Source: Phycisphaerae bacterium
GTDB taxonomy: Bacteria > Planctomycetota > Phycisphaerae > SM23-33
Direction of reading: 5' to 3'
Assembly (NCBI GenBank): GCA_009783465.1
Contig: WRDM01000002.1
Span: forward strand, 42,097 to 106,096
DNA: 64,000 nucleotides
Shown: piece by piece, positions 1-64,000 of the stretch
Layout of the letters: the number at the start of each line of letters is the position of its first letter
Numbering within the stretch: position 1 is the first letter of the stretch
Position numbers and translations under genes: made by a program
The notes under the pieces: generated by a model
Databases searched by the model: none
Seen by the model: the letters and a program-made list of their open reading frames with translations, nothing else
What the model was told of the DNA's origin: nothing

Positions 1-1
1 G

Positions 2-211
2 CAGGCGGGGACGGCCTCGGCGCTGCTGGGCCTCTTCCAGTACACCCTCGGTGGACTCGCGAGCGGCCTGCTGGGCGTCATCGTCCGCCATGACACCGCC
101 GGCAAGTCCGCCCTGCCGATGGCCGCCATCATCGCCGCGTGCAGCGTCATCGGCTGCGCGGTGTACCTTGTCGGACGACGACGAAAACCGATTAACTCGT
201 TGATTCGTTAA
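2..211 (+). CDS. MFS-type transporter, C-terminal fragment (5' end outside window)
   Basis: Open frame from window edge reads ...LGLFQYTLGGLASGLLGVIVRHDTAGKSALPMAAIIAACSVIGCAVYLVGRRRKPINSLIR*; hydrophobic helices typical of Bcr/CflA-type MFS C-termini. Confidence 0.4.
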   Translation, partial: QAGTASALLGLFQYTLGGLASGLLGVIVRHDTAGKSALPMAAIIAACSVIGCAVYLVGRRRKPINSLIR

Positions 212-340
212 CTCGTTGATTCGTGTTAACGAGTTAACGAAAAGAGCTCCACGAACATACGGCATGGTTTTACCGTCGAGCAAACGAAAATCAGGATCCC
301 GTTTTTCTTCTCTGTGTCTCTGTGGTAAAAAACATATGAC

Positions 341-2011
341 ATGACCACACACAACCTCCAACCCGCGCAGCCGCTCATCCGACGGTATCTGTTCGTCGCG
401 GCGGCCCTGTTGGCGGCGGTGTATCTGGCGTGCGTCAACGACCGCTGGTATCCCACGCCCGACAGCGCCTTGTACGCCGGGCTGGGGCGGTCGCTCGCTG
501 AAGGGCGAGGGTACGTTTTCAATGGCGGAGTGGACAACACGGCCACGCCGGGCCTGCCGGCCGTCATCGCGGCGGCGAGGCTCCTCACCGGCGGCGACGG
601 CTGGTGGGTGTGCAACCTGTTCATCACGGCCTCGGGGTTGGCGGCGTTATTATTCATCCGGGCCGTGTTGCGAAAACTGCTGCCCGCCGACGCGCCGCCA
701 TCGACGAACTCATCGCCGTCACCGCCCACATCACGGCTGCGTGACACGATCGCATCGCCCGCGCCGGCGAAGTTATCCGCCGACCTGGCCACGCTCATGT
801 TGGCCGGCTCGTTTTTGTTCTTCGAGCATTCACACTATATTTTGACGGACATTCCGCTGGTCGCGTTGGCGTGGGCTGCCTTCTATGCCGCGCTGCGGGC
901 GACGCACGGACACTGGGCCTGGCTGGCGCTGGCGGCAGGGCTGTGCGTCGCCGCCATGACGATCCGCGCGCCGATGGCGCCGTTCCTGGCCTTGCTGGCA
1001 ACGGGACTGGTGTTTGGACCGTTGCCATGCGGAACGGTCCGCGAGGGCAAGTTATCCTCGCCACACGCGGGCGAGACGCCCGCGCCACGGGCCGCGCGAC
1101 GGCGTTGGTTCGCCGCCGCCGTGCTGCTGGCGGCCACCGCGGTCCCCTTCGCGTTCTGGTACGTTCTCGGCCGGTCGATCGGACCGCTGCCGTACGTCGA
1201 ATCCGCCACACGGCTGACGGCGGGATTTTTCGCGCGGGCAGGCGAGGCCGCGTGGGCGCAGGCCGGCGTCATGTCCACATTCCTCATCGGCGTGCCCAGC
1301 ATGCCCTGGCTGGGCTTGATCCTCTGGCCGGTGGCGCTGTTGGGATTGGCCGTGCTGTGGCGGGGCTTTTGGCTGGGCCTGCTCGTGCTCGTGCCGTACA
1401 CGCTGTTCATCGCCGTCATCCGCGCTGCCGACAACCCCGATCGCTTCATGCTGCCGGTGGCGCCGCTGGTCTACCTCGGCCTGACGCAGGGCGTCTGGTC
1501 GCTCGCGACGGCGGCAGGCCACCTCGCGCGAGCACGGCGAAATCACGCGACCACCGCGTTGATCGTCCTGACGGCGGCCATCCTGCTCGCCAACGTCGTG
1601 CCGATGGCCAAGTTGGTGCATCGCATGGCCTGGCTGGCCCACACCGACCGCTACGACACCGAGGCCAAACGCGGCTTCGTGGGCGAACACAAAAAAGTCG
1701 CCGAACTCCTCGCCAACGAACTGCCCGAAGAAGGCCGATTCCTCGCCACCCGAGGCCCCGGACGAATCGTGTACTATTACAGCGGGCGACCCTTCATCAC
1801 CCCGCCGCCGCACAATGACGGCCTGCTCGGCCCCGACGATGCACAGGAACTCTGGAACCTCTGGCAGGCAAACCCCGACATCCGCATCGCCGTCCTGCCC
1901 TGGCATGGCCGACAAAAACACCACGCCTACACCGCCCGCATCGCCGAACTCTTCGCCAGCGAACGCGAACTCCACCGCGGCAACACGATGATCGTCTTCG
2001 AACGTCGCTAA
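341..2011 (+). CDS. GT39/ArnT-like membrane glycosyltransferase (PMT_2 family), carries short in-frame palindromic element
   Basis: 556 aa polytopic membrane protein; N-terminal DSALYAGLGRSLAEGRGYVF motif typical of ArnT/PMT family; peptide PHAGETPAPR at nt ~1062-1092 encoded by a copy of the in-frame palindromic element. Confidence 0.55.
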   Translation: MTTHNLQPAQPLIRRYLFVAAALLAAVYLACVNDRWYPTPDSALYAGLGRSLAEGRGYVFNGGVDNTATPGLPAVIAAARLLTGGDGWWVCNLFITASGLAALLFIRAVLRKLLPADAPPSTNSSPSPPTSRLRDTIASPAPAKLSADLATLMLAGSFLFFEHSHYILTDIPLVALAWAAFYAALRATHGHWAWLALAAGLCVAAMTIRAPMAPFLALLATGLVFGPLPCGTVREGKLSSPHAGETPAPRAARRRWFAAAVLLAATAVPFAFWYVLGRSIGPLPYVESATRLTAGFFARAGEAAWAQAGVMSTFLIGVPSMPWLGLILWPVALLGLAVLWRGFWLGLLVLVPYTLFIAVIRAADNPDRFMLPVAPLVYLGLTQGVWSLATAAGHLARARRNHATTALIVLTAAILLANVVPMAKLVHRMAWLAHTDRYDTEAKRGFVGEHKKVAELLANELPEEGRFLATRGPGRIVYYYSGRPFITPPPHNDGLLGPDDAQELWNLWQANPDIRIAVLPWHGRQKHHAYTARIAELFASERELHRGNTMIVFERR

Positions 2012-3312
2012 CGCTGCGACGCCCGCAGCGCCTGGTCCAGATCGGCCTGGAGGTCGGAGAGGTCTTCGATGCCCACGCAGAGACGGATGAATTCCGGGCT
2101 GACGCCGGCGGCGCGTTGCTGGGCGTCGGTCATCTGCTGATGCGTCGTGCTGGCGGGATGGATCACCAGCGTGCGGGCGTCGCCGATGTTCGCCATGTGC
2201 GAGGCCAGTTTCACGCTCTTGATGAACCGCACGCCGGCGTCGCGGCCGCCCTTGATGCCGAACCCGACGATCCCGCCCGCGCCGTTGGGCAGGTATTTTT
2301 TGGCCAACTCATGATGCGAATGGCCGGCTAGCCCCGCGTAGTTGACCCACTCGACGGCCTCGTGCGATTGTAAAAATTTCGCCAGCGCCAGCGAATTTTC
2401 GCAGTGCCTCGGCATGCGGACGTGGAGCGTCTCCAGCCCGAGCAGGAACAAAAAGGCCGCGAACGGACTCATGCACGCGCCGGTGTCGTACAGCCAGTGC
2501 GTCCGCGCGTGCGAAACAAACGCCGCCCGGCCAAACGCTTCGACGAACGTCAACCCGTTGTACGCCTTGTCCGGCTCGGTAAACCGCGGCCAGCGGCCCG
2601 GTTCCTTCGACCAGTCGAACGCGCCGCCGTCGACGACCGCGCCGCCGACGTGCACACCATGGCCGCCGATGTATTTCGTCGTGGAATAGACCACGATGTC
2701 CGCGCCGTGCTCGATCGACCGAAGCAGCCAGGGCGTCGTCACCGTGTTGTCCACGATCAGCGGCACGCCGATGGCATGCGCGGCGTCGGCGGTCTTGCGA
2801 AAGTCCGGCACGTCGCCTCGGGGGTTGCCCATGCTCTCGACATAGACGCATCGCGTGTTGGCGTCGGCGAGCGCGGCGATCTCCTCGGGCCGATCGGCGT
2901 TGTAAAAACGGGCCTCGACGCCCAGCGTTTTCAGCGTGCGCGAGAACAGCATGTACGTGCCTCCGTAGAGGCTCGCGGACGTGATGATATTCTGTCCGGC
3001 CTGCGCGAGGGTCATCACGGCGGCGATGATGGCCGCCTGTCCGCTGGCCAACGCCACCGCGCCCACGCCGCCGTCCAGCGCGGCCAGCCGCTTCTCCAGC
3101 ACCTCATTCGTGGGATTCGTCAGTCGCGAATAAATGTTGCCCGGCTGCTTGAGCGCGTACAAATTGGCCGCGTCCTCGGGCGAGGCAAAATGATACGCCG
3201 CCGTCGCGTAAATCGGCACGGCGGAACAGTGCGTGGGCGAATCATCCGCCTGCCCCGCGTGCAACGCCAGCGTGCCCAACCGATACGCGTTGTTGTCGTT
3301 TGTGTTTGTCAT
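2008..3312 (-). CDS. metY: O-acetylhomoserine sulfhydrylase (PLP-dependent Cys/Met metabolism enzyme)
   Basis: ORF 2008..3543 trimmed to Met at MTNTNDNNAYRLGTLALHAG; strong MetY-family similarity (GNPRGDV, STTKYIGGHG PLP-lysine motif). Confidence 0.85.
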   Translation of the reverse strand: MTNTNDNNAYRLGTLALHAGQADDSPTHCSAVPIYATAAYHFASPEDAANLYALKQPGNIYSRLTNPTNEVLEKRLAALDGGVGAVALASGQAAIIAAVMTLAQAGQNIITSASLYGGTYMLFSRTLKTLGVEARFYNADRPEEIAALADANTRCVYVESMGNPRGDVPDFRKTADAAHAIGVPLIVDNTVTTPWLLRSIEHGADIVVYSTTKYIGGHGVHVGGAVVDGGAFDWSKEPGRWPRFTEPDKAYNGLTFVEAFGRAAFVSHARTHWLYDTGACMSPFAAFLFLLGLETLHVRMPRHCENSLALAKFLQSHEAVEWVNYAGLAGHSHHELAKKYLPNGAGGIVGFGIKGGRDAGVRFIKSVKLASHMANIGDARTLVIHPASTTHQQMTDAQQRAAGVSPEFIRLCVGIEDLSDLQADLDQALRASQR

Positions 3313-3619
3313 ACCGACTCCTTGCCTGTGTCCTGCACCAGTGTATGACAAATCGAACATGGATGCCATGTGTCGATCAAAAAGATGTCCGGCATGGATA
3401 TGGTTGAGACGACACGCCTGTCCCTCTGTGCACGTCGTCCGCCGCCGACTTCGCATGACGGTGCGCCCTCGGCCAGTGGCGTCAGGCACGAGGAAAGAAT
3501 CCTGAAAACGCCCGAAACCCAGGGCTCGCGGCGTACCGCTCACCCTGGGCTATAGCAGACGCCGCTGACGCGGCTGTGGCCCGGCCCTTCTGCGCCAGAC
3601 CGGGAAGGCCAACCAACTC

Positions 3620-3934
3620 CTACCGCCCGGTGTTGTCTTCGGGATGGTCCTTCACGGCGTTTTCGGCGTGATTTTCCACGAAATTCTTCGCGTTGTTGGC
3701 CGCGTTCTCCGCATGATCGACCGCCTTTTCCGCGTGATTGGCGACGAAATGTTCCGCGTGGTTGGCGGCGTGTTCCATCGCGTTGGCGGCGTGGTTGGCG
3801 GCGTTCTCCACCGCGCGGGCCGCGTTGACCCCCTTCTCGCGCGCCTTCTCCGCCTGCTCGCGACTACAGCCAACCGACACCACCAGCAATCCCGCCACCA
3901 CGATCGCGGCCAGGAAATTCAACCGACTCATCAT
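3620..3934 (-). CDS. small lipoprotein with eight His-containing heptad repeats (x-N-H-A-E-x-A)
   Basis: Signal peptide plus lipobox (LLVVSVGCS); body is ENAANHA/ANHAEHF/VANHAEK/AVDHAEN... heptads; DNA shows matching degenerate ~21-nt tandem repeats. Confidence 0.45.
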   Translation of the reverse strand: MMSRLNFLAAIVVAGLLVVSVGCSREQAEKAREKGVNAARAVENAANHAANAMEHAANHAEHFVANHAEKAVDHAENAANNAKNFVENHAENAVKDHPEDNTGR

Positions 3935-4055
3935 GCCTCCTCCGAGAAATACGGGCGTCCGCCGCCTCGCTTCTCCTTGACCCCGTTTGCGACATTATAG
4001 GCCGATGTTCTTCCATTTCTTATGACACAAATGAGAGACCCGTTCGAGGGAAATA

Positions 4056-4197
4056 AGCCAATAGCCAATAGCCAGCAGGTATGGAAAGACAAGGACAAAA
4101 AGGCAAGGAAAGCGGGAACAGGCACATGAGTAACAACATTCAGAATCGTGTGATTTGCAACAAAACCCGCCATACCTTCTGGCTACTGGCTACTGGC
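4056..4197 (+). repeat. operon-hairpin element (OPH family, 'gccagtagccaatagccagtagg...ccatacctactggctactggc'), forward orientation
   Basis: ~28-bp inverted terminal arms flanking ~90-nt conserved core (..acagcgggaaca..atcagaatcgtgtga..); same family as 11024, 12571, 13745, 27752, 28293, 55981. Confidence 0.8.
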
Positions 4198-4358
4198 GAA
4201 ATGATTCCTTCGATCAGATCGCCCGCCCGCGCCACGAGAAATGAAAGCCCTTGTTTTTCCTCTGCCCCATTTGCGAATCCCGTTCGCCGTTCCTACACTG
4301 AGGCCGAGGGCGTCGGCGTGGGGTCGGCGTCGCGTGGGGCGTCTTCGCGGGGGCGGTC

Positions 4359-7300
4359 ATGCTGGGGTTGTCGCGTCGAGCGTTTCTTCAAGTCACCGCC
4401 GGCTCCGCGGGCGCCGTGGCCGCCTCCATGGGCCTGCGACAGGCGGGAAAACTCATCCCCTACGTCGTGCCCCCCGAGGAAATAAAACCAGGCCAGTGGG
4501 CGACCTTCGCGACCACCTGCCGCGAGTGCCCCGCCGGCTGCGGGCTGCACGCGCGGCACCGCGACGGCCGGGCCATCAAAGCCGAAGGCAACCCGCAAAG
4601 CCCCGTCAACCGCGGCGCGCTGTGCGCCCGCGGGCAATCCGCCGTGCAAGGCCTGTACGACCCCGACCGGCTGCGACACCCGCTGCGACGCGTCCACCGC
4701 GACGCGACGCTCGAACACGCCGCCTGGGCCGATGCCATTGCTGCCGTCATCGAAATCCTGAAAAAACCACAGAAAAACGTCCACATTGTCAGCGACTTGC
4801 AAACCGGCGCACTGGCGGAAGTGCAAACCGCCTTCGCCGCACTCCACGGCAGCGAGCCCGTGCTGTACTTCGAGCCGTGCAACTACGAACCGCTTCGCGA
4901 CGCCCACCGCATCGCCCTGGGCCTGGACGCAATCCCGCGATACCGCATCGAGCGAAGCCGCTACATTCTCAGCCTCGGCGCGGACTTCCTCGAAACGTGG
5001 ATCTCGCCCGTGGAGTTCGCTCGCGGCTTCGCAAACGCTCGCGAAATCCGCCCCGCCGAATACGGCCGCGATCCGTACGAGTCGCCGCCGCGCAGGCCCG
5101 GAAAATTGGTATACGTCGGGCCTCGACTGTCCATGACGGCCGCCAACGCGGATGAGTTTTTCCAATGCCAAAGCGGTGCCGAAGGCTGGATTGCCCTGGC
5201 GATTCTTCACGAACTGCTCGCCGCGGATTGGGTGCAAAACCAACGCGACGCGATCGCGGCAGCCGCGAAAATAGTGGGCGCCGAGCACGCGCTCAATCAC
5301 GCGGGGTTAGAAAAATCCACCGTCGCCCGCCTGGCCCACGAGTTCGCCGCCGCGCGCGGCGCGGTCGCGCTGGCGTGTCCGACCGCCGCCACGGGCGATG
5401 CGGCACGATGGGCTTCGCTGGCGGCCATCCTTCTCAACGTCGCCGTCGGCAGCGGCGGCAACGATGCGGAGAACAACGGCGTCATCGTCGATTTCTCGCA
5501 GCCGCACGCGCTGAGCGCCGCCGCCAAACTACGCGAAGTCGCCGATCGGTTGGCCTCGCTGGGGCCAAACGACGTCGTGATTCTGCACAACGCCAACGTG
5601 GCGTTCGCCCTGCCGGCAGCGGCGGCGGGATTACAAAACGCCGCCGCCGTGATTTATCTCGGCCCGCAGCTCGATGAAACCGCCGAACTCGCCGACGTCG
5701 TGCTGCCCACCGATTCGCCTCTGGAAGCCTGGGGCGACTACGAACCGTACGCGGGCATGCACAGCCTGATTCAGCCGACGACGGCCCGGCTGTACAATTC
5801 GCGAAACGCAGGCGACATCCTGCTGGCGCTCGCGCAGGCGACGAACCGCCCGCTCACTCCGCCGTACGCGTCAAGCCCGCCGGAAGATTTCCTGCACTGG
5901 CTGCGGCTGCGATGGCAACATTTTCACCCGCAACACGACTGGCAGGACGCCCTCCGCGCCGGCGGGGAGTTTGACGAGACGCCAGGTGGCGAGATGCCCG
6001 CTTCACGTGACGCGGGCGTCTCGCCCGCGTTGTGTGTTCCACTGTCCTGGCCTATGGAATACAGTAAATCTGTTCCACAGCACAGCGCGGGCAAGATGCC
6101 CGCGAGACACGAGGGCGAGACGCCCTCGTCACGTGAAGCAGACACCCGCGCCGCAGACGACCATTTCCATCTCTGGCTGTGGCCTTCGGTGTTCCTCTTC
6201 GACGGCCGGTCAGCCAACAGGCCGTGGTTGCAGGAGGCGCCCGATCCGACGACCCAGGCCACCTGGAGCAGTTGGGCGGACATGCATCCCGACCGTGCCG
6301 CCGCGCTGGGCCTGCGCGGCGGCGACGCCATTCGCATCCAACTGTACGACGCCACGGACAAATCCGCCGCCATCACCCTGCCCGTGCGAATCACCGCCGA
6401 CGTCGCCGACGACACCCTCGCCGTCGTCCTGGGCCAGGGGCACTGGGCGATGGGCAACACCGCCCGCAACCTCGGCGCCAACGCCTTCCGCCTCCGCCCG
6501 ATTCAACCGACGCGCGACAACTTCCCCGCCGTACGCGTCCGCCGTGCCGCCGGGGCCAATCCATTGTCCTATCATCCAACATCCGCCATGCAGGATCAGC
6601 ATCGCCGCGAACTGCTCCAGTGGACATCACTCGCGCAGGCGTCGGCCGACCCGCCCCCGCCGCGCGACGACGCGTTTCGCATGCCGCTGCCGGAAGGCTA
6701 CCGCACCGACGCCTACGCACCGCACGAACACCGCAACCACCGCTGGGCGATGGCGATCGACCTGCACCGATGCGTCGGCTGTGGCGCGTGCGCGGTCGCG
6801 TGCTACGCGGAGAACAACATCCCCGTCGTCGGGCCCGCCGAAGTGGATCGAGGCCGCGAAATGGCCTGGCTGAAAATCGTCCCCTACCGCTCGCCCCACG
6901 ACGCGGGCCGGCTGGGCTTCCTGCCGATGCTCTGCCAGCACTGCGACGCCGCCCCGTGCGAACCGGTCTGCCCCGTCTACGCGTCCATGCACACCGAGGA
7001 AGGCCTCAACGCCCAAGTCTACAACCGCTGCATCGGCACGCGGTACTGCAACAACAACTGTCCCTACAAGGCCCGGCGGTTCAACTGGTTCGACCGCGAC
7101 TGGCCGGAGTCGTCGCGATGGCAGCACAATCCCGAAGTCACCGTTCGCGAGCGCGGCGTGATGGAAAAATGCACCTTCTGCATTCAGCGAATCCGCCACG
7201 CCCAGCACCGCGCCCTCCGCGAAGACAGGCCGCTGCGAGACGGCGAAATCCAGCCCGCGTGCGTCGCCACCTGCCCGACCTCGGCCATGATCTTCGGCGA

Positions 7301-7427
7301 CCTGCTCCGCGGCGACAGCCTCGTGACACGACTCTTCCGCAACGACCCGCGACGCTACCAGGTGCTGGGGGAATTGAACACCAAACCGGCCGTGGTGTAC
7401 TTGCGGCGTGTGACATGGAACGCCTGA
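4359..7427 (+). CDS. actB: Alternative complex III subunit ActB (Tat-signal, molybdopterin-oxidoreductase-like domain fused to 4Fe-4S ferredoxin domain), with in-frame palindromic element
   Basis: MLGLSRRAFLQ twin-arginine signal; N-terminal MopB-like domain; C-terminal CVGCGACAVAC / CQHCDAAPCEPVCP Fe-S motifs; followed by actC; 44-codon element insert at ~5975-6140. Confidence 0.8.
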   Translation: MLGLSRRAFLQVTAGSAGAVAASMGLRQAGKLIPYVVPPEEIKPGQWATFATTCRECPAGCGLHARHRDGRAIKAEGNPQSPVNRGALCARGQSAVQGLYDPDRLRHPLRRVHRDATLEHAAWADAIAAVIEILKKPQKNVHIVSDLQTGALAEVQTAFAALHGSEPVLYFEPCNYEPLRDAHRIALGLDAIPRYRIERSRYILSLGADFLETWISPVEFARGFANAREIRPAEYGRDPYESPPRRPGKLVYVGPRLSMTAANADEFFQCQSGAEGWIALAILHELLAADWVQNQRDAIAAAAKIVGAEHALNHAGLEKSTVARLAHEFAAARGAVALACPTAATGDAARWASLAAILLNVAVGSGGNDAENNGVIVDFSQPHALSAAAKLREVADRLASLGPNDVVILHNANVAFALPAAAAGLQNAAAVIYLGPQLDETAELADVVLPTDSPLEAWGDYEPYAGMHSLIQPTTARLYNSRNAGDILLALAQATNRPLTPPYASSPPEDFLHWLRLRWQHFHPQHDWQDALRAGGEFDETPGGEMPASRDAGVSPALCVPLSWPMEYSKSVPQHSAGKMPARHEGETPSSREADTRAADDHFHLWLWPSVFLFDGRSANRPWLQEAPDPTTQATWSSWADMHPDRAAALGLRGGDAIRIQLYDATDKSAAITLPVRITADVADDTLAVVLGQGHWAMGNTARNLGANAFRLRPIQPTRDNFPAVRVRRAAGANPLSYHPTSAMQDQHRRELLQWTSLAQASADPPPPRDDAFRMPLPEGYRTDAYAPHEHRNHRWAMAIDLHRCVGCGACAVACYAENNIPVVGPAEVDRGREMAWLKIVPYRSPHDAGRLGFLPMLCQHCDAAPCEPVCPVYASMHTEEGLNAQVYNRCIGTRYCNNNCPYKARRFNWFDRDWPESSRWQHNPEVTVRERGVMEKCTFCIQRIRHAQHRALREDRPLRDGEIQPACVATCPTSAMIFGDLLRGDSLVTRLFRNDPRRYQVLGELNTKPAVVYLRRVTWNA
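5975..6140 (+). repeat. in-frame palindromic element (IPE family) inside actB
   Basis: TCACGTGACGCGGGCGTCTCGCCCGCGTTGTG...CGCGGGCAAGATGCCCGCGAGACACGAGGGCGAGACGCCCTCGTCACGTGA; terminal inverted repeats; near-identical DNA in 8 other genes; encodes ...RDAGVSPALCVPLSW...AGKMPARHEGETPSSRE. Confidence 0.85.
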
Positions 7428-9382
7428 CCTACGCACAAATCGACGATGCCGTTCTCGGCGCGATGGCGCCGGCGAGGCGGCGGTATGTCGTCATCATGCT
7501 CGTGCTGGGCGGGCTTGTGGCGATGTTTTTCACCCTATGGATTCACCAGGCCCGCACGGGCATGGGCGTGGCCGGGATCAACTCGCCGGTCGGCTGGGGC
7601 GTGTACATCGCGTCGTTTGTGTTCTGGGTGGGCATCGCGCACAGCGGGACGTTGATTTCCGCCATCCTGCACCTGGTCCGCGCGAAATGGCGCACCGCGG
7701 TGGCCAGGTCCGCCGAGGCCATGACGATTTTCGCCGTCATGACCGCGGGGCTGTTCCCGCTGATCCACCTCGGTCGGGTGGGCGTGTTTTATTACATTCT
7801 GCCGTACCCGACCACGCGGCAGATTTACCCGAATTTCCTCAGCCCGCTGGTGTGGGACGTCGTGGCCATCTCGACCTACTTCACGGTCAGCCTGGTCTTC
7901 TGGTATGTCGGCCTGCTGCCGGATCTGGCCAGCGCCCGCGACCGCTGGCACCGCCTGGTCGGCCCCCATCACCCGCGCACGCGATTCTATCACGCCCTGG
8001 CCATGGGATGGTCCGGCAGCGGCAACCAGTGGCGGCATCACGGGCGGGCATACCTGTTCTTCGCCGCCCTGGCCACGCCATTGGTCATCAGCGTGCATTC
8101 GGTCGTCTCGTGGGATTTCGCGATGTCCATCCTGCCGGGATGGCACACGACGATGTTTCCGCCGTACTTCGTCGCCGGGGCCATTCACTCGGGACTGGCC
8201 ATGGTTATCGTGCTCCTGCTGCCGATGCGGAAACTTCTGCGGCTGGAAAGCCTCGTCACCGACTGGCACTTCGACTGCCTGGCCAAGACCCTCCTCGTCA
8301 CCACGTGCATCATGGGCTATTCGTATATCATCGAGCCGTTCACCGCCTGGTACAGCGGCAACGTGATCGAGCGGCAATTCATCCACTGGCGGGCGTTCGG
8401 CGACACCTGGCTGACGCCGGGCTACTGGTCGATGTGGCTGCTGAACGTCATCGTTCCGCTGGCGTTTTTCGTGCCCCGCCTCCGCCGCAGTCCCACCGCG
8501 CTGATGCTCATTTCCCTTGGCATCACGATCGGCATGTGGCTGGAGCGCGGCGTGATCGTGCCGGCAAGCCTCGCCCACGACTTCATGCCCCACGCCTGGG
8601 GCCAATACGTCCCCAGGCCAATCGAATGGGGAATTCTCCTGGGCTCGTTCGGCTGGTTTTTCTTCTGGTTTTTCGGCTTCGCGAAATTTTTACCGACCAT
8701 CGCGGCGAACGAGGTGAAAGAAGAAACGCATCGCGATGGCTTGCCGGCACCACGTGACGCGGGCGTCTCGCCCGCGTTGTGCGCTCCATGTGACTGGCTA
8801 CTGGAAAACGCCAAGTCGTCTTCAACATCGGACGCGGGCAAGATGCCCGCGAGACACGAGGACGAGACCCCCGCGTCACGTTACGTCTGGGGAACATTCG
8901 ACACGCCCGCCGCGTTGATCGCCGCCGTGCGGCAACTGCGTGACGACGGCGTGACGGGCATGGAGACGTACACGCCGTTTCGGTTACAGGAGGTGGAAAA
9001 ACTGCTCGGACGCGGCCCCAGCCCGGTGCGGCTGTGGACGTTGGCGGGCGCGTTGGCGGGCGCGGCGGGCGGATTCGCGTTGGCGATCGGCCTGGCGGCG
9101 ATTAACGGGCTTGTCGTCGGCGGGCGGATTTCCTACGCCGTCATCGTGCCGTACTGCGTGATCGCTTTCGAAGGCACGATCCTGCTGGGCGTGCTGGCGA
9201 ACGTGACGGGATTGTTTTTTCATGGCCGCCTCGGCAGCGCGAGGCCGTTGCCGCGCGGATACGTCCGGCGGATTTCGGAAGACCGTTTCGGCCTGCTCAT
9301 CCCGTGTGATCGCGAGCAGGTCGGCGCGATGCGGGAGCGGCTGAGCACCCTGTGCGCGGAGGCGATCCATGTCGTCGAATGA
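7415..9382 (+). CDS. actC: Alternative complex III ActC (NrfD-like polytopic subunit) fused in-frame to ActD via a palindromic element linker
   Basis: Starts MERLTYAQIDDAVLGAMAPARRRYVV (ATG overlapping actB stop); ~10 TM NrfD/PsrC-like body; after element (8749-8883) reading frame continues into YVWGTFDTPAALIAAVRQLRDDGV... (ActD/DUF3341-like) with C-terminal TM; no stop or restart between. Confidence 0.7.
   Translation: MERLTYAQIDDAVLGAMAPARRRYVVIMLVLGGLVAMFFTLWIHQARTGMGVAGINSPVGWGVYIASFVFWVGIAHSGTLISAILHLVRAKWRTAVARSAEAMTIFAVMTAGLFPLIHLGRVGVFYYILPYPTTRQIYPNFLSPLVWDVVAISTYFTVSLVFWYVGLLPDLASARDRWHRLVGPHHPRTRFYHALAMGWSGSGNQWRHHGRAYLFFAALATPLVISVHSVVSWDFAMSILPGWHTTMFPPYFVAGAIHSGLAMVIVLLLPMRKLLRLESLVTDWHFDCLAKTLLVTTCIMGYSYIIEPFTAWYSGNVIERQFIHWRAFGDTWLTPGYWSMWLLNVIVPLAFFVPRLRRSPTALMLISLGITIGMWLERGVIVPASLAHDFMPHAWGQYVPRPIEWGILLGSFGWFFFWFFGFAKFLPTIAANEVKEETHRDGLPAPRDAGVSPALCAPCDWLLENAKSSSTSDAGKMPARHEDETPASRYVWGTFDTPAALIAAVRQLRDDGVTGMETYTPFRLQEVEKLLGRGPSPVRLWTLAGALAGAAGGFALAIGLAAINGLVVGGRISYAVIVPYCVIAFEGTILLGVLANVTGLFFHGRLGSARPLPRGYVRRISEDRFGLLIPCDREQVGAMRERLSTLCAEAIHVVE
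8749..8883 (+). repeat. in-frame palindromic element (IPE family) at actC/actD junction
   Basis: CCACGTGACGCGGGCGTCTCGCCCGCGTTGTG...GACGCGGGCAAGATGCCCGCGAGACACGAGGACGAGACCCCCGCGTCACGTT; encodes PRDAGVSPALCAPCDWLLENAKSSSTSDAGKMPARHEDETPASR. Confidence 0.85.
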
Positions 9383-10508
9383 GCCTCATCGCGCGCAGAC
9401 GATCGCGTTGGCCCTGCTGGCGACGGTTGGCGTGGCGGCGTGGGTTGTCATGTATTGGCTTGGCGACCGCGCGAGGTTGTGGCAGTCGTTGTTGGTGGCG
9501 TTTGTGTATTTCTCGCCGCTGGCGGGCGGGCTGGTCGTCTGGTCGGCGGTCGTGAATCTTTCCAACGGGCGATGGACGGGGACGATGGAAAAGGCCGCCC
9601 TGTGGGGCCTGGGCGGCTGGGCGGTGGCGATCGCGCTGTTCGTGCTGCTGGCGGCGCTGTTCGTGCCGTCGTGGGCTTCGCGATGCGAAAACCCAACCTG
9701 GGCCTGCTGGCAGAGCGATCGGCGGGCCGACGCGGGGAAGGATTTCTGGCTGTCGTCCGAGTTCCTCTTCGCGAGAAACGCGGCGGCGCTACTGGCGTTC
9801 TGGGCCGTGGCCGCGTGGTATGTCCGCCGGCGAATGCGAGGCCTGCCCGCCCGAGGCCTCGCCACCGGCGTGGTCCTGCTGTACGTGCTGAGCATGACGC
9901 TGATCGGCTACGATCTGGTGATGAGCCTGGACCCGGTCTGGTTCAGCTCGCTGCTGGCGCCATACGTGTTCATCTCGGGCATGTACACCGCGACAGCCGC
10001 CTGGGCGATCGTCGCCGCCGACAGCGGCCTGCTCGAGCCGACCGACCGCCGGCACGACCTCGGCAAGCTGATCGTCACGTTCAGCCTGCTCACCATGTAC
10101 ATGATGTACGGTCAACTATTGTGCATCTGGTACGGCAACCTGCCGCCAGAATTGCGGTTCGTCGTGCCGCGGCTGCGACATCCGCCGATGCAGTACGTCA
10201 GCCTGCTCCTGCTGGGCACGGTCTACCTCGGCCCGCTGGTGCTCATGCTGCCGCGATGGGTCAAACGCCGCCCCGCGCCGCTGCGGCTGATGGCCGTGTG
10301 GGTGCTCGTGTTCATGTACGTCGAGCGATGGTGGCTGATCGTGCCGACGTTCCATCAAGGCCACGACGTGATCAGCCTGCCCATCGACCTGCACGCCGGC
10401 GACGCCGCTGTCGCACTCGCCGCCGTCGCGGGGACGGCCCTGGGAATCCGCCACGTACGACGCGCCGGGCCGGACCATGACGTCGCGGAGAAAGGCGGCG
10501 CGACATGA
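9369..10508 (+). CDS. actF: Alternative complex III ActF-like polytopic membrane subunit
   Basis: 379 aa, ~10 predicted TM helices, position after ActC/D and before pentaheme ActA; ATG overlaps upstream stop. Confidence 0.6.
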   Translation: MSSNEPHRAQTIALALLATVGVAAWVVMYWLGDRARLWQSLLVAFVYFSPLAGGLVVWSAVVNLSNGRWTGTMEKAALWGLGGWAVAIALFVLLAALFVPSWASRCENPTWACWQSDRRADAGKDFWLSSEFLFARNAAALLAFWAVAAWYVRRRMRGLPARGLATGVVLLYVLSMTLIGYDLVMSLDPVWFSSLLAPYVFISGMYTATAAWAIVAADSGLLEPTDRRHDLGKLIVTFSLLTMYMMYGQLLCIWYGNLPPELRFVVPRLRHPPMQYVSLLLLGTVYLGPLVLMLPRWVKRRPAPLRLMAVWVLVFMYVERWWLIVPTFHQGHDVISLPIDLHAGDAAVALAAVAGTALGIRHVRRAGPDHDVAEKGGAT

Positions 10509-11017
10509 CGAGTCATCGCCCCGCCGCCGTGCTCGCGCTGGTGCTCTTCCTGACGCTGCTGGCCGCGGCGGCGGTGTATTTCCTGCCCTGGCCCGCCGCC
10601 ATCGGACCGGCCCAACCCGTCGCGTTCAGCCATCGCGTCCACGCGGGCGTCAAACAGATCAGTTGCATCTTCTGCCACCCCGGCGTGATCGACGGCCCGC
10701 ACGCCACCGTGCCGCCCGTGGCCAAGTGCATGCTCTGCCACCAGAAAATCATTCCGAAACACCCGGAAATCGTCAAAATCCGCCAGGCCTACGAACGCGA
10801 CACGCCCATCGCGTGGGTCAAAGCAAACGACGTCCCCGAGTTCGTCTACTTCACACACGAGCGGCACATTCGCGAGGGCATCGACTGCGGCCGATGCCAC
10901 GGCAACGTCACCGCCATGGATCGCCTCGCCGCCGCGACCGAACTGAACATGGGTTTCTGCATCCCCTGCCACCGGGACAACAAGGCGAGTGTGGATTGCT
11001 ATGTGTGCCATAGGTAG
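10505..11017 (+). CDS. actA: Alternative complex III ActA, membrane-anchored pentaheme cytochrome c
   Basis: N-terminal TM helix; five CxxCH motifs (CIFCH, CMLCH, CGRCH, CIPCH, CYVCH); start overlaps actF stop. Confidence 0.7.
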   Translation: MTSHRPAAVLALVLFLTLLAAAAVYFLPWPAAIGPAQPVAFSHRVHAGVKQISCIFCHPGVIDGPHATVPPVAKCMLCHQKIIPKHPEIVKIRQAYERDTPIAWVKANDVPEFVYFTHERHIREGIDCGRCHGNVTAMDRLAAATELNMGFCIPCHRDNKASVDCYVCHR

Positions 11018-11023
11018 GGAAGA

Positions 11024-11172
11024 AGCCAGTAGCCAATAGCCAGTAGGTATGGAACGGCATCGGCAAAAAACAACGACAGCGGGAACAGATAACGATGCGG
11101 CCAAAATCAGAATCGTGTGTTTTGCAACTGGCTTCGCCATACCTACTGGCTACTGGCTATTGGCTACTGGCT
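11024..11172 (+). repeat. operon-hairpin element (OPH family), forward orientation, between actA and ccoN
   Basis: agccagtagccaatagccagtaggtatggaacggcatcggcaaaaaacaacgacagcgggaacagataacgatgcggccaaaatcagaatcgtgtgttttgcaactggcttcgccatacctactggctactggctattggctactggct. Confidence 0.85.
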
Positions 11173-11192
11173 AAAACCGTGCCCTGTAAACA

Positions 11193-12593
11193 ATGAATCG
11201 ACGACAAACCATCTTCCGCAAACCCAACTCCGCCGCGTTGGCCTGGCTTCTCGCCGGCGCGGTGTGGTTTGCCATGGGGACGACCTGGGGGCTGTTTTCG
11301 GCGGCCCATCTCATCGCGCCGGAATTGTTCGATAATATTAGCTGGCTGGTATTCGGGCGGACCAGGCCTGTGCATGTCAACACGGTGATTTTCGGATTCG
11401 TCGCGCCCATGTTGATCGGGGCGGCGCTGCATTACGTGCCCGCCCTGCTCAAAACGAGGCTGTGGTCCGAGCCGCTGGGCTGGCTTGCCTGGCTGGCGTG
11501 GAACGCCGCCGTCGCCAGCGGATTCATCCTGCTGCCGCTGGGCATCACGCAGGGCCGGGAGTACGCCGAGTATATTTTCCCCTTCGACGTGTGCATCATG
11601 GTCGCGCTGGTGCTGCTGATCGTGAATCTGGTGATGACCATCGCCACCCGCCGCGAGCCGCTGCTGTATGTGAGCGTGTGGTACGTGGTGGGCATGGCCG
11701 TGTGGACGGCAGGCGTGTATCCGATCGGCAACGTGATGTGGCAGCCCGCCACCGGCGCGATGCCCGGCGTGCTGGACTCGATTTTCCTGTGGTTTTACGG
11801 CCATAATCTCGTCGGCCTGCTGCTGACGCCGCTGGCGACCGCGGCGGCGTATTTCGTCGTCCCCCGCGTCACGCGCACGCCGCTCTACAGCCACACGCTC
11901 AGCCTGGTGGGCTTCTGGATCCTGCTGACGCTCTACACGCACATCGGGGCGCACCACCTTCTCCAGGCGCCGGTGCCGAATTGGCTCAAGACCCTCTCCG
12001 TCGTCGATTCCATGGCCATGATGCTGCCGGTTTTCACCGTGCTGATGAATCTCTGGCTGACCGCGCGAGGCCGGGGCGGCAGGCTGTGGCGCGACGTCGG
12101 CGGGCGGTTCGTGATGTTCGGGCTGATCCTGTATTTCGTCACCTGCGTGCAAGGCCCGCTGCAAAGCCTGCCCAGCGTGCAGCGTGTCACGCACTTCACC
12201 AACTGGACGATCGGCCACGCGCACATCGCCGTGCTGGGATTCGCGGGGTTCATCGCGCTGGGGGCGATGTGGCACACGCTGCCGGGCATCCTCGGCCGTC
12301 GGCTGTTTTCGACCCGACTCGTCAGCGTCCAGTTCGGCCTGCTGATGACGGGCGTGGTGGGCTTCTTCCTCGTGCTGTCGATCGCAGGCCTGGTGCAGGG
12401 TACCAACTGGGCCAACGGCAACGTGGAATACAACACCCTGCCGATGATGCCCCCCTACATGATCCTCCGCGGCGCGATGGGCCTGCTGATCGTCACCGCC
12501 GCGTGGGTAGGGCTGTACAACTGCGTGAAAACGATACGCCGTAAGGAACGTGCAACCGAGTTGGCGACAAAGCCAGTAGCCAATAGCCAGTAG
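11193..12593 (+). CDS. ccoN: cbb3-type cytochrome c oxidase subunit I (CcoN)
   Basis: 466 aa, 12 TM; HLIAPELFDNISWLVFGRTRPVHVNTVIFGF and FLWFYGHNLVGLLLTPL match CcoN signature helices; last 7 codons (KPVANSQ*) are supplied by the OPH repeat arm. Confidence 0.75.
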   Translation: MNRRQTIFRKPNSAALAWLLAGAVWFAMGTTWGLFSAAHLIAPELFDNISWLVFGRTRPVHVNTVIFGFVAPMLIGAALHYVPALLKTRLWSEPLGWLAWLAWNAAVASGFILLPLGITQGREYAEYIFPFDVCIMVALVLLIVNLVMTIATRREPLLYVSVWYVVGMAVWTAGVYPIGNVMWQPATGAMPGVLDSIFLWFYGHNLVGLLLTPLATAAAYFVVPRVTRTPLYSHTLSLVGFWILLTLYTHIGAHHLLQAPVPNWLKTLSVVDSMAMMLPVFTVLMNLWLTARGRGGRLWRDVGGRFVMFGLILYFVTCVQGPLQSLPSVQRVTHFTNWTIGHAHIAVLGFAGFIALGAMWHTLPGILGRRLFSTRLVSVQFGLLMTGVVGFFLVLSIAGLVQGTNWANGNVEYNTLPMMPPYMILRGAMGLLIVTAAWVGLYNCVKTIRRKERATELATKPVANSQ

Positions 12594-12720
12594 GTAAGGC
12601 ACGACATTGGCGAAACGGCAGTGACAGCGGGAACGGATACAAAAATGGCAACGGCCAGGATCGTATGACTGGCGACAGGCTTCGCCATACCTACTGGCTA
12701 TTGGCTATTGGCTACTGGCT
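12571..12720 (+). repeat. operon-hairpin element (OPH family), forward orientation, overlapping ccoN stop codon
   Basis: agccagtagccaatagccagtaggtaaggcacgacattggcgaaacggcagtgacagcgggaacgg...ggatcgtatgactggcgacaggcttcgccatacctactggctattggctattggctactggct. Confidence 0.85.
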
Positions 12721-12738
12721 TTTTCCAAAAGGATTCCC

Positions 12739-13731
12739 ATGAAAATGACCCCAGCCTTCCTCATCCTCGGCGGGTTGCTGATTTTCTGGACCAGCACGTT
12801 TATCGCCGTCATCTTGCCGGCGATGACGTTGGGCGACGAGCCGTCGGCGATCTGGAGGCCTCGCGAAGCCGATGAGGCGCGCGGGGCACAGCTCTACATC
12901 GACAACGGCTGTTCGTACTGCCACAGCCAGTTCGGGCGCACGTTCGACTGGGGACTGGGGCGGCAGCGCGTCGCCGAACAAGGCGACTACTACGCCATGC
13001 AGCCGGTCATCCTCGGCACTGAACGCTGGGGACCCGACCTCCAGCAGGCCGGCGGCGAACACCCCGACGGCTGGCACCACGCGCACTTCCTCAACCCGCG
13101 AAACACACGACCGCTCTCCCTCATGCCGTCGTGGGAATTTCTCGGCGAAAAAAATATCGAAGCCCTCACGCGATACGTGCAGTCCAACTGGGGCACGCTC
13201 GCCGACGAACGCATGGCCAGACAGCGGCACTGGGAGACCCAGTTCGTGGCCGCGTACGAATCCGGCGCCGACGCCAACGTCGCGTTCCTGCACGCCAACG
13301 TCCCGCCGACCTGGCGGGCCATGCCAAATCCCTACCCCGCCGACGAAGCCGCCCTCCAGCGCGGACAATTGATTTACCAATGGTACTGCATCGCCTGTCA
13401 CGGCGAAGTCGGCGACGGCAAAGGCCGGGGCGGACTTGCGACCTTCCGAGGCCGCCCCGCCATCTATCCGCCGCCGATGAACTTCACCACGCTACGGCGA
13501 AACCTGATCGAGGACAAATACATCGGCGGCATTTTTTATTACCAGATCATGAACGGCATCACGGGCACGGCCATGCCGTACTTTAAACACGAACTCACGA
13601 GCGAAAAAATCTGGGACGTCTCCAATTACATCGCGGTGCGCTTCGTAGGCTACACCGACGCGGGCCTGGAACCCCGCGGCATCGAGGCGTCGTATGAATC
13701 TGCGGGAGACGACGGTGAAAACAAACCGTAA
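12739..13731 (+). CDS. ccoO: cbb3 oxidase monoheme subunit CcoO fused to an extra C-terminal class-I cytochrome c domain (CcoP-like)
   Basis: N-terminal TM; CSYCHSQ heme motif; ERWGPDLQQAGG...DGWHHAHFLNPR matches FixO/CcoO (GPDL...WH..H.LNPR); second CIACHGEVGDGKG heme site in C-terminal ~130 aa. Confidence 0.65.
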   Translation: MKMTPAFLILGGLLIFWTSTFIAVILPAMTLGDEPSAIWRPREADEARGAQLYIDNGCSYCHSQFGRTFDWGLGRQRVAEQGDYYAMQPVILGTERWGPDLQQAGGEHPDGWHHAHFLNPRNTRPLSLMPSWEFLGEKNIEALTRYVQSNWGTLADERMARQRHWETQFVAAYESGADANVAFLHANVPPTWRAMPNPYPADEAALQRGQLIYQWYCIACHGEVGDGKGRGGLATFRGRPAIYPPPMNFTTLRRNLIEDKYIGGIFYYQIMNGITGTAMPYFKHELTSEKIWDVSNYIAVRFVGYTDAGLEPRGIEASYESAGDDGENKP

Positions 13732-13744
13732 TGTCGAAGGAACA

Positions 13745-13889
13745 AAGCCACAAGCCACTAGCCACCAGCCACGAGGTAAGGAACGACAACGGCGAAATGA
13801 CAATGAACGCGGGAATAAATACGAACATGGCGATAATTTGTGATCGTGTAATTCACAACAGATTTCGCCATACCTGGTAGCTAGTGGCT
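13745..13889 (+). repeat. operon-hairpin element (OPH family, 'ccacaagccactagccac' arm variant), forward orientation
   Basis: aagccacaagccactagccaccagccacgaggtaaggaacgacaacggcgaaatgacaatgaacgcgggaataaat...gatttcgccatacctggtagctagtggctt. Confidence 0.75.
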
Positions 13890-13907
13890 TTCTTCAGGAG
13901 GCAACGA

Positions 13908-14090
13908 ATGAACCCTGACCAGATCGACGCGTTGTTCAGCACGCGGTTTGTGATTATCTGCGTGACCTTCTCCAGCCTGGCGATGGTGGCGATTATCGTC
14001 ATGCTGGTCTGGGCAACCCGCCGCCGTCAATTCACCGACCAACACCGCGCCCGCCGGCTGGCATTGGAGGCGAAGATTCCACCTGAGTAA
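13908..14090 (+). CDS. small single-TM membrane protein (possible CcoQ-like oxidase accessory peptide)
   Basis: MNPDQIDALFSTRFVIICVTFSSLAMVAIIVMLVWATRRRQF...; GGAGG RBS 10 nt upstream; location directly after ccoO. Confidence 0.3.
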   Translation: MNPDQIDALFSTRFVIICVTFSSLAMVAIIVMLVWATRRRQFTDQHRARRLALEAKIPPE

Positions 14091-14142
14091 CAATCAGGAC
14101 AATCGCATGTGCATGCCTTATTCCACACAGGATTCGCATTTC

Positions 14143-14254
14143 GGCGCCACTGGCCACAGGCCCTGCCATTTTGCGTTGTCGATCGTTGTGACAGACGAAG
14201 CGTTCAGTCGCTCACACCGTCTTACAACGCAAAATGGCAGGGCCTGTGGCCAGT
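14143..14254. repeat. large perfect-ish palindrome (BPAL family, 'ggcgccactggccacaggccctgccattttgcgttg...caacgcaaaatggcagggcctgtggccagtg')
   Basis: ~35-bp arms around ~40-nt core; family copies at 34674, 36198, 62041 and shorter variants at 19001, 33165, 58334. Confidence 0.8.
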
Positions 14255-14347
14255 GATGCCGAGTACGAAGGTCACGCGAAAACCGGAAAATATACATGCG
14301 TTCGCCCTGGAGTAGCCATCACCTATACTGTATTGGGGGAGCGTCGC

Positions 14348-14623
14348 ATGTGGACATACAGCGTTTTGCAAAACCAGAGGCTTGTGCTCGCGATTTTCGG
14401 CGGGACGGTGGTGCTGCTGAGCATCGTGCTGGTTTACATGGCCTTGTGGAAACCTCGCGAGGGCGAGATTCACGAGGACGCCGTCGTTGCCTCGCGACAA
14501 AACGCCCCGCTACGGGAATGGCTGGCGTCGATGCCCTGGCTGCTCGCGGTGACGGCCGCCGCGATCGTCGTGTACGGCGTCGGCTACGTGCTGTACCTGG
14601 CCCACAGGCCTCCAAACTGGTGA
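14348..14623 (+). CDS. small two-TM membrane protein of unknown function
   Basis: MWTYSVLQNQRLVLAIFGGTVVLLSIVLVYMALW...WLLAVTAAAIVVYGVGYVLYLA; within cco/act operon. Confidence 0.3.
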   Translation: MWTYSVLQNQRLVLAIFGGTVVLLSIVLVYMALWKPREGEIHEDAVVASRQNAPLREWLASMPWLLAVTAAAIVVYGVGYVLYLAHRPPNW

Positions 14624-14630
14624 CGCAACC

Positions 14631-15038
14631 ATGGCCAAAACCTTCGAAGAGTATCGCGTGCTTTCTCAACCGGCGGCGTGGGCGTTGCTGTTTCTGCTGG
14701 CCGGTGGCATTCTCGCGTGGGGCCTGTTCGTGAAATCCGTCATTCCCAACACACCGCGCGTCCACAACTACGGCGCCCTGCCCGACGCACCGGGACAATC
14801 CATCTACTCCACAAACCCCACGCCGCGCGACACCACCGCACCGCCGCAATATCAAACGCTCCCCGAAGCCAAACGTGACGCGGGCGTCTCGCCCGCGTTG
14901 TGCGTTCCATTGGCCGAGGCACCGGAAAACGATCTCTCGACTTCGCCATCCGGCACGGGCAAGATGCCCGCGGGACACGAGGGCGGGACGCCCTCGTCAC
15001 GTGAGACGCCCACATCACACGCAGAGGCGTCGCCATGA
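14631..15038 (+). CDS. small membrane protein whose C-terminal third is encoded by an in-frame palindromic element
   Basis: N-terminal TM (AWALLFLLAGGILAWGLFV); C-terminal ...AKRDAGVSPALCVPLAEAPENDLSTSPSGTGKMPAGHEGGTPSSRETPTSHAEASP*; stop overlaps next start (ATGA). Confidence 0.35.
   Translation: MAKTFEEYRVLSQPAAWALLFLLAGGILAWGLFVKSVIPNTPRVHNYGALPDAPGQSIYSTNPTPRDTTAPPQYQTLPEAKRDAGVSPALCVPLAEAPENDLSTSPSGTGKMPAGHEGGTPSSRETPTSHAEASP
14874..15004 (+). repeat. in-frame palindromic element (IPE family) forming the C-terminus of a small membrane protein
   Basis: AAACGTGACGCGGGCGTCTCGCCCGCGTTGTG...CACGGGCAAGATGCCCGCGGGACACGAGGGCGGGACGCCCTCGTCACGTGA. Confidence 0.85.
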
Positions 15039-15532
15039 ACACGCGTCGCCTGCGACGGCTCATCCACGTCGCCATCGCCGCCGGCACGCTCGGGCTGGGC
15101 GCGGTCGCGATCGGGCTGTTCACCCATGTGCCGGAAATGAAAACCCAACCGAAACTGCAAACGCACGCCGCCCGCATGCCGCTTCCGCCGGCCGGGGCCG
15201 TGACCGTCGAACGACCCGCGCCCGTGCGATTCCCCGACCCCGCCGACACGCGTCCCCTGGCCAGCGGGCAAGTCTACTATGGCTATTACTGCCTGCCGTG
15301 CCACGGCCAAACCGGCGACGGCAGAGGTCCCGTCGGCGAAAGCTACCACCCCGTCCCGCGCGATCTGCGATCAGCCGCCATCCAAGCCCGCACCAACAAA
15401 CAACTCCTCCGCGCCATCGCCGAGGGCACAGGCCATCAACTCGAAAACGACGGCCCGCGAATCCTCCACCTCACCGTCCCCCCACAACACGCAGGCCCGC
15501 TCATCGCCTACGTGCGGACGCTGAAAAAGTAA
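15035..15532 (+). CDS. membrane-anchored monoheme cytochrome c (ActE-like / class I)
   Basis: N-terminal TM; single CLPCHGQ heme motif; terminal gene of the act/cco operon. Confidence 0.6.
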   Translation: MNTRRLRRLIHVAIAAGTLGLGAVAIGLFTHVPEMKTQPKLQTHAARMPLPPAGAVTVERPAPVRFPDPADTRPLASGQVYYGYYCLPCHGQTGDGRGPVGESYHPVPRDLRSAAIQARTNKQLLRAIAEGTGHQLENDGPRILHLTVPPQHAGPLIAYVRTLKK

Positions 15533-15622
15533 CGAGTGACCCGCAATGAATAACGAAGACTGCGAAATTCCGCATTTTGCCCGGAATTCCGCAGTCCTCG
15601 TCAGTCATCACTCGTTACTTTT
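15527..15622. terminator. long imperfect inverted repeat (aagtaacgagtgac...gtcatcactcgttactt) followed by TTTTG; candidate bidirectional terminator between cytochrome c gene and tRNA-Ser
   Basis: IR arms ~15 nt at 15527-15540 and 15605-15621, inner EcoRI-type palindrome cggaattccg. Confidence 0.35.
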
Positions 15623-15629
15623 GTAAAAC

Positions 15630-15719
15630 CGGAGAGGTCGGGATTCGAACCCGAGGTACGGCGTTAAACCGTACACCGGTTTAGCAAACCGGCGCTTTCA
15701 GCCGCTCAGCCACCTCTCC
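15630..15719 (-). tRNA. tRNA-Ser (anticodon GCU)
   Basis: Reverse complement GGAGAGGTGGCTGAGCGGCTGAAAGCGCCGGTTTGCTAAACCGGTGTACGGTTTAACGCCGTACCTCGGGTTCGAATCCCGACCTCTCCG: 7-bp acceptor stem, anticodon loop TTGCTAA, long variable arm, GGTTCGAATCC T-loop; architecture matches E. coli tRNA-Ser(GCU). Confidence 0.85.
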
Positions 15720-16052
15720 AACAAGCGGCCGTGTGCGTACGCCACGACCGCTCGGCCCTAAAGTATATCGTCACGTCGTATAAAGGTCAATAACACCAAC
15801 AGGACAATCGTATCGAAATTTCCGTAGTTTTTCGCGAAAAGACCGAAGGCCGAAGGCTGCAGGAACGACATGGCGTTGCGGAGAATCATTCGCAAAGGCA
15901 GGTCGCGTCTACAGCCCACAGCCTTCAGTCTACAGCCTGTTTTTCTGCTCGATTTGAAAGCGGGCGGTCTCGCTGCCTACCATATGCCCGGACGCACGCG
16001 ACGACGGCTGGCCGTCACGAAAAACCCAACACAAAAACCACGAGGACATGCG

Positions 16053-16652
16053 ATGGACATTTTCGAAACCATTCGGACCGATCACGCCCTGTGCCGCGAA
16101 ATCATGGAGCAAATGGAAGAATCCTCGCCGCGAGGCAAAACGAGGGAACGCCTGCTGACCAAACTGGCCGACGAATTCACGATGCATCAGGAGGCGGAGG
16201 AGGCGGTGTTTTACCCCACCGTGCTCGACGAAAAGGAAACTCGCGACGCCGCCCTCGAAGCCATCGAGGAACACCACGTGCTGGCGATGATTTTGCAGGA
16301 CCTGGAGGGCACGGCCACCGACGACGAACGCTGGCTGCCCAAACTGGTCGTATTCCGCGAAATCTTCGAGCACCACGCCGAGGAAGAAGAAGAAGAAATC
16401 TTCGACGAAGTCCAAGACCTCCTCACCGAAGACGAAGCCGACGACATGGGCAAAGAATTCGCCCAGGCAAAAGAAAAGGAAACCCCAAAGAAAGCCGCCA
16501 CAAAACGCGGTGCCGCCGTGGAGGCCGACGAAGAAGAAGAGGAGGAAGAGGAAGAAGAAGACATCGACGAAGGCCCGGAGGAGGAGGAAGAGTATGAAGA
16601 GGAGGACGAAGACGATGACGACCTGCCCGACGTGGAGGAGGAGGACGAGTAA
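16053..16652 (+). CDS. hemerythrin HHE cation-binding domain protein with ~60-aa poly-Glu/Asp C-terminal tail
   Basis: MDIFETIRTDHALCREIMEQ...MHQEAEEAVFYP...EEHHVLAMIL...FEHHAEEEE (H/HxxxE pairs); tail EADEEEEEEEEEEDIDEGPEEEEEYEEEDEDDDDLPDVEEEDE encoded by (GAA/GAG)n. Confidence 0.55.
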   Translation: MDIFETIRTDHALCREIMEQMEESSPRGKTRERLLTKLADEFTMHQEAEEAVFYPTVLDEKETRDAALEAIEEHHVLAMILQDLEGTATDDERWLPKLVVFREIFEHHAEEEEEEIFDEVQDLLTEDEADDMGKEFAQAKEKETPKKAATKRGAAVEADEEEEEEEEEEDIDEGPEEEEEYEEEDEDDDDLPDVEEEDE

Positions 16653-16741
16653 TTGGTTTCAGCAACCGTTTTCAGCGGCTTGCCTCTTTGCGCTGCAGGA
16701 CGTTCTGTACTGCAAGACCATGCCGTAGCGGAAGTGCGGCG

Positions 16742-17785
16742 TCACGCCTCGGCAGCACCTTGGGCAGCCCTTGCCTCTTCCATGCGTTGCAGGAGCGCAC
16801 GGGTTTCGAGAGTCTTGGGATGATCCTTCCCGAGCACATCTTCTCGCAGTGTCAGCACGGCCTGGCACTCCGTTTCCGCTTCGACATGCCGGCCCTGACC
16901 GTGTAACGCCTCGGCCAACCGGTGGCGGCTGACCAGCGTGTCGGGATGCCGTGACCCCACAACCTCCTCCTGAAGTATCAGCACGGCCCGACACTCCGCC
17001 TCCGCCTCGACATGCCTGCCCTGACCTTGCAACGCCTCCGCCAAATTGCTGCGACCAAGAAGCGTATACGGATGCCTGGCCCCGAAAACCTCCTCCAGCC
17101 GTTTCTGTGCATCCAGACACAGGGCTTCCGCCTCGACGTCTTTTCCCTGACCGTGTAACGCCCCGGCCAAATTGATGTGCATGAGGAGCGCGACGGGGTG
17201 CGTAGCGTCCGAACCCGCCTCGTGTTGTTGGATGACCTGCCGACATTCCGCCTCGGCCTCGACGTGTTTATCCTGGTCCACCAGCGCAGCCGCCAGATTG
17301 ATATGGAGCATCATCGCGGAAGGATCCGTAATATTCCATTGGCGCTTCCACTCCAGCGCCGTCCGGCTCTGGGCTTCGGCCTCGGCATATCGGCCTTGGC
17401 CAAGCAGCGCAAACGCCAGATTGTTGTGAAGATTCAGCGTGGAAAGCCGCCTGACGTTGCCCCTCGTTGGCAACTCCTGCGTCAGTGCCGTCCGACACTC
17501 GATTTCCGCCTCGACGTATCGCCCCTGGTCCAGAAGCGCAGCCGCCAGATTACCGCGGAGGATCTGCACGCAAACAGGACTGACGATCCAGACCCGCTCC
17601 TGAGATGTCAACATCGCCCGGCACGCGATTTCCGCCTCGACATATCGGCCCTGACCATGCAGCGCAACCACCCGTTTACAGTGACGGGAAATACGATGTG
17701 CACGCCACAGCCCCACCAACAGAAACCCGGCGAAAACCGCGACGAAGACGGCTCCGAAAACGACCCACATGTTGTCCATCTGCAC
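16742..17785 (-). CDS. N-terminally membrane-anchored tetratricopeptide-repeat protein
   Basis: N-terminal TM (VFGAVFVAVFAGFLLVGLW) then ~8 degenerate TPR units of form LxGQGRYVEAEAECRxVL. Confidence 0.55.
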   Translation of the reverse strand: MQMDNMWVVFGAVFVAVFAGFLLVGLWRAHRISRHCKRVVALHGQGRYVEAEIACRAMLTSQERVWIVSPVCVQILRGNLAAALLDQGRYVEAEIECRTALTQELPTRGNVRRLSTLNLHNNLAFALLGQGRYAEAEAQSRTALEWKRQWNITDPSAMMLHINLAAALVDQDKHVEAEAECRQVIQQHEAGSDATHPVALLMHINLAGALHGQGKDVEAEALCLDAQKRLEEVFGARHPYTLLGRSNLAEALQGQGRHVEAEAECRAVLILQEEVVGSRHPDTLVSRHRLAEALHGQGRHVEAETECQAVLTLREDVLGKDHPKTLETRALLQRMEEARAAQGAAEA

Positions 17786-17836
17786 ACCTTCTTCTTCTCA
17801 CCATTCTGCTGCATTTTCGCGTGAAGGCAAGGCCGT

Positions 17837-18982
17837 TTATAGTGAATGGAGATTTTCCCCCAGCATCCACTTCGCGACGGTCTGGGCGGCGTTGGGTTTT
17901 CCTGCGTGGGTGGCGGCTTGTTGCATTTGGAGCAGCGTGGTCTCGTCGCGGAGGATTGGCAGGAGGTGTTCGCGGAGGCTGGCGGCGTTGGTGGTTGGGG
18001 TTTTTGTGTCGGAGACGATGACGGCGGCGCTGGCGTGTTCCAGCGCGGCGGCGTTGCGTTTTTGTTGTTGGTCTTTGTGGTGCGGGTAGGGCATGATGAC
18101 GCTCGCCCGGCCTGCGGTGGCGATTTCGGCGACGGTGCCGGCGCCGCCGCGGCTGAGCACCACGTCGGCGGCTCCGTAGGCCAATTCCATGCGGTCGCAG
18201 TAAGGCAGGGTTGTCGTGTGCATGCCGGCGGCGCGGAGGCGGGTTTCGATGTCCTTCGCCGCCGGCAGGTGGCTGATGTGCAGCACCTGCCAGCGATCGG
18301 CCAGCGGGGCGAGGTCGTCGGCCAATTGGCCCAGGGCTGCACTGATGGACTCCGACGACAAACTGCCGCCGAAGACCAGCAGCGTTCGCCGCGACGGGTG
18401 CAGATGGAATGTTCGAATGGCTTCATCGCGTGCAGCCGCCGTCGAGGCCTCGTCGCCAAACGCGGCGGCGAAGGCGGGGCGAATCGGGCAGCCGACGCAC
18501 CGCACCTTGTCGCGATGCCGCGAGGCGAACGCCTCCGCCGTGCTCTCGAACTGCGTGAAAATCACCTCCGCGTGCCGGGCGAGCATTTGGTTGGCCTTGC
18601 CGGGCACGGCATCGGGATTCAAAAACGCCCGCCGAACGGACGCCCGCGCCGCCTGCACCATCACCGGACCGGCCGCGAAGCCGCCCAAACCGAGCACGGC
18701 AGCCGGCCGCAAATCGGCAATCAGCCGCTTGGCCATCGATCGACTGCGAAGATACGTCGTCACGAAAGGCCAAAGTTTTCCCAGCGAACTCGGCAGCGGC
18801 TGAATCGGCTGCGGCGCGACGACGTACGACAGCGGGCTGAGGATTTGTCGATCAATGTCGCGTGACGAACACGCAAAGACGATCGTGGCGTCGGGTTCTC
18901 TGTTTACCAACTCTTGTGCGACGGCCAATCCCGGATACAGGTGACCGCCAGTACCGCCACCGGCGAAGATATAAACGCTCAT
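17837..18982 (-). CDS. murG: undecaprenyldiphospho-muramoylpentapeptide beta-N-acetylglucosaminyltransferase
   Basis: MSVYIFAGGGTGGHLYPGLAVAQEL N-terminal G-loop, GT28 family architecture, dcw cluster context. Confidence 0.85.
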   Translation of the reverse strand: MSVYIFAGGGTGGHLYPGLAVAQELVNREPDATIVFACSSRDIDRQILSPLSYVVAPQPIQPLPSSLGKLWPFVTTYLRSRSMAKRLIADLRPAAVLGLGGFAAGPVMVQAARASVRRAFLNPDAVPGKANQMLARHAEVIFTQFESTAEAFASRHRDKVRCVGCPIRPAFAAAFGDEASTAAARDEAIRTFHLHPSRRTLLVFGGSLSSESISAALGQLADDLAPLADRWQVLHISHLPAAKDIETRLRAAGMHTTTLPYCDRMELAYGAADVVLSRGGAGTVAEIATAGRASVIMPYPHHKDQQQKRNAAALEHASAAVIVSDTKTPTTNAASLREHLLPILRDETTLLQMQQAATHAGKPNAAQTVAKWMLGENLHSL

Positions 18983-19000
18983 AGTAGACTACACTTTCGC

Positions 19001-19090
19001 GATGGCTCCGCCGGTTTGCGCTGTAGAACGTTGTGGACTACAAAACATTTTTTTGTACGCAACGTTCTACAACGCAAACCGGCGGAGCCA
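19001..19090. repeat. palindrome (short BPAL variant: gcgatggctccgccggtttgcgctgtagaacg...cgttctacaacgcaaaccggcggagccat)
   Basis: Between murG and ftsW; related copies at 33165-33230 and 58334-58423. Confidence 0.8.
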
Positions 19091-19104
19091 TATCAACCAT
19101 TCGT

Positions 19105-20364
19105 TTATTCCGCCGGTTTGGCCGCGATCGCCGCCGCGGTGCTGCCGGTTTGCGACAGTTCGTCGCCGGGCGCCCGGCTGCGGGAGGTGACCGAGACGAT
19201 CAGCGCCACCGCGGCGGCCATGATGAGCATGCTCGTGCCGCCGGCGGAAACAAACGGCAGGCCGATGCCTTTGGGCGGCAGATACACCGCCAGGTTCACG
19301 CTGATGTGGAGCAAACTCTGCATGGCGACGACGAATCCCACGCCGCCCGCCAGCGCCAGGCCGAAACGATCCGGCGCACGCAGCGCCGCCCGGCGGACCT
19401 GGAACATCCACGTCACCAGCAGGCAGATCAGCAACGCCCCGCCGAACAGCCCCAACTCTTCGCACAGCGTGGAAAAAATATAATCCGTCGACCGCTCGGG
19501 CAGATAGCCCTGCTTGAAGGTGCCGTACCCCAGCCCCTTGCCCCACCAGCCGCCGCTGAGAATCGCAATCAACGACTGCTTGGTGTGGTAGGTGCCCCAG
19601 GGATCCATCATCGCTTCGAATCGCGACCAGCGGTACGGCACGTGCACCACCAGCAGCCAGAACACGCCCGCCGCCGGCGGAATGAACGCGCCAAGATAAT
19701 ACCACGGCACGCCGGCGAGGATCATCGTGACGGCCGCCGACAGCCCCACCACGGCGGCGGTGCCGAAATCCTGCGTGACAATCACGCCCACACACGCGCC
19801 CGTGACCATCGCCGCCGACAGAAATGTCCAGCCGCTGCGGGGCTTCGTCGCCGGATGCGCCAGCCAGGCGGCCAGGAAAACGATCAGCGACAACTTGATG
19901 AACTCCGACGGCTGAACGGACAACTCCACGCCGCCGACAGGCACGCGGAGCCAGCGGGCGTAGTCGCCCACTTTGTGTCCGACGAACAGCACCAGCACGC
20001 CCAGGCCGACGGAGATCAACAGCAACGCCAGCGCGAACGTGGGCATCGCCCCCGCCAGCGGCAGACGGAACGATTTCGCCGCCAGCCACCGGTAGTCCAA
20101 CCGCCAGAACGTCAGCAGCACCACGGCGGCCGCGACGGCGAACACGATGTGACGATTGCTGACCTGCGCCCACCAGTGCGCGTCGACGACCTTCAGGCTG
20201 GCCACGGCGGAAGGCACCATCACGGCGCCAATCGCCAGCAGGGCCAGCGTCATGATGAGAATGCTGGTACCCGTGGCGTTCCGCCGTAACGGCAAGCGGT
20301 CAGGTTGTGATGGCGTCCGTGCCATGGTGGGAGTCCATTCTATCACAAAATCTTTTTTTACCAC
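19105..20364 (-). CDS. ftsW: SEDS-family peptidoglycan glycosyltransferase FtsW
   Basis: 419 aa, ~10 TM, FtsW/RodA family motifs; between murG and mraY. Confidence 0.8.
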   Translation of the reverse strand: MVKKDFVIEWTPTMARTPSQPDRLPLRRNATGTSILIMTLALLAIGAVMVPSAVASLKVVDAHWWAQVSNRHIVFAVAAAVVLLTFWRLDYRWLAAKSFRLPLAGAMPTFALALLLISVGLGVLVLFVGHKVGDYARWLRVPVGGVELSVQPSEFIKLSLIVFLAAWLAHPATKPRSGWTFLSAAMVTGACVGVIVTQDFGTAAVVGLSAAVTMILAGVPWYYLGAFIPPAAGVFWLLVVHVPYRWSRFEAMMDPWGTYHTKQSLIAILSGGWWGKGLGYGTFKQGYLPERSTDYIFSTLCEELGLFGGALLICLLVTWMFQVRRAALRAPDRFGLALAGGVGFVVAMQSLLHISVNLAVYLPPKGIGLPFVSAGGTSMLIMAAAVALIVSVTSRSRAPGDELSQTGSTAAAIAAKPAE

Positions 20365-20386
20365 AGAGACACAGAGGACTCAGAGA
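20354..20386. repeat. 'ggtaaaaa/cacagagacacagag' palindromic repeat family copy
   Basis: tttttttaccacagagacacagaggactcagag; other copies 307-333, 20544-20568, 41485-41607 (full palindrome), 61202-61227. Confidence 0.7.
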
Positions 20387-20402
20387 AAAAGACACGTGGT
20401 GT

Positions 20403-20500
20403 TCGATGGACTGTTTTCAGCGGCTTGCCTCTTTGCGCAGCAGGATATTAAAAACTAAAAACGTTTCGGTTCACCCATCCTACGGCGCAAAGAGGCAAGC
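20403..20500. repeat. palindrome cagcggcttgcctctttgcgc...gcgcaaagaggcaagccc
   Basis: IR arms at 20403-20430 and 20470-20500; half-copy at 16662-16700. Confidence 0.65.
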
Positions 20501-20569
20501 CCTTACGAAATATCCACCGCATACCCACGTCTACATTTCTGTACCCTCTGTGTCTCTGTGGTAAAAAGA

Positions 20570-21727
20570 TCAGTCCACCAGCGCCGTCGGCTGGAACTCC
20601 AGCCGCATGGCCGCCAGGGCGAGCACGGCCAGCAGGATGCCGATGATCCAGAATCGCGTGACGACCTTGGTTTCCGCCCAGCCGCCCAGGTGAAAATGAT
20701 GATGCAGCGGCGCGCAGCGAAAAACCCGCTTGCCCGCGATGCCGCCTTTTTTCTTGGTGAGCTTGAACACGCTCACCTGGATGATGACGCTGAAGGCCTC
20801 GGCCACGAAGATGCCGCCCGCGATGAACAGCACGATCTCCTGCCGACAGACGACCGCGACGAACCCCAGCAGCCCGCCGAGCGTCAGGCTGCCCGTGTCG
20901 CCCATGAACACCTGCGCGGGATGCGCGTTATACCAGAGAAATCCCAAACACGCGCCAATCATGGCCGCACAGACAATCGCCATCTCCTGCGCGCCGTACA
21001 CCAGCGGCACGCCCAGGGCCATCGACCACTCCCGCACGCCCGCCACCCACGCCACCACGACGAAGACCGCCGACACGATAATCACGCACCCGGTGGCCAA
21101 ACCGTCCATGCCGTCGGTGAGGTTCACCGCATTCGACGTGGCCACCATCGTCAGCGTCGAAATCATCACATAGTAATAAATCGTCAGCACGATCGGCGAG
21201 GCCAGGAACGGCAGGTAAAAATGATGCGAAGGCCTCAACTGCCCCACACCCGCCTGCCCGCCGTAATGATACATGTATACCGACAACACCACGCCAAGCC
21301 CGATCTGGAAGAGCAGCTTCTCGCCGCTGGTCAGGCCGTCGCGATTGCCCTTGCCCGCAGCGCGGCGAAGCTTGAGCCAATCGTCAAAGCCCCCCAGCAC
21401 GCCCAGCCAGACGGCCGCGAGAATCGCCGCCCACACGTACAAGTTCCGCAAATCGGCGAAAAACAGCACCGCCAACACAATGGCCACCACGATCAGCACG
21501 CCCCCCATCGTCGGCGTGTTGGATTTGTGCTTGGTGATCTCGTTCAGGTCGATGTGATTAAACTCAGGCCGGTCGCCGACCTTCTTCTTGATGAGAAACC
21601 GAATCAGGCTCGGGCCGAGCATCATGACCACCGCAAAACTCATGAACGCCGCCGCGCCCATCCGCACCGTCAACAACGAGCCGGGCTTGATGTCCAACGA
21701 CAAAAAATTGAGAAGCCAGTAGATCAT
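20570..21727 (-). CDS. mraY: phospho-N-acetylmuramoyl-pentapeptide transferase
   Basis: 385 aa, 10 TM, MraY family (DGMDGLA, NLTDGLDGL-like motifs). Confidence 0.9.
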   Translation of the reverse strand: MIYWLLNFLSLDIKPGSLLTVRMGAAAFMSFAVVMMLGPSLIRFLIKKKVGDRPEFNHIDLNEITKHKSNTPTMGGVLIVVAIVLAVLFFADLRNLYVWAAILAAVWLGVLGGFDDWLKLRRAAGKGNRDGLTSGEKLLFQIGLGVVLSVYMYHYGGQAGVGQLRPSHHFYLPFLASPIVLTIYYYVMISTLTMVATSNAVNLTDGMDGLATGCVIIVSAVFVVVAWVAGVREWSMALGVPLVYGAQEMAIVCAAMIGACLGFLWYNAHPAQVFMGDTGSLTLGGLLGFVAVVCRQEIVLFIAGGIFVAEAFSVIIQVSVFKLTKKKGGIAGKRVFRCAPLHHHFHLGGWAETKVVTRFWIIGILLAVLALAAMRLEFQPTALVD

Positions 21728-21731
21728 TCTC

Positions 21732-21840
21732 GTTAACCCGGTAACTGGTTAACTAGTTGACTAGTTAACTGGTTGACTGGTCCCTTCGCCAAACGGTTCC
21801 TCTTCACTAGTTAACCAGTTAACGAATTAACCAGTTAACA
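21732..21840. repeat. GTTAAC-rich palindromic repeat (ggttaactagttgactagttaactggttgac...ctagttaaccagttaacgaattaaccagttaac)
   Basis: Family copies at 192-240, 25311-25400, 42461-42522. Confidence 0.75.
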
Positions 21841-21909
21841 AAAATGCTTCCCTCGAACAACCGGTTCACCTTCACCCACACGCTTCGCAAATCCTACGTG
21901 GCTGCGTGG

Positions 21910-23454
21910 CTACGTAGCCGCCGCTCCAAAACGTACGATCGGTCCAACCAGGCGCTCCATCGCCATGCCTCGCGAGCCTTTGATCAGGATCGTGTCGCCC
22001 GCTCGCAGCAGCGCGGGCAAGGCCTCGATGGCGGACTCGACGGAATCGAACTCCGCCGTCCGCGCCGTCGCGCCCGCCGACGCGGCGCCTCGCGCGATAT
22101 ATCGTCCCAACAGGCCGATTCCAATGAGAAAATCCACCCGCCCAGACGCGATCTCCCTGCCCGTCCGTTCGTGCAGCGAAATCGTCGACTCGCCAAGCTC
22201 TCGCATGTCGCCGGCGATCATCACGCGACGCGCGCCCGGCTGGTCGCCCAGCACGTCCGCGGCCGCGGCCATGCTGGCGGGGTTGGCGTTGTACGCGTCG
22301 TTAATCAGCCGCACGCTGCCGGCGGGCACGGCCTCCAGCCGCATCTCCACGCCACCGAAATCCGCCAACGCCGCCGCCGCGTCCTCCGCGCTCACGCCCA
22401 GACACGCCGCGGCCGCCATCGCCGCCGTCGCGTTGCTCGCACTGTGACGTCCCGGCTGCGGCAACACCACGCGCACGTCCCGCCCGCCAACGCGAACGGA
22501 AAACCGCACGCAGTCCGCGCCACCCTCGAAATCCACCAGCCGCCAATGGGCATCCGCCGACTGGCCAAACCATGTCACCGCCGCTCCACCCGTCGCCGCA
22601 ACCGCTTCGCGACGCAACGACTCGTTGTCCGCCCACACCACCGCCTGGCCCGCTCCGCGCAGCCCTGCGTAGCTCAACGAGCGAAGCAGGGACGCCTTCT
22701 CCTTCGCCACCAATTCCAGGCTGCCAAGTTTTTCCAGGTGCGTCTCGCCCACCGACGTAATCACGGCCACGTCGGGCCGGCAGATCTCGCCCAATTGCGT
22801 GATCTCGCCCGGCGCGTTCGTACCGACCTCGCACACGACGTACTGATCGCACTCGCCAACGCCCAACAGCGTCAGCGGCACGCCGATGTTGTTATTAAAA
22901 CTCTTCGGACTGCACGTTCCGTGTAAACGTGACGCGGGCGTCCCGCCCGCGACACGACTCAGAATGTGATGCAACATCCGCTTGGTGGTCGTCTTTCCGT
23001 TGGACCCCGTGACGGCGATCACGCGGGCGGGCATCGCGTCGCGGTGCCACCGTCCCAGCCTGCCCAACGCCGCCAGCGTGTCCGACACGCCAATCAACCG
23101 ATCGCCAAACCGCCGCGCCAAATCAGCCGGCAGCGGCACGCGAACATCCACCAGCGCCCCGCCCGCGCCGGCGGCGAACGCCTGCGGAAGAAAATCGTGC
23201 GCGTCGAATGTCTCGCCCTTGATCGCGATAAACAACGGCCCGTCCGGCCCAATCTTCCGACTGTCCATTTCGACGGCCTCGACACTCACCGCCGCCAGCG
23301 AACGTACGGCAGCGCTGGCGACATTCACATCCGCGCCGGCGCAGTCCGCGCCAGGCCACCAGAACGATTGGCCGTCCACGATTTTTCGAATGTCTTCCAG
23401 CGACGTCCGCTTCATAACAACACACCTGGCAATACATTCTGCTATCACATCCAA
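21910..23454 (-). CDS. murF: UDP-N-acetylmuramoyl-tripeptide--D-alanyl-D-alanine ligase, carrying a partial in-frame palindromic element
   Basis: Mur ligase domains (GSNGKTTTK P-loop, NNNIGVPLTLL); peptide SRVAGGTPASRLHG encoded by element fragment at 22927-22956. Confidence 0.8.
   Translation of the reverse strand: MDVIAECIARCVVMKRTSLEDIRKIVDGQSFWWPGADCAGADVNVASAAVRSLAAVSVEAVEMDSRKIGPDGPLFIAIKGETFDAHDFLPQAFAAGAGGALVDVRVPLPADLARRFGDRLIGVSDTLAALGRLGRWHRDAMPARVIAVTGSNGKTTTKRMLHHILSRVAGGTPASRLHGTCSPKSFNNNIGVPLTLLGVGECDQYVVCEVGTNAPGEITQLGEICRPDVAVITSVGETHLEKLGSLELVAKEKASLLRSLSYAGLRGAGQAVVWADNESLRREAVAATGGAAVTWFGQSADAHWRLVDFEGGADCVRFSVRVGGRDVRVVLPQPGRHSASNATAAMAAAACLGVSAEDAAAALADFGGVEMRLEAVPAGSVRLINDAYNANPASMAAAADVLGDQPGARRVMIAGDMRELGESTISLHERTGREIASGRVDFLIGIGLLGRYIARGAASAGATARTAEFDSVESAIEALPALLRAGDTILIKGSRGMAMERLVGPIVRFGAAAT
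22927..22956 (-). repeat. in-frame palindromic element fragment (single hairpin unit) inside murF
   Basis: acgtgacgcgggcgtcccgcccgcgacacg. Confidence 0.7.
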
Positions 23455-23465
23455 TGCCTACACGA

Positions 23466-23704
23466 CCGCTTGATTCTTTTAGCCCCGGCAGGGGCGCCTT
23501 GGGTAGCCCAGGGTGAGCCGTACTCGGCGAACCCTGGGGACAAGGCGTTTCATTCCGTCCAAGCCCCGTAGGGGCGCCTTGGATTCTCGCAACCTCCAAG
23601 GCGCCCCTGCCGGGGCTTTTTCTTCTTGGGCCGCTATCCCAGGGTTCGCGGAGTACCGCTCACCCTGGGCTACCCAAGGCGCCCCTTCCGGGGCTTGATA
23701 CCGG
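23466..23704. repeat. complex inverted repeat in murF-murE spacer (arms gccccggcaggggcgccttgggtagcccagggtgagccgtactcggcgaaccctgg / ccagggttcgcggagtaccgctcaccctgggctacccaaggcgccccttccggggc with inner hairpin)
   Basis: ~55-nt arms at 23466-23530 and 23640-23704; partial copy at 3518-3556. Confidence 0.75.
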
Positions 23705-23759
23705 CACACTCGTCAGGAAAGACCTTCGAGCTTGAGGTTGCGAATGAACTCCTTCTTAT

Positions 23760-25304
23760 TCATCGTTTCACCAACATCTCGCGCACCACTTCGGCATCAT
23801 CAAAATGATGTTTGGTTTCCTCGACAATCTGGTACGTTTCGTGCCCTTTGCCGGCTAACAAAATCACGTCGCCTTCGCGGGCGTGCTGAATCACCCGCTC
23901 GATCGCCTTGCGGCGGTCGGGTTCGACGTGCGTTTTGGCCAGGCCTGCCGGTGTGAAGCCGGCGAGGATTTCGTCGATGATCGCGCGGGGGTCTTCCGTT
24001 CGCGGGTTGTCGCTGGTGACGACGACGGCGTCAGCAAGTTCTTCTGCCACGCGGGCCATCCGAGGCCGTTTGAGTCGGTCGCGATCGCCGCCACAGCCGA
24101 ACATCACGATCAGCCGCCCCCGCGTCACGGGCCTGACCGCCGACAGCACGTTCGCCATCGCGTCGTCCGTATGAGCGTAATCCACGTACACCGTGAACGG
24201 CGCGTCCACCGGCACGCGGTCAAGCCGCCCCGGCACGCGAACGCCCTTCGTCAACGTCGAGGCGATCACGTCCCACGACACGCCCAACCCGCGACAAATA
24301 CCCGCCGCCGCGAGACCGTTCCGCACGTTGTGCTTGCCGATCAGCGGGCTGGCAATCATGATCTCACGTGACGCGGGCGTCTCGCCTGCGTTGTGCGTGC
24401 CATGGGATTGGCCATTAGAAGACGTCAAACCGTCTTCGCCCGACGCGGGCAAGATACCCGCGTCACGCATCACAAACTCCGTGCCGCGGTCGCTGATGTC
24501 GCGAATCACAGCGCCGAGCGTTCTCGGCCCGTCCAGGCCGTAACTCACCACACGGCCTCGCGTCACCGCCGCCATCGCCTCGCCCGACGGATCGTCAAAA
24601 TTAATCACCGCCGTCGCGGAGGCGGGCAACTCCGCAAAGAGAATCCGCTTGGCCGCGAGATAATTCGCCATCGTCTTGTGATAGTCCAAATGCTCGCCGG
24701 TCAAATTCGTGAACGCCGCCGCCGCGTACTCCACGCCGGCCACCCTGCCCTGATCCAGCGCGTGCGACGACACCTCCATCACCAGGTGCGTTCGACCGGC
24801 CTGTACCATCTCGGCCATCATCTCCGCCAAGTCCACCGCGCCGGGCGTGGTGTTGTTGGCCTCGACGCTGGTTTTTCCGGTTTCGTAGGCAATCGTGCCC
24901 AGCAGCGCCGGCCGATGGCCCGCCGCCTCCAGGATCGCCCGCACCAGCAGCGTGATGGTGCTTTTTCCCTTCGTGCCCGTCACGCCGATGTTGATCAACT
25001 TCCGCGCCGGCCAGCCGTGAAACGCCTGCGCCATCGGCCCGAGCGCCCGCGCGGAACTCGACACCACAGCCCACGGCACGGACGCGGGCACGGCAGCGGC
25101 ATCCTCGCACACCACCGACGTCGCCCCGCCCGCCAACGCCGCCGCGATAAAATCATGCCCATCCACCACAGGCCCGCGCACGGCCACGAAACACGCCCCC
25201 GCGGCGCAGCGTCGCGAGTCGCTCACCAGCGAGGCCACAGGCCCGTCGCCGCGGCGAACGACCACGTCCACCCCCGCCGATGCCAACAATTCCGACAGAC
25301 GCAT
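23760..25304 (-). CDS. murE: UDP-N-acetylmuramoyl-L-alanyl-D-glutamate--2,6-diaminopimelate ligase, carrying in-frame palindromic element
   Basis: Mur ligase domains (GVTGTKGKSTIT P-loop, DNPRTEDP); internal ...SSNGQSHGTHNAGETPASREIMIA... encoded by element at 24364-24469. Confidence 0.85.
   Translation of the reverse strand: MRLSELLASAGVDVVVRRGDGPVASLVSDSRRCAAGACFVAVRGPVVDGHDFIAAALAGGATSVVCEDAAAVPASVPWAVVSSSARALGPMAQAFHGWPARKLINIGVTGTKGKSTITLLVRAILEAAGHRPALLGTIAYETGKTSVEANNTTPGAVDLAEMMAEMVQAGRTHLVMEVSSHALDQGRVAGVEYAAAAFTNLTGEHLDYHKTMANYLAAKRILFAELPASATAVINFDDPSGEAMAAVTRGRVVSYGLDGPRTLGAVIRDISDRGTEFVMRDAGILPASGEDGLTSSNGQSHGTHNAGETPASREIMIASPLIGKHNVRNGLAAAGICRGLGVSWDVIASTLTKGVRVPGRLDRVPVDAPFTVYVDYAHTDDAMANVLSAVRPVTRGRLIVMFGCGGDRDRLKRPRMARVAEELADAVVVTSDNPRTEDPRAIIDEILAGFTPAGLAKTHVEPDRRKAIERVIQHAREGDVILLAGKGHETYQIVEETKHHFDDAEVVREMLVKR
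24364..24469 (+). repeat. in-frame palindromic element (IPE family) inside murE (opposite orientation to host gene)
   Basis: TCACGTGACGCGGGCGTCTCGCCTGCGTTGTG...GACGCGGGCAAGATACCCGCGTCACG. Confidence 0.85.
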
Positions 25305-25310
25305 GTTTTC

Positions 25311-25400
25311 GTTAACTGGTGAACTCGTTAACTCGTTAACTGGTTAACTCGTTGGCGCACGTCGCAACTTCACGAGTCAACCAGTTAACGAATCAACGAA
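25311..25400. repeat. GTTAAC-rich palindromic repeat
   Basis: gttaactggtgaactcgttaactcgttaactggttaactcgttgg...cgagtcaaccagttaacgaatcaacg. Confidence 0.75.
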
Positions 25401-25523
25401 ACTGTATCAAAACCAGCCCGACGGACAAAATCCGCCGTGAGGCCGGGGAGTTTCCGAGGCCCAGGAACAACGCCACCCCAAGTGACGTCAAGAGCCTGAG
25501 CCTACGCTGGGAATATTGAACAG

Positions 25524-25716
25524 CAAGCCACTAGCCATCAGCCACTAGCCACCAGGGTTTTCGTGACTCGGCTGTAAAATCGCTCCTCCTGTTCGAGAGA
25601 GTGATCTCGTGGCTTCGCTGACTCGTAGATCAATTCTCACACGCACACCAGCAGTATGCCCTGGCTTCTGGAAAGCTTCGCCCTACCTTGTGGCTTGTGG
25701 CTAGTGGCTTGTGGCT
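25524..25716. repeat. divergent OPH-type element (gccactagccatcagccactagccacc...ccttgtggcttgtggctagtggcttgtggctg)
   Basis: Shares arm motifs with OPH family but core not conserved. Confidence 0.55.
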
Positions 25717-25721
25717 GCGGG

Positions 25722-27695
25722 TTAATCGCGATTCCTCACCCACGCGCGCCGGATGACCGGTTCGGTCCGGTCGGGCGAGACGTTCAGGTACGCGAGCGTT
25801 TTTTCCACCACGTCTTTGAATACAGGCCCCGCCACCGTGCCGCCGTAGTAGCCGCCCGTACGCGGGTGGTGTACCGAGATCAGGCACACCACGCGCGGAT
25901 GGCTGGCCGGCGCGCCACCGACGAACGAACCAGTGTACACCCCGGTGGCCAATTGCCCGCCGCGGGCCACCTGGGCCGTGCCGGTCTTGCCGAAACTCGT
26001 CCAGCGGTCCATCTGCGTCGTCGCGTGCCCGGTGCCGTATTCCTTCTCCACCACGCTCGCCATCACGGCCAGCGTGCTGCGACTGGTCTGCTCCGAAATC
26101 ACGCGGCGGATCACTTTTCGTTCGCTCTGCCACGTCACGCTGCCGTCGGGGGCGACGATGCAATCCACCAGCCGAGGCTGAAGCAACTCGCCGCCGTTGG
26201 CCAACGCACAGAACGCGTTGGTCAGTTGCAGCGACGTGACGGCGACCTCCTGTCCGAACGGCACGCGGGGCAGCGAAAAACCGTCCCAGTCCGAAAGCCG
26301 CCGGACAATGCCCGCCGACTGCCCCGGCCAGGCGCGACCGTCGGGCAACTGGATCGGCACACGGCTGCCGAATCCGAACCGCTTCACCACCTCGTGAACG
26401 CGGGTCTTGCCCATCATCAACCCCAGCTTGGACATGCCGATATTGCTCGAACGGATGATCACGTCCGACATGCTCAGCACACCGTACGCGTTGCCGTGGT
26501 CGCCGACCTTGCCGCCGTTGGGCGGGTAAAACGTGCCCCCGCCGCAGTCGATCGTCGTGTTCCACGAAATCAGCCCCGCGTCCACGAACGCCGCCGCGAT
26601 GATCGGCTTGAACGAGCTGCCGGGCTCGTACGGACTCACCAGGGGGCGGTTCTGCCGCTGCTCCGGGTTGTCGACCTCGTTGAATTTGTTGGGGTCGAAC
26701 CCTGGCGTGCCGTACATCGCCAGGATCCGCCCGCTGTGCGGGTCCATCACCACGCCCGCGACCCAGGCGGCCTTGTGCTTGTCCTTCGCGCGATTGGCGG
26801 CCTTTTCCAGAATGTCCTGGATCACCGGATCAATCGTCAGATAGACGTTCGAGCCGTCGACGGGAGGCACGTCGCGTAGCGCGGAGAGTTGCCGCCGGCC
26901 TGAATCGCCGAGGTTCTCCCGCACGCCCGCCTTCGGCGCGATGTACTTGTGCAACACGGCCTCGATGCCTTCGCCCGCTTCGCCGCTTTTCAATTGATAC
27001 CCAAGCGTCGCCGAGGCCAGGTTGCCGTTGGGATAATCGCGGTGCCACTGCCACTCGATGCCGATGCCCCGGTAATTTTTGTTCTTGCGAAGCGCATTGA
27101 TCGCCTCGACCTCGACCTCGTCCAGGTCCTTCTTGATCCACACGAATTTCGAGCCGCGACGCTCGCGAAACGCCTGCCGCACGCGCTCGGCGTCGACGGC
27201 CAAAATGGCGGCCACCTTCTGGCTGGCGTCGTCCAACTGGTCGTCGGGAATGTCGCGCGGGAGATTCAGGTCGCCGATGGCTTCGAGTTGTTCCGGCGTG
27301 ATGTCGCTCTTGATCCAGCGGTAGGTCGTGTCGCGTTTGGCGAGGATGATGTTCTGGATTTCGCGGGCGTCCATTCGGAGGACGTTGGCCAGCGCGGTCG
27401 CGGTGAGCGGGAGTTTTTCGTTGTCCAGCAGGCTGGGGTCGGCGTAGCAGGCCGGCGATAGCTTGCTCGTGGCGGCGATAAAATCGCGATTGACGCCGCG
27501 GAAATACACGTCGCCAGGGCGGCCTGGGACCGGAATGACGATCCGCTCCTGAACCAGCGCCGCCTCCCGCGCGTACTGGGCGGAGTGCACAATCATGTCC
27601 GCGTGCTGAACGATCAGGCAGAGCGCCGTCACGATCAACCCGCCAAACAGGAGGTTCACAATCCACTTACTCGATGATGAAAGGTTCGCGTCCAT
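25722..27695 (-). CDS. ftsI: peptidoglycan D,D-transpeptidase FtsI (class B PBP)
   Basis: ORF trimmed to MDANLSSSSKWIVNLLFGGLIV (upstream codons are repeat-encoded); PBP dimerisation plus transpeptidase domains (SxxK-like STGK..., KTGTA). Confidence 0.8.
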   Translation of the reverse strand: MDANLSSSSKWIVNLLFGGLIVTALCLIVQHADMIVHSAQYAREAALVQERIVIPVPGRPGDVYFRGVNRDFIAATSKLSPACYADPSLLDNEKLPLTATALANVLRMDAREIQNIILAKRDTTYRWIKSDITPEQLEAIGDLNLPRDIPDDQLDDASQKVAAILAVDAERVRQAFRERRGSKFVWIKKDLDEVEVEAINALRKNKNYRGIGIEWQWHRDYPNGNLASATLGYQLKSGEAGEGIEAVLHKYIAPKAGVRENLGDSGRRQLSALRDVPPVDGSNVYLTIDPVIQDILEKAANRAKDKHKAAWVAGVVMDPHSGRILAMYGTPGFDPNKFNEVDNPEQRQNRPLVSPYEPGSSFKPIIAAAFVDAGLISWNTTIDCGGGTFYPPNGGKVGDHGNAYGVLSMSDVIIRSSNIGMSKLGLMMGKTRVHEVVKRFGFGSRVPIQLPDGRAWPGQSAGIVRRLSDWDGFSLPRVPFGQEVAVTSLQLTNAFCALANGGELLQPRLVDCIVAPDGSVTWQSERKVIRRVISEQTSRSTLAVMASVVEKEYGTGHATTQMDRWTSFGKTGTAQVARGGQLATGVYTGSFVGGAPASHPRVVCLISVHHPRTGGYYGGTVAGPVFKDVVEKTLAYLNVSPDRTEPVIRRAWVRNRD

Positions 27696-27751
27696 GCGGG
27701 TCTCATCTTCGTTGGGCGACGGTAAAATCGCACCGTCAGTTCGAGGGAACC

Positions 27752-27896
27752 AAGCCAGTAGCCAATAGCCAGTAGCCACAAGGTATGGTAAAGCCTGTTA
27801 CGAATCATCCGATCTTGAACTTCGCCACGTTCGTGTCTATTCCCGCTTTCACTGCCATTTCGCCACCGACGTTCCTTACCTTGTGGCTAGTGGCTG
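27752..27896 (-). repeat. operon-hairpin element (OPH family), reverse orientation, between ftsI and ftsL-like gene
   Basis: Reverse complement aligns with forward copies (..ggtaaggaacgtcggtggcgaaatggcagtgaaagcgggaataga...ctttaccataccttgtggctactggc). Confidence 0.85.
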
Positions 27897-27905
27897 TTTT
27901 TCGGC

Positions 27906-28277
27906 TTACCGTCCTCGCAGAATCGGCCGATCGTTTCGTTGTGGCGGCGTTGTGGTTTCGCGGGGCGGGGCCGCTTCGCGACGTTGCACCACGGCGCGAC
28001 GGGTCGGTTCGGGGGCTTTTAAGCCCTTGGCCAGGGCATCGCGATGCGTGGGGTCGATCAGTTTCGCCGCCACCGCCTCACCGCGCTCGCCGACCTGCCG
28101 AAACGACGCCAGGCGGGAAATCTCCACATCCTGTGTCCAGACCTGCCGTGGCACTTCGATATCGCAGTAATTCCGCAACGACAGCGTCTCATTGCGCACA
28201 CGGGCTTCCTCGGCGCGAAACTGAACCAGCACCACGCCGATGGCCGCAAAGCACACGATGATAAACGCGATTCGCAT
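27906..28277 (-). CDS. FtsL/FtsB-like bitopic cell-division protein
   Basis: 123 aa; N-terminal TM (IAFIIVCFAAIGVVLV) followed by predicted coiled coil; canonical ftsL position upstream of ftsI. Confidence 0.4.
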   Translation of the reverse strand: MRIAFIIVCFAAIGVVLVQFRAEEARVRNETLSLRNYCDIEVPRQVWTQDVEISRLASFRQVGERGEAVAAKLIDPTHRDALAKGLKAPEPTRRAVVQRREAAPPRETTTPPQRNDRPILRGR

Positions 28278-28292
28278 AACCGCTCCGACAAC

Positions 28293-28436
28293 AGCCAGTA
28301 GCCATCAGCCAATAGCCAGTAGGTATGGCCACGCCTGATGTCGATCACACGATCCAGATCTTGGCTACCTGTACACCCGTTCCCGCTGCCGCTGCCATTT
28401 CGCCGACGTCGTGCCGTACCTATTGGCTACTGGCTA
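28293..28436 (-). repeat. operon-hairpin element (OPH family), reverse orientation
   Basis: acagccagtagccatcagccaatagccagtaggtatggccacgcctgatgtcgatcacacgatcc...gttcccgctgccgctgccatttcgccgacgtcgtgccgtacctattggctactggctac. Confidence 0.85.
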
Positions 28437-28445
28437 CATCAACCG

Positions 28446-29462
28446 TCAGTTTCCCAGCATCAGCTCCTGGCCGACGCGGATGCTGTTGGCGTCCTTGATG
28501 CCGTTGAGTTTGGCCAGGTCGTCGGTGGTCAGTCCGCTTTTGCGGGCGATGGCGAAGAGCGTGTCGCCCTTCTTGACGACGTACTTTTCCTTCGCCGCCG
28601 CCGGCGCGGGCGTGGGCTGATCCACGACCACCAGCGGCGGAGTCCGCGAAGCGGCGCCCGCGGGCGTCAGGCCGACAATCACCGTCTCCGTCGCGCGGAT
28701 GGGAACGGTCGGCTTCGGGGCCGGTGCCGGCGCCGCCAGCGGCGGAATGGTCAACTCCATGCCGACCTTCAGGTTGTTCGGGTTGCCAATGACCGACTTG
28801 TTCACGTCGAAAATCTTGGTGTGCTGCGACGCGTTGGCGTCGCCGTAGAGTGTTCTCGCGATGCCGTACAGCGTGTCGCCCTGCTTGACGACGTATTTCT
28901 GTCCGACGACGGCCGGTTGAACAACGGGTACAGGCGTAGGGCCGAGCATTGTGTCCACCACCGCGACAGCCGGCACGGGCTGGCGGACAGGCGCGGGCGG
29001 TGTGTTATTCACGCGCGACTCCGCCGCCAGCACGTCGGCCAGCGTGTCGTACGTCACCGTCACCGTCCGGTTGCCCGACGGCACGGGCGGCGCCACGACC
29101 GGCGCAACCGCCACCGGCGTGTCATTTACGACCGGGCTTGTCTGGGCCGGCCCGACGACCGCCGACTCCACCCGGCCTGGATTCATCTGAGCGACAGGTC
29201 CGACGCTCGCATCCCACACCGACGCGGAATCCGCCGTGCCGACAACGCGATGGTCGCCGCTGGCTTCCGACGACACCGTCAACGGGCGAGTCGGCACCGG
29301 GGGCGACCCGGTGCCCTGCGCCAGTTTCTTCATCTCCGGCGACAAGGCCGACGGCCCGTCCTCCTTGGGCATGATGCCGCTGAGCACCAACCCGAAGGCC
29401 ACGATAAACAACAATCCGACGAGCAAACCAATCTTCGTCTCTCTCGTCATGTCCGACTCCAT
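28446..29462 (-). CDS. bitopic membrane protein with two C-terminal LysM peptidoglycan-binding domains
   Basis: N-terminal TM (IGLLVGLLFIVAFGLVLSGIM), Pro/Val/Thr-rich linker, LysM 1 (YVVKQGDTLYGIARTLYGD...LKVGMELTIP) and LysM 2 (YVVKKGDTLFAIARKSGLTTDDLAKLNGI...IRVGQELML). Confidence 0.6.
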   Translation of the reverse strand: MESDMTRETKIGLLVGLLFIVAFGLVLSGIMPKEDGPSALSPEMKKLAQGTGSPPVPTRPLTVSSEASGDHRVVGTADSASVWDASVGPVAQMNPGRVESAVVGPAQTSPVVNDTPVAVAPVVAPPVPSGNRTVTVTYDTLADVLAAESRVNNTPPAPVRQPVPAVAVVDTMLGPTPVPVVQPAVVGQKYVVKQGDTLYGIARTLYGDANASQHTKIFDVNKSVIGNPNNLKVGMELTIPPLAAPAPAPKPTVPIRATETVIVGLTPAGAASRTPPLVVVDQPTPAPAAAKEKYVVKKGDTLFAIARKSGLTTDDLAKLNGIKDANSIRVGQELMLGN

Positions 29463-29517
29463 TCGGTGCGACTGTTCCCAGTTTTCCAGTAGTTTTTCGT
29501 AAAGTCCCGCCGAGCGG

Positions 29518-30423
29518 CTAGCCTTGTGTTTTTTCGATCCCGCGAAGTTTCGCCGAGCGGCTTCGCGGGTTGTCCCGCGACTCCGTCTCGCTCGCCTGGA
29601 GCGGCTTTTTCGTCAGCAGCCTCGCCAAGCCTGTCGATTCCCACTTCGCAAACGCCTGCTTGACCATCCGATCTTCCAGCGAATGAAAGCTGATGATCGC
29701 CGCGCGCCCGCCCACCGCCAGCACGTCCGGCAGGGCGGCCAACAAACGCTCCAGATTGTCCATCTCCCGGTTCACCGCGATCCGCAAGGCCTGGAACGTC
29801 CGCGTGGCCGGGTGCACCCCGACGCGGGACTTGCGGGCCATCGCGGGAACCGCGGACAGTACTATGTCGGCCAGGCACCCGGTGGTTTCTATACTGTTTT
29901 TTTCGCGTTCGTACACGATCGCCCGGGCAATCCGTCGGCTGAGCCGTTCCTCGCCGTACGCGTAGATCAAATCCGCCAGCTCGCGCTCGCCGTACGTGTT
30001 GACAATCGTCGCCGCCGTCAGGCCCTGCGAGCGGTCCAGCCGCATGTCCAAAGGCCCGGACGCCTGGAACGATAAGCCACGCTCGGGATCATCCAACTGA
30101 CTCGACGCCACGCCCAGATCCGCCAACAAGCAATCCGCGTGCGAAACGTCCGCCTCGACAAGCACGTCACGCACGTCGCCAAAATTGGCCTGAAAATACC
30201 GCACGCGAGTGCCAAACCCCTCCAACCGACGCCGCGCCCGCCGCAGGTTCGCCTCATCCAAATCAATGAGAACCGCCCGCGCCCTCTCCGACGCCGCACG
30301 CAACAACGCATCGCTGTGCCCGCCAAGCCCCGCCGTGCAGTCGACAATCACCAACCGCGACGCCGGCCCCAACAGACCCAGCACCTCATCCACCATCACG
30401 GGCGTGTGCCCAAAATCTTCCAT
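29518..30423 (-). CDS. rsmH: 16S rRNA (cytosine1402-N4)-methyltransferase
   Basis: ORF trimmed to MEDFGHTPVMVDEVLGLL; SAM-MTase motifs (VDCTAGLGGHS), MraW family. Confidence 0.85.
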   Translation of the reverse strand: MEDFGHTPVMVDEVLGLLGPASRLVIVDCTAGLGGHSDALLRAASERARAVLIDLDEANLRRARRRLEGFGTRVRYFQANFGDVRDVLVEADVSHADCLLADLGVASSQLDDPERGLSFQASGPLDMRLDRSQGLTAATIVNTYGERELADLIYAYGEERLSRRIARAIVYEREKNSIETTGCLADIVLSAVPAMARKSRVGVHPATRTFQALRIAVNREMDNLERLLAALPDVLAVGGRAAIISFHSLEDRMVKQAFAKWESTGLARLLTKKPLQASETESRDNPRSRSAKLRGIEKTQG

Positions 30424-30430
30424 AACATTG

Positions 30431-30575
30431 GTCGCTGACAACGAAGCGACAAGCGACTGGTGACAAACGACAAGAGAAGGCAACGTTTTTCGTATTCGTC
30501 GTTCTCGCGACAAGCCATCGCTCTGAAAGACAAGACACTCCTGCTCCAGTCGCTTGTCACCTGTCGCTTGTCGCT
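30431..30575. repeat. 'gacaagcgac' palindromic repeat (gacaacgaagcgacaagcgactggtgacaaacgacaag...cagtcgcttgtcacctgtcgcttgtcgc)
   Basis: Second copy at 49805-49935. Confidence 0.75.
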
Positions 30576-30585
30576 GGTTTTCCCG

Positions 30586-30897
30586 TCACACCGCCGCTGC
30601 CTCCGCCTGCTCCACCACGCCCGCCGCCATGGGCGAGAGCGTGATCCCGGCATACTCATCCCCCAGGGCCTGAATGCGGGCCAGCCGTTGTGCCAAATCC
30701 AGCAGGCGCTGCCGGTGGCCGTCGCCAGGCGACGACCCGTTGGCCAATTGGCTCCGCAGTTCCGAAAGAGCAATCGTCGGCCTTCCATGGCCATCGACCG
30801 TCTTACGCCGGGCCTTCTGAGGGATGAGCATGTGCGAATCCTTTCGTCCGGGAATGCCAGACCCACGTTCATCCATGACAGTGGGCCCGCGTCTCAC
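30586..30897 (-). CDS. hypothetical basic small protein, GTG start overlapping mraZ stop (GTGA)
   Basis: 103-aa ORF, Arg-rich N-terminus; start/stop overlap suggests translational coupling with mraZ; no recognisable domain. Confidence 0.2.
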   Translation of the reverse strand: MRRGPTVMDERGSGIPGRKDSHMLIPQKARRKTVDGHGRPTIALSELRSQLANGSSPGDGHRQRLLDLAQRLARIQALGDEYAGITLSPMAAGVVEQAEAAAV

Positions 30898-31352
30898 TCG
30901 CCGGCGTGCAACTTCGCGCCGGCTTCATACAACATCTGGCCATAGGACGGCAGCGACTCCTTCACATACCGTTCCCAAGCCTCCGTCGGCCAAATCTCGA
31001 TCCGTTCGTTCATGCCGACCAACGTCACCTTCTCCGAAATCTCCGCCCGCTCCAGCGACTTCTCCGGCAACACCACCCTGCCCTGCGAGTCGCTCTTGAG
31101 AGGCCTGGCCATCGCCAGCATCAACGACAGCGTCCTCTCCTCGGGCGTCGGAAACACCGACGGCTTCCGCGACGCGACCATCTTCTGGTACACCAGGTTC
31201 GGATACAGCCGCAAGTGCTTGTCAGGACCCACGACGAGAACCCAACTCTCGCCATCCACCTCGGGCACGACCTGATCCCGGAATATCGAGCCGATCGCCA
31301 AACGATGTTTGGCGTCAATCGTCGTCTCAAATTCCCCAAGAAAAAACGCCAT
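30894..31352 (-). CDS. mraZ: transcriptional regulator MraZ
   Basis: MAFFLGEFETTIDAKHRLAIGSIFRDQ...; two MraZ/SpoVT-AbrB repeats (DxxxR motifs); head of dcw cluster. Confidence 0.8.
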   Translation of the reverse strand: MAFFLGEFETTIDAKHRLAIGSIFRDQVVPEVDGESWVLVVGPDKHLRLYPNLVYQKMVASRKPSVFPTPEERTLSLMLAMARPLKSDSQGRVVLPEKSLERAEISEKVTLVGMNERIEIWPTEAWERYVKESLPSYGQMLYEAGAKLHAGE

Positions 31353-31685
31353 GGCCGTCAGATCCTGAAATCCCCTTCAGCGACAGGGAATAACAGGGAG
31401 AATACACCATTCTCAGGGACTGTCTAGTAAAATCTCGCTAAAATTTCCATGGCCTGCAAAGAAAATTGCGGGAAAACCACCAGCCCTGCCGCCCCAAACC
31501 CCAAGTTGTAGTAGCCGCCACCCCAGACAATGCCAGAATTGGTACCCACTGCTGCCAGGACGGAACCAAAAAAAAATTTGTAACATTTCGTCAAGTTTTT
31601 CCACCACACCAGAAAACAGGGACAGAAAACACAACGCCCGCAGCCATCGGCCGCGGGCGCTGAGGAGCTCGATCAACAACCGATC

Positions 31686-32777
31686 TTAACGACGCCGTCG
31701 CAGCAGCGCCAGGCCGCCCAGGGCCAGCAGGCTCATCGTCACCGGTTCGGGAATCGGCGCGCCGAACAGTTGCACCTCGTTGATGTAGTTCGCGCTGCCG
31801 CCACCGTCCACCATCGTCAGCATGATGGCCGTGCCGATGATGCCTTCGGACAAATCGAAATAGCCATACAAAACCGGCAGAAACTGCGTCGTCGTGCCGT
31901 CGGCGAACGTCACGGGATGCCACGCGTCGTCGTCGCCGTTGCGATAGAACAGATTGAACGTCGCCGTCGCGCTGTTATAACCCGTTCCCGCCCCGGACAG
32001 GCCCAGCTTGGTGAATTCATACTCGACGCCGTTGGTGAAGTTCACGATGAAGCCCTTGCCCGCCTCGTTGAGGCTGTACATCACCGTTCGGCCCAGTGGG
32101 TTGTACGCGTCGTCCACAAAGCCGAGGTTGGGGCTGATGGCAACGCCGCCCACTGGTGTGATCGTCACCGCCGGCGAGCCGGGCGTCGCGCCCGCCAGGC
32201 CGGTGCTGGAAATCAAGTCGATGTTGTTGTTCTTCGGGCTGAGCGTGCCCACGTCGCCGAACACGCGGATGCCATGGATAATCATCCGGCCAGGCTCGTT
32301 CCCTCCGGGGCCGTTTTGATATCCGGTCGGGACAATTTGCAGATGCCGCGTGTCCAGCCCGCCCTCGGTCTTCAACACCAGGGTGCCCGTGCCCGAAGCA
32401 TACGAATATTCGCACTCGACGGGAATCGTGAACGTCACGCCGCCGTCGTTACTCGCGAACACGTCAAAGCTGCTGGCCTGATACCCGGCCCAGTAGTGCA
32501 GGCGGATCGTCTTGATGTTCTGGACTTCGCCGAAATCGAAGGTGATATCGTTGTCATAGGCATGGGCGCTGTCGCGATATTCGTAGGAAATGGCCTCGCT
32601 GTAGATCCGCCAACTGGTCGCCGGCATCGTTCCGTACGCCGAGGTAATCTTCAGATCCGGGTTCCATGTATTGAGAATGTTCACATTCTCCCGATGGTCG
32701 AAAATCGCCGCCACGGCGCTGCCACACCACGCCAATGACACTGCCGCCACGAGAACCGTCGAAATGAGAATACGCAT
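31686..32777 (-). CDS. PEP-CTERM sorting-domain secreted protein
   Basis: Signal peptide MRILISTVLVAAVSLAWCGSAVA; C-terminus PIPEPVTMSLLALGGLALLRRRR (PEP motif, TM, basic tail). Confidence 0.7.
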   Translation of the reverse strand: MRILISTVLVAAVSLAWCGSAVAAIFDHRENVNILNTWNPDLKITSAYGTMPATSWRIYSEAISYEYRDSAHAYDNDITFDFGEVQNIKTIRLHYWAGYQASSFDVFASNDGGVTFTIPVECEYSYASGTGTLVLKTEGGLDTRHLQIVPTGYQNGPGGNEPGRMIIHGIRVFGDVGTLSPKNNNIDLISSTGLAGATPGSPAVTITPVGGVAISPNLGFVDDAYNPLGRTVMYSLNEAGKGFIVNFTNGVEYEFTKLGLSGAGTGYNSATATFNLFYRNGDDDAWHPVTFADGTTTQFLPVLYGYFDLSEGIIGTAIMLTMVDGGGSANYINEVQLFGAPIPEPVTMSLLALGGLALLRRRR

Positions 32778-32951
32778 AACCACTCCTTTACGATGCACAT
32801 AAACGGAAAATGAATGCCGCGCCACGAAGGCCGACTCTATATATCGTACCACAGCATGCCAACACGTCAAGGCCGCGAATGAAGAAATCGGGGCCATCGC
32901 ATCTAAATTCCTTCATTTTCGTATGATTTTCCGCAAAGGGCCGTTTTTGAA

Positions 32952-33055
32952 GGCTGTTAGACTGTTAGGCTGTTAGGGAGAGGCTTATGGAAAATTAGGC
33001 CCAATCTCACATCAGCCGGCGCCTAACAGTCTAACAGCCTAATAGTCTAACAGTC
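32952..33055. repeat. 'ctaacag' palindromic repeat (aggctgttagactgttaggctgttaggg...cctaacagtctaacagcctaatagtctaacagtct)
   Basis: Inverted tandem arrays of GYTGTTAG units flanking ~40 nt. Confidence 0.75.
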
Positions 33056-33087
33056 TCTTGTACGAAAAAATGGGCGAATGTAGATGC

Positions 33088-33292
33088 GATGGCCCTGTGA
33101 AGAAATCAGGACGAACGCAGGTAAAATTCCAATGATTCGTGTGGGATTCGGGTTTGGCGGGAGTCGCCGCAGGCTTGCCGTTTTGCGCTGTAGAACGTTC
33201 GGAACAGCGCAAAACGGCAAGCCTGCGGCCATTCACGCCAAACCCGAAAAACGAACAAATATACATGCGTTTTCCCTGTGAAGAAATCACGC
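33088..33292. mobile_element. MITE-like composite element with 16-bp flanking direct repeats (ccctgtgaagaaatca) around a short BPAL palindrome
   Basis: Direct repeat at 33088-33103 and 33276-33291; internal IR cgccgcaggcttgccgttttgcgctgtagaacg/cgttc..gcgcaaaacggcaagcctgcggc at 33165-33230; no ORF. Confidence 0.5.
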
Positions 33293-33359
33293 CCGCAAAG
33301 CACAACGCCCGCAGCCATCGGCCACGGGCGTTGTGAAATGTGAACGAATGGGCAACGTT

Positions 33360-34520
33360 CTACCGCCGCCGTCGCAGCAGCGCCAGGCCGCCCAGGGCCA
33401 GCAGGCTCATCGTCGCCGGCTCGGGAATCGGATGAATATTGAACGTTTCCGTCAGATGGATCCCGATGCCGTTGCTGCTGACGGGGACGAATGCTTCCAG
33501 GTCCCCGTCCCACACGGTGGGCATCGCGTCGTACGGAACCATGATCCGCAGGCCGGTCACGCCCGTCAGGTCGCCCAGATCGTTATAGTACCACTTCGAT
33601 ACTGCGCCGTTGATGTTCAGTTCGGAGTAGAACGTCCCCGCGTTCAGCCAGCCTTGCGAATCTTCCGTCTGGTATTGGACCACCCAGTAACTCGGGATCG
33701 CCCGATCGCCGTTGTCGGAATTGGCCCGCCATGCGATGGAAAGGAGGTTGATGTCTTCCGGGGTGCTGAACGTCCGATCAACGAAGAAGAAATCGTGTCC
33801 CGCGTCGATGTTCGCCGCGATGCTCTGGGACAGCCAACGGTACTGACCGAGGGAGTCAAGACCACTCGCGCCCGCTCCGCCGATATTGGAACTGGCCAGC
33901 CAGCCGGTGGAACTGGGCTTTACCTGCTGGCTTTCGAGCGTGCCGCCGATGTCGCCGAACACGTCCATTTCGCCCAGCGAACGACGGTTGTCGCCACCGG
34001 GCGGTGTGCCGTAGGTCACGCGAACCCGGAGGCCCGCCGTCGTGTAGGCCTGTCCAAGGTCGACGCCATGAACCAAAACCTGCGCCAGGGCGCCGAAGTC
34101 GCTGCTGTCATATCGCTCCACCCAAACCCAACTATTCGGATCGTTCACGTCGCAGCCAGGCGCGAGCGTGTCCACACAGATATTCGTAATCCAGCCGCCC
34201 CAGTTCCAGTCCGCGAACAGCCGCAACACGCGGATATCCTGCGGCGTGTTCCATAGCATGTACGGTTCGAGCGAGGGCTGAGCGGGATCAGGATTCTCGT
34301 CGGTGGGCCTGATGTACTGGACCTGCGGCGCGTTGTTGTCGTGCCCCCACGACCAGATGGACCGGTCGGCGATATTCCGCACTTGTCCATTCGACAACGG
34401 GTGATCCACGCCGAAATGATCCGCCGACCAGGCAAGGCTGTCCAACGCCTGGACGCCGGGACCAAACGACAACGCCGCCACGGCAAGAACAACCAAAATA
34501 CGATTACGCATGACCACCAC
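33360..34520 (-). CDS. PEP-CTERM sorting-domain secreted protein (tandem paralog of 31686..32777)
   Basis: Signal peptide MRNRILVVLAVAALSFGPGVQA; C-terminus IHPIPEPATMSLLALGGLALLRRRR; the last ~75 nt and the 3' flank are near-identical at DNA level to the upstream paralog. Confidence 0.7.
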   Translation of the reverse strand: MVVMRNRILVVLAVAALSFGPGVQALDSLAWSADHFGVDHPLSNGQVRNIADRSIWSWGHDNNAPQVQYIRPTDENPDPAQPSLEPYMLWNTPQDIRVLRLFADWNWGGWITNICVDTLAPGCDVNDPNSWVWVERYDSSDFGALAQVLVHGVDLGQAYTTAGLRVRVTYGTPPGGDNRRSLGEMDVFGDIGGTLESQQVKPSSTGWLASSNIGGAGASGLDSLGQYRWLSQSIAANIDAGHDFFFVDRTFSTPEDINLLSIAWRANSDNGDRAIPSYWVVQYQTEDSQGWLNAGTFYSELNINGAVSKWYYNDLGDLTGVTGLRIMVPYDAMPTVWDGDLEAFVPVSSNGIGIHLTETFNIHPIPEPATMSLLALGGLALLRRRR

Positions 34521-34673
34521 TCCTTATGGTTTGAAACGCCGACAATGCAATAACGAAAATGGAGGACACCCTGATTGTACCCCGTCTGGCCAAAACGTCA
34601 AGCGGCGAAATGGGCGGATTCAGGGCAAACGCATGTGTATTTTCCGGTTTGCTACGTGACCTTTGTGGTTGGC

Positions 34674-34786
34674 GTGACTGGCCGCAGGCCCTGCCCGTTT
34701 GCGTTTCAAACGTCGCCATGGGCCGAGTTCTCCGCTTTTACCACGTTCTACAACGCAAACTGGCAGGGCCTGCGGCCAATCACGCC
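34674..34786. repeat. large palindrome (BPAL family)
   Basis: gtgactggccgcaggccctgcccgtttgcgtttcaaacg...cgttctacaacgcaaactggcagggcctgcggccaatcac; flanked by outer IR cagggcaaacgcatgtg / acattgcgtttgccctg (34621-34860). Confidence 0.8.
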
Positions 34787-34868
34787 ACGTGCGAAAATCA
34801 GCGAACAGCCAGGGAAACTACATTGCGTTTGCCCTGTGGGCGGTTTTTATGTGGCGGGGCGGGGCGGT

Positions 34869-36113
34869 TCAGTCCTGGCCCATCATCTCGAGATAGAGTT
34901 TTTCGTGGGCGGCGACCATGGTATCGACGGCGAAGGTTTCGGCGCGGCGGCGGGCGACGGTGGCCATGTGACGGCGGAGTGGCGTGTCGTGGGCGAGGCG
35001 TATCATGGCCTCGGCGAGGGCGGCAGGGTTTTCGGGCGGGATGAGCAGGCCGGTTTGGCCGGGGAGCATGACGTCGCGGAGTCCCTCGACGTCGGTGGCG
35101 ATCACGGGCAGCGAGGCGGCCATCGCTTCGACCGCCGACAGGCCAAACCCTTCCCAGCGGCTTGGCATGACCAGGAAATCGCCCGCAGAGTACAGGCCCG
35201 CGATCTCGTCAACAAACCCCGGAAACACCACCCGTACCGCCCCGTCGGCAGGCTGATTCCGCACAAATTCCTCGACCATCCCCTGCCAAGGCCCCTGCCC
35301 GGCGATGGCAACGACAAGCCGGGCCCGTGACGCGGGCGTCTCGCCCGCGTTGTGTGATCCATAGGCCTGGCCGTTAGAGGACGAACAAGCGTCTTCGCCT
35401 CCAGACGCGGACGAGACATCCGCGAGACACGCGGGCAAGATGCCCGCGTCACGTGGCCCCAACCGCTGGGCCGCCAGCGGCAACGCCTGGAGCAGAATGT
35501 CCAGCCCCTTCTGATCACATAACCGGCCGGCCCAGACGGCCAACCGATCCGCCTCGCCGACGCCAAGCCGCTCCCGCCACGCCAAGCCTCGCGACGCGTT
35601 CCGTGCATACGCGGCCAGGTCGATGCCGTTTTCGATCGTCACGCACCGCCGGGGCGAAATCCCCGACCGCCGAATGTGGTCCGCCCGCACGCTCTCCGAC
35701 ACGCACACGACAGGCCCGCGACGCTGGAACAGCCGACCGTACAGACTCCGCCACGGCAGAAACCGCCGCTCGGCTACGTGAACGGTGTGGGCCACGCGCG
35801 GCACGCCCGCCAGCCTCGCCGCCAGCCGCCCGGCCAGGTCGGCGTGGAACAAATGCGTGTGCACCATATCAAACCGCCCCGCCGCCAGCCATCGCGACAG
35901 CTCGCGAACCTTCAGCACGTCCCACTTGCCCGCCACGCCGAGCACGAACACCTCCACGCCGGCATCGCGAAGCCGCTCAGCGACGGCCCCGCCACGCAAC
36001 GCCGCCACACTCACACCAAACCGCGACCGGTCCAGCCGCGTCGCCAACTCATACACCACCCGCTCGGCGCCGGCGGGGGCAAGCTCGGTGATCATTTCAC
36101 ACACGCGAATCAT
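34869..36113 (-). CDS. GT4-family glycosyltransferase carrying in-frame palindromic element
   Basis: GT-B fold group-1 glycosyltransferase motifs (EGFGLSAVEAMAASLPVIATDVEG); internal ...ASGGEDACSSSNGQAYGSHNAGETPASRARLVV... encoded by element 35325-35456. Confidence 0.7.
   Translation of the reverse strand: MIRVCEMITELAPAGAERVVYELATRLDRSRFGVSVAALRGGAVAERLRDAGVEVFVLGVAGKWDVLKVRELSRWLAAGRFDMVHTHLFHADLAGRLAARLAGVPRVAHTVHVAERRFLPWRSLYGRLFQRRGPVVCVSESVRADHIRRSGISPRRCVTIENGIDLAAYARNASRGLAWRERLGVGEADRLAVWAGRLCDQKGLDILLQALPLAAQRLGPRDAGILPACLADVSSASGGEDACSSSNGQAYGSHNAGETPASRARLVVAIAGQGPWQGMVEEFVRNQPADGAVRVVFPGFVDEIAGLYSAGDFLVMPSRWEGFGLSAVEAMAASLPVIATDVEGLRDVMLPGQTGLLIPPENPAALAEAMIRLAHDTPLRRHMATVARRRAETFAVDTMVAAHEKLYLEMMGQD
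35325..35456 (+). repeat. in-frame palindromic element (IPE family) inside GT4 glycosyltransferase gene
   Basis: CCGTGACGCGGGCGTCTCGCCCGCGTTGTG...GACGCGGACGAGACATCCGCGAGACACGCGGGCAAGATGCCCGCGTCACGTG. Confidence 0.85.
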
Positions 36114-36197
36114 ATCGACGAATCATACCGGAGAACGCGACCGCTAGCCAACAGGCAGGGAAAACGCACAGGCGAACGCGTATGCGCTCCTCTTGCA

Positions 36198-36345
36198 CGC
36201 CCTTCGCCTTCAGGCGCCACTGGCCACAGGCCCTGCCAGTTTGCGTTGCAGATCGTTGTGACAACCGAAGCGTTCTGTCGCTCACGACGTTTTACAACGC
36301 AAACTGGCAGGGCCTGTGGCCAGTGGCGCCTGAAGGCGAAGGGCG
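36198..36345. repeat. large near-perfect palindrome (BPAL family, 148 nt)
   Basis: gcccttcgccttcaggcgccactggccacaggccctgccagtttgcgttg...caacgcaaactggcagggcctgtggccagtggcgcctgaaggcgaagggcg. Confidence 0.85.
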
Positions 36346-36357
36346 ATAGTGAAACAA

Positions 36358-36392
36358 AAAAGGGCCGCAGCCTCCTGAGGCTGCGGCCCCTG
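36358..36392 (-). terminator. rho-independent terminator for PEP-CTERM gene 36483..37712
   Basis: Minus-strand GGCCGCAGCCUCAGGAGGCUGCGGCC stem-loop followed by CUUUUUUGUUUC. Confidence 0.6.
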
Positions 36393-36482
36393 CGAACTTC
36401 CTGAGACCCTGCGAGGTAGGCGTCAGGAGCCGGCCCTGTGGAGGCCGTTTCGCGGTTGTGGCTGATGTGGCCCCTGGCCGCA

Positions 36483-37712
36483 TCAGACGATTCGACGACG
36501 GCGGCTCAGCATCGCCACCCCGCCCACCGCCAGCAACGCCATCGTCGCCGGCTCGGGAATGTACGCGGGGTCCCTGCCCATCACCACGAAGCCGTCATAG
36601 TCGTTCAGGTTGTTGCTGACGAACGTCAGTGTTCCGTCGGATTCATACATGAAGACGTCCGGCACGAACTGCACCCATCCTTCGCCGTCGGCGTTGGTGT
36701 AGTGCTGCCAGAACACAAGGTTCTCCACGTCCTGGCCAAGACCGATGTTGATCGTGAACGCGGCCTGGGCGTCGATGGCGATGTCATACCACCAGCCCGA
36801 CAACACGACGGAATCCGTGTCCGGCGCCCGCACGACATCGCGTTCGGCCTGCGACAGCACGTTGAACGTCGCCTGGAATTGCGCCATGCCGTTTTTGCCT
36901 TCCGAGTTGTACGTCAACTTCTGGCCGGTGGCGGTGTCGGTGATGACGACCCGATCGCCCCAGTACATCTGGAACGCCTGGCCCGTCTGGCCTGTTTGCA
37001 TGGCCGTGAGGACGCTAAAGCTCCCGCCGTTCAAGTATGCGGTCCATACGCCGCCAAAGGTTTTGACCGGCACATCCAGCAGGCCCGTGGGGCTCTTAAT
37101 GGGCTGATAGATTTTACCACTGGCCAGCGTGCTGTCGGCGATCAGAAACGTCGTTCCGAACATGCCGTTGAGCGACTCCACCGTCAACTGATTGTTGCCC
37201 GTGACCTTGATCCCAAGCCGACCCTGTCCGCCAACCGCCAATTCCTTGGTCGTCAACGTCGCCCCTCCGGACAATGTCAGCATGGCACCGTATTGACCGG
37301 ATTCTCCACTGCCCGAGGCTTCCACATGCACTTTGTTGGCGTTCAGATGCGTGCCAGCACCGTCCAGACGAACCGACGCCACCGACGCCCGATCGCCAAT
37401 GAACGAGACCGCCATCAATGAATCGATATTCATCGTGGCGCCGCCAAGCACGTGCATCCAACTGTCGCTGGAATACAAATAGATCCTGTGGGCCGGGCCG
37501 TTCCAGGCCGACCCAGGCCCCTGGACCGTCACCGTAGTCGGGCCGCTGGGACTGATGCCCAGGTAGATGTCGGATGTCTGGTCATAGACAAACCCGTCAT
37601 CGACCACGATGTCGTTCCCTGTTGCCGCCCATGCCGGCTGAGCCAACATCAACAACAGCGCCAAGGAAATCACGGCGAAACCAGGAATCATTCTATACTT
37701 ACGACTATTCAT
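36483..37712 (-). CDS. PEP-CTERM sorting-domain secreted protein
   Basis: Signal peptide MIPGFAVISLALLLMLAQPAWA; C-terminus IPEPATMALLAVGGVAMLSRRRRIV. Confidence 0.7.
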   Translation of the reverse strand: MNSRKYRMIPGFAVISLALLLMLAQPAWAATGNDIVVDDGFVYDQTSDIYLGISPSGPTTVTVQGPGSAWNGPAHRIYLYSSDSWMHVLGGATMNIDSLMAVSFIGDRASVASVRLDGAGTHLNANKVHVEASGSGESGQYGAMLTLSGGATLTTKELAVGGQGRLGIKVTGNNQLTVESLNGMFGTTFLIADSTLASGKIYQPIKSPTGLLDVPVKTFGGVWTAYLNGGSFSVLTAMQTGQTGQAFQMYWGDRVVITDTATGQKLTYNSEGKNGMAQFQATFNVLSQAERDVVRAPDTDSVVLSGWWYDIAIDAQAAFTINIGLGQDVENLVFWQHYTNADGEGWVQFVPDVFMYESDGTLTFVSNNLNDYDGFVVMGRDPAYIPEPATMALLAVGGVAMLSRRRRIV

Positions 37713-37951
37713 ACTTCCTCTCCTTATTGGAGGGCTGTCCTAAAAGCCCTCTAGTTCGTGTCTTTCGGTCTGACAGAAAAATACAATACACAGCACGAAA
37801 CGACAAAATTATTCACACACAAACCAGATAATTATATTGCGGATGATTTTCTTGCTACAGATGTGTACGTCTTATCGCCCCGCCGAGAGCAAATACCTCC
37901 ACCCCGGCGGCACGTTTTCACCAATGAACGCCCGATCGTGAAAGAAAAAAG

Positions 37952-37986
37952 GCCGCAACCTCCTAAGGCTGCGGCCTCTGTGAGCT
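37952..37986 (-). terminator. rho-independent terminator for PEP-CTERM gene 38049..39263 (paralogous to 36358..36392)
   Basis: Minus-strand GGCCGCAGCCUUAGGAGGUUGCGGCC hairpin followed by U-run; 3' flank conserved with the paralog. Confidence 0.55.
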
Positions 37987-38048
37987 TCCTGAAGCCCTGC
38001 GAGGTAGGCATCAGAGATCGGCCACTGTGGAGGCCGTTTCGCATCACA

Positions 38049-39263
38049 TTATCGTCGACGACGGCGACTCAGCAGCGCCGCCCCGCCTGCCGCCAGCAAC
38101 AGCACCGTCGCTGGCTCGGGAATGTTCGTAGGATCCATGCCCGTCACCACGAAGCCGTCATAGTTGCTGAGATTACTGCTGATGAAGGACAGCGTTCCGT
38201 CTTTCTCATACGTGTAGAGTTCCGGCGTGAATTGCTCCCACTGGCCTGTCGTGGAACGCTGCCAGAACACAAGGCCCTCCACGTCCTGACCCACGCCGAT
38301 GTTGAGTGTAAACATGGCTTGGCTGCTGCCAATGATATCGTGCCACCAGCCGGACAGTACCGTCAGTGTGTCATCCAGCGCCCGCACCGCGTCGAGTTCC
38401 GACTGTGACATCACGCTGAACACCGTCTGGATCGTCCCTGGGGTGCTGCTCCATTCAGCGCTGTACGTCAACTGTTTTCCGGTAGCGGAGTCGGTGATAA
38501 CGGCCCGATCGCCATGATTCATCGCAAACGTCTGGCCTGTGGCGCCCGCCACCGCGTCGGTGACGGTAAAGTTCCCCGTCTTCGCGTCCCATGTGCCACC
38601 AAACACTCGGACAGTACCCCCCGTGTTCGTGTACGTAATCTTGACGGGCGTATACGTGCCGTTGGCCAGATTGTTGTCGGCCATCAGGAAAATGGTTCCG
38701 CATTGCAACGTGTTTATTGTCAACTGATCGTTTCCCGTGACCTTGACACCGACTCGCCCATTTCCGTAAACATTCAGGGTCCCGATGTCCGCCGTGGCTC
38801 CGCCCGTAAACGTAAGCATGCATCGGCTTGTGCTAGTGCCCACATCCACCATGCCGGCATTCAGATACGTTCCGGCACCGTCGAAACGGGCCGCCGCCTT
38901 GCCGTGATCGGGATTGGCAGCTATCGACAAATCGTTGCCGACATACATCTTGGCGCCATCAGACACATGGACAAAGCTGCTTCTCACGAGAAGTGCATAG
39001 GCCGAGCCGTTCCATACCGTGCCAGGGCCTTTTACCGTCAACAGGCACTGGCCTTCGAAACGGCCCATGTCAAATGTGCCGGTTGGACTAAAGACCGACC
39101 CGTCGTCGATCACCATGCTCCCAACACCCGTCTTGCCCATGTACAAATCGCCCACGTCGCCTTCCTTAACAATCGCCGCCCAAGTTGGCAGGGCCGACAT
39201 CATCAGCAACACCAGGATGGCCATTACGACACTCGGAACAATGTAATTTCTACGACCGTTCAT
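38049..39263 (-). CDS. PEP-CTERM sorting-domain secreted protein (paralog of 36483..37712)
   Basis: Signal peptide MNGRRNYIVPSVVMAILVLLMMSALPTWA; C-terminus IPEPATVLLLAAGGAALLSRRRRR; ~45% identity to neighbour over full length. Confidence 0.7.
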   Translation of the reverse strand: MNGRRNYIVPSVVMAILVLLMMSALPTWAAIVKEGDVGDLYMGKTGVGSMVIDDGSVFSPTGTFDMGRFEGQCLLTVKGPGTVWNGSAYALLVRSSFVHVSDGAKMYVGNDLSIAANPDHGKAAARFDGAGTYLNAGMVDVGTSTSRCMLTFTGGATADIGTLNVYGNGRVGVKVTGNDQLTINTLQCGTIFLMADNNLANGTYTPVKITYTNTGGTVRVFGGTWDAKTGNFTVTDAVAGATGQTFAMNHGDRAVITDSATGKQLTYSAEWSSTPGTIQTVFSVMSQSELDAVRALDDTLTVLSGWWHDIIGSSQAMFTLNIGVGQDVEGLVFWQRSTTGQWEQFTPELYTYEKDGTLSFISSNLSNYDGFVVTGMDPTNIPEPATVLLLAAGGAALLSRRRRR

Positions 39264-39530
39264 GTTTCCTCTCCTTGTTATTCGAAGGTTGTCACAAAAA
39301 CCTTCTAGTTCGCAGCTTTCGGCCAATAGAAAAATACGATAGACACAGCGCGAATGTTAAATTATTCACAATCAATCTGAACAATTTATTAAAATCGTCG
39401 ACTCCGATGGATTCTTATAAACTGTCCGTCATATAACGTGAAGGCCGTAACAACAGGGAAAGCACGGCAAAAGTTTGTCCTGACTTTCGGCGGCTGGCAT
39501 GTTGTCGCCCCGCCGAGTACAATCGTCCGC

Positions 39531-41486
39531 ATGGCCGACGCCTCGAAACCCGTTGCCCTCGCCGATTCCATCGCCGCCATGCCCACGCGGGGCGGAGCAT
39601 CCTTGCGGGGGGTGCTGTTGAAGGAGTTGCTCGTTGTCAGCCGGCGGGGGCGGAGTTATGTGTTGCGGGCGGCGTACCTGGTTGCGCTGGGCGTCTACGT
39701 CGTGGGCGTATATCTTTCGCTCGTGTCCGGCGACGGTGTCAGCAGTTACGACAGCTATCAGATGGCCCAACTGGGCAAAACCGTCACCGCGTACATTGTT
39801 TTCTTTCAGTTGGCCGGGGCGACGCTCGTGGCCGTCGCGCTGGCGAGCACCGCGCTGCACGAGGAGATCCGTCGCCGCACGCTGACAGCCCTGCTCGTCA
39901 CACCCTTGAGCGACTGGCAGATCGTCGTCGGCAAGCTCCTCGGCAGGCTGATGCCGCTGCTGACGCTGGTCCTGCTGATTCTCCCGCTGCTGGGCGTGGT
40001 GCGGGTCTTCGGCGGCGTGGAGTTCACGTACCTTCTCGCGGCCACGGGGTTGACGCTTTGTTGGGCGGCGTTGGCGGGCGCGTTCACGATGTACGTTTCG
40101 TTGCGTTGTCGAGGCCCGTTCGTCACCGCCGCCACGTCGGTCGGCCTGATCGCCGTCCACTGCCTGATGACGGGTTTGATGCCGGTTTGCTGCATCATGA
40201 CCATCCTGCCGGGCCTGATGGCCAATCCGTTCCTCGCGATGACGGCGTTGACGATCGATCTTCTCCATCCCGGAAGCGGCATCCTCTCCGCGTACGTGCA
40301 TACGCTGTGGCCAATCCAGTGCGTCATCATGCTCGGTTTGGCGTGGCTGTTCACGTACCTGACAGGCCAGCGGCTCCGCGTTGTCGCGGCGGAACGGCTG
40401 TTCGGCGGCGAGGTCCGCGAGGCCCCGCTCTTCGACGCGACCTCGCAACAACGCGTCCTGCACGCCCTCGGATCGACGCCCGCCGTGCTCATGCCGCCGC
40501 TGCCAGCCACGGCCTCGCCGCCACCTGCGAGCATCGCGACGGCCGCCCCACCGCCATGGCCGCTCGCCTCGCCACCGCTGCCCTACTCCGCCGAAATCCC
40601 GAGGCCTGTCCCCGCGCCGCCGGGCCCGACGCGACAACCCGACCGACGCGAGACCATCCGCTCCGTCCGCGGATCGCCCGTTCTCTGGAAAGAACTCCGC
40701 CAACAACTCCACCATCGTCTGCCGAAGTGGCTGTTCCTGGCCATCATGTTCGTCATCACCGTCACGTACACCGTGCTCATCACGACGGGCGCCATCACCT
40801 CGCGAATCACGCAGGCCTACATGATGAACATCTGGCTGGGTGTCCTGCTCGTGCCGCTGCTGTTGGCCCTGTCCAACGCGCTCGCCGGCGAACGCGAAAG
40901 TCGAAGCCTCACCGCCCTGCTCACCACGCCCCTGAGCGACTGGCGAATCCTGCGCGACAAAGCCGTCGGCGCGTTCCTGACCGCCTGGCCTGGCTGGATG
41001 ATCTTCGCCATCCACCTGATCATCTTCGGCCTGCTGGGCGTGCTGCATCCGCTCGGACTGGCGCTGGCGGGGCTGGCCATCCTCAGCGTGGTCGGGCTGC
41101 ATCTGGGCGCGGGGTTGTGGCTGGGATCAAAACTCAAACGCCCCGCCGCCGTGCTGATGGGAAACGCCCTGCTGGCCGGCACGCTCTGGGCGGGCCTGCC
41201 GGCCGTGGCGAAACTCCTCCGCCGCGTGCTGCCATGGGACGGCTGGGACACCGTGCTCCGTTCCAACCCGTTCATGCAAATCTACGTCGCGATCAAGGGG
41301 GTCCATTGGGACCCCACAACGGCGTTCAAAACCATAATCCATTTCCAATGGCCAGGCTATGATTGGCCAGACCAGGATTTCACCTTCACCGCCCTGACCA
41401 TCGTCGGCTGGTCCGCACTCTACCTCGCCGCCGCAGCCGTCATGGTCGTTCTGGCGAAACGGAATTTACGGAACGATATGCTGTAG
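39531..41486 (+). CDS. tandem-duplicated ABC-2 family transporter permease (two 6-TM halves)
   Basis: Both halves carry LLxTPLSDW(Q/R)I(V/L) signature of ABC-2 permeases (res ~90 and ~420 of ORF) with a Pro/Ala-rich linker between. Confidence 0.45.
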   Translation: MADASKPVALADSIAAMPTRGGASLRGVLLKELLVVSRRGRSYVLRAAYLVALGVYVVGVYLSLVSGDGVSSYDSYQMAQLGKTVTAYIVFFQLAGATLVAVALASTALHEEIRRRTLTALLVTPLSDWQIVVGKLLGRLMPLLTLVLLILPLLGVVRVFGGVEFTYLLAATGLTLCWAALAGAFTMYVSLRCRGPFVTAATSVGLIAVHCLMTGLMPVCCIMTILPGLMANPFLAMTALTIDLLHPGSGILSAYVHTLWPIQCVIMLGLAWLFTYLTGQRLRVVAAERLFGGEVREAPLFDATSQQRVLHALGSTPAVLMPPLPATASPPPASIATAAPPPWPLASPPLPYSAEIPRPVPAPPGPTRQPDRRETIRSVRGSPVLWKELRQQLHHRLPKWLFLAIMFVITVTYTVLITTGAITSRITQAYMMNIWLGVLLVPLLLALSNALAGERESRSLTALLTTPLSDWRILRDKAVGAFLTAWPGWMIFAIHLIIFGLLGVLHPLGLALAGLAILSVVGLHLGAGLWLGSKLKRPAAVLMGNALLAGTLWAGLPAVAKLLRRVLPWDGWDTVLRSNPFMQIYVAIKGVHWDPTTAFKTIIHFQWPGYDWPDQDFTFTALTIVGWSALYLAAAAVMVVLAKRNLRNDML

Positions 41487-41607
41487 GGTAGCGTTATTTT
41501 TACCACAGAGGCACAGAGAACCACAGAGAGAAGAGGAAAACGTCTACACTATTTCCTCTTCTCTCTGTGGTTCTCTGTGCCTCTGTGGTAAAAATAACGC
41601 TACCCTC
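41485..41607. repeat. 'ggtaaaaa/cacagag' family, full 123-nt palindrome
   Basis: agggtagcgttatttttaccacagaggcacagagaaccacagagagaagaggaaa...tttcctcttctctctgtggttctctgtgcctctgtggtaaaaataacgctaccct. Confidence 0.85.
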
Positions 41608-42293
41608 TAGGCACGTCGTCCCCGCCGTCGCCACAGGGCCAGCGCACCGCCGGCGGCCAGCAGTGTCAGCGTGGCCGGTTCGGGGACCTCCGCCTTGACG
41701 TAATCCTTCGGCGTCAGCGCGATGCCGGCGATGCCGGTGACGTCATAGGGCGCCGTCGAGTTGAAGGCGGCTTCGACGGTGATTTGAACTCCCTTCACAT
41801 TGCGAAGGATCATCTGCCAGACCAGCTCCCCCCCCGTGATGCCCCAGGCCGACGCCGTCATCGGCACCTCGAAATGTTCCCATTCCGTGGTCCCCAGCGC
41901 CGCCACGTCCGCCGCCGAGGCCACCGTGTACTTGTACGAGCCGCTCGACGTCACGAGCGTCAACACGATGGGAAGATGCTCCATAACCCCTTCGCCATAC
42001 GTGAAGACCTTGAAATCGAACGCAAGGATGCCTCCGTTGTAATCCAGCAGATTGCCGACGAACTTGTCGGGAGCGACGATCGTTCCCCACCCGTCGCCCA
42101 GATCGGTGAACCGGAGATACCCGTCGTCGCCGGACGGCCCTCCCGTGCTGACCCAATCCAGTTTCACGTTATTGATCCCGGTCCAGCCGTCCAGACCCGC
42201 GGCAAAGGTGCTCTCCACCGGAACCACCGCCGCGCCCGCAGAAACCGCCGCAACGGCCAACACCATCATGAGGCTTCCAACAACCCATTTCAT
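41607..42293 (-). CDS. PEP-CTERM sorting-domain secreted protein (small)
   Basis: Signal peptide MKWVVGSLMMVLAVAAVSAGAAVV; C-terminus VPEPATLTLLAAGGALALWRRRGRRA. Confidence 0.65.
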   Translation of the reverse strand: MKWVVGSLMMVLAVAAVSAGAAVVPVESTFAAGLDGWTGINNVKLDWVSTGGPSGDDGYLRFTDLGDGWGTIVAPDKFVGNLLDYNGGILAFDFKVFTYGEGVMEHLPIVLTLVTSSGSYKYTVASAADVAALGTTEWEHFEVPMTASAWGITGGELVWQMILRNVKGVQITVEAAFNSTAPYDVTGIAGIALTPKDYVKAEVPEPATLTLLAAGGALALWRRRGRRA

Positions 42294-42460
42294 TTCAATT
42301 CTCCTCCACGTCCACATGAATTAATGAGTAAAACCACTCAGGATATTCCCACTATACAAGCACCCATGAGGTCCGGCAAGGGGATCGCGTCGCAACGCAG
42401 GGCGAACACGTTCCCGTGACTCGACGGTAAAATCGCATGGCCAGTTCGAGGGACCCCCTC

Positions 42461-42522
42461 GTTACCTCGTTAACTGGTTGACTCGTTAACTCGGGAAACG
42501 CCGCCAGTCAACGAGTTAACGA
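42461..42522. repeat. GTTAAC-rich palindromic repeat
   Basis: gttacctcgttaactggttgactcgttaactcgggaaacgccgccagtcaacgagttaacgaag. Confidence 0.7.
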
Positions 42523-42651
42523 AGATGTCCCCTCAAAGAAACGGCACCTGTTCACCCCGACGCCACGAGAATGCGTTTGCCCTGAATCGCTGTGTCGAAA
42601 TCTTGAACTCCCGTTATCCCTATGGTAATCTGCGTAAATTCGGAGTCTTGT

Positions 42652-45168
42652 ATGAGCGATAAATCGTCATTGACGGCCGCTACGGCGGGATCGAAAGCCC
42701 ATCCGTGGATCTGGGTGGACGAGGACGTTCTCGGTCCAGGCCAGGTGGCATGGTTTCGGCTGCGATTCGATGCCCGCCGGGGCCAGGACGTGCGGTGGAC
42801 AGGCTTTGCCGACAGCATGTACACGTTGTATTTCAACGGGCGTGAAATGGGCGTCGGTCCGTGCACGGGATTGGCCGCCAAGCCGAGGCTGACGACGTGG
42901 AACCTGTCCTCGCTGATCTCCGACGGCAGCAACGTGCTGGCGTTGGAGGTGTGGTTCGACGACCCCAACTCGCCGCCGACCGACGTGGACATCATTCAAG
43001 CCGGCGTGCTGGGCTGGCTGAGCGTGGACGATCAGATCACGCCCACCGGCACGCAGTGGAAGGCCTGCCGGATCGCCCGCGCGGGGCTGGCCAGGAAAGA
43101 ACGCCGCAGTTTCGCCGCCCGGCGGATCACCGTGCTGGATCTGCGAGGCCGACGCAGCGACTGGCACGAACCCTTCTTCGACGACTCCCGCTGGGCGTCG
43201 GCCGTCGTGGTCGGCCGACCCGACCCGTACGAATTGCGGCACGACCCGCTCGGGCCTCTGACGTCGACGGTCCGTCCGGTGGCCTCCCTCATCGACGCGG
43301 GCGTCGCCACCGGCGGAGGCGAGGTGCAATTCGCCGACGACGTCGCCGCCCGGATGAAATCGCAGTCACACCGCAGCCTGGTGCGGAACGTCCACCGCTT
43401 CACCGTCCTCTCCACCGAGGAACGCGAAGGGCTGGCCATCTCACTGCCCCGCCCGCACCGCCTGCCGAACCTCCAGTGGACCAACGCCAACGCCGCCCCC
43501 ACAGGCCCGGTCCGCATCCCGCCCTGCGACGGCGAATTCTATCTCTGCGTCGACTTCGGCATGCAAACCAGCGGGCAGGTCTGGCTGGATATCGACTGCG
43601 CCAACACCCTCAGCGTCGACCTCGGCTACGCCGACCACCTCCGCAACGGCCGCGTCGATCCCCTGCTCCAACAGCACGCTTTCGCGGACCGCCTGATCCT
43701 CTCCAAGGGCCGGCAGTACGTCCATCTGCCGACCGATCGCGGCTTTCGCTACCTGCAAATGACCTTCAGCGGCGAGGCCACGCTGCACGAAATCTCCGTG
43801 CGCGAGCACGTCTATCCCATCGACACCCGGACACGGTTCGCGTGCAGCGACCCCACGCTCAACAGTGTGTTCGCGTTGGCCCAGACGACGGCGAGGCAGT
43901 GCTCGCTCCACTCGCACGTGGACAACGCCCGCCGCGAACGCCAGGGCTGGGGCGGGCCCGATCTCTACGCGCAGGCGCACGGCTTTTTCCACATCGCCGG
44001 CGACTTGCGGCTGACGCGGAAAATGCTCGAGGATTACGTCGATTCCTTCGACACGCACGGATTCATCCCGAATTTCTGCCCGTCGTCCATTCTGTTCCTC
44101 AAGTGGATCTCCGCGCACGACCTGTGGTTCCCTATCGTCGCGTGGGATTACATCATGTATTCCGACGACCGCGAGTTGGCCCCGCGCCTGCTGGCCGCCA
44201 GCCAGGCCGTCCTGGACTTCTACCGCCCCGACGCCAGCGGGCTGATCCTTCGCGCCCACGAAAACGCCTGCCGGTGGACCGAATGGAACATGAACTCCGC
44301 GTTCAACGCCTCGACGTGGGAGAATCTGCTGGCGATCGTCGCGTGGCGGTCCGTCTCGACCTTGCAGCGGTATCTCGGTGTGTCGGACGCCGACCAGGCC
44401 GCCGACGCCGCCAACGCGCTGGCCGCCGCCGTCAACGCCCGGCTGTGGCACGAGGAACACAACGCCCTCGCGCAGGGTACGATGGAAGACGGCAGCCTGT
44501 CGGATTTCTGTGCCCAGGTCGACAACGCCTTCGCGCTGCGGCACGACATCATCCCGCCCGACCGTGCCGAGGCGGCCTACCGATTCTGCGCCGGACGCAG
44601 CGGCACGTGGCCGACCTCGCGCAGCGGCTGGCAGGGCTACGGCCAAGGCGAACGCGTCCGCTACGACCCGCGAAAGCCCGTCGTCGCGGGCACGCCCTTC
44701 ACCAGTTCCCTGTGCGCCCAGACCATCGCGCACCTCGGCTCGCCCGCCGAGGTCGTCCAGTATCTGCGGTACAACTTCGGCGCCATGATCGACGAAGGCG
44801 AAGGCGGGCTGTGGGAGATGTGGCCGATTTTCATGCGCGAGGACGTGGCCTCGACGTGCTTCAGCCAGGGGTACGGCATCCACATCGCGGCGACGCTGAT
44901 TGGCGACGTGCTGGGGCTGCGTTTCGCCTCGCCGGGCGGTCGCGAGCTGACCTTCACGCCGCGGAACACCGGCCTGGCGTGGATCGAGGGCGAGGTGCAG
45001 ACCGTTCACGGCATCGCGCACGTCCGCCGCGAGGGCGCGAAATTCCAGTACAATCTCCCCGCCGGCGTGACGCTGCGGATCATCACGGGCCCGGCGAAAT
45101 CCGACCAGAAAATCACCGGCCAAGGCGTGGTAACCGTCCATGACCGACGTGCAAGCGACAGGCGATAG
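42652..45168 (+). CDS. glycoside hydrolase family 78-like (alpha-L-rhamnosidase-type six-hairpin) protein
   Basis: ORF trimmed to MSDKSSLTAATAG; DNARRERQGWGGPD resembles GH78 catalytic-domain DxxxRERxGWxGD motif; ~840 aa multi-domain. Confidence 0.5.
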   Translation: MSDKSSLTAATAGSKAHPWIWVDEDVLGPGQVAWFRLRFDARRGQDVRWTGFADSMYTLYFNGREMGVGPCTGLAAKPRLTTWNLSSLISDGSNVLALEVWFDDPNSPPTDVDIIQAGVLGWLSVDDQITPTGTQWKACRIARAGLARKERRSFAARRITVLDLRGRRSDWHEPFFDDSRWASAVVVGRPDPYELRHDPLGPLTSTVRPVASLIDAGVATGGGEVQFADDVAARMKSQSHRSLVRNVHRFTVLSTEEREGLAISLPRPHRLPNLQWTNANAAPTGPVRIPPCDGEFYLCVDFGMQTSGQVWLDIDCANTLSVDLGYADHLRNGRVDPLLQQHAFADRLILSKGRQYVHLPTDRGFRYLQMTFSGEATLHEISVREHVYPIDTRTRFACSDPTLNSVFALAQTTARQCSLHSHVDNARRERQGWGGPDLYAQAHGFFHIAGDLRLTRKMLEDYVDSFDTHGFIPNFCPSSILFLKWISAHDLWFPIVAWDYIMYSDDRELAPRLLAASQAVLDFYRPDASGLILRAHENACRWTEWNMNSAFNASTWENLLAIVAWRSVSTLQRYLGVSDADQAADAANALAAAVNARLWHEEHNALAQGTMEDGSLSDFCAQVDNAFALRHDIIPPDRAEAAYRFCAGRSGTWPTSRSGWQGYGQGERVRYDPRKPVVAGTPFTSSLCAQTIAHLGSPAEVVQYLRYNFGAMIDEGEGGLWEMWPIFMREDVASTCFSQGYGIHIAATLIGDVLGLRFASPGGRELTFTPRNTGLAWIEGEVQTVHGIAHVRREGAKFQYNLPAGVTLRIITGPAKSDQKITGQGVVTVHDRRASDRR

Positions 45169-46846
45169 CGATAGTGCGTTCATGGCCGCCGCGTTGGCGT
45201 GTGCGGCCTTGGGTCGCGGGCACGTCGAACCGAACCCGATGGTCGGCGCGGTGTTGGTACGCGACGGGCGGGAGATCTCCCGCGGGTTTCATCGGCGATT
45301 CGGCGGGCATCACGCGGAGGTGGAGGCCGTGCTCGCCGCCCGCGCCGCCGGGACCGACCTGCGCGGCGCGACGCTCTATGTCACGCTCGAGCCGTGCTGC
45401 CACACCAACAAAAAAACACCCCCCTGCGCGCCGATGCTCGCGGGGCTGGGCCTGCGACGCGTCGTCGTCGCGATGGAGGATCCCGACCCCAACGTGCGAG
45501 GCCGCGGATTGGCCATGCTTCGCGACGCGGGCGTGGCGATAACAACCGGCGTGTGCGAAGCGGCCGCGAAAACTCTGTTGCGTGCGTACGTCAAACTGCG
45601 AACGCAGGGCAGGCCGTGGGTGATCTGTAAATGGGCGCAGACCGCCGACGGCTATCTCGCGCTGCCGCCGTCGGCGGGGCGATGGATCAGCGGCGAGGCG
45701 TCGCGGCGGGACGTCCACCGCCTGCGGGGCCTGTGCGACGCGATCCTCGTCGGCGTGGGCACGGTGCTCGCCGACGACCCCCTGCTCAACAACCGCTCCG
45801 GCGAAGGCAAACAGCCAACCCGCATCGTGCTGGACACCCATCTCCGCACGCCGCCAACCAGCCGACTCGTCCAGACCGCCCGCGAGTTCCCGCTGATGAT
45901 CGTCACACAAGCACACAACGCGGGCGAGACGCCCGCGCCACGTAGCACGGGCGTCCCGCCCGTGAGTCGCATGGGCGTCTCGCCCATGCAACCGCAGCCG
46001 ATCAGCGAAACGTTCCTGATGCAAGCCGACGCGCTCCGCAACGCCGGCGTGGAACTCCTCGAACTGTCCACCGACGACAGCTTCGGTGGCAAAATCCACC
46101 TCCCCGCCCTGCTGGACGAACTGGGCCGGCGACGCATGACGTACCTGCTCGTCGAAGGCGGACACCGCGTGCTGCAACGTTTCCTCCACGCCGGCCTGGC
46201 GGACGAAATGCGAACGTACACCTCGCCACGAACCCTCCGCGACGAGTTCCTGTCCGAAGCCCTCGCCACGCTGCCGCACATGGACACACGGGAATTTCCG
46301 TCGCCAGGCATGGACTTGGAAGTCAGCCAGCCGCTCGGCGAGGATACGCTGCGCGGCTACGCGCGGGCAGCCGCGACCGTCCGTTCAGGCGAGGACAAGC
46401 GAAAACATGGCGAAGATGACGGCGGCGTTACTCGTCTGACAGGCAACGAATTAGGCGATGGCCTGGTGTTCGACCGGCTTTTGGAGGAAGCACGGAAGTA
46501 CGCCAGAACGAATTTTTTCGACAAAAAAGTGGCCATCGAGTCCGAAGGCGTTGAGGTTCTGGTTGCGATGAGTGGGATCAAACACACGCTGACAGCCGCT
46601 AAAACGAATGAGGATATCTATGCGGTTATCGCATTGCCTCAACTTCTACAGCGTGCCGTCAAGACAGGAGAATCGCCCGACAAACGCAACCGGAATAACG
46701 TCGTTGCCGTTGAGCGATATCGGGCTCCGCTCCGCATTGGCGACAATACGTACATGGCCGAGATGATTGTGAGAGTGGAGAAAAAAAGCACGAGAATGCT
46801 GGGCCATCTTCGCGTGTTCCACCACCAAGAACTGAAGGGCCTGTAG
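45140..46846 (+). CDS. ribD: riboflavin biosynthesis deaminase/reductase RibD with in-frame palindromic element and a ~150-aa low-GC C-terminal extension
   Basis: CMP/dCMP deaminase zinc motif (HAEVEA...PCCH...C) and RibD_C reductase domain; QAHNAGETPAPRSTGVPPVSRMGVSPMQPQP insert (45914-45988); residues after ~420 (nt ~46400-46846) have markedly lower GC and no RibD homology. Confidence 0.75.
   Translation: MTDVQATGDSDSAFMAAALACAALGRGHVEPNPMVGAVLVRDGREISRGFHRRFGGHHAEVEAVLAARAAGTDLRGATLYVTLEPCCHTNKKTPPCAPMLAGLGLRRVVVAMEDPDPNVRGRGLAMLRDAGVAITTGVCEAAAKTLLRAYVKLRTQGRPWVICKWAQTADGYLALPPSAGRWISGEASRRDVHRLRGLCDAILVGVGTVLADDPLLNNRSGEGKQPTRIVLDTHLRTPPTSRLVQTAREFPLMIVTQAHNAGETPAPRSTGVPPVSRMGVSPMQPQPISETFLMQADALRNAGVELLELSTDDSFGGKIHLPALLDELGRRRMTYLLVEGGHRVLQRFLHAGLADEMRTYTSPRTLRDEFLSEALATLPHMDTREFPSPGMDLEVSQPLGEDTLRGYARAAATVRSGEDKRKHGEDDGGVTRLTGNELGDGLVFDRLLEEARKYARTNFFDKKVAIESEGVEVLVAMSGIKHTLTAAKTNEDIYAVIALPQLLQRAVKTGESPDKRNRNNVVAVERYRAPLRIGDNTYMAEMIVRVEKKSTRMLGHLRVFHHQELKGL
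45914..45988 (-). repeat. in-frame palindromic element (IPE family, three hairpin units) inside ribD
   Basis: cacaacgcgggcgagacgcccgcgccacgtagcacgggcgtcccgcccgtgagtcgcatgggcgtctcgcccatgc; left end is exact reverse complement of the IPE terminal repeat. Confidence 0.8.
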
Positions 46847-47033
46847 ATCGTCGACCCACAAGCCCTTCCCGAAGCCGGGCACGCATATACGGTAGACATG
46901 AGCAGCCGCTCAAGCTATCCCGAGTCATTGCCCGGCTTCATAAACATTATCGGCTTCTACTCGGAAAAAATCAAGCCCGCACGGTCGTTTTCTTCCGCCG
47001 GGACGTTAGACTTTATAGATCGGGAAACCACCT

Positions 47034-48575
47034 ATGACAAACCGAGTGACGTTTTTCGTGGCGTTGGGGGCGGGCTGGTTGGTGTGTGTCGCGTTTTTCG
47101 TCGCGCGGGCGGAAACGCCGCCGGTCGCCGCGACAACTTCTACGCCGACCTCCGCACCGACGTCGCTGCCCTCGGCGGAAGCGGCGCGTATTGCGGAGTG
47201 GGTGGTGCAGTTGGGCGACGGCCGGGCCACCCGGCGGGAGCAGGCGTCGAAAGCGTTGGCCGACATCGGCCTGCCGGCGCTGCCGGCCCTTCGCGTCGCC
47301 ACCACCCACCGAGACCCCGAAGTCGCCGCCCGCGCCTCCCTCCTGATCACCTCCATCCGCGCCGCCGCCATCGACGACTGCCTGCTCTGGAAAACCGAAC
47401 TCCCCGTCAGCGTCTGGGGACACCGGGACACCCTCATCAACGACGAGCTGCTCTTCCTCCCAGGCCGTAACCAAACCGTCTTCGCCGTCAAACGAACCGA
47501 CGGCAGCGTCGTGTGGGAATACCAAGCCGACCACATGAACTCCCCGCGCCTGGAACTAGCCGGCAACACGCTGATCTGTAGTTCCTCGTCAGGGTTCTGT
47601 CCCATCACGGCCCTGGACGCGGCCACGGGAAAGGAACGTTGGCAGACCGAAGACCGTTACTTTCCCTACGACGCGGGGACGACGCATCTCCTCGTCGGGC
47701 AGGGCGACAATCTTCAGACGCTCATCGGCCTGTCGCTGGAGGACGGCACGGTCGCGTGGCGGCTGGATGTACCGGAGTTGTTCGGCAGCCAGTACGGCGG
47801 AATGCACAGCAGCGTGCTCACGAAGGACGCGTATCGGTTGACTTCCTATCACGGGGAGAACGCGAAGTCGGTCTCGTGGGGCATGGCGGCGGTCGACCCG
47901 GCCACCGGCGAAAAACAGTGGCTGCTGACCGGTCCGGCCGGCCCGAACTACGTCCGCGGCGGAGTCGGCGACTATCTGTACACCTTCACGCCGGACCCGA
48001 ACACGCAAACGCCAGCCGCCACGGTATACAGCCTGAAAACCGGAAAAAAACTGGAGAAAGGCCCGTACACGGTTGACGTCAAGGCCCTCACCGGCCACGG
48101 CGTTCTTGTCACGGACAAGATTCTGCTGAGCACCGCGTACGCCGGACTGGTCGCGTACGATCTCGCCAGCGGCAAGGAACTGTGGCGGTACGCGCCGTAC
48201 GGTGATCTCGACTTTTCCGTCAAACTCGACGGTCGAAAAATGCCTGTCGAGGACATCAAACGGACGCGGGCGCAACTGCGGGCATCGCACAGCTACGCCG
48301 TCATCACCAACATCACGGTGTGCGACGGCGAGGTGATTTTTCCCGTCGGTGACGGCCTGCTGGCGCTGGATCTCGCCACGGGCAAGCCGCTGTGGAAATA
48401 CCCGGCTGAGGAGTTCGTCGGCGGCGCGATGGTCGTGCGGGACGGCGTCGCCTACTTCAAAGCCGGCGGCGGCCAACTCGGAAACTTCCGTGGCGAGACC
48501 ATCATCCAAGGCGCCGAAAAAACCCACCTCTACGCCCTGGACCTGGCCAAGGCGAGGCAACTGGGCATGCCCTGA
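47034..48575 (+). CDS. secreted PQQ-like beta-propeller repeat protein with N-terminal HEAT-like segment
   Basis: Signal/TM (VTFFVALGAGWLVCVAFFVARA); repeated GxxxW(R/K)(Y/L) propeller blades (GTVAWRL, GEKQWLL, GKELWRY, GKPLWKY). Confidence 0.5.
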   Translation: MTNRVTFFVALGAGWLVCVAFFVARAETPPVAATTSTPTSAPTSLPSAEAARIAEWVVQLGDGRATRREQASKALADIGLPALPALRVATTHRDPEVAARASLLITSIRAAAIDDCLLWKTELPVSVWGHRDTLINDELLFLPGRNQTVFAVKRTDGSVVWEYQADHMNSPRLELAGNTLICSSSSGFCPITALDAATGKERWQTEDRYFPYDAGTTHLLVGQGDNLQTLIGLSLEDGTVAWRLDVPELFGSQYGGMHSSVLTKDAYRLTSYHGENAKSVSWGMAAVDPATGEKQWLLTGPAGPNYVRGGVGDYLYTFTPDPNTQTPAATVYSLKTGKKLEKGPYTVDVKALTGHGVLVTDKILLSTAYAGLVAYDLASGKELWRYAPYGDLDFSVKLDGRKMPVEDIKRTRAQLRASHSYAVITNITVCDGEVIFPVGDGLLALDLATGKPLWKYPAEEFVGGAMVVRDGVAYFKAGGGQLGNFRGETIIQGAEKTHLYALDLAKARQLGMP

Positions 48576-48690
48576 ACAGGGAAACGCATGTGCGTCATCC
48601 GGTTTTTCGTGTGACCTTATATTCAGGCGCCTGAATAGGAATCCTGTGCAATCAGAAGAAGTGTACATGCATTTGCCCTGTGAATTCCGC
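48575..48690. repeat. solo outer inverted repeat of BPAL composite element (cagggaaacgcatgtgcgt...gtacatgcatttgccctg) with minimal ttcaggcgcctgaata core
   Basis: Same outer IR as around 14093-14312, 34621-34860 and 61993-62212. Confidence 0.6.
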
Positions 48691-48751
48691 GTATCCCTCT
48701 CCGCGCCCTCTGTGTCTTGTGATAAGATAGTTTTCCCGAAAGGAGCGGCGA

Positions 48752-49768
48752 ATGCGTAACGGTAAACCCCTGCGGTTTGCGGTGATTGGGTGCGGCGTGG
48801 TGAGTGAGTATGGACACTTGCCGACGATATCGGCCCTGGCGGGCAAGGCCGAACTGGTGGCCGTGGCGGATGTGGACGAGACGGCCCTGGGCAAGGCGAA
48901 GGCGGTGTATCCGCATGCGAAGGCGTGCACGGATTATCGCCAGGCGCTTCGCGAAAACGTGGATGTCGTCACCGTCGCGACGCGGACCGACACACACGTG
49001 GAGATCGCGTTGGCGGCCTTCGACGTCGGGGCGCACGTCATGCTCGAAAAACCGCCCGCCACCACGCTCGCCGACGCCCAGCGGCTGCTGGACGCCCAAC
49101 GCCAGCACGCCGGCAGAATCTGCGCCGTGAATTTCATCCTGCGATATCACACGGGCAACCGGCAGATCAAGCAGTGGATCGACGCCGGCGAGATCGGCCG
49201 CGTCAGGGCCATCCATATCGTCGACGCCTGGTTCGGCGCCGACCACCGGGGCCGATTCGTCGATCGCGCCGCCCGAATCCTCAAGGACGACGGCAGCGTC
49301 ATCGTCGCCGAGGGCATCCACCAGGCCGACCTGATCCGCTGGCTGGGCGGCAGCGACTTCGGCGCCATCCACTGCCTCGGCACCTGCGTCCATCACGGCC
49401 CGCACCAGGATTACCAGGTGCTCACCAGCCTCCTCCGCAACGGCGTCGTCGCCAGCCTCGAAAGCAGTTGGGCCTACGCGGTCAAGTCCAAGGACGGCGC
49501 GCTGGACCGCCAGGTCGACGTCATCGGCGAAGAGGGCGCCATCAAGTGGAACGAGTCCCTCGGCAAAATCACCCTGCTGGGCCGCGACAAAACCGTCGAA
49601 ACCCAGGCCGCCGACGATAAACATTTCCACGACATCTACGAGGATCTCCTCGCGTCCATCCACGCCGGCAACCCCGTCGCCAACCTGCCCACGCTCGAAG
49701 ACAGCGTCCACGCCATGGCCGCCGTCACCCGAGCCCACCAGGCGGCCTACGGCGACGGCGTGGCGTGA
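48752..49768 (+). CDS. Gfo/Idh/MocA family NAD(P)-dependent oxidoreductase
   Basis: LRFAVIGCGVVSEYGHLP Rossmann start, EKP motif (VMLEKPPATT), family-typical length. Confidence 0.75.
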   Translation: MRNGKPLRFAVIGCGVVSEYGHLPTISALAGKAELVAVADVDETALGKAKAVYPHAKACTDYRQALRENVDVVTVATRTDTHVEIALAAFDVGAHVMLEKPPATTLADAQRLLDAQRQHAGRICAVNFILRYHTGNRQIKQWIDAGEIGRVRAIHIVDAWFGADHRGRFVDRAARILKDDGSVIVAEGIHQADLIRWLGGSDFGAIHCLGTCVHHGPHQDYQVLTSLLRNGVVASLESSWAYAVKSKDGALDRQVDVIGEEGAIKWNESLGKITLLGRDKTVETQAADDKHFHDIYEDLLASIHAGNPVANLPTLEDSVHAMAAVTRAHQAAYGDGVA

Positions 49769-49804
49769 CGGACTATCGCTTCATAACGGCCCTTTTTCTC
49801 AAAA

Positions 49805-49935
49805 AGTGACAAGCGACAAGTGACAAGCGACTAGAGAAGGAATCTCTGGTCTTTCAAAGCGTTTGTTCCGTATAAAAACACCTGAAAACCAAGCCGATTC
49901 CTTCTCTTGTCACTTGTCGCTTGTCGCTTGTCACT
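49805..49935. repeat. 'gacaagcgac' palindromic repeat
   Basis: agtgacaagcgacaagtgacaagcgactagagaagg...ccttctcttgtcacttgtcgcttgtcgcttgtcact. Confidence 0.75.
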
Positions 49936-49955
49936 GGCCGCCGTACACTACGCCC

Positions 49956-51098
49956 ATGAACACAACCTTCGACTTCAACCCGCGTGACAGCCGGTTTGCC
50001 GATTCCGCCCGACGCCTTCGCAACGCGTTCGACCGCGTGAGCGGCGCCGCCGTTCCCGTGGTCGAGCCGGGCGGGTATGCGCGAAAATTTTCCACCAAGC
50101 AGCGGCTGGAGGATTTCGAAAAGATGGCCGTCGACGCGGTCGGCTGGGCCAACGCCCAGGCCGCCAACGGCAGTGACTGGCTGCCGTTCCTCGACACCTT
50201 CGTCGACGTCGTGATGATCGCCGAGGCGTTCGGCTGCGAGGTCGTCTACACCGAAGGCGCCGACCCGTGGTGCACCGCCGCCCTGCCGGACATCTCCGGC
50301 GTATGGAATCTCAAGCCCGCCCCGCTGGGCACGAGCTACATGGTCCGCCGGCTCAACGAATGGGTGGACTACGCCCAGCGCCATCTCGGCACCGACGTGC
50401 CCCTCTGGACCGTCGACGTCCAAAGCCCCTTCTCCGTGGCCGCCCACATCGTCGAACCCACCGAGTTGATGATGGCCTGCGTCACCGACCCCAAGGCCGT
50501 CCACCACCTCGTCAACATGGTGGCGGAATATTCCATCCAGCAGATGCAGCAGCACATCCAACAGATGGAGCATCCGAATTTCCCAGGGCGAAATTACCCG
50601 AGCATCAGCGACAACATCGGCATCTGCATCGCCGACGACACGCCGCTGATCATGCTCAGCCCGGAGATGTATCGCGAATTCGCGCTGCCGTACAACAGCA
50701 TGGTCAGCCGGGCACTGGGCGGCTGCCACATCCACTCCTGCGGCAACTACAGCCACAACATGGACAACCTGCTGCGGATCGACGGCGTGCGGTCGGTGCA
50801 GTTCCACGCCGGCGAAGGCGAGTACCCGCTGCCGCGAAACGCCACCGACGACGCAGCCGTCAACCGCGCCCGCCGCAACATGACCTGCCTCGTCGACGTC
50901 AACGACATCAGCCGCGGCGACGCCTGGCGAGGCCGGGCGAGAGAACACTACACCCACTACGTCCTGGACCGCCTCTTCACCGGCGACACCACAGGCCACA
51001 TCTTCCAACCCCCCGGCGGCGGCAACGTCCCCGCCTGCCAGGAAGCCGTCGCCTGGACGCGGCAGGAACTCGCAAAACGCGGAGCGAAAGTGGAGTAG
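49956..51098 (+). CDS. uroporphyrinogen decarboxylase (URO-D)/MtaA-like family protein
   Basis: ORF trimmed to MNTTFDFNPRDSRF; URO-D fold signatures; function uncertain. Confidence 0.45.
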   Translation: MNTTFDFNPRDSRFADSARRLRNAFDRVSGAAVPVVEPGGYARKFSTKQRLEDFEKMAVDAVGWANAQAANGSDWLPFLDTFVDVVMIAEAFGCEVVYTEGADPWCTAALPDISGVWNLKPAPLGTSYMVRRLNEWVDYAQRHLGTDVPLWTVDVQSPFSVAAHIVEPTELMMACVTDPKAVHHLVNMVAEYSIQQMQQHIQQMEHPNFPGRNYPSISDNIGICIADDTPLIMLSPEMYREFALPYNSMVSRALGGCHIHSCGNYSHNMDNLLRIDGVRSVQFHAGEGEYPLPRNATDDAAVNRARRNMTCLVDVNDISRGDAWRGRAREHYTHYVLDRLFTGDTTGHIFQPPGGGNVPACQEAVAWTRQELAKRGAKVE

Positions 51099-51698
51099 AA
51101 AACCGTTTCACGCTGGCTCGCCTTTTTACGGTGTAGGACATTGGAGACAATCGATCGGCCTCCCCGGTCTCGCGATGGAGTGCCGGTACAACGCCGTAAA
51201 CCACACACGCATAACGCCACAGTCTGGGCTTTCGTCATTGATTCGGAATTCGGGCTTCGTCATTCGGGTTTTAGACTCCACCGACAAACGTGACGTACCC
51301 CCTGAGGACGTGACCGTTCGATTTTCTTCCTTGCTAGGCCGCTTGTTGAGATGGATAATAAACCCATTGAGCATTCGTTTCGAAGGCCACCAACAGGAGA
51401 CGACAACGCGAGTATAATGTAGTGACATAACATCACGCCGACAACATCGGCGTCACGACTCGGGCATTTTACCTGTGAGTCTGTTCGGAGATTTTCGGAC
51501 AGGCTCGGAAACCGCCAAATTTCATTGTCAAAAGATGACCGAGAACCGGGACGCGCTCCCCTAGGGGGCGTGGCTCGTTCTCGCGTTTTTGACGGGCCTT
51601 GGCGGGCCTCAGGTAAGCGCGTGGCGGGCGGCCCCCGATTTTTTTCCCTCCTCCCTCCCTACACGCAACACATTTTGTGAACGGATTGGATACGACTT

Positions 51699-51740
51699 TG
51701 CCCGAGTCCGGCACCGTGCCGGATTCGGGCTTTTTTATTT
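51699..51740 (+). terminator. rho-independent terminator-like hairpin (GCCCGAGUCCGGCAC-CGU-GCCGGAUUCGGGC + UUUUUUAUUUU) immediately upstream of ORF 51779
   Basis: 15-bp stem with one G.U pair, 3-nt loop, 6-U tract; ends a 600-nt ORF-free low-GC stretch. Confidence 0.55.
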
Positions 51741-51778
51741 TCGTTTTGATTTTCCCCAACAAAAAATCGAGGTAATCC

Positions 51779-52399
51779 ATGGAAACCGTCAACGTTACGG
51801 ACGTTCCCAAACGGCGGGCGACACCAGCCGCGTTTTCCGTTGCCGTCGAAGCCTGTCTCTGCGGCGTCTTCATATTGTCCATGGTGGTTGGCATGGTTCG
51901 GTTCGTGAACCCGCCGCTCACCGGGGTATGGAGCGGCGAAGTGGAACGCGGCGATTCTGGAAACACCTCCCAATACAAATTGCTCTTGAATCATGATGGG
52001 ACATTCGAACTTCTTAACGCGACGGAGTTGCTCCTGGTCAGCCGAGGCCGATACGACATGGCCAAAGAAACCCAAGGCATACAGCACATTCGGCTTCTCG
52101 TGAAGGACTATGAGATCACGCATGCCATACCGACGAAATGCGCTCTCATCGATCGAAAACTGATCGTGTATACGGAAATGGTCGCCCGCGTTGAGTCGGA
52201 GTCGCCAGCGGTCGTCCACTACCACGAGGAATCGGTTTACCGCAAAGACATGGATTCGGCATCGTATTTTTGCATCGCTTCTCTCTGCTGCTCCTTCCTG
52301 GGATTGGTGGCATGGCGCGTGAGAAAAAAGCGCATAACTGACAAACAGAACGCCGCAAGGAAACATGAAGAGAAGAACGTTATTGTTACTCCCGTTTGA
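51779..52399 (+). CDS. hypothetical two-TM membrane protein in low-GC island
   Basis: 206 aa; TM1 (AFSVAVEACLCGVFILSMVVGMV) and TM2 (YFCIASLCCSFLGLVAW) flank a ~130-aa domain; GAGG RBS; region ~52% GC vs ~68% background. Confidence 0.35.
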   Translation: METVNVTDVPKRRATPAAFSVAVEACLCGVFILSMVVGMVRFVNPPLTGVWSGEVERGDSGNTSQYKLLLNHDGTFELLNATELLLVSRGRYDMAKETQGIQHIRLLVKDYEITHAIPTKCALIDRKLIVYTEMVARVESESPAVVHYHEESVYRKDMDSASYFCIASLCCSFLGLVAWRVRKKRITDKQNAARKHEEKNVIVTPV

Positions 52400-53711
52400 T
52401 CACCTCAACGTCCGCGCCGAAGCTGTTCAGCGCCGCCAGTCGATTCGTGGGCATGGTCGCGTCGATGACGGCGGTGCTTTCCTCGTAGGTTTGCCGCTCG
52501 ACCTGCGCGTGTTGGGCGATGTATTGCATCAGTTTCCCGTTGCGGCAGTTGGCGCGCAGGGTCACGCGGACCGTGCCGCCGCCGCTGCGTTGGAGGACCG
52601 TCGACAGCAGGGCGTCGGCGCCCGCGCCGGTGGCGGCGGAGAGGAACATCGCGCCCGGATACTTCTGCCGCAAAATCGTGTACGTCGTGGGGTCGACGAT
52701 GCGGTCGGTTTTATTCAGCACCAGCAGCACGTTGGCGCGGTTGATCTTCAGTTCATCCAGCACGGACTCGACGGCTTCGATCTGCATGTCCACGCGTTCG
52801 TGCGACGCGTCGGCGACGTGCAGCAGCAAATCACCGTGGACGGCCTCCTCGAGCGTGGCGCGGAAACTGGCCACCAGATGGTGCGGCAGGTCGCGGATGA
52901 AGCCCACCGTGTCCGAGAGCAGCACGCTCTGGCCTTCGCCGACGTTCCACCGCCGCGTCTTCGTGTCCAGCGTGGCGAAGAGTTTGTCGGCCGCGTACGT
53001 CTGGGCGCCCGTCAGCAGATTCATCAGCGTGCTCTTGCCCGCGTTGGTGTAGCCGACGAGGCAGACGCCGAAGGTGTCCTTGCGGCTTTTGACGGTCCGC
53101 ACTTTCCGCTGCTGGATTTCGCGGAGTTCCCGCTTGAGCGCGCTAACGCGTTTCTGGACGAGTCGGCGGTCGATTTCGAGCTGCTTTTCGCCGGGCCCGC
53201 GCGTGCCGATGCCGCCGACCGACCCCGCGCCGGTGGATCCGCCTCCGGCGAGGCGTTCGAGGTGCGTCCACATTCGCCGCAGCCGGGGGTAGGTATATTC
53301 GAGCTGGGCCAGTTCGACCTGGAGGCGGGACTCGCTGGTGCGGGCATGGGCGGCGAAGATGTCGAGAATCAGCTCGCTGCGGTCGATGACTTTTCGCTTG
53401 GTGATTTCCTCAAGGTCGCGGATTTGGTTCGGCGACAGATCGTTGTCGAAGATGATCGTGTCGACGTCGTTCTGGTCGCAGCGCAGGGCGATTTCCTGGG
53501 CCTTGCCCGTGCCGATGTACAGCGCAGGGCTGACGTCCTGCCGTTTGGCGACCATTTCATCGACGACGACGGCCTTGACCGTCTTGGCCAGACTCCGCAG
53601 TTCGTCGAGCGGGTCGTTGGGGTTGGCCTTGCTTTTGGGCAGCATCACGCCCACCAGCAGCACGCGCTCGTGCTGGACCGTTTCATTGTCACTTCGTAGG
53701 GTTTCTTCCAT
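52386..53711 (-). CDS. hflX: GTPase HflX
   Basis: HflX N-terminal domain plus G-domain (GYTNAGKSTLMN P-loop, DTVGF switch, NKTD). Confidence 0.85.
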   Translation of the reverse strand: MEETLRSDNETVQHERVLLVGVMLPKSKANPNDPLDELRSLAKTVKAVVVDEMVAKRQDVSPALYIGTGKAQEIALRCDQNDVDTIIFDNDLSPNQIRDLEEITKRKVIDRSELILDIFAAHARTSESRLQVELAQLEYTYPRLRRMWTHLERLAGGGSTGAGSVGGIGTRGPGEKQLEIDRRLVQKRVSALKRELREIQQRKVRTVKSRKDTFGVCLVGYTNAGKSTLMNLLTGAQTYAADKLFATLDTKTRRWNVGEGQSVLLSDTVGFIRDLPHHLVASFRATLEEAVHGDLLLHVADASHERVDMQIEAVESVLDELKINRANVLLVLNKTDRIVDPTTYTILRQKYPGAMFLSAATGAGADALLSTVLQRSGGGTVRVTLRANCRNGKLMQYIAQHAQVERQTYEESTAVIDATMPTNRLAALNSFGADVEVIKRE

Positions 53712-53713
53712 TC

Positions 53714-54442
53714 CTATCCTTTATCCACATACCGCTGCAACGACAGCTTCAAGTTCCCGCGTGCCCGGCTAAGGAGGCTTTTGACGGCCATGGTGGTGCA
53801 GTCGAGGATGTCGGCGATTTCTTCGTAGCTCTTTTGTTCGTATTTATTGAGGATGATGGCGACTTTCTGGTTTTCGGGCAGTTGGTCGATGGCCGCGGAG
53901 ACGTGCTCTCGCAGTTCGGCGGCATCCAGTTGGATGTACGGGGGTTCGTGATGCGTGTCGGGGATTTCCTGGGAGAAATCTTCGCCGTCGTTTCCCTCGG
54001 CCTTGATCTGGCGGATCTGCCCTTTTTTTCGCGACCGCAGCACGTTGAAGCACAGATTGGCCGTGATGCGATACAGCCAGGTGCTGAACTTGGCGGTCGG
54101 CTGATATCGGCCGACGGTGCGGTAGATTCGCAGGAAGACCTCCTGCGTGAGGTCCTCGACCTGCCCGGCGTCGCCGAGGAACCGGAAGACCAGCGCGTGC
54201 ACCTTGGCGGTGTTCCGCTCGACGAGTTCCTCGAACGCGTTGGGGTCGCCGGCGCGGAACCGCAGCATGATCTGCACGTCTTCATCCTGCTGCGCCCAGG
54301 GGGCGAGCTTGATGCGGCTGTCCTTGTTATGCCACGGTTCAGAAATAACATCTCCTCCGCGTTCAGGCCACCGGTGCAGTATAGCGAAAATCCCCGTGCC
54401 GGAGGTAGGGTTTTTCCATTCTCGCGGCACGGAGGGATGCAC
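53714..54442 (-). CDS. ECF-type RNA polymerase sigma-70 family factor
   Basis: Region 2 (FEELVERNTAKVHALVFRFLGDAGQVEDLTQEVFLRIYR) and region 4 HTH (SYEEIADILDCTTMAVKSLLSRAR). Confidence 0.7.
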   Translation of the reverse strand: MHPSVPREWKNPTSGTGIFAILHRWPERGGDVISEPWHNKDSRIKLAPWAQQDEDVQIMLRFRAGDPNAFEELVERNTAKVHALVFRFLGDAGQVEDLTQEVFLRIYRTVGRYQPTAKFSTWLYRITANLCFNVLRSRKKGQIRQIKAEGNDGEDFSQEIPDTHHEPPYIQLDAAELREHVSAAIDQLPENQKVAIILNKYEQKSYEEIADILDCTTMAVKSLLSRARGNLKLSLQRYVDKG

Positions 54443-54480
54443 ATCCTGTTTGTGGGTGGAAAATCGTGGCGGAAATCCAA

Positions 54481-54620
54481 ATGACGAAGCCCGAATGTCG
54501 AATCAATGACCAAAACCCAATGACGAATGGTTTTTCGTCTGCCTTATCGTGCGGCGGGCAAGTCAATCGCCATTGGGGCTTCGTCATTGTTTCGGAATTC
54601 GGGTTTCGTCATTCGGGCTT
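54481..54620. repeat. inverted repeat of 'ttcgtcattcggg' elements in divergent sigma-factor/M16 promoter region
   Basis: atgacgaagcccgaatgtcgaatcaatgaccaaaacccaatgacgaatgg ... gggcttcgtcattgtttcggaattcgggtttcgtcattcgggctt; single-arm copy at 51229-51270. Confidence 0.7.
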
Positions 54621-54716
54621 GGCGATGGTTCCGCCCACAAACGTGATGCGTACTCTCACGTCCTCACGTCACGAGAATCGAAAGACCCTGTTGCACATCC
54701 GTCCCCGCCGCATACA

Positions 54717-55991
54717 ATGGGCCGATTCCGCGTTACTATCGAGGTGACCGTGACAGAACGATTTCATATTCACGAGCTTCCCAACGGCCTGACGTTGCTG
54801 GGCCAGCCGATGGACGGCGTGTCGTCGGCGTCGATGTCGGTCCTGATCCCCATGGGCGCCGCCCACGACCCCGCCGACGCTGCCGGGGCCGCCGCCGTCA
54901 CGGCGGAGTGGCTCATCCGAGGCGCCGGCGACCGCAACAGCCGACAACTCAACGACGCCCTCGACGCGCTCGGCTGCCAACACGACGAAAGCGCCCAGGG
55001 CGAACACCTGCACGTCTCCACCGCGCAACTGGGCCGAAACCTCCCCGATATCCTCGCCATCGTCGCGGACATGCTCCGCAGGCCGAGGCTGGAAGACGAC
55101 ACCTTCGACCCCTGCCGGCAACTCATCCTCCAGGATCTCGAAACCCTCGAGGACGAGCCCGCCCGCAAGTGCAACATCCTGCTTCGCGAACGATTTTACC
55201 CGCACCCGCTGGGGCGAAACGTGCTCGGCCACGCCGACTGCCTCGCCGTCATGCAGCCGGCCGACGTGCGTCGCCACGCCCGTGCCGCCATGACGCCCGC
55301 CAAGGCCATCCTCGCCGTCGCCGGCAACATCGACTGGGACCGCTTCGTCAGCCTCGCCACGCAACTTTTCGGCGATTGGCAGGCCGCCCCCGCCAAGCCC
55401 GTCGACATCGCCGCCCAGCCACGCGGCGAAACACATATTCAAAAGGACACCGCCCAGACGCACATCGCGATGGCCCACGCCAGCGTCACCGTGCGACACC
55501 CGATGTACTACGCAGCCCGCGTCGCCGAAATCGTCCTCTCCGGAGGCATGAGCAGCCGGCTGTTCACCGAAGTCCGCGAAAAGCGAGGCCTTGTCTACGG
55601 TGTCTCCAGCCGATACCACAGCCTCAAGGACTACGCGGGCATGTTCACCTACGCCGGCACGCGCCCGGAGGTCGCCCAAACCACCTTCGACGTGACCGTG
55701 GGCGAAATCCGACGACTCGCCGAAGGCGTCACCGCCGACGAGATGGCCCGCGCCCGCACGCAGCTCAAAGCCGCCCTCATCATGCAGGGCGAATCCACCG
55801 GAGCCCGCGCCGGCGCCATCGCCGCCGACTACTACCACCTCGGCCGACTGCGAAGCCTCGACGAAATCGCCGCCGCCATCGAACACGTCACCGCCGACGA
55901 AGTCGCCGAATACCAAAAAGCGTTCCCGCCAGACAACCTCACGGTTCTCGTGCTCGGACCCGAGCCGGTGGAGATAGTCACAAGCCACTAG
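54717..55991 (+). CDS. M16 (pitrilysin) family peptidase-like protein, zinc-site motif absent (probable non-catalytic partner)
   Basis: M16 fold similarity across both halves but HxxEH replaced (…GAAHDPADAAG…); followed by active paralog. Confidence 0.6.
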   Translation: MGRFRVTIEVTVTERFHIHELPNGLTLLGQPMDGVSSASMSVLIPMGAAHDPADAAGAAAVTAEWLIRGAGDRNSRQLNDALDALGCQHDESAQGEHLHVSTAQLGRNLPDILAIVADMLRRPRLEDDTFDPCRQLILQDLETLEDEPARKCNILLRERFYPHPLGRNVLGHADCLAVMQPADVRRHARAAMTPAKAILAVAGNIDWDRFVSLATQLFGDWQAAPAKPVDIAAQPRGETHIQKDTAQTHIAMAHASVTVRHPMYYAARVAEIVLSGGMSSRLFTEVREKRGLVYGVSSRYHSLKDYAGMFTYAGTRPEVAQTTFDVTVGEIRRLAEGVTADEMARARTQLKAALIMQGESTGARAGAIAADYYHLGRLRSLDEIAAAIEHVTADEVAEYQKAFPPDNLTVLVLGPEPVEIVTSH

Positions 55992-56133
55992 CCACAAGAC
56001 ACCAGGTAAGGAACGACGACGGCAAAAAAACAACAACAGCGGGCCAAAATGGACAATGTGACGACGATCAGGATCGTATGACTCACAACAAAACTGGCCA
56101 TACCTTGTGGCTAGTGGCTGGTGGCTTGTGGCT
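55981..56133 (+). repeat. operon-hairpin element (OPH family, 'ccacaagccactagccac' variant), forward orientation, between the two M16 genes
   Basis: caagccactagccacaagacaccaggtaaggaacgacgacggcaaaaaaacaacaacagcgggccaaaatgg...atcaggatcgtatgactcacaacaaaactggccataccttgtggctagtggctggtggcttgtggctc. Confidence 0.8.
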
Positions 56134-56166
56134 CTTGCCCACCAGACGTTGTGTAAGGAAAAACCA

Positions 56167-57393
56167 ATGAATTTCCACGAAATCACGCTCGATAACGGTT
56201 TGCGGATCATCGCGGAGGTCAACCCGGCCGCCCAGAGCATGGCCGCGGGGTTTTTCGTCCGCACAGGGTCGCGCGACGAAACGCCCGGCGTCGCGGGCGT
56301 CAGCCATTTCCTCGAACACATGATGTTCAAGGGCACCGCCAAACGATCCGCCGCCGACGTCAACCTCGAGTTCGACAACATGGGCGCCAACTACAACGCC
56401 TTCACCTCCGAGGAATCCACCGTCTACTACGGCGCCGTCCTGCCCGAATTCCAGGACCGACTCATGGACCTGCTGTGCGACATGCTTCGGCCGGCCCTGC
56501 GGCAAGAGGACTTCGACGTCGAAAAAAACGTCATCCTCGAAGAAATCGCCCTCTACGACGATCAGCCGAGATTCCGCGTATACGACGGCCTGATGGGCCA
56601 CTTCTTCCACAGCCATCCGCTGGGACAAAGCATCCTCGGCTCGCGGCAGTCGATCGGTGAACTTCAGCGCGATCAGATGAAAGCGTACTTCGATGCCCGC
56701 TACGCGGCGGACAACATCACCGTCGTCACGGTAGGCCACGTCGACCTCGACGCGTTCGTGAAAAAAGTCCACGCCCTGTGCAGCCCGTGGAAGCCCAGCC
56801 AGGCCGGCCGAGCGACGCCGCCCCAACCGTCGCCGGTGGGCGTGAAAATCCTCCACGACGAAAAAATCGTCCGCGAACACCTCGGCCTGATGAGCCCCGC
56901 CCCCACCGCGCAGGCCGACAACATCCACGCCGCGCAACTGCTCGCCGCCATCCTCGGCGACAGCACGGGAAGCCGACTCTACTACGCCCTCGTCGAACCC
57001 GCCCTCGTCGACGAAGCCTCCATGACCTACGACGCCCTCGACCAGGCCGGCGGATTCATGACCTTCCTCTCCACCGACCCCGACCGCGCCGCACGCGTCC
57101 TCGAAATCGCCCACACGGAATTCCGCCGATTCATGGCCGAGGGCCCCACCGACGCCGAATTGGCCGCCGCCAAAAACAAACTCGCCTCCGCCGCCACGCT
57201 CAAAGGCGAACTCCCCATGGGACGGCTCACCGCGGTCGGATTCGACTGGGTATACCGCCACGAATACCTGCCGCTCCCCCAACGCATCGAACACATGTTC
57301 GCCGTGACAGGCCAACAAATCCACGAACTGGCCAACACCTTCGACCTGACAAAAACCGCCTGCCTGGCCCTGGGCCCGCTGGAGAACATCTAG
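56167..57393 (+). CDS. M16 (pitrilysin) family zinc peptidase, catalytic subunit
   Basis: Intact inverted zinc motif HFLEHMMFKGT; M16 N- and C-domains. Confidence 0.7.
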   Translation: MNFHEITLDNGLRIIAEVNPAAQSMAAGFFVRTGSRDETPGVAGVSHFLEHMMFKGTAKRSAADVNLEFDNMGANYNAFTSEESTVYYGAVLPEFQDRLMDLLCDMLRPALRQEDFDVEKNVILEEIALYDDQPRFRVYDGLMGHFFHSHPLGQSILGSRQSIGELQRDQMKAYFDARYAADNITVVTVGHVDLDAFVKKVHALCSPWKPSQAGRATPPQPSPVGVKILHDEKIVREHLGLMSPAPTAQADNIHAAQLLAAILGDSTGSRLYYALVEPALVDEASMTYDALDQAGGFMTFLSTDPDRAARVLEIAHTEFRRFMAEGPTDAELAAAKNKLASAATLKGELPMGRLTAVGFDWVYRHEYLPLPQRIEHMFAVTGQQIHELANTFDLTKTACLALGPLENI

Positions 57394-57555
57394 AGCGGTT
57401 CCAGCTTGCATGGTGACTGCTGGCCGTCGCCGAGGACGAGCCAGGCCAGGAGGCCGAAGCAGCCGATGCATCGCATCGGCGATGCAGGCCGACGCCGCCT
57501 GGCGACGCCGCAGGCAGGCCAGCAGGCACCATGCAAGCTGGAACCGCTCTAGGGT

Positions 57556-58299
57556 TTATTGCGGCGCCGGCGGCAGTTCCGCCAGGTTTTGTCGGATGGT
57601 TTGGTAGAGTGTGTTCGTCCACTCCGGCGTGGGCGGCATGGTGGCGGGCAAGTCGCGGACGCGGAAATCCACGGGCGTCAGGATGATCGAACAATTTTTG
57701 ATGCCCGTGTCGGCGGCGAGGATGAAGAGTTCCTCGGCCACGTCGTCGCCCATGGCGAGGCAGCCGATGGACGCGGTGCCGCCGTGGATCATGATGTCGC
57801 CTCCGAGGTTTCGTCGGCCGTCGGCGGTGCCCATGCGGCGGTCGAACGCGTTGGGGTAGCTCACGCGGAGCGAGAGGTGGAAGCGGCTGTTGGGGTTGAG
57901 CGACTCGACGTCGTAGATCCCTTCGGGCACCTGCCGGTCGCCCTCGCGGAGTTTAGGCCCGAGCGTGCCGCTGGCGCCGAGGATCGGGTAGGTCACGATC
58001 CATCGGAACGGCTGATCCGTGGCCGCCCGTCCCCAGACCTCCAGTTTCGCCGTGTCCTTGATGCCGACGAAGAGGACCTCCTTCGGCGGATAGTCCAGCC
58101 CCGCCTGACGAAAAGGCCCCGCCAGCCGCCCCCTCGCCGCCGCCCCGTACTGTTCCACGCGCTGCACCACCGTCGCCTTGCCGCCCCGCGCGGGATCTGT
58201 AACGTCTGGTGAATTAAAACGCACGAAATACACGAGAATTCCCAACAATAATAGGATCAGGACGAGACCGGCCGCTTGGGTGTACGGATTGCGGGACAT
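57556..58299 (-). CDS. L,D-transpeptidase (YkuD family) with N-terminal membrane anchor
   Basis: MSRNPYTQAAGLVLILLLLGILVYFV anchor; catalytic HGGTASIGCLAMGDD (His...Ser-x-Gly-Cys). Confidence 0.7.
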   Translation of the reverse strand: MSRNPYTQAAGLVLILLLLGILVYFVRFNSPDVTDPARGGKATVVQRVEQYGAAARGRLAGPFRQAGLDYPPKEVLFVGIKDTAKLEVWGRAATDQPFRWIVTYPILGASGTLGPKLREGDRQVPEGIYDVESLNPNSRFHLSLRVSYPNAFDRRMGTADGRRNLGGDIMIHGGTASIGCLAMGDDVAEELFILAADTGIKNCSIILTPVDFRVRDLPATMPPTPEWTNTLYQTIRQNLAELPPAPQ

Positions 58300-58333
58300 G
58301 TCAATCTTTCGAGTATACGAATAACATTTCGCG

Positions 58334-58423
58334 ATGGCTTTGCCTGTTTGCGCTGTAGAACGGTGTGAGCGAAAGAATATTCTTTCGCTCACACCGTTCT
58401 ACAGCGCAAACAGGCAAAGCCAT
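58334..58423. repeat. palindrome (short BPAL variant: atggctttgcctgtttgcgctgtagaacggtgtgagcgaaagaatattctttcgctcacaccgttctacagcgcaaacaggcaaagccat)
   Basis: Perfect 40-bp arms. Confidence 0.85.
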
Positions 58424-58430
58424 ATCCGTG

Positions 58431-61160
58431 TCACTCTTTTTCCGGTTGTTTTTCCGATGGTTCCCGCACAAAGATTGCCGTGCGGGCTTCGGTTTTGTTG
58501 CCGTCTTTGTCGGTGGCGACGGCGGACAGGCCATGCCAGACGCCCGGTTTGGCCTTCGACGCGTCCCAGACGGCCTCGAAGCCGCATTCGGTTTTCTTCA
58601 CGCCCTCCAGCGCGACGCCGCCGACAAAGATGTCCACTTTCACGTCTTCGACGAGGGTGTTGCTGGCCGCGGCCACCACCACGTTCACCTTGCCGCGGAC
58701 GTGCGCGTCGGTCAACGGTGAGGCGAATGCGCACGTCACGCCTTTGATGAAATGTCGTTTGCCGTCTTTCATCGGCGCGATGCGCACCACCGCTTCGCCC
58801 GGCTTGAGCGTGAGCGGTCCGCCGGTGTACTTGTCGGCCCGCAACGTCATGCCGTGCACGCGATGCACGACATACGTGGCACTGGCGCGTATGCCCATCC
58901 GCGAGATGACGCGATCCTCGGCATCCACCGTGACATCATCCGTGGCGTCAGCGGATGGAAACGGCAGGTTGTCAATCGTCCGCACACCGTTCGTCATATT
59001 AATCGCGATCACCATCTCGCCGTCCTTGCCTTTTCGCGCGCCGGTGAAGATGCCTTCGCCAAGGTATGGCGCGTGGGTTTGTGGCAGGAGCATGTAGGGT
59101 TCGAGGTTTTCGATCAGCCGGAACGCGGCGGCCATGGACAGCCAGCGGTCCGTGCCCGCTTCGAACGGGTGGGCGCCGGTCTGGAGTTCGGCCTCGCTGC
59201 CGGGCTTGTTCATCCGCCGTTCGTCGCGCCAACCCTGGTAGTCGAAGCTGTAGACCCGCACGCCCGCCATGCCGGCGGCGGGGGCGTACATCAGGATCGT
59301 GCTATTGGTGGGCGTGGCGGGCTGGCCCGGCGGACAAAGCGAGAGGTCCTGGCCGGGCACGTACTGCGAACCTTCGCCGCGCTTCTTGTAGAACGGCCCG
59401 CATCCGCTGGCGAGCAGGAGCATGGGCTTGTCGCGCTGAAGGCCGTAGAGGCGGTCGTCGACGCAGCGGCGGAGGGCGTCGAGTTCCTGCGGATGGCTGC
59501 CGCCGGTGTTGTACGCGCGTCGCCAGGCGAGGATGTCCCAGAAGAGCGTCGCGTAATCGCTGAACCGCGGGTCGCCCATCCACGCCGAGGAGGCCTGGTG
59601 CGAGCTGATCCCGCCGATCGGCCAGGTGATGCCGGGGCGGCCCTTGACTCCGTTGATCGTCTTCATCAATCGGAGGAAGGCGTCGTCCTTGAACGGAAAC
59701 TCGCCTCTATCCCATCGGCCGTCGGTGGGCACGGGCGTGTCGCCCCAGAGGAAGGAGACCTCGTCGATCATCTCGATGCCGACGACGCGTTTGGAGTCCG
59801 CGGCGGCCTGGAAGGCAGCCTGGACGGCCTTGGGTCCCCATTCGAGGTTGATGCTTCCGTTCATTTCGTTGCGTGTGCGTGCGACGTCGTCGCCGTGCAG
59901 CAGCATCGGCATGTCCAGTTTTTCGCTCAAGGCGAGTTGTGCATCCCAGCGGGATTTCCAGCCGGGGAACCACTCGTCAAAACTTTTCGCGCCGCCGTCA
60001 GCAGGGTTGTTGTAGAGTCCGCCGCTGAGGACGTTGAGGCCGGCGGCCCTGACGGCTTCGGGCAGGCCCGGCGTGCGGTCGATTTCGTGGGGTTCGAGCG
60101 TGAACATCGTGCGGACCCACAGCGATTTTTTCGGGTCGTATTCGGTCAGAATCGAGCCGTCGCGGCCAAAATGCGCGAACCCGTGCGGCTTGTCGACGAT
60201 GATCGTAATTTTTTTCTCGGTCGAGCCGTCCAGGAACGGACCCGTGATGGTGAGTGTCGTGACGCCCGGCGCGACGGCGGTAACGTCGCGCTTGTCGTCG
60301 ATGGTGGCGACGGCCGTGTCGGCGATGGGGCCGCAGGAGGACATGACGTTGCCTCCCTTGTCGTTAAAGACGGCAACCGGATTCAAGTTGATGCTCTCGC
60401 CGGGCGCGAGATAGACGCGGTTGAACCTGGGCTCGAGGTACGGTAACGGCGGTTCATTCTCCGTGACGAACATCCGCCGGAGCATGGCGCAGGTGGGGAC
60501 GTCTTTTTTGAACGCGGCCACCTGGACGAACAGTTCGTGCGGGCCGTTGGGCAGGCGGGCGGTGTCGAGTTCGACCTCGATCTCGGCGGCGCCGAATTTG
60601 TGCGTGTGCTGCACGCCGTCGATGAAGACCATGATGGATTCGATGGCCTTGTCGGGGTGCTGGCCGGCGGCTTGGTTGGCTTCGCGGTCGGCATCGGTCA
60701 TGGTTCGCTCGGCGTGGAGTTTCAGTTTGACGACGCCGGTGAGCGGCTTGGACAAATCCGCGCCGCTGACGGTGACGCGCCCGCCGAAGCCGTTGTCGAT
60801 CCGCATCGCGACGGGCTTGCTCGTGGCGACGGTTTCGCCCTTGCCGTTGACGACGACGGCCTCCAGCACGGCATCGGTGTCCCACACGTACGCGGTGTGC
60901 CACGCGAACGTAAACGGCGGTTGCATGATGGGGCCGCACAATGGCGCGCCGTCGAGGACAAACTGCACGCCGCCGCCTTCGGGCAGTTCGCCGTCGAGTT
61001 TCGCCTCCATCGCGACCGGCCCCTTGATCGTGCCCGCCTTGGGCGAGACGATGGAGACGGTCGGTGGATCATTATCCGGGTTTCTTCGCTCCAGGGCGTG
61101 GAACGAAGACGAACAGGCGACCGTCACAACCAAGGCCACCGCAATACTCGAACGTTTCAT
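58431..61160 (-). CDS. large secreted lipoprotein (909 aa) with Ig-like N-terminal repeats and a central glycosidase-like domain; function unknown
   Basis: Signal plus lipobox (VTVACSS); no confident family assignment from sequence alone. Confidence 0.4.
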   Translation of the reverse strand: MKRSSIAVALVVTVACSSSFHALERRNPDNDPPTVSIVSPKAGTIKGPVAMEAKLDGELPEGGGVQFVLDGAPLCGPIMQPPFTFAWHTAYVWDTDAVLEAVVVNGKGETVATSKPVAMRIDNGFGGRVTVSGADLSKPLTGVVKLKLHAERTMTDADREANQAAGQHPDKAIESIMVFIDGVQHTHKFGAAEIEVELDTARLPNGPHELFVQVAAFKKDVPTCAMLRRMFVTENEPPLPYLEPRFNRVYLAPGESINLNPVAVFNDKGGNVMSSCGPIADTAVATIDDKRDVTAVAPGVTTLTITGPFLDGSTEKKITIIVDKPHGFAHFGRDGSILTEYDPKKSLWVRTMFTLEPHEIDRTPGLPEAVRAAGLNVLSGGLYNNPADGGAKSFDEWFPGWKSRWDAQLALSEKLDMPMLLHGDDVARTRNEMNGSINLEWGPKAVQAAFQAAADSKRVVGIEMIDEVSFLWGDTPVPTDGRWDRGEFPFKDDAFLRLMKTINGVKGRPGITWPIGGISSHQASSAWMGDPRFSDYATLFWDILAWRRAYNTGGSHPQELDALRRCVDDRLYGLQRDKPMLLLASGCGPFYKKRGEGSQYVPGQDLSLCPPGQPATPTNSTILMYAPAAGMAGVRVYSFDYQGWRDERRMNKPGSEAELQTGAHPFEAGTDRWLSMAAAFRLIENLEPYMLLPQTHAPYLGEGIFTGARKGKDGEMVIAINMTNGVRTIDNLPFPSADATDDVTVDAEDRVISRMGIRASATYVVHRVHGMTLRADKYTGGPLTLKPGEAVVRIAPMKDGKRHFIKGVTCAFASPLTDAHVRGKVNVVVAAASNTLVEDVKVDIFVGGVALEGVKKTECGFEAVWDASKAKPGVWHGLSAVATDKDGNKTEARTAIFVREPSEKQPEKE

Positions 61161-61408
61161 CGGAAGTCTCCTTGAAATGTATTGTGCCGTGGGACCAAGT
61201 GTTTTTTACCACAGAGACACAGAGAAAAGAAGGTGCTCGTGCTTGTCGTGCTCGCAAAATGTTTTCAACGACTTGGCCTTTTTGTGTTGCAGGGTATTGA
61301 CAATAACAGGGTGCTCCCCGGTCTCGCGTGGACGTGTTGGCACGTAGCCGCGACGGGGCGGCCGACCATTGGGTATTCATGCAACAAGGCTACCGTCTGA
61401 AATCCAGC

Positions 61409-61897
61409 TCACTCTCGTTTGCCGAGTTGGTGGTCGATGACGAGGAGGGCGGCGTTGTTGTCGCCGGCGAGTTTGAGTTGTTCGACGTTTCGGGTGGCGG
61501 AGGCTTCTTCTTCGACCTGGTGGATGAGGAACCACTGGAGGAACGCGCCGGCGGCGTGGTCTTTTTCGGCGGCGGCCAGCGTGTGGAGGTCGTTAACGGC
61601 GGCGGTGGTTTTTTGTTCGTGCTTCAGCGCGGTCTCGAAGGCGGCCAGCGGCAGCGGCCACTCGAACGGCGGGGCCTCGACCGCGCCGATTTTCACCTGC
61701 CCGCCTCGATCGACGAGGTAGTGGAAAAATTTCATCGCGTGCGCGCGTTCTTCCCCGGCCTGGGCGTGCATCCACCGCGCCATGCCGGACAACCCGGCGG
61801 ATTCGAAACTGGCGGCCATCGACAGATACAGATTCGACGAAAACATCTCATGAACAAGCTGCCGATTGAACGCGTCCTGTAGCCGCTGGCTGATCAT
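61409..61897 (-). CDS. non-heme ferritin (ferritin-like diiron four-helix bundle)
   Basis: ORF trimmed to MISQRLQDAFNRQLVHEMFSSNLYLSMAASF; diiron ligand pattern E..ExxH...E...ExxH (EERAHAMKF, HEQKTT). Confidence 0.7.
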   Translation of the reverse strand: MISQRLQDAFNRQLVHEMFSSNLYLSMAASFESAGLSGMARWMHAQAGEERAHAMKFFHYLVDRGGQVKIGAVEAPPFEWPLPLAAFETALKHEQKTTAAVNDLHTLAAAEKDHAAGAFLQWFLIHQVEEEASATRNVEQLKLAGDNNAALLVIDHQLGKRE

Positions 61898-62040
61898 ACG
61901 AACTCCTTGGTTCCCATTACTTTTTATATACGCCAATCGCGATACGGGCAACAGGGAAAGCGGGAAATCTCAGGCCATCGCCGTGTATTTACCCCAGGGC
62001 GAATGCGTGTGCATTTTCCAGTTTTCACGTATTTCTTCAT

Positions 62041-62170
62041 ATTCAGGCGCAATTGGCCACAGGCCCTGCCAGTTTGCGTTGCAAAACGGTATGAGCGACA
62101 GAACGCTTCGGTTGTCACAACGATCGACAACGCAAACTGGCAGGGCCTGTGGCCAATTGCGCCTGAATAT
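62041..62170. repeat. large palindrome (BPAL family)
   Basis: attcaggcgcaattggccacaggccctgccagtttgcgttgcaaaacgg...caacgcaaactggcagggcctgtggccaattgcgcctgaatat. Confidence 0.85.
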
Positions 62171-62256
62171 GAACCCCCTGTGAAAAGAGGGCTGTATATG
62201 CGTTTGTCGTGGCATTTCCTCTTGGCCAATGGCTGAAACGACGGTACCTTTTCGGC

Positions 62257-63345
62257 ATGCATGATGTCGTGATTGAACGCGTGCCTTTGTCGCGTCGGCG
62301 GGCAGCGATGAGGTTTCTCATCGGCGGTTCGTCGCGCGACACGTTTACGCGGATGCAGGCGGATTCGTTGTATCAGCGCACGCTGGGCGCCGACGCGGGC
62401 CTGGCGGAATTGTGGTGGGCGCGGCGAGGGCGGACGGAGCTGGCGGCGGCGATGATCTATCACAACGTCGGACGGACAGGCACGCTGTTGGCCAGTCCGG
62501 CGGCAGCGCCGGACGTCGACGCCCAACAACTCGCCCGCCTCGTCGGCGAACTGTCGCGGGCCGAAATCCGCCGCGGGTTGTCGATGATCCAGACACTCCT
62601 GCCGGCCGAGGCGAAACCCGAATTGGCCATGCTCGGCCAGGCGGGTTATCACCGCTTGGCCGAACTGGCGTACATGCAGCTGGCCGTGCCGCTGGCGTGT
62701 AACACGGGCATCTTGCCCATGAGTCGCATGGGCGTCCCGCCCATGCAAACGCCGCCAGCAGATCAGGCCTTCACATCACAGATAAATACAAACGAAGCGA
62801 TTATGCCATATGCCGAGCATGGGCGAGACGCCCATGCGGCTCACGGGCAAGATGCCCGTGCTACGTTTCACGTCGCAGCCGAGTTTCCCGCGCGGGAGCT
62901 GGAACAGATCATCCGCCGCAGTTACGAGGACTCGCGGGATTGTCCGGGACTGGCGGGCGTGCGCGATCTCGGCGACGTCGTCGCGGGGCATCGCGCCAGC
63001 GGGCTGTTCTCGCCCGAAAGCTGGTGGATCGTCCACGTCGAGGGCCAATCGGCAGGCTGCCTGCTGCTGAACGAATCCCTCACCGGGCAGGACGGCGAAA
63101 TCGTCTACCTCGGCGTGGCGCCGGAATTTCGCCGCCAGGGCATCGCACGGACCATGCTCGTCCAGGCGATTTCGCACGCACAGCGCGTCTCCTGGCGGCG
63201 GTTGACGCTGGCCGCCGACTCGTCAAACCTGCCTGCCGTCAGGCTTTACGAATCGTTCCAGTTCGCCGTCTCGCACCGTCGCGACGCCTGGATTTTCACG
63301 CGGCGCGACGTGGCTGAGGGTTTCCCCTCAAAAAACCGCTGTTAA
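62257..63345 (+). CDS. GNAT-family N-acetyltransferase with in-frame palindromic element in N-terminal half
   Basis: C-terminal GNAT core (VYLGVAPEFRRQGIARTML, acetyl-CoA Q/RxxGxA motif); insert CNTGILPMSRMGVPPMQTPPADQAFTSQINTNEAIMPYAEHGRDAHAAHGQDARATFHVA at 62705-62872. Confidence 0.55.
   Translation: MHDVVIERVPLSRRRAAMRFLIGGSSRDTFTRMQADSLYQRTLGADAGLAELWWARRGRTELAAAMIYHNVGRTGTLLASPAAAPDVDAQQLARLVGELSRAEIRRGLSMIQTLLPAEAKPELAMLGQAGYHRLAELAYMQLAVPLACNTGILPMSRMGVPPMQTPPADQAFTSQINTNEAIMPYAEHGRDAHAAHGQDARATFHVAAEFPARELEQIIRRSYEDSRDCPGLAGVRDLGDVVAGHRASGLFSPESWWIVHVEGQSAGCLLLNESLTGQDGEIVYLGVAPEFRRQGIARTMLVQAISHAQRVSWRRLTLAADSSNLPAVRLYESFQFAVSHRRDAWIFTRRDVAEGFPSKNRC
62705..62872 (+). repeat. in-frame palindromic element (IPE family, catgggcg/cacgggca hairpin-unit variant with AT-rich centre) inside GNAT gene
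   Basis: gggcatcttgcccatgagtcgcatgggcgtcccgcccatgc...(AT-rich 45 nt)...gagcatgggcgagacgcccatgcggctcacgggcaagatgcccgtgctacgtttcacg. Confidence 0.8.
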
Positions 63346-63350
63346 TCCCC

Positions 63351-63359
63351 TGTGGATAG
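63351..63359. promoter_or_regulatory. DnaA box (tgtggatag = cTATCCACA, one mismatch)
   Basis: ~210 nt upstream of dnaA start. Confidence 0.4.
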
Positions 63360-63407
63360 AAGTTTTTTTTTCGCGGTAAGTTCCCGCATGCATCGGCACT
63401 TGAATAC

Positions 63408-63416
63408 TGTGGATAA
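63408..63416. promoter_or_regulatory. DnaA box, perfect consensus (tgtggataa = TTATCCACA)
   Basis: ~150 nt upstream of dnaA start; pairs with box at 63351. Confidence 0.55.
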
Positions 63417-63567
63417 TCGTAAGCCAATTCACCCCCTTGCAGATCGGGGAATTCCGCAGTAAAACCTCATCCACTTCGGCAGCAAGCCGCTGTCGAAGTT
63501 CGTGTGGCATGAGGCCGCGCGGCGTTGGCTGTCATGACGGATCGCCCCGTTCGACAAGGACCGAAAC

Positions 63568-64000
63568 ATGAACAGTGTGACGCCCGTGGTGCGCGCCAAA
63601 ACCAAACCCGACAGGCCTGCCGACGCGAACGGCTCCTCGCCCGTCTGCGAAATCTCGCCCAACCTGCAAGCCGTGCTGTCGGCTTTGGAAAAACGTCTCG
63701 GCACGCAGAAATTCAACGCGTGGTTCCGGCACGGGCTTCGGCTGACGCTGGAAGGCGACGTGCTCCGCGTGTTCGCCTCGAACGCGTTCGCGGCGAACTG
63801 GATCGACACGCACTACTCTCGCGATTTGTCGGCCGTCGCGACGGAACAACTTGCCTTGGCGGTGACGGTTTCGGTGGCGGTCGATCACGGCCTGACGGGC
63901 GACCTGCGGAAGCGGCAACGCGATTCGCAGGCGACGGCGGTAGACATGGCCGTGCAGGGGCGCGCCCGGTCGCGGCAGGCGGGCGAAGCATCGCCGTTGC
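63568..64000 (+). CDS. dnaA: chromosomal replication initiator DnaA, N-terminal part (runs off window)
   Basis: MNSVTPVVRAKTKPD...LQAVLSALEKRLGTQKFNAWFRHGLRLTLEGDVLRVFASNAFAANWIDTHYSRDL matches DnaA domain I; open to window end; not in ORF track because no stop. Confidence 0.75.
   Translation, partial: MNSVTPVVRAKTKPDRPADANGSSPVCEISPNLQAVLSALEKRLGTQKFNAWFRHGLRLTLEGDVLRVFASNAFAANWIDTHYSRDLSAVATEQLALAVTVSVAVDHGLTGDLRKRQRDSQATAVDMAVQGRARSRQAGEASPL

Follow-up and report, generated by a model that had tools for sequence, protein, structure and literature searches.

Orientation-biased hairpin modules of a MITE family at operon junctions in a Phycisphaerae lineage, and a possible transcript-level filter on their antisense copies

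The intergenic hairpins of about 145 nt that recur in the window (the whole 64-kb stretch of DNA analysed here) are the inner module of a MITE family of a Phycisphaerae (Planctomycetota) lineage. The family is biased in its orientation relative to transcription, the bias replicates in independent contigs, and it is conditional on spacer length. The best explanation, to which we give about even credence on the strength of sequence and composition, would be an inner MITE module whose Rho-polar antisense copies are purged at the transcript level, with a possible role for the sense copies that remain.

Results

Architecture of the window copies

A search of the window with the arm pattern returned 10 matches against 0.00 expected, and an nhmmer profile built from the alignment of the seven window copies recovered each of them with 134-162 bits (E 1e-39 to 1e-48; Table 1). 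On the opposite strand the same copies score about 20 bits, so that strand discrimination is clear in each. The pattern search and nhmmer thus bear out the description given by the first-pass annotation of seven copies with inverted arms, an asymmetric core and defined orientations. The arms are inverted repeats of two to five tandem 7-nt units (AGCCAnT) each, heptamer arrays of 14-49 nt that are not palindromes by themselves; the 5' arm ends in AGGTAnGG and the 3' arm in CCATACCT. Between them lies an asymmetric core of about 100 nt (97-107 nt across copies) that includes the islands AGCGGGAA and ATCGTGTG. In the flagged copy (copy 2), the 5' arm AGCCAGTAGCCAATAGCCAGTAGGTATGG and the 3' arm CCATACCTACTGGCTACTGGCTATTGGCTACTGGCT form a long hairpin.

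The genes flanking the elements were assigned with Pfam to an ActB-like protein, CcoN, CcoO/P and an M16 pair on the plus strand, and to FtsI and a LysM protein on the minus strand. Copy 2 begins 6 nt beyond the ORF 10505-11017 stop codon and leaves 20 nt to the CcoN start (11193), and the 5' arms of copies 3 and 5 contain the stop codons of their upstream genes (CcoN, TAG at 12591-12593; the upstream M16 gene, 55991). Copy 6 retains a downstream outer repeat, TTCCCTCGAAC (27739-27748 on the plus strand). Co-orientation with the flanking genes, which the annotation had claimed for every window copy, stands for all six informative ones; copy 1 lies between divergent genes (the upstream gene, 3620-3934, is on the minus strand), and its orientation is therefore uninformative. 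The core of the related hairpin between murE and ftsI contains GTAAAATCGC..GTTCGAGAGA, a motif that is also seen beside the hairpins at 27739 and 42444.

Table 1. Copies of the inner hairpin module and related elements in the window
Feature	Position	Strand	nhmmer score (bits)	Context and remarks
Copy 1, inner hairpin module	4056-4198	+	138	Divergent region upstream of act operon
Copy 1, degenerate outer repeats	4042-4051; about 4205-4216			GTTCGAGGGA; ATTCCTTCGATC
Copy 2 (flagged)	11024-11172	+	155
Copy 3	12571-12720	+	162	CcoN / CcoO/P junction; orthologous copy in L070
Copy 4	13746-13889	+	134	CcoO/P (stop 13731) / 60-aa ORF (13908-14090); orthologue L070:1835-1991
Copy 5	55976-56133	+	139	Junction of two M16 peptidase genes
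Copy 6	27753-27895	-	148	FtsL-like ORF (27906-28277, -) / FtsI; orthologue L046:536-698
Copy 7	28293-28435	-	143	LysM gene (28446-29462, -) / FtsL-like ORF; orthologue L046:1-152
Related hairpin, AGCCAnT arms (4+4 units), unrelated core	25526-25715	orientation undefinable		Between minus-strand murE and ftsI
MITE-superfamily member, about 280 bp	54409-54687	.		Same outer termini, GGTyTTTCnATTCTCGyG... (GGTTTTTCCATTCTCGCGGCA ... CGTCACGAGAATCGAAAGACC)

The complete form

The complete form of the family, as found at the listed metagenome loci, is a near-perfect palindrome of about 268 bp (range 248-285, mode about 268). It reads CAGGGTCTTTCAATTCTCGTGGCG..GTTCGAGGGAACCGTTC, (AGCCAnT)n, AGGTATGG and the asymmetric core, followed on the 3' side by CCATACCT, (nnTGGCT)n and GAACGGTTCCCTCGAAC..CGCCACGAGAATTGAAAGACCCTG. 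The outer inverted termini measure about 55 nt (CAGGGTCTTTCAATTCTCGTGGCG... / ...CGCCACGAGAATTGAAAGACCCTG; terminus also written CAGGGTCTTTCAATTCTCGTGG), and 17 complete copies among the listed loci can be aligned across them. Many copies have this extra outer inverted repeat, above all where the stem is near-perfect over 60-70 bp. Direct duplications of 10 bp with at least 8/10 identity flank 8 of 12 complete copies, three of them perfectly (10/10); in the control, 0 of 132 cross-copy pairs reached 8/10. None was seen at the seven inner-only window copies. Together, outer inverted repeats and 10-bp duplications constitute a transposition signature which identifies the family as a MITE, and the usual features of such elements were found: terminal inverted repeats, a short (<300-400 bp) non-coding element, target-site duplication and dispersed copies. 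Within about 650 kb of contigs, nhmmer found at least 74 unique full-length copies, distributed over no fewer than 65 independent loci.

The combination of 10-bp duplications with long terminal repeats points to a DDE-type transposase, by which the complete MITE would be moved; the listed loci contained none, and no pair of termini enclosing a long ORF, as expected of an autonomous partner, was seen in this small sample. The same outer termini enclose other inner modules, such as one with 8-nt GTTAAC-type arms at locus L040 and the unrelated module of element 54409-54687, which occupies a divergent intergenic region. At L091:8627-9016, another palindrome, whose arms are AGGCTGT heptamers, is nested within the core of a complete element. 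TTGAC-N17-TAnAAT is often found some 20-40 nt 3' of complete copies (L029, L050, L052, L064, L077, L081, L090), which places sigma-70-like promoters a short way downstream of such copies.

The outer repeats are absent where a copy occupies a short spacer within an operon. One outer repeat is kept in only 9 of 38 sense copies among the listed loci, and it is the repeat on the stop-codon side that is preferentially lost, in both orientations. From these sequences we infer that inner-only copies derive from complete MITEs. Alternatively, they could have spread by another, orientation-specific route.

Orientation census

The census covered the window and at least 90 metagenome loci fetched by sequence pattern, mostly from one JGI sample and amounting to about 650 kb, with genes called by a codon-usage caller that reproduced all recorded gene calls of locus L007. 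Orthology to segments of the window, with nucleotide identity near 80%, was recognised for three of these loci. The window itself belongs to a 104-kb ENA metagenome contig, and the MraY that it encodes is 100% identical to a protein from a Phycisphaerae MAG. A scan of a genome collection for the family pattern gave six chance matches in unrelated taxa and no family copy. Between co-directional genes, the listed loci show 38 sense and 6 antisense copies (p=9e-7). Leaving out the window copies gives 32:6 (p=2e-5), and similar ratios are obtained with stricter gene thresholds.

The bias depends on the downstream spacer. Where fewer than 100 nt separate the end of the element from the next start codon, the listed loci have 30 sense copies and no antisense copy, against 8:6 where the spacer is 100 nt or longer (tight versus long, Fisher p=4e-4). 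The respective ratios at these loci are 25:0 and 7:6 once shared loci are collapsed, and 20:0 and 7:6 when window-orthologous loci are dropped as well. The 100-nt cut-off was picked after the data had been seen; the pattern is unchanged with cut-offs of 60 or 130 nt. Among the listed loci, copies with both outer repeats stand at 3:3 and those without both at 35:3. An apparent in-situ inversion between loci L027 and L093 was rejected, the two having been wrongly merged on account of a different repeat in their flanks.

An absolute bias at tight junctions, also in the independent set, argues for an effect at the transcript level, and to this extent the RNA-level inference that the first-pass annotation had drawn from strand bias is upheld; tests for a functional RNA structure were negative (see below). 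Its generalization that the elements are always co-oriented with the surrounding operon does not extend to the family, given the six antisense copies between co-directional genes at the listed loci. An orientation census of the kind that it had proposed, here over about 650 kb of contigs, revealed a biased orientation overall and a ratio of 8:6 with long spacers. Nor can its premise that a passive MITE would not be strand-specific be retained: the family is a MITE, and its complete copies and long-spacer copies occur in both orientations (3:3 and 8:6).

Replication-strand bias is shown by single-strand transposons and by some REP-like elements, and one may ask whether orientation here follows the replication strand, genes being merely co-oriented with replication. 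The window copies are on the plus strand at 4-14 kb, on the minus strand at 27-28 kb and on the plus strand again at 56 kb, matching the local genes, and GC skew is negative throughout the 64-kb window, with no switch. Since orientation flips under a uniform skew, its correlate is transcription rather than replication, and we consider the replication-based account extremely improbable.

Fusion to gene ends

The median distance from the upstream stop to the start of a sense copy is 5 nt if the profile hit is taken as the start and 3 nt if the first heptamer is. In 13 of 28 cases the upstream stop codon is itself a TAG of the 5' arm, at offsets -2, -9, -16 and -23, and TAG is the commonest stop of the upstream genes (18/35). 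With TAGs spaced every 7 nt, the stops of the 5' arm cover all three frames. Many genes thus owe their stop codons, and hence their last residues, to these elements, which is of relevance to annotation, all the more so as ORF callers are misled by long spurious ORFs that start inside the elements. Intra-operon copies in short spacers must be co-transcribed with their neighbours. A depletion of sense AUG at the 5' junction of tight copies was considered and set aside, the signal being weak (p=0.035) and confounded by subfamily.

Coding and structure

Two small proteins could in principle be read from the core: an opposite-strand peptide of the type MAKPVAxHTIL..VPA, whose ATG, located in the CCATACC junction, is present in every copy examined and which yields similar hydrophobic peptides from five of the seven window copies, or a sense ORF beginning at the AUG of AGGTATGG. 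Column variability is without a period-3 pattern (p=0.79) and core lengths fall in every residue class modulo 3, however, and the opposite-strand ORF does not exceed 17 codons in 16 of 60 copies, while the sense ATG is found in only 30 of 60, opening ORFs of 5-57 codons with no conserved stop. Coding is excluded on both strands, and a small protein encoded by the core deserves hardly any credence.

RNAalifold, run on 55 copies, predicted the long stem alone and no helix in the core. The stem is 89.3% paired versus 86.0% in shuffles, with compensatory changes limited to the variable heptamer positions. An APC-corrected mutual-information scan gave no Watson-Crick covariation in the core, where a hand-picked candidate helix (GGCGAA/TTCGCC) is 77.5% paired versus 75.6% in shuffles. 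The covariation analysis by which the first-pass annotation had proposed to check its RNA-level reading accordingly returned neither a consensus fold nor Watson-Crick covariation in the core. Mispairs within the stem are without a G·U excess (G·U 85 versus A·C 74 overall, p=0.43), and those of tight-junction sense copies carry no strand signature (36 versus 36). Stems are more decayed in tight copies (83.5% versus 88.9% Watson-Crick). Sense RNA folds more stably than antisense RNA in 60 of 74 copies from the listed loci; as an indication of structure this was rejected as a base-composition effect, the sense core being close to its shuffled versions (z=-0.3). Rfam gave no match at gathering thresholds, the weak matches being spurious plant miRNA-precursor hairpins. 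Neither an intrinsic terminator (GC-rich hairpin followed by a U tract) nor a sigma-70 promoter (-35/-10 hexamers) was present on either strand inside five scanned copies.

Constraint on core islands

Conservation of the core is uneven. Island columns, for which we required conservation of at least 85% in the other 48 copies, were examined in four orthologous pairs, where they are 90% identical (90/100) versus 54% for the remaining core (124/231; p=3e-11). The result is stable across thresholds and with the hypervariable centre excluded, and island identity also exceeds the rate at 4-fold degenerate sites (64-74%; p about 1e-6). Taken as a whole, the core is 66-74% identical between orthologues, equal to the 4-fold degenerate sites of adjacent genes (64-74%) and roughly the level of random paralogue pairs (65±6%). 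Written out, the islands are GGAA..C..GGC.AAA...CA...A.AGCGG.A ... TCGT.T.A ... CA ... CCATACCT. Such unevenness in immobile operon-internal copies argues that some function of the primary sequence is maintained there. A sequence-specific role of the sense copies, for example as a putative mRNA or DNA binding platform, is plausible, and the purifying selection seen on the islands between orthologous copies fits a positive function better than mere tolerance.

Core composition and a candidate Rho filter

Purines make up 65% of the sense core (A.36, G.29, C.18, U.17). Sites at which Rho loads are unstructured over 60-80 nt or more, skewed toward C over G and provided with spaced YC dimers (PMC6144790), and from the same source we took two descriptors of rut sites, namely spaced YC dimers and the presence of a C>G bubble within a window of 78 nt. 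A C>G window of 78 nt is found in 100% of antisense cores versus 20% of sense cores, the mean maximum C-G being +17.6% in antisense (the 91st percentile of the CDS background) versus -4.7% in sense. YC dimers number 17.3 per 100 nt in antisense cores and 6.3 in sense cores, with a CDS background of 14.8, and chains of at least six spaced YC dimers are present in 38% of antisense cores versus 0% of sense cores. By composition, then, the antisense core has the makings of a rut site, according to rules that come from E. coli and Salmonella.

These properties are suggestive of the following course of events. MITE insertions would arrive in either orientation. Within an untranslated operon spacer, an antisense loop of this composition would act as a Rho entry site, leading to early termination and polarity on the downstream genes, and antisense insertions would be purged. 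The sense loop, with G in excess of C and few YC dimers, would be tolerated, and sense copies may in part have been exapted, as the island constraint suggests. The long stem that closes the loop might either hinder or help the loading of Rho.

Other repeats in the window

The window contains a number of further repeats. One of about 130 nt, GC-rich and beginning CACGTGACGCGGGCGTCTCGCCCGCG..., lies inside ORFs at 6003-6134, 8750-8881 and 14871-15002 and occurs also at 24364-24467 and 35323-35454. The host ORFs are the ActB-like gene, the 7415-9382 gene and a small ORF, all of which translate the repeat in one common frame into a conserved peptide (RDAGVSPALC..GKMPAxHExxTPxSR); two copies fall within minus-strand genes. 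By analogy with the RPE of Rickettsia, it looks like an in-frame palindromic repeat insertion. A second hairpin family, in which a short loop joins arms of tandem 8-nt units (GTTAACnG), is found at 21723-21843, 25302-25397, 42444-42502 and 182-224 and is likewise flanked by GTTCGAGGGA. The murF-mraY junction carries this family in the window versus the AGCCAnT family in the orthologous locus L065 (L065:2793-2941). A perfect palindrome with 55-nt arms of CACAGAG-type units is located at 41485-41606, and an inverted copy pair built of GCGACAA units at 30519-30575 and 49805-49861, both being further cases of hairpin arms assembled from short tandem units. Near-perfect palindromes of 100-130 nt form two intergenic families (14133-14260, 36203-36330 and 62036-62163; 18995-19094 and 58327-58426).

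Five minus-strand ORFs share a conserved 3'-terminal DNA segment (31687-31757, 33361-33431, 36493-36563, 38056-38126 and 41620-41690) that, read in frame with the genes, would encode a predicted PEP-CTERM-like tail, hydrophobic and arginine-rich, which suggests a paralogous family of sorted secreted proteins. The minus-strand ORF 16742-17785 contains 126-nt tandem repeats at 16800-17685 (at least five units, 61-78% identical) and is probably a repeat-domain protein.

Discussion

A purge of Rho-polar antisense copies competes with readings in which the sense copies were positively selected or inserted one way only. According to the first of these, the one put forward by the first-pass annotation, the sense copies are cis-acting RNAs recruited by the host, whether as a 3' exonuclease barrier, an RNase III or RNase E site or an attenuator, and the bias results from positive selection for function, not from the removal of harmful antisense copies. 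The 25-30:0 ratio at tight junctions of the listed loci is compatible with such recruitment, as are the retention of copies at orthologous junctions in genomes that are about 80% identical, the contrast between islands and remaining core in orthologues (90% versus 54%) and a stable long hairpin that folds better as sense RNA in 60 of 74 copies. So is the position of the elements, which begin 0-10 nt past the upstream stop or overlap it, an arrangement reminiscent of ribosome-sensitive ERIC (PMC2229807). However, the core has neither consensus structure nor covariation and folds no better than its shuffled versions (z=-0.3), the difference in folding energy between the strands stems from composition, stem mispairs are balanced at 36:36 and tight stems are the more decayed ones; whole-core divergence resembles that of 4-fold degenerate sites and random paralogues, a different hairpin family may occupy an orthologous junction, and no Rfam family was matched. 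On this evidence we view host-recruited cis-acting RNA as possible, though on balance unlikely.

A more specific proposal, tentative and unlikely in our estimation, is that the sense inner module has been domesticated as a kind of operon punctuation, in which a stop-fused hairpin would combine a Rho-refractory loop with islands shown to a dedicated trans-acting factor. The putative islands on display would be GGC.AAA...CA...A.AGCGG.A, TCGT.T.A and CCATACCT, single-stranded in the purine-rich loop.

One-way insertion of the inner module, coupled to transcription or to a strand-specific target next to stop codons, would also give rise to the bias; one candidate is a HUH/RAYT-like process that works on single strands and recognises the arms with their GTAG. 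Tight copies are devoid of outer repeats and target-site duplications, so that a separate route is possible, elements tend to start only a few nt from a stop codon, and the arms carry a repeated (G/A/C)TAG similar to that of the GTAG-tagged REPs, most of which lie downstream of ORFs (PMC3733652). Yet complete copies with target-site duplications are found in both orientations, orientation is independent of the replication strand, unlike what IS200/IS605-like mobility would lead one to expect, and no HUH or RAYT gene was seen in the small sample inspected. The six antisense copies, too, lie near the preceding stop, which indicates that the preference for this position is independent of orientation. 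One-way insertion consequently strikes us as quite improbable. The selective removal of antisense copies through Rho-dependent polarity remains the reading that we prefer, and the one-way survival at tight junctions speaks for selection on the mRNA rather than for a novel type of regulator.

Several known families share part of these features. The ERIC/IRU elements of enterobacteria, MITE-like imperfect palindromes of 127 bp, are likewise intergenic, co-transcribed in operons and able to form a long hairpin; they have no sequence similarity to the present family and are distinguished by 7-bp terminal repeats and TA ends, in contrast to the tandem-heptamer arms, the purine-rich loop of about 100 nt, the second outer repeats and the 10-bp duplications described here. 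For ERIC, we know of no report of an all-or-none orientation filter at tight junctions. Mycobacterial MIRUs are intra-operon spacer repeats co-oriented with genes and overlapping stop and start codons; they are direct tandem repeats with small ORFs for translational coupling, not hairpins, whereas the present family is non-coding. An effect of ERIC on upstream mRNA that depends on orientation and on ribosomes is attributed to De Gregorio 2005 in the account given by PMC2229807. The Correia/NEMIS elements of Neisseria are abundant and often co-transcribed MITEs whose double-stranded RNA stems are RNase III substrates (PMC2229807). They resemble the present family in having terminal inverted repeats, target-site duplications and forms with or without an internal segment, and differ from it by AT-richness, a TA duplication, an IHF site, an unrelated sequence and another host phylum.

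REPs are imperfect palindromes of 20-40 bp with a GTAG (or CGTC) tag at one end; those tagged with GTAG are mostly found just downstream of ORFs, between co-directional or convergent genes, and have been reported in Planctomycetes (PMC3733652). Some REP/BIME elements act as attenuators. REP/BIME and REPIN elements are mobilised by RAYT, inverted pairs forming larger hairpins. In the present family, (G/A/C)TAG recurs inside each unit instead of serving as a terminal tag, which sets it apart from REPs as defined, and REPs are single palindromes without target-site duplications, whereas the complete form has both long terminal repeats and duplications. A MITE of Porphyromonas gingivalis is reported to have an internal minisatellite of short tandem repeats whose number varies between copies (PMC4596501); in the present family, the tandem heptamers form both hairpin arms as inverted arrays. 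ERIC, Correia/NEMIS and REP/BIME are the nearest known systems, and the present family is related in sequence to none of them. What is distinctive here is the combination of heptamer-array arms, a nested double palindrome, a long purine-rich loop and an all-or-none filter at tight junctions.

At the listed loci one and the same MITE shows no preferred orientation outside operons and is found strictly one way (25:0) within them, a natural experiment on the constraints that transcription places on bacterial mobile DNA. Its conserved islands make the immobile operon-internal copies candidates for exaptation and for recognition by a putative binding factor, which could be identified. If the proposed punctuation of operons were true, a trans-acting factor would set processing, stability or re-initiation between cistrons, and the module would be a transposon-derived, sequence-specific junction signal of a kind not known to be described in any phylum. 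The natural experiment makes a transcript-level filter on mobile DNA, be it through Rho polarity or otherwise, directly testable in a poorly studied phylum.

Follow-up and report, generated by a model that had tools for sequence, protein, structure and literature searches.

What a near-perfect palindrome is doing inside the coding sequence of murF, and how it came to be so short, is the question raised by this locus. We addressed it in the whole 64-kb stretch of DNA, called here the window; all coordinates are positions in the window and all strands are given relative to it. An earlier note had described the 30-nt unit acgtgacgcgggcgtcccgcccgcgacacg (Table 1) as a palindromic hairpin in murF, a half-copy of an element that decays in place. 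The hairpin is indeed present, it is read in frame and it belongs to a family. On the minus strand it is translated within the murF ORF as ...HHILSRVAGGTPASRLHGTCSPKSFNNNIGVPLTLL, and the codons across it are AGT CGT GTC GCG GGC GGG ACG CCC GCG TCA CGT TTA (S R V A G G T P A S R L). The product of the host gene matched solved MurF structures in the PDB with a best E of 5e-64, and it was 100% identical to P0001, a 501-aa MurF from a Phycisphaerae MAG on a 117.6-kb contig. The neighbouring genes, murE upstream and mraY downstream, lie on the same strand.

Table 1. Features of the 64-kb window with their positions and strands.
Feature	Position	Strand	Details
Two-hairpin family cluster	1041..1089	+	in frame in a 561-codon ORF
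Full ~130-nt copy	6005..6134	+	in frame in the gene of an ActB-like molybdopterin/Fe-S oxidoreductase
Full ~130-nt copy	8752..8881	+	at the ActC (NrfD)/ActD junction, one open frame
Full ~130-nt copy	14873..15002	not assigned	
mraY	20570..21727	-	downstream of murF
murF (UDP-MurNAc-tripeptide--D-Ala-D-Ala ligase), host gene	21910..23415	-	ORF 21910-23454, 514 codons
Solo REP-like hairpin in murF	22927..22956	-	near-perfect 30-nt palindrome; CGT GTC GCG GGC GGG ACG CCC GCG TCA CGT = RVAGGTPASR
Net insertion relative to MurF orthologues	22930..22953	-	24 nt (8 codons), VAGGTPAS; MAFFT alignment
murE	23760..25304	-	upstream of murF
REPIN-like copy in murE	24365..24467	-	two inverted hairpins and spacer; 29 aa added (RDAGILPAS...NAGETPASR)
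Full ~130-nt copy	35325..35454	-	in frame between two domains of a GT4 glycosyltransferase
Three-hairpin cluster	45912..45990	+	in frame inside RibD; includes the GTAG-tagged REP GTAGCACGGGCGTCCCGCCCGTG, 45942-45964
REP cluster	62699..62866	+	CATGGGCG/CACGGGCA variants, in frame in a GNAT-domain protein

In the murF unit, a perfect G+C stem of 8 bp, extended outward by 4 bp, closes a loop of 3 nt. Its folding energy as RNA is -24.3 kcal/mol (z = -3.7 compared with shuffled sequences). A terminator-like hairpin with a T-run was not found at the unit, and the sole match in an Rfam search of the window was one tRNA, which leaves the hairpin element without an Rfam family. The unit is not a chance palindrome, since its 19-nt core has 22 matches in the window at up to three mismatches where 0.6 are expected. 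With a stem-loop regular expression we detected 20 family hairpins in 9 clusters over the 64 kb, compared with 0.38 in shuffled sequences.

What the unit corresponds to becomes clear from the long members of the family. The window contains about eight further occurrences of a repeat of 100-170 nt, whose terminal hairpin is matched by the murF unit. The unit shares 26/27 nt with the ends of the long copies (family D17), namely the ~130-nt repeats and the 103-nt murE copy. A long copy contains 3-4 hairpins. Its outer hairpins are inverted and tagged outward, ACGTGA-CGCGGGCG...CGCCCGCG-TCACGT, around a spacer of ~55 nt that holds a small hairpin of its own, and further hairpins are stacked beside the outer ones. 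We observed this inverted-pair form in the murE, GT4 and ActB copies as well as in the copies of the relative L043 described below, and over its whole length the murE copy forms a single long hairpin (-67.1 kcal/mol, z = -6.8). The term half-copy needs correction, since one hairpin module of 3-4 amounts to about a quarter-copy. Every copy is bounded by ACGT-like ends. Since these ends (ACGT...ACGT) are palindromic, a target-site duplication is not separable from the terminal inverted repeats.

The family resides mostly in genes. Long ORFs contain at least 8 of the 9 clusters, six of which are flanked by Pfam domains, and typical peptides encoded by the copies are RDAG(V/I)(S/L)PA... and ...NAGETPASR. 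In-frame read-through was found in an ActB-like gene, at the ActC/ActD junction, in MurF, MurE, GT4, RibD and GNAT genes and in one unannotated ORF; in MurF, MurE, ActB, GT4 and RibD the domains are intact on either side of the insert. Adjacent hairpins are spaced by 24 nt in 15/16 pairs and by 27 nt in the remaining pair. Both distances are divisible by three, so gain or loss of a unit keeps the reading frame. Further single-unit scars, for which the earlier note had suggested a search, were not found in the 64-kb window beyond murF, but the single-unit form does occur in murE of a relative (L042).

The added peptide was sized by alignment of MurF with its orthologues, as had been suggested. 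In a MAFFT alignment set of 119 Phycisphaerae/Planctomycetota orthologues, the distance from TGSNGK to PLTLL is 41 residues in 118/119 and 49 in the query, and the eight extra residues, VAGGTPAS, fall between the conserved SR and RL of MurF. The peptide was not found in those 118 orthologues, nor in the MurF structures of E. coli, A. baumannii and P. aeruginosa; its occurrence in MurF of unrelated bacteria was the observation named beforehand as speaking against an insertion.

The palindrome is six nucleotides longer than this net gain, and the codons at its borders suggest why. Arg is encoded by CGT on both sides of the insert, a codon used for only 8% of the Arg residues in the window genes, and the closest uninserted lineage has AAG TAC at these two positions (outgroup DNA: CTG GGC AAG TAC CTG CAC). 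Because CGT is rare and the outgroup reads AAG TAC there, all 30 nt are most likely derived from the element, with two ancestral codons replaced and ten element residues, RVAGGTPASR, contributed to the protein. The 14-residue peptide that had been quoted as the product of the element would then be trimmed to these ten, eight of them being the net addition, while its S and LHG are native MurF.

An AlphaFold2 model of MurF (mean pLDDT 92.6; 74 for the block 151-160) places VAGGTPAS in a surface loop which leads from the P-loop helix 141-154 to the strand 166-168. The loop extension of eight residues is probably tolerated by MurF without having a function of its own, and the remnant would be neutral. 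Among distant proteins the length of the same loop varies, being four residues greater in P. aeruginosa than in E. coli.

We compared the same site in relatives; within the clade, murF sequence came from only three members, the query among them. One of them is represented by two assemblies, L043 (JGI 3300010167) and L044 (ENA), which differ by 1 nt in 3.5 kb. For the MurF of its dcw cluster, identity to the query amounts to 76% (amino acids) and 79.5% (nucleotides). At the very codon where the query has its hairpin, L043 murF carries a 168-nt full element with identical left and right junctions, ILSR-GAGVSPACVEGVPPSRPAGILPASGEDGLTSHGDQAGGTHNAGGTPAPRETPAPR-LRGTCSPKSF, and its DNA reads AGC CGT GGC GCG GGC ... 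AAC GCG GGC GGG ACG CCC GCG CCA CGA GAG ACG CCC GCG CCA CGT TTG. The query unit is equal to the left junction of this copy (AGY CGT GNC GCG GGC) together with its last full hairpin (GGG ACG CCC GCG YCA CGN). The GGGAC loop is the same in both, and 28/30 nt are identical between the query unit and the matching L043 pieces. In the query the right junction CGT TTR follows directly on the counterpart of the last hairpin; in L043 an additional partial repeat of 18 nt intervenes. L043 murF has a second copy 600 nt further downstream, and since the two share ~96% identity, the copy at this site could be young.

The third clade member, L045, is essentially uninserted. Its murF site reads TGT AAG GCG GGC CTG, which adds one amino acid and keeps the outgroup-like AAG codon, and its MurE is 78-81% identical. 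Outside the clade, the loci L126/L127 of the P0124/P0002 organism have an uninserted murF and zero family hairpins in 7.4 kb. Nothing above 52% identity was found when metagenomes were scanned with MurF, and a protein search with the L043 MurF, in a database that lacks this protein itself, gave no new relatives.

A parallel series of sizes was observed at one beta-turn site in murE. There is no insert at this site in 107 of 120 database matches, the query's own MurE (P0121) being one of the 120. L045 has six additional amino acids without a hairpin, L042 has eight, the query has 29 and L043 has 50. The L042 insert is a single 30-nt palindrome with two tags, CGT GGC GCG GGC ATC TTG CCC GCG TCA CGT. 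In a neighbour-joining tree of MurE, the query, L043 and L045 form one clade (bootstrap 100%), to which the uninserted P0124/P0002 lineage is sister. Within the clade the query tends to be basal (L043 with L045, support 76%). L042, whose MurE is partial, groups with these three, at a place within the clade that the tree does not fix. The same murE loop is occupied by other element families in P0125/P0127 and in P0128/P0129. Since these families are unrelated, recurrent independent insertion at permissive loops is real. On parsimony, the sequences would place an element at both the murE and the murF sites in the clade ancestor; reduction would later have left a single unit in murE of L042 and in murF of the query, and L045 would have lost the element almost entirely.

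Our preferred reading, to which we assign a probability of about 0.65, is that the hairpin in murF represents a REP singlet, left over when a REPIN-like composite repeat collapsed in place at an orthologous insertion. The ancestral repeat would have been composed of inverted GTGA-tagged G+C hairpins with a ~55-nt spacer and extra hairpins in 24-nt steps, and it would have entered the permissive surface loop of MurF in frame, in the ancestor of this Phycisphaerae clade. Each hairpin arm (GCGGGC...GCCCGC) recurs in direct orientation as the matching arm of the other hairpins. Because the arms are direct repeats, slippage or recombination between the first and the last hairpin could delete the interior. 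The product would be one stem-loop in which both outer tags and both original junctions are kept.

Two-sided tags were observed both in the murF unit (GTGA...aCAC; inner side 4/5) and in the unit of L042 murE (GTGG...TCAC; 5/5). In a Tepidisphaeraceae MAG the same 24-mer occurs as free singletons, which have a tag on one side only and are followed by T-runs. The spacer is conserved among long copies across loci and genomes, and since slippage of a single hairpin cannot regenerate such a spacer, we infer that the change ran from long to short. The remaining stem is still perfect, which argues for a clean deletion between hairpin arms as the likely way of shrinkage. The proposal that the insertion decays in place is supported by the full copy at the same codon in L043, by the uninserted sister lineage and by the murE series, and needs correction as to gradual erosion. 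Deletion between the two REPs of a REPIN, which yields a long palindrome with a single REP, was proposed by Bertels & Rainey 2011 (PMC3116915), where REP singlets are regarded as immobile remnants. A single ancestral insertion also requires a near-precise loss in L045, because L045 keeps the outgroup-like AAG and has one additional amino acid only.

The same hairpin could have arisen by an independent insertion at a hot spot after the split from L043, either of a REPIN that then collapsed or of a single hairpin directly. Identical junctions would then reflect target specificity together with selection for permissive in-frame sites. The unrelated families at the murE beta-turn site are in line with such a hot spot, as is L045, which lies inside the clade and has retained AAG in a murF lacking the insert. 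The similarity of the two L043 murF copies (96%) suggests recent activity, and the ACGT-like ends of all copies are compatible with a preferred target. Against this, the junctions of the query and L043 agree to the codon, and two ancestral codons were turned into rare CGT in both lineages. Moreover, the two-sided tags fit a collapsed inverted pair, while free singletons have one tag, and singlets are held to be immobile in the REPIN literature (PMC3116915). We consider a separate insertion possible but doubtful. Growth in the opposite direction, with an ancestral single hairpin and a long L043 copy produced by later REP/REPIN insertion beside or into it, is unlikely. REPs are known insertion targets and REP clusters do enlarge (PMC3733652, PMC3116915), and the tail of the L043 element has 18-nt and 24-nt tandem additions. 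However, one spacer and one architecture are common to the long copies across loci and genomes, so that the L043 copy is a standard element and not an accretion, and growth would have required the exact re-creation of both outer junctions.

A hairpin retained for its function, as an mRNA structure that tunes murF translation or stability or as a useful MurF loop, would account for the 8-bp stem being still perfect and for the stability of the RNA hairpin. It is very unlikely, given that the sequence is absent from 118/119 orthologues and is scattered among many unrelated genes, with neither a terminator-like T-run nor an Rfam match. The zero changes in the 16 stem bases are not significant at the observed divergence, as a rough estimate puts their chance at ~0.19. 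The variation of the loop among distant MurF proteins might suggest a native variable loop, or the unit might be a G+C-rich palindrome that arose by chance. Both ideas are refuted by the number of core matches (22 against 0.6), by the 26/27 identity to the element ends and by a loop length that is invariant in 118 orthologues, and we give them hardly any weight.

Collapse in place, if correct, gives an unusually clean, codon-resolved view of before and after: an essential gene takes up a selfish repeat, which persists as a tolerated surface loop and then collapses to a scar of eight residues. A bolder and less likely reading is that the family is a REP lineage specialised for life inside genes, which would have coding sequence as its main habitat and be a recurring source of loop-length variation in proteins. 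Its arrays could grow and shrink in frame in surface loops, even those of essential enzymes (MurE, MurF, ActB, RibD), because of the strict 24-nt (8-codon) period and the small flexible residues A/G/T/P/S/R. In practical terms, odd loop insertions rich in G/A/P/T that occur in planctomycete proteins, such as AGETPASR or RDAGVSPA, stem from repeats, and alignment, tree building and structural work should be done with them masked out.

The hairpins are REP-like. Every copy of the murF family has a GTGA tag (ACGTGA-CGCGGGCG), and sister hairpins in the window, at 45942-45964 and in reverse complement at 62842-62864, have the canonical GTAG head. Di Nocera et al. 2013 (PMC3733652) accept GTGG, GTRG and similar heads; GTGA is not listed there. 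In L129, a Planctomycetota MAG locus with a MurE 52% identical, a RAYT (NF047646, 88.7 bits at a cutoff of 80; Pfam Y1_Tnp) is bordered on both sides by near-identical GTAG-tagged hairpins (GTAG-CACGGGC...). The 23-mer family to which the REP of the RibD cluster belongs also flanks this RAYT. The elements may owe their origin to a RAYT. With the L129 RAYT as a tblastn query, none was found in the fetched relative loci or in the window, whose 64 kb are only part of the genome. In a pattern scan of genome contigs from a collection without the source MAG, multi-copy families were found only in Planctomycetaceae co3_550, Tepidisphaeraceae SMAG_U4988 and Chloroflexaceae H28_384. Many matches occurred singly, among others in Actinomycetota and Acidobacteriota, and resemble hairpins that are unrelated or due to chance.

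The likeness to REP/REPIN-RAYT systems (PMC3116915, PMC3733652) extends over several properties. Both are built on a short G+C palindrome, in which the GTGA of the murF family would correspond to the conserved tetranucleotide head, and the 30-nt unit is within the range of 20-40 nt and forms a stable stem-loop that is multi-copy and dispersed. The replicative form is an inverted pair with a spacer, tagged outward and folding into one long hairpin. Singlets, doublets and clusters occur, the singlets being read as dead remnants. The differences are the tag, GTGA here and canonically GTAG, the stacking of extra hairpins at a 24-nt period, and the location, as almost all window copies are intragenic and translated in frame whereas REPs are typically extragenic.

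Intragenic REPs are documented exceptions (PMC3733652). In-frame examples are described there in Opitutus terrae, Thauera, Xanthomonas and others, with GTAG or CGTC heads, single, dimeric or grouped, and encoding ~10-80 aa. O. terrae, which belongs to the same PVC superphylum, has GTGG-type tag variants, and in two Xanthomonas species different REPs are inserted at about the same recB site (PMC3733652). Unlike those cases, the family described here struck the essential cell-wall ligases MurE and MurF, and it provides a series at orthologous sites across relatives, from full and partial copies to a single unit and a footprint. The phenomenon as such is already known, both as REP/REPIN singlet remnants and as RPE-like in-frame repeats. 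What is new is its occurrence in Phycisphaerae and in essential Mur ligases, which extends intragenic REPs and RPEs to free-living members of the Planctomycetota.

Small palindromic or inverted repeats of other bacteria are more distant comparisons. The mosaic arrays of palindromic units in the BIMEs of E. coli look similar, but BIMEs are extragenic. Bacterial MITEs (Nezha, Correia/NEMIS, ERIC) are likewise small non-autonomous repeats with inverted ends, and differ in usually having target-site duplications and IS-like terminal inverted repeats. In gene position, the Rickettsia palindromic elements (RPE; refs 13 and 14 of PMC3733652) are alike: they are palindromic and sit in frame in numerous functional genes that are unrelated to each other, adding short peptides to the products. 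RPEs belong to another phylum and are A+T-rich, whereas our family is G+C-rich, and Rickettsia has a reduced intracellular genome, whereas the host here is of a free-living planctomycete-type lineage. We therefore treat the murF family as an analogue of the RPEs, likened to them by its in-frame position in genes, and not as a member.

In the window, a full element of the REPIN-like family lies exactly between two domains of alternative complex III. The NrfD/ActC domain, the element and the ActD domain form a single unbroken frame (6137-9382), and the element may therefore bridge or fuse two genes that are normally separate.

The mur genes hold further insertions. In the murF of L043, a related metagenomic contig, we found a second full element (L043:12685-12900) located 3' of VRVGRG, at a site which aligns to ~22440-22500 of the window. 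At this site the murF of another relative, L045, reads GGGVGR (~+5 aa) and the query MurF reads GGRD; both are possible further element scars. The element tails in L043 carry 18-nt tandem partial repeats, two to three copies of GAGACGCCCGCGCCACGA (L043:12240-12260, 12860-12900 and 10975-11000), which give ETPAPR repeats on translation and represent sub-unit slippage within the coding sequence. In the protein alignment, the MurF orthologue P0068 shows an independent 8-aa insertion, RNALTGPG, in the MurF loop that holds the hairpin scar of the query, several residues before that scar. Different, unrelated repeat-like peptides sit in the MurE beta-turn that holds the query's element in two pairs of orthologues from other lineages, which points to a recurrent hot spot tolerant of insertion.

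In L129 (GCA_964498305.1), a contig of a more distant Planctomycetota MAG, a RAYT transposase gene (L129:1640-2430) is positioned directly 3' of murE and is flanked by GTAG-tagged REP hairpins. The gene call joins murE, REP and RAYT into one MurE-REP-RAYT fusion ORF of 772 aa, and the next gene begins at 2426.

The hairpin was also observed in other MAGs. The Tepidisphaeraceae MAG SMAG_U4988 contains the identical 24-mer CGTGACGCGGGCGTCYCGCCCGCG as single hairpins (loci L012, L020, L036 and L041), immediately followed by T-runs and placed in spacers richer in A+T; these single hairpins look terminator-like. The Chloroflexaceae MAG H28_384, from the phylum Chloroflexota, has the same hairpin core (loci L006, L016, L021, L026, L033 and L034) within a different conserved repeat, TGCCCGCGGAGA-CGTGACGCGGGCGGGACGCCCGCG-CTCCCAGG.

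Repeat-associated features, in window coordinates
Feature	Position	Strand	Family	Context
Full REPIN-like element	8752-8881			exactly between NrfD/ActC domain (end ~8573) and ActD domain (start ~8885)
Repeat-like peptides, P0125/P0127: …VPSAEPCRATTVHPRHASEDGSMAPT…; P0128/P0129: …QSVPVPF…GTDTDFGKSESVPF…	aligned to ~24365-24467			MurE beta-turn
8-nt periodic motif arrays (GTTAACNN / GTTGACTA...)	21723-21843, 25302-25397, 42444-42502, 182-224		D1, D5	intergenic
Second family, GCCANTAGCCA-type	4049-4205, 11017-11172, 12564-12720, 13746-13889, 25526-25556, 27753-27895, 28289-28437, 55976-56137		D8, D9, D15, D18, I3-I7	intergenic
Third family, GGCCACAGGCCCTGCCAGTTTGCGTTG... palindromes	14133-14260, 36203-36330, 62036-62163, 18995-19094, 58327-58426, 34621-34836		D3, D12, I1, I2, I12, I18, I20, I23	apparently intergenic
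58-nt inverted repeat, 95% complementary	23481-23538 / 23638-23695		I15, I17	murE-murF intergenic region
55-nt inverted repeat, perfect at 100% complementarity, arms 12 nt apart	41485-41606		I14	CACAGAG motifs
126-nt tandem repeats and GAA/GAG-rich acidic tract	16800-17685 and 16374-16630		D4, D7, D13, D14
Conserved 71-nt 3' end	31687-31757, 33361-33431, 36493-36563, 38056-38126, 41620-41690	minus	D11

Among the other repeats of the window, the 8-nt periodic arrays flank murF, murE and other genes. The second family combines short periodic motifs with conserved blocks of ~100-150 nt in both orientations. The third consists of near-perfect palindromes ~100-160 nt long and is MITE-like. An arm related to the 58-nt inverted repeat was found 20 kb off, at 3506-3575.

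Repeats are also present in other protein genes. On the minus strand, the 126-nt tandem repeats, which the acidic tract adjoins, encode a TPR-like repeat protein. The 71-nt end is common to five genes, and its product is a PEP-CTERM-like sorting tail.

Follow-up and report, generated by a model that had tools for sequence, protein, structure and literature searches.

The question raised by this locus is how murE, a conserved gene of cell wall synthesis, can carry a palindromic repeat within its reading frame, and why the repeat lies where it does. In the 64-kb stretch of Phycisphaerae DNA analysed here (the window), murE is an intact open reading frame that holds ...SSNGQSHGTHNAGETPASREIMIA... 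at residues 295-318 of its product; the positions of this gene and of the other features discussed are collected in Table 1. A first-pass annotation had described an insert in murE belonging to a dispersed palindromic family, and the alignment of the insert with four 126-bp copies in the window (6007, 8754, 14875 and 35327) bears this out. The description of the insert as reversed relative to the gene also holds, by the convention that the element is read on the plus strand, oriented as the four full copies are, murE being on the minus strand. The palindrome is imperfect, with arms of 31 nt each (24367-24397 and 24437-24467) that are 81% complementary. The length of the insert, previously given as 35 codons, has to be corrected to an element of 99 bp (24368-24466), which touches codons 280-313, i.e. 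33-34 codons. The net gain over insert-free orthologues is smaller still, at about 23 to 29 residues, because approximately five native loop codons (15 nt) were lost. Peptides predicted to be encoded by the insert include GILPASGEDGLTSSNGQSHGTHNAGETPASR. The residues 'DAG' were considered as native to MurE, but codon mapping puts R-D-A-G in the end of the element. In our reading, the insert is probably a decayed, non-autonomous REP-type palindromic repeat, which is translated and carried as a tolerated passenger at a permissive loop.

Table 1. Positions of murE, its insert and the related elements in the window
Feature	Position	Strand	Basis and remarks
murE CDS, UDP-MurNAc-L-Ala-D-Glu:meso-DAP ligase	23760..25304	-	ORF, Pfam, PDB, Foldseek, synteny; 514 aa, intact
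Shortened REP-doublet (REPIN-like) palindromic element	24368..24466		99 bp, in frame as RDAGILPASGEDGLTSSNGQSHGTHNAGETPASR, aa 280-313
Terminal hairpin module, GTGA + CGCGGGC-GTCTC-GCCTGCG	24368..24390	+	One stem mismatch; encodes ..AGETPAS(R)
Element centre, two small hairpins	24391..24443		Family-specific; common to other window copies and L001 murF copies
Second terminal module, GTGA + CGCGGGT-ATCTT-GCCCGCG	24444..24466	-	One stem mismatch; encodes (R)DAGILPA
N-terminal beta-strand of host hairpin, aa 274-281	24462..24485	-	DSSP on AlphaFold model
C-terminal beta-strand of host hairpin, aa 313-319	24348..24368	-	AlphaFold model
Segment with pLDDT below 50, aa 288-309	24378..24443	-	Predicted disordered loop; AlphaFold model
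Conserved central-domain motif PLIGKHNVRN, aa 320-329, directly after hairpin	24318..24347	-	Invariant P320, L321, G323, H325, N326, N329
Single hairpin module in murF, RVAGGTPASR	22929..22955		In frame, aa 167-176; full composite in L001 at same MurF site
Full 126-bp copy, ActB-like molybdopterin/FeS oxidoreductase	6007..6132		In frame, aa 550-592, between Pfam domains
Full 126-bp copy, ActC-ActD ORF	8754..8879		In frame; linker between NrfD/ActC (aa 49-381) and ActD (aa 485-647)
Full 126-bp copy, putative 135-aa ORF 14631-15038	14875..15000		Near C-terminus; same element frame; hydrophobic N-terminal stretch; no Pfam match
Full 126-bp copy, GT4 glycosyltransferase	35327..35452		In frame, aa 221-263, junction of two Rossmann-type domains
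Three hairpin modules (one GTAG-tagged), ribD	45915..45992		In frame inside RibD_C, aa 261-287
Related composite, CACGGGC/CATGGGC stems, GTAA/GTAG tags	62699..62864		In frame upstream of GNAT domain, aa 176-231
Single hairpin module, ORF 329-2011	1062..1088		In frame; ORF with weak PMT-like match below Pfam cutoff

The product of murE has the hallmarks of a working ligase. All three Pfam domains (Mur_ligase, Mur_ligase_M and Mur_ligase_C) are present, MurE proteins in the PDB are matched with E-values of 1e-79 to 1e-89, and in Foldseek the AlphaFold model aligns with the solved MurE structures 2xja, 1e8c and 4c12 at TM-scores of 0.83-0.88. The columns that are invariant in an alignment of orthologues are intact, including G110, T111, G113, K114 and T116 of the P-loop, K219, which we take to be the carbamylated lysine, D432, N433, P434 and R435 (DNPR), presumably the determinant of DAP specificity, and G485-E489 (GKGHE). 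The gene stands in the dcw cluster order ftsI-murE-murF-mraY-ftsW-murG, and its dN/dS of 0.23 against both L001 and L003, at dS of approximately 0.55-0.56, indicates purifying selection. Taken together, the intact reading frame, catalytic motifs, synteny and dN/dS suggest that the insert-bearing MurE works and that murE is essential in its host. The genome is an incomplete MAG and the protein is known from a single 117.6-kb contig, so it could be argued that this murE is decaying or redundant, and that a second, insert-free murE elsewhere does the work. The features just listed speak against this, as do the loci L001, L004, L005 and L006 (14-22 kb), which carry insert-bearing murE at the same position in the dcw cluster and hold no second murE, and a search of 5.8 billion proteins, which returned no other protein more than 80% identical to the window MurE; we regard redundancy as very unlikely. 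That a repeat copy was misjoined into murE during assembly is scarcely credible. Dispersed repeats are commonly misassembled in MAGs, but here the reading frame runs through both junctions and, apart from the 15 nt lost, murE continues without a break on either side, the identical protein is found in NCBI, JGI and ENA, the related assemblies L001 (JGI) and L002 (ENA) have an identical insert, and five other assemblies have inserts in the same loop.

The family to which the insert belongs is built from small hairpin modules, each consisting of a 4-nt tag (GTGA or GTAG) and a 19-nt stem-loop, in which a 7-bp GC stem is followed by a 5-nt loop and then by the return stem; the modules recur with a period of 24 nt (8 codons). 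There are 26 such modules in the window against 1.4 expected from shuffles, and the terminal motif is seen 21 times against 3.7 expected, a number that no shuffle reached; across the window and 44 loci the modules form 71-75 clusters. Modules are paired in inverted orientation around a centre of approximately 50 nt, a REPIN-like layout in which the left- and right-arm modules of all composite copies point towards one another, and the element is bounded by the terminal inverted repeats GTGACGCGGG...CCCGCGTCAC. The four 126-bp copies align end to end, centre included, and the same centre is found in the murF copies of L001. Tags are GTGA on both murE modules, and GTCT or GTCC on the inner modules of full copies, while the modules with CACGGGC stems (45946, 62703 and 62842) carry GTAG and GTAA. 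Both murE modules have one stem mismatch, while most other modules of the window are perfect. The flanks read AC/GTGA...TCAC/GT in most copies (slashes mark the element ends), and no clear target-site duplication is definable, even against empty sites.

Many of these copies lie within genes, where one reading frame strongly predominates. All nine element sites in the window are readable inside an ORF in a single element frame, which gives a Gly/Ala/Ser/Pro/Thr-rich peptide; in the alternative frames the peptide would be rich in Arg or Cys, or be cut short by a TGA stop. The palindrome is in frame in the open genes murE, murF and ribD, in those for the ActB-like, ActC-ActD and GT4 proteins, and in the GNAT ORF. 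Two copies considered as intergenic are readable inside ORFs, that at 8754 being in frame in the ActC-ActD ORF by GC3 frame analysis and Pfam, and that at 14875 lying inside the putative 135-aa ORF. By a strict filter, at least 37 of 71 clusters are inside ORFs. In the window and the 44 loci, left-arm modules occupy frames 2, 1 and 3 in 28, 3 and 0 clusters respectively (p = 6e-11 against one third), and right-arm modules occupy frames 1, 2 and 3 in 27, 6 and 2 clusters (p = 1e-7). The length of the composite is a multiple of three in 21 of 28 cases inside ORFs, in contrast to 7 of 19 outside (Fisher p = 0.015). The bias to one frame, and the multiple-of-three lengths inside ORFs only, suggest, from sequence data, translation of the inserts and selection on the encoded peptide. 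These observations also bear on the possibility that the insert is missing from the mature protein, through ribosomal bypassing or removal from the mRNA. Translational bypassing is known from T4 gene 60 and from the 'byp' elements of yeast mitochondria, and in Magnusiomyces mitochondria it is GC-rich palindromic mobile inserts that are bypassed; the murE insert, likewise, is predicted to fold very stably in the sense RNA, as a hairpin of -63.5 kcal/mol (z = -6.4 relative to shuffles). Such inserts, however, need neither frame nor freedom from stops, whereas the in-gene copies here are stop-free in one frame, show a multiple-of-three length bias that is absent outside ORFs, and have undergone whole-codon deletions (24 + 3 + 15 nt). 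Moreover, the murE site has no evident take-off and landing codon pair, no intron or intein motif and no known RNA family in Rfam, and we consider it most improbable that the insert is bypassed or removed.

Within the protein, the insert had been placed between the central and C-terminal domains of MurE. It lies instead within the central domain, because Mur_ligase_M spans residues 108-336 and Mur_ligase_C begins at 359, and because in the AlphaFold model the insert forms the turn between two strands, with two more central-domain helices following. Alignment with MurE proteins of the PDB breaks at query residues 262-316 and resumes at residue 317, equivalent to E. coli residue 298, shortly before a motif that is conserved in the general form PLIGxHNxxN just past the hairpin. 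The model has a mean pLDDT of 90.5, and residues 288-309 are its only segment below 50. The insert thus probably adds a floppy loop of approximately 30 residues at the tip of a modelled beta-hairpin, although the low pLDDT may derive in part from an alignment of 22 sequences that offered no homologues of the insert, rather than from true disorder.

Comparison with orthologues indicates that this hairpin has received inserts repeatedly. Of the 120 closest MurE orthologues most are of approximately 489 aa and without insert, and nine have internal inserts of at least 20 aa, in eight proteins at this hairpin and in one elsewhere. The eight proteins comprise five sequence groups, four independent events and three repeat families, and their inserts are strong palindromes that contribute 26-65 extra residues from unrelated sequences. 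Two inserts arose inside a clade whose members are 91-95% identical and otherwise have an empty site, and the clade nearest to the window murE also includes an empty site. A metagenome scan with MurE for strain variants or a second murE revealed no hairpin insert of at least 20 aa among its matches, which were more distant (38-57% identity) apart from one already known contig (73%); seemingly long matches were due to the adjacent murF gene. In 150 diverse MurE representatives, indels of at least 12 aa cluster at residues 257-285, the most length-variable region of the protein. Composite elements are also present in two lineages, L001 and L006, at the hairpin of MurF that is homologous to this one. 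A 'GETPA' at the hairpin of one further protein (P0054) was examined as a possible module remnant and treated as chance, the length of the loop being normal. The element itself is found in the murE of related lineages in different states: L001 has the full element with extra modules, L044 a single module and L003 nothing recognisable, while the window copy is the full 126-bp element less one outer 24-nt module and 3 nt, together with 15 nt of host sequence. In the window, L001 and L044 the element has a single orientation and a common right-hand junction (..TCA CGT GAR).

The first-pass annotation had proposed that the element targets permissive loop sites, or is only retained at them. Retention is supported by the pLDDT below 50, by the recurrence in MurE and MurF and by the length-variable region in which the insert lies; targeting is not favoured. 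Recurrence would reflect targeting if the elements recognised a sequence or a local DNA structure in murE and murF, making the site a hotspot at the DNA level. IS200/IS605-type HUH transposases use short specific target sites, the native turn codons of L001 and L006 (TGT GGC GCG GG.) resemble the REP stem CGCGGG, and the uniform flanks of most copies and the common junction and orientation in the window, L001 and L044 could be explained in the same way. However, a single ancestral insertion accounts for the shared junction, as these three form a clade with 99% bootstrap support, and between lineages the insertion points are a few codons apart. Three families with unrelated termini, namely the REP modules, GGGTGCCATGCTTCC... 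and AAAGGGGAC..., occupy the one loop, which points to a filter acting after insertion rather than to recognition of the site. MurE and MurF are alike here in fold and not in DNA sequence, and the ordinary indels of diverse MurE are concentrated in the same place. A DNA-level hotspot therefore seems unlikely.

Target-specific insertion or a selected RNA structure would also give a shared junction, perfect stems in L001 and recurrence at one site, and an insert that was repeatedly gained at one position could have been of benefit. Co-option of this type might involve regulation of the dcw-operon mRNA by the RNA hairpin, through stability, processing or translation pausing, or a protein contact made by the loop. 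REPs stabilise upstream mRNA in E. coli. The hairpin stems of L001 are identical to the family consensus despite a host-gene dS of approximately 0.56, and interactions among Mur ligases have been described (PMC10214165). Nevertheless, the lineages have unrelated inserts at this site and close relatives have none, the stems of both window murE modules contain mismatches, the same element occurs in the same frame in unrelated genes, and the hairpin, with no U-tract after it, is not terminator-like; co-option is in our view quite improbable. The mismatches in both murE modules and the empty site in the closest clade favour the status of passenger.

The history that we propose for this passenger starts from an event evident in the sequences: in a common ancestor of L001, L044 and the window lineage, a copy landed in the turn codons of a beta-hairpin that belongs to the small antiparallel sheet in the central domain of MurE. 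Three circumstances are likely to have let it survive: its length preserved the frame; the frame used would be read without stops as a peptide of low hydrophobicity, rich in Gly, Ala, Ser, Pro, Thr, Asp and Glu; and the tip of the hairpin would tolerate changes in length, with the peptide looping out in disordered form and leaving the fold and the catalytic motifs undisturbed. Remodelling by whole codons would have followed, in an order that we reconstruct from the states now seen. The insert would thus be translated as a passenger, rather than as a functional part of MurE.

The site has uses beyond this locus. The hairpins of MurE and MurF provide a natural map of insertion tolerance in the Mur ligases, which are validated antibiotic targets, and a tolerant hairpin is useful when sites for tags or reporters are to be picked. 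With empty, single-module, shortened and full states, and three unrelated families, at one site, it is also a test bed for the entry of repeats into conserved genes, and separates structure-filtered from transposase-targeted insertion better than single cases can. For the annotation of Planctomycetota MAGs, the elements explain many odd length differences and fused ORFs.

In-frame palindromic inserts are already known as a kind, from the Rickettsia palindromic elements (RPEs) and from the intragenic GTAG-REPs of Opitutus terrae; what distinguishes the present case is the presence of unrelated repeats in the same hairpin of related MurE proteins and of the sister enzyme MurF. RPE-1 and its relatives, the subject of work by Ogata and colleagues in 2000 and by Claverie and Ogata in 2003, are reportedly short dispersed palindromes, many of them in frame in conserved genes. 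Their retention in mRNA and protein is said to have been demonstrated experimentally, whereas for the murE insert it is the frame bias and the whole-codon remodelling that argue for retention. The elements described here resemble RPEs as dispersed short palindromes, in both orientations, that are in frame in genes with every appearance of function, to whose products they contribute a few tens of residues. They differ in their host, a member of the Planctomycetota (Phycisphaerae), and in GC content, so the likeness is one of working and not of membership. They differ also, presumably, in sequence, and in their modular 24-nt design of GTAG/GTGA-tagged REP hairpins. The share inside ORFs is also much larger here (at least 37 of 71 clusters) than in R. 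felis, where 85 of 728 RPEs are inside ORFs (PMC1166351).

The layout of two inverted REPs around a spacer, conserved and repeated as a unit, is shared with the REPINs of the REPIN-RAYT system (Bertels & Rainey 2011, PMC3116915). REPINs are described as extragenic, and RAYT genes as usually single-copy (PMC3116915). In contrast, most copies here are intragenic and, we infer, translated, and a tblastn search of the window and 45 loci found no RAYT gene. One relative, L046, has in the interval from murE to murF a RAYT-like gene, recognised by a weak precomputed match to PF01797; three GTAG-tagged modules of this design stand on one side of it and two on the other. Mobilisation of the elements was probably by a RAYT-type HUH tyrosine transposase, given that one is flanked by like modules in this relative. 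Bacterial MITEs such as Correia/NEMIS are similar in being small, non-autonomous and bounded by terminal inverted repeats, and sometimes make in-frame insertions or gene fusions (PMC10969869), but here it is REP hairpins, and not inverted repeats derived from an IS, that form the ends, and there is no known parent IS. An assignment to the CGTC-tagged REP superfamily was suggested by the module end GCGTCAC but does not stand: members of that superfamily carry A/T at the first positions of the stem, along with a CCA tail, and the tags here are GTGA or GTAG, on the other side of the stem.

A more tentative proposal is that REP modules in the Phycisphaerae, or in the PVC lineage, may have become adapted to life inside coding sequence, with a period of 8 codons, internal modules free of stops and one preferred frame that encodes a flexible peptide. 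If so, module arrays could lengthen, shorten and propagate inside genes that stay intact, supplying new loops, linkers and gene fusions (ActC-ActD, murE-RAYT), and inserts of this type would have a general docking site in the beta-hairpin of the Mur ligases.

Close published counterparts are the GTAG-REPs of O. terrae (Di Nocera et al. 2013), which follow a like module design, with an unpaired tag of four nucleotides, a GC stem of 7 bp and a loop of 5 nt. O. terrae is likewise of the PVC superphylum, and in both cases there are dimers of the head-to-head and tail-to-tail types, as well as copies that lie in frame within housekeeping genes. There are also differences. The murE copy has CGCGGGC stems and the tag GTGA, which is absent from the published tag variants (GTGG variants are reported), and modules here form part of a conserved composite of 126 bp that has a centre of its own. 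Neither murE nor murF is among the O. terrae REP targets, and the text and Additional file 3 of that report describe no single-site recurrence, 24-nt period or frame bias (PMC3733652). Peptides published for intragenic O. terrae REPs are GTGVPPV, TGGTPVP and HGRDARAT, the first encoded by GTAG-19 (GTAG-CACGGGC-GTCCC-GCCCGTG), which has many intragenic copies (PMC3733652). The same GTAG-CACGGGC-GTCCC-GCCCGTG module is present in the window, where it encodes (S)TGVPPV, in agreement with these published peptides.

Pfam recognises each of the three Mur ligase domains in the murE product, and the PDB pairs it with solved MurE chains (E = 1e-79 to 1e-89). Its sole 100% database match is an annotated MurE encoded on a 117,636-bp contig of a Phycisphaerae MAG. 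The gene has ftsI on one side and murF-mraY-ftsW-murG on the other. In alignment the P-loop, K219, DNPR and GKGHE columns, invariant among orthologues, are intact in the window protein, and with the loop excluded dN/dS (Nei-Gojobori) is 0.235 against L001 and 0.225 against L003, two loci of related genomes, at dS of about 0.55. The peptide quoted in the first-pass annotation is present at aa 295-318, and the DNA encoding it is an imperfect palindrome whose 31-nt arms (24367-24397 and 24437-24467) are 81% complementary; its sense RNA has a folding energy of -63.5 kcal/mol, with z = -6.4 relative to dinucleotide shuffles. In the window the end motif GTGACGCGGGNNTCT is present 21 times where 3.7 would be expected, a count reached by no shuffle. 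The murE stretch can be aligned to four 126-bp copies in the window (6007, 8754, 14875 and 35327), and is shorter than these by one 24-nt module plus another 3 nt. By codon mapping, this copy overlaps codons 280-313 and supplies the RDAG that follows FVM; the insert is 85% small or polar and 9% hydrophobic with a net charge of -2. That the insert is an assembly artefact is argued against by the identical protein in three repositories, and by the identical L001 insert in two independent assemblies.

Coordinates of murE, the element and related features in the window and in loci of related genomes (L-numbers)
Feature	Location	Strand	Remarks
murE	window 23760-25304	-	ORF, 514 aa
murE copy of element	window 24368-24466		99 bp; limits set by inverted ends
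MurF	window 21910-23454	-	514 aa
MurF	L001 11672-13525		617 aa, two composite elements
MurF	L004 8494-10137		547 aa
MurF	L006 9665-11281		538 aa
ActC-ActD ORF	window 7430-9382	+	NrfD/ActC aa 49-381, ActD aa 485-647 (Alternative Complex III)
ribD modules	window 45915-45992, in ORF 45134-46846	+	three REP modules in frame, RibD_C (reductase) domain
AAAGGGGAC...GTCCCCTTT hairpins	L004 7742-7885, L018 3130-3177
GGGTGCCATGCTTCCGTCTTCGG... repeat	L005 5493-5582, L035 5199-5231

The insert had been placed between the central and C-terminal domains, which proved incorrect: the Pfam domain Mur_ligase_M (aa 108-336) spans it, Mur_ligase_C starts only at 359, and helices of the central domain follow it. 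Alignments to E. coli MurE end by query residue 262 and restart at 317, equivalent to E. coli 298. In an AlphaFold model built on 22 orthologues (mean pLDDT 90.5, pTM 0.89; TM 0.83-0.88 to MurE of M. tuberculosis, E. coli and S. aureus), strands 263-271, 274-281 and 313-319 are consecutive, helices 324-339 and 344-353 come next with the third domain after them, and pLDDT is below 50 only at aa 288-309. From the Pfam limits, the alignment gap and the modelled strands and helices, the insert is predicted to form the turn of a beta-hairpin directly before the invariant PLIGxHNxxN motif. The hairpin is presumably part of the small antiparallel sheet of the Mur ligase central domain.

Of the 120 closest homologues, most have a length of about 489 aa and a turn of 5-6 residues at this hairpin. 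Internal inserts of at least 20 aa number nine, eight proteins carrying theirs in the hairpin and one elsewhere (P0082, aa 46). In the DNA of five insert-bearing loci all inserts are strong palindromes (loop-region MFE -77 to -147 kcal/mol), and the inserts can be sorted into four independent events. The first (the window, L001 with protein P0002, and L044 with P0027) is a REP-module composite; the second (L005; P0005, P0007) is a long hairpin GGGTGCCATGCTTCC... with a second copy in L035; the third (L004; P0008, P0009) is two AAAGGGGAC... hairpins with a related copy in L018; and the fourth (L006; P0048, with about 55% identity to the window protein) is a REP-module composite with a purine-rich centre. 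Events two and three fall within a clade of 91-95% identical MurE proteins whose other members, P0010 and P0011, have an empty site. Under uniform insertion, the chance of at least three of four further events falling in one 6-residue window of a 490-residue protein is about 7e-6. Among 150 diverse MurE representatives, indels of at least 12 aa cluster at aa 257-285 (11 cases, one being the window protein), at about aa 454 (seven) and at aa 14-22 (six), which makes the hairpin region the part of MurE that best tolerates changes in length across the family as a whole. Metagenome murE genes of 38-57% identity had no hairpin insert of at least 20 aa. The proposal that the insert sits in a permissive loop is thus supported, both by this length variability, the greatest in MurE, and by the four independent insertions; targeting by the element, suggested as an alternative, is not favoured. 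We note that two further palindromic families of these Phycisphaerae MAGs, the AAAGGGGAC...GTCCCCTTT hairpins and the GGGTGCCATGCTTCCGTCTTCGG... repeat, also lie in frame in MurE.

The inserts of the window, L001 and L044 share their orientation and right-hand junction (...CCC GCG [T/C]CA CG[T/G] GAR) and differ in content: one module per side in the window; two modules to the left of the centre and one to its right, plus half a module more, in L001; and a single module in L044, a poor contig with an in-frame stop further on in murE. In a neighbour-joining tree the window protein, P0002, P0027 and the empty-site P0003 form a group with 99% bootstrap, in which P0003 is nested and outside which lies the empty-site P0004. 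These sequences are most simply read as a single ancestral insertion that was remodelled in whole codons and lost in P0003; repeated insertion at this site is a less simple possibility. The turn of P0003 (L003 454-1926) is 6 residues longer than that of the outgroup (FDGGGGDESM versus LCDGA), and may be a scar of element loss.

Several observations bear on whether the insert is translated. In the seven in-gene window copies first identified, the first tag base is at codon position 2, giving element ends (R)DAG... and ...TPAS(R), and the copies at 8754 and 14875, at first seemingly intergenic, are in the same frame. Of 71 module clusters in the window and 44 loci, 37 are inside long coding-like ORFs; left arms are in frames 2, 1 and 3 in 28, 3 and 0 cases (p = 6e-11 for an expectation of one third and 5e-6 for one half), and right arms in frames 1, 2 and 3 in 27, 6 and 2 (p = 1e-7 for one third). 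The length of the composite is divisible by 3 in 21/28 inside ORFs versus 7/19 outside (Fisher p = 0.015). The preferred frames encode DAGVSPA and AGETPAS-type peptides, and the others VTRASRPR, RARRPRH or CRGHLAR, or the TGA stop of the GTGA tag. Ribosomes skipping the insert (translational bypassing), or its removal from the RNA, are unlikely, since a skipped or excised insert would need neither a single frame, nor lengths in multiples of 3, nor this type of peptide.

A selected RNA structure is a further alternative, and some room is left for it by the perfect stems of L001. However, both murE modules have a stem mismatch where most other window modules are perfect, no U-tract was found 3' of the murE hairpin, and Rfam gave no match there, features that would fit a passenger better.

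All copies share one module order: a 4-nt tag, a 7-bp GC-rich stem (CGCGGGC, CGAGGGC, CACGGGC or CATGGGC), a 5-nt loop (GTCTC, ATCTT, GTCCC or ATCCT in one arm and the complement in the opposite arm) and the return stem. Outer modules have a GTGA tag; CACGGGC-stem modules have GTAG at 45946 and 62842 and GTAA at 62703. Left- and right-arm modules are opposed around a centre of about 50 nt, conserved between copies and also found in another genome, in murF of L001. Modules in arrays are spaced by exactly 24 nt, or 8 codons (e.g. L001 12700-12866, L006 10531-10629, window 6086-6132), and internal modules are stop-free in all six frames, such that module gain or loss never breaks the reading frame. 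A genome scan found the 23-nt end module on many contigs of two Phycisphaerae or Tepidisphaeraceae MAGs, on two contigs of one Kiritimatiellae MAG, and singly in Verrucomicrobiales, Opitutaceae, Acidobacteriota, Binataceae and Acetobacteraceae. In the Tepidisphaeraceae MAG DASRRR01 (L008, L019, L025, L029, L042, L043) the hairpin GTGACGCGGGCGTCTCGCCCGCG is single and, with a T run directly after it (TTTTTAATAAAAAAA), has the look of an intrinsic terminator and not of an in-gene insert.

The module type is essentially already published. GTAG-tagged REPs, whose design the window modules share, are present in the PVC superphylum, and Opitutus terrae has GTGG-tagged variants and the most intragenic GTAG REPs of all (Di Nocera et al., PMC3733652). 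Its GTAG-19 peptides GTGVPPV, TGGTPVP and HGRDARAT occur in more than 60 genes (Additional file 3, PMC3733652), GTGVPPV resembling the STGVPPVS encoded by GTAG-CACGGGC-GTCCC-GCCCGTG in the window. The in-frame murE element is the same phenomenon as the REPs in dozens of O. terrae housekeeping genes, and as the Rickettsia palindromic elements (728 RPEs in R. felis, 85 in ORFs; PMC1166351). As far as we have checked, what is new is the Phycisphaerae host lineage, murE and murF as targets, the conserved 126-bp composite, the very high intragenic share of copies, the 24-nt period with strong single-frame bias, and the recurrent use of one hairpin by unrelated repeats in a pair of paralogous enzymes.

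MurF carries even more of these inserts than MurE. A six-gene alignment places composite elements of L001 and L006 in the MurF hairpin before LPxPGRHNxxN, which is homologous to the MurE site and one of four recurrent MurF insertion sites; the single module at 22929-22955 in window murF marks a second, where L001 has a full composite. The element at 8754-8879, in its usual frame, forms the linker between the NrfD/ActC and ActD parts of one ORF, which may be a gene fusion made by a stop-free repeat between two genes. The ribD ORF (delimited stop to stop) also contains an LPD3 domain (aa 450-553), which ribD does not usually have, and is a further candidate for a read-through fusion. The copy at 14875 is near the end of a 135-aa ORF (14631-15038) that had no Pfam match, close to a tRNA gene (15630-15719, minus strand), the window's sole Rfam match. 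A search of the window and 45 loci found no RAYT-type (REP-associated transposase) gene. In L046 111-2429 (GCA_964498305.1, CAZCIY010000387.1), murE is open through three GTAG-tagged REP modules into a RAYT-like gene with a weak PF01797 match, followed by two inverted modules, the ORF ending just before murF; by its gene and module order this is probably a REPtron between murE and murF. The two are called as one 772-aa protein, P0082; domain 1 of its MurE holds a different palindromic insert, 39 aa long.
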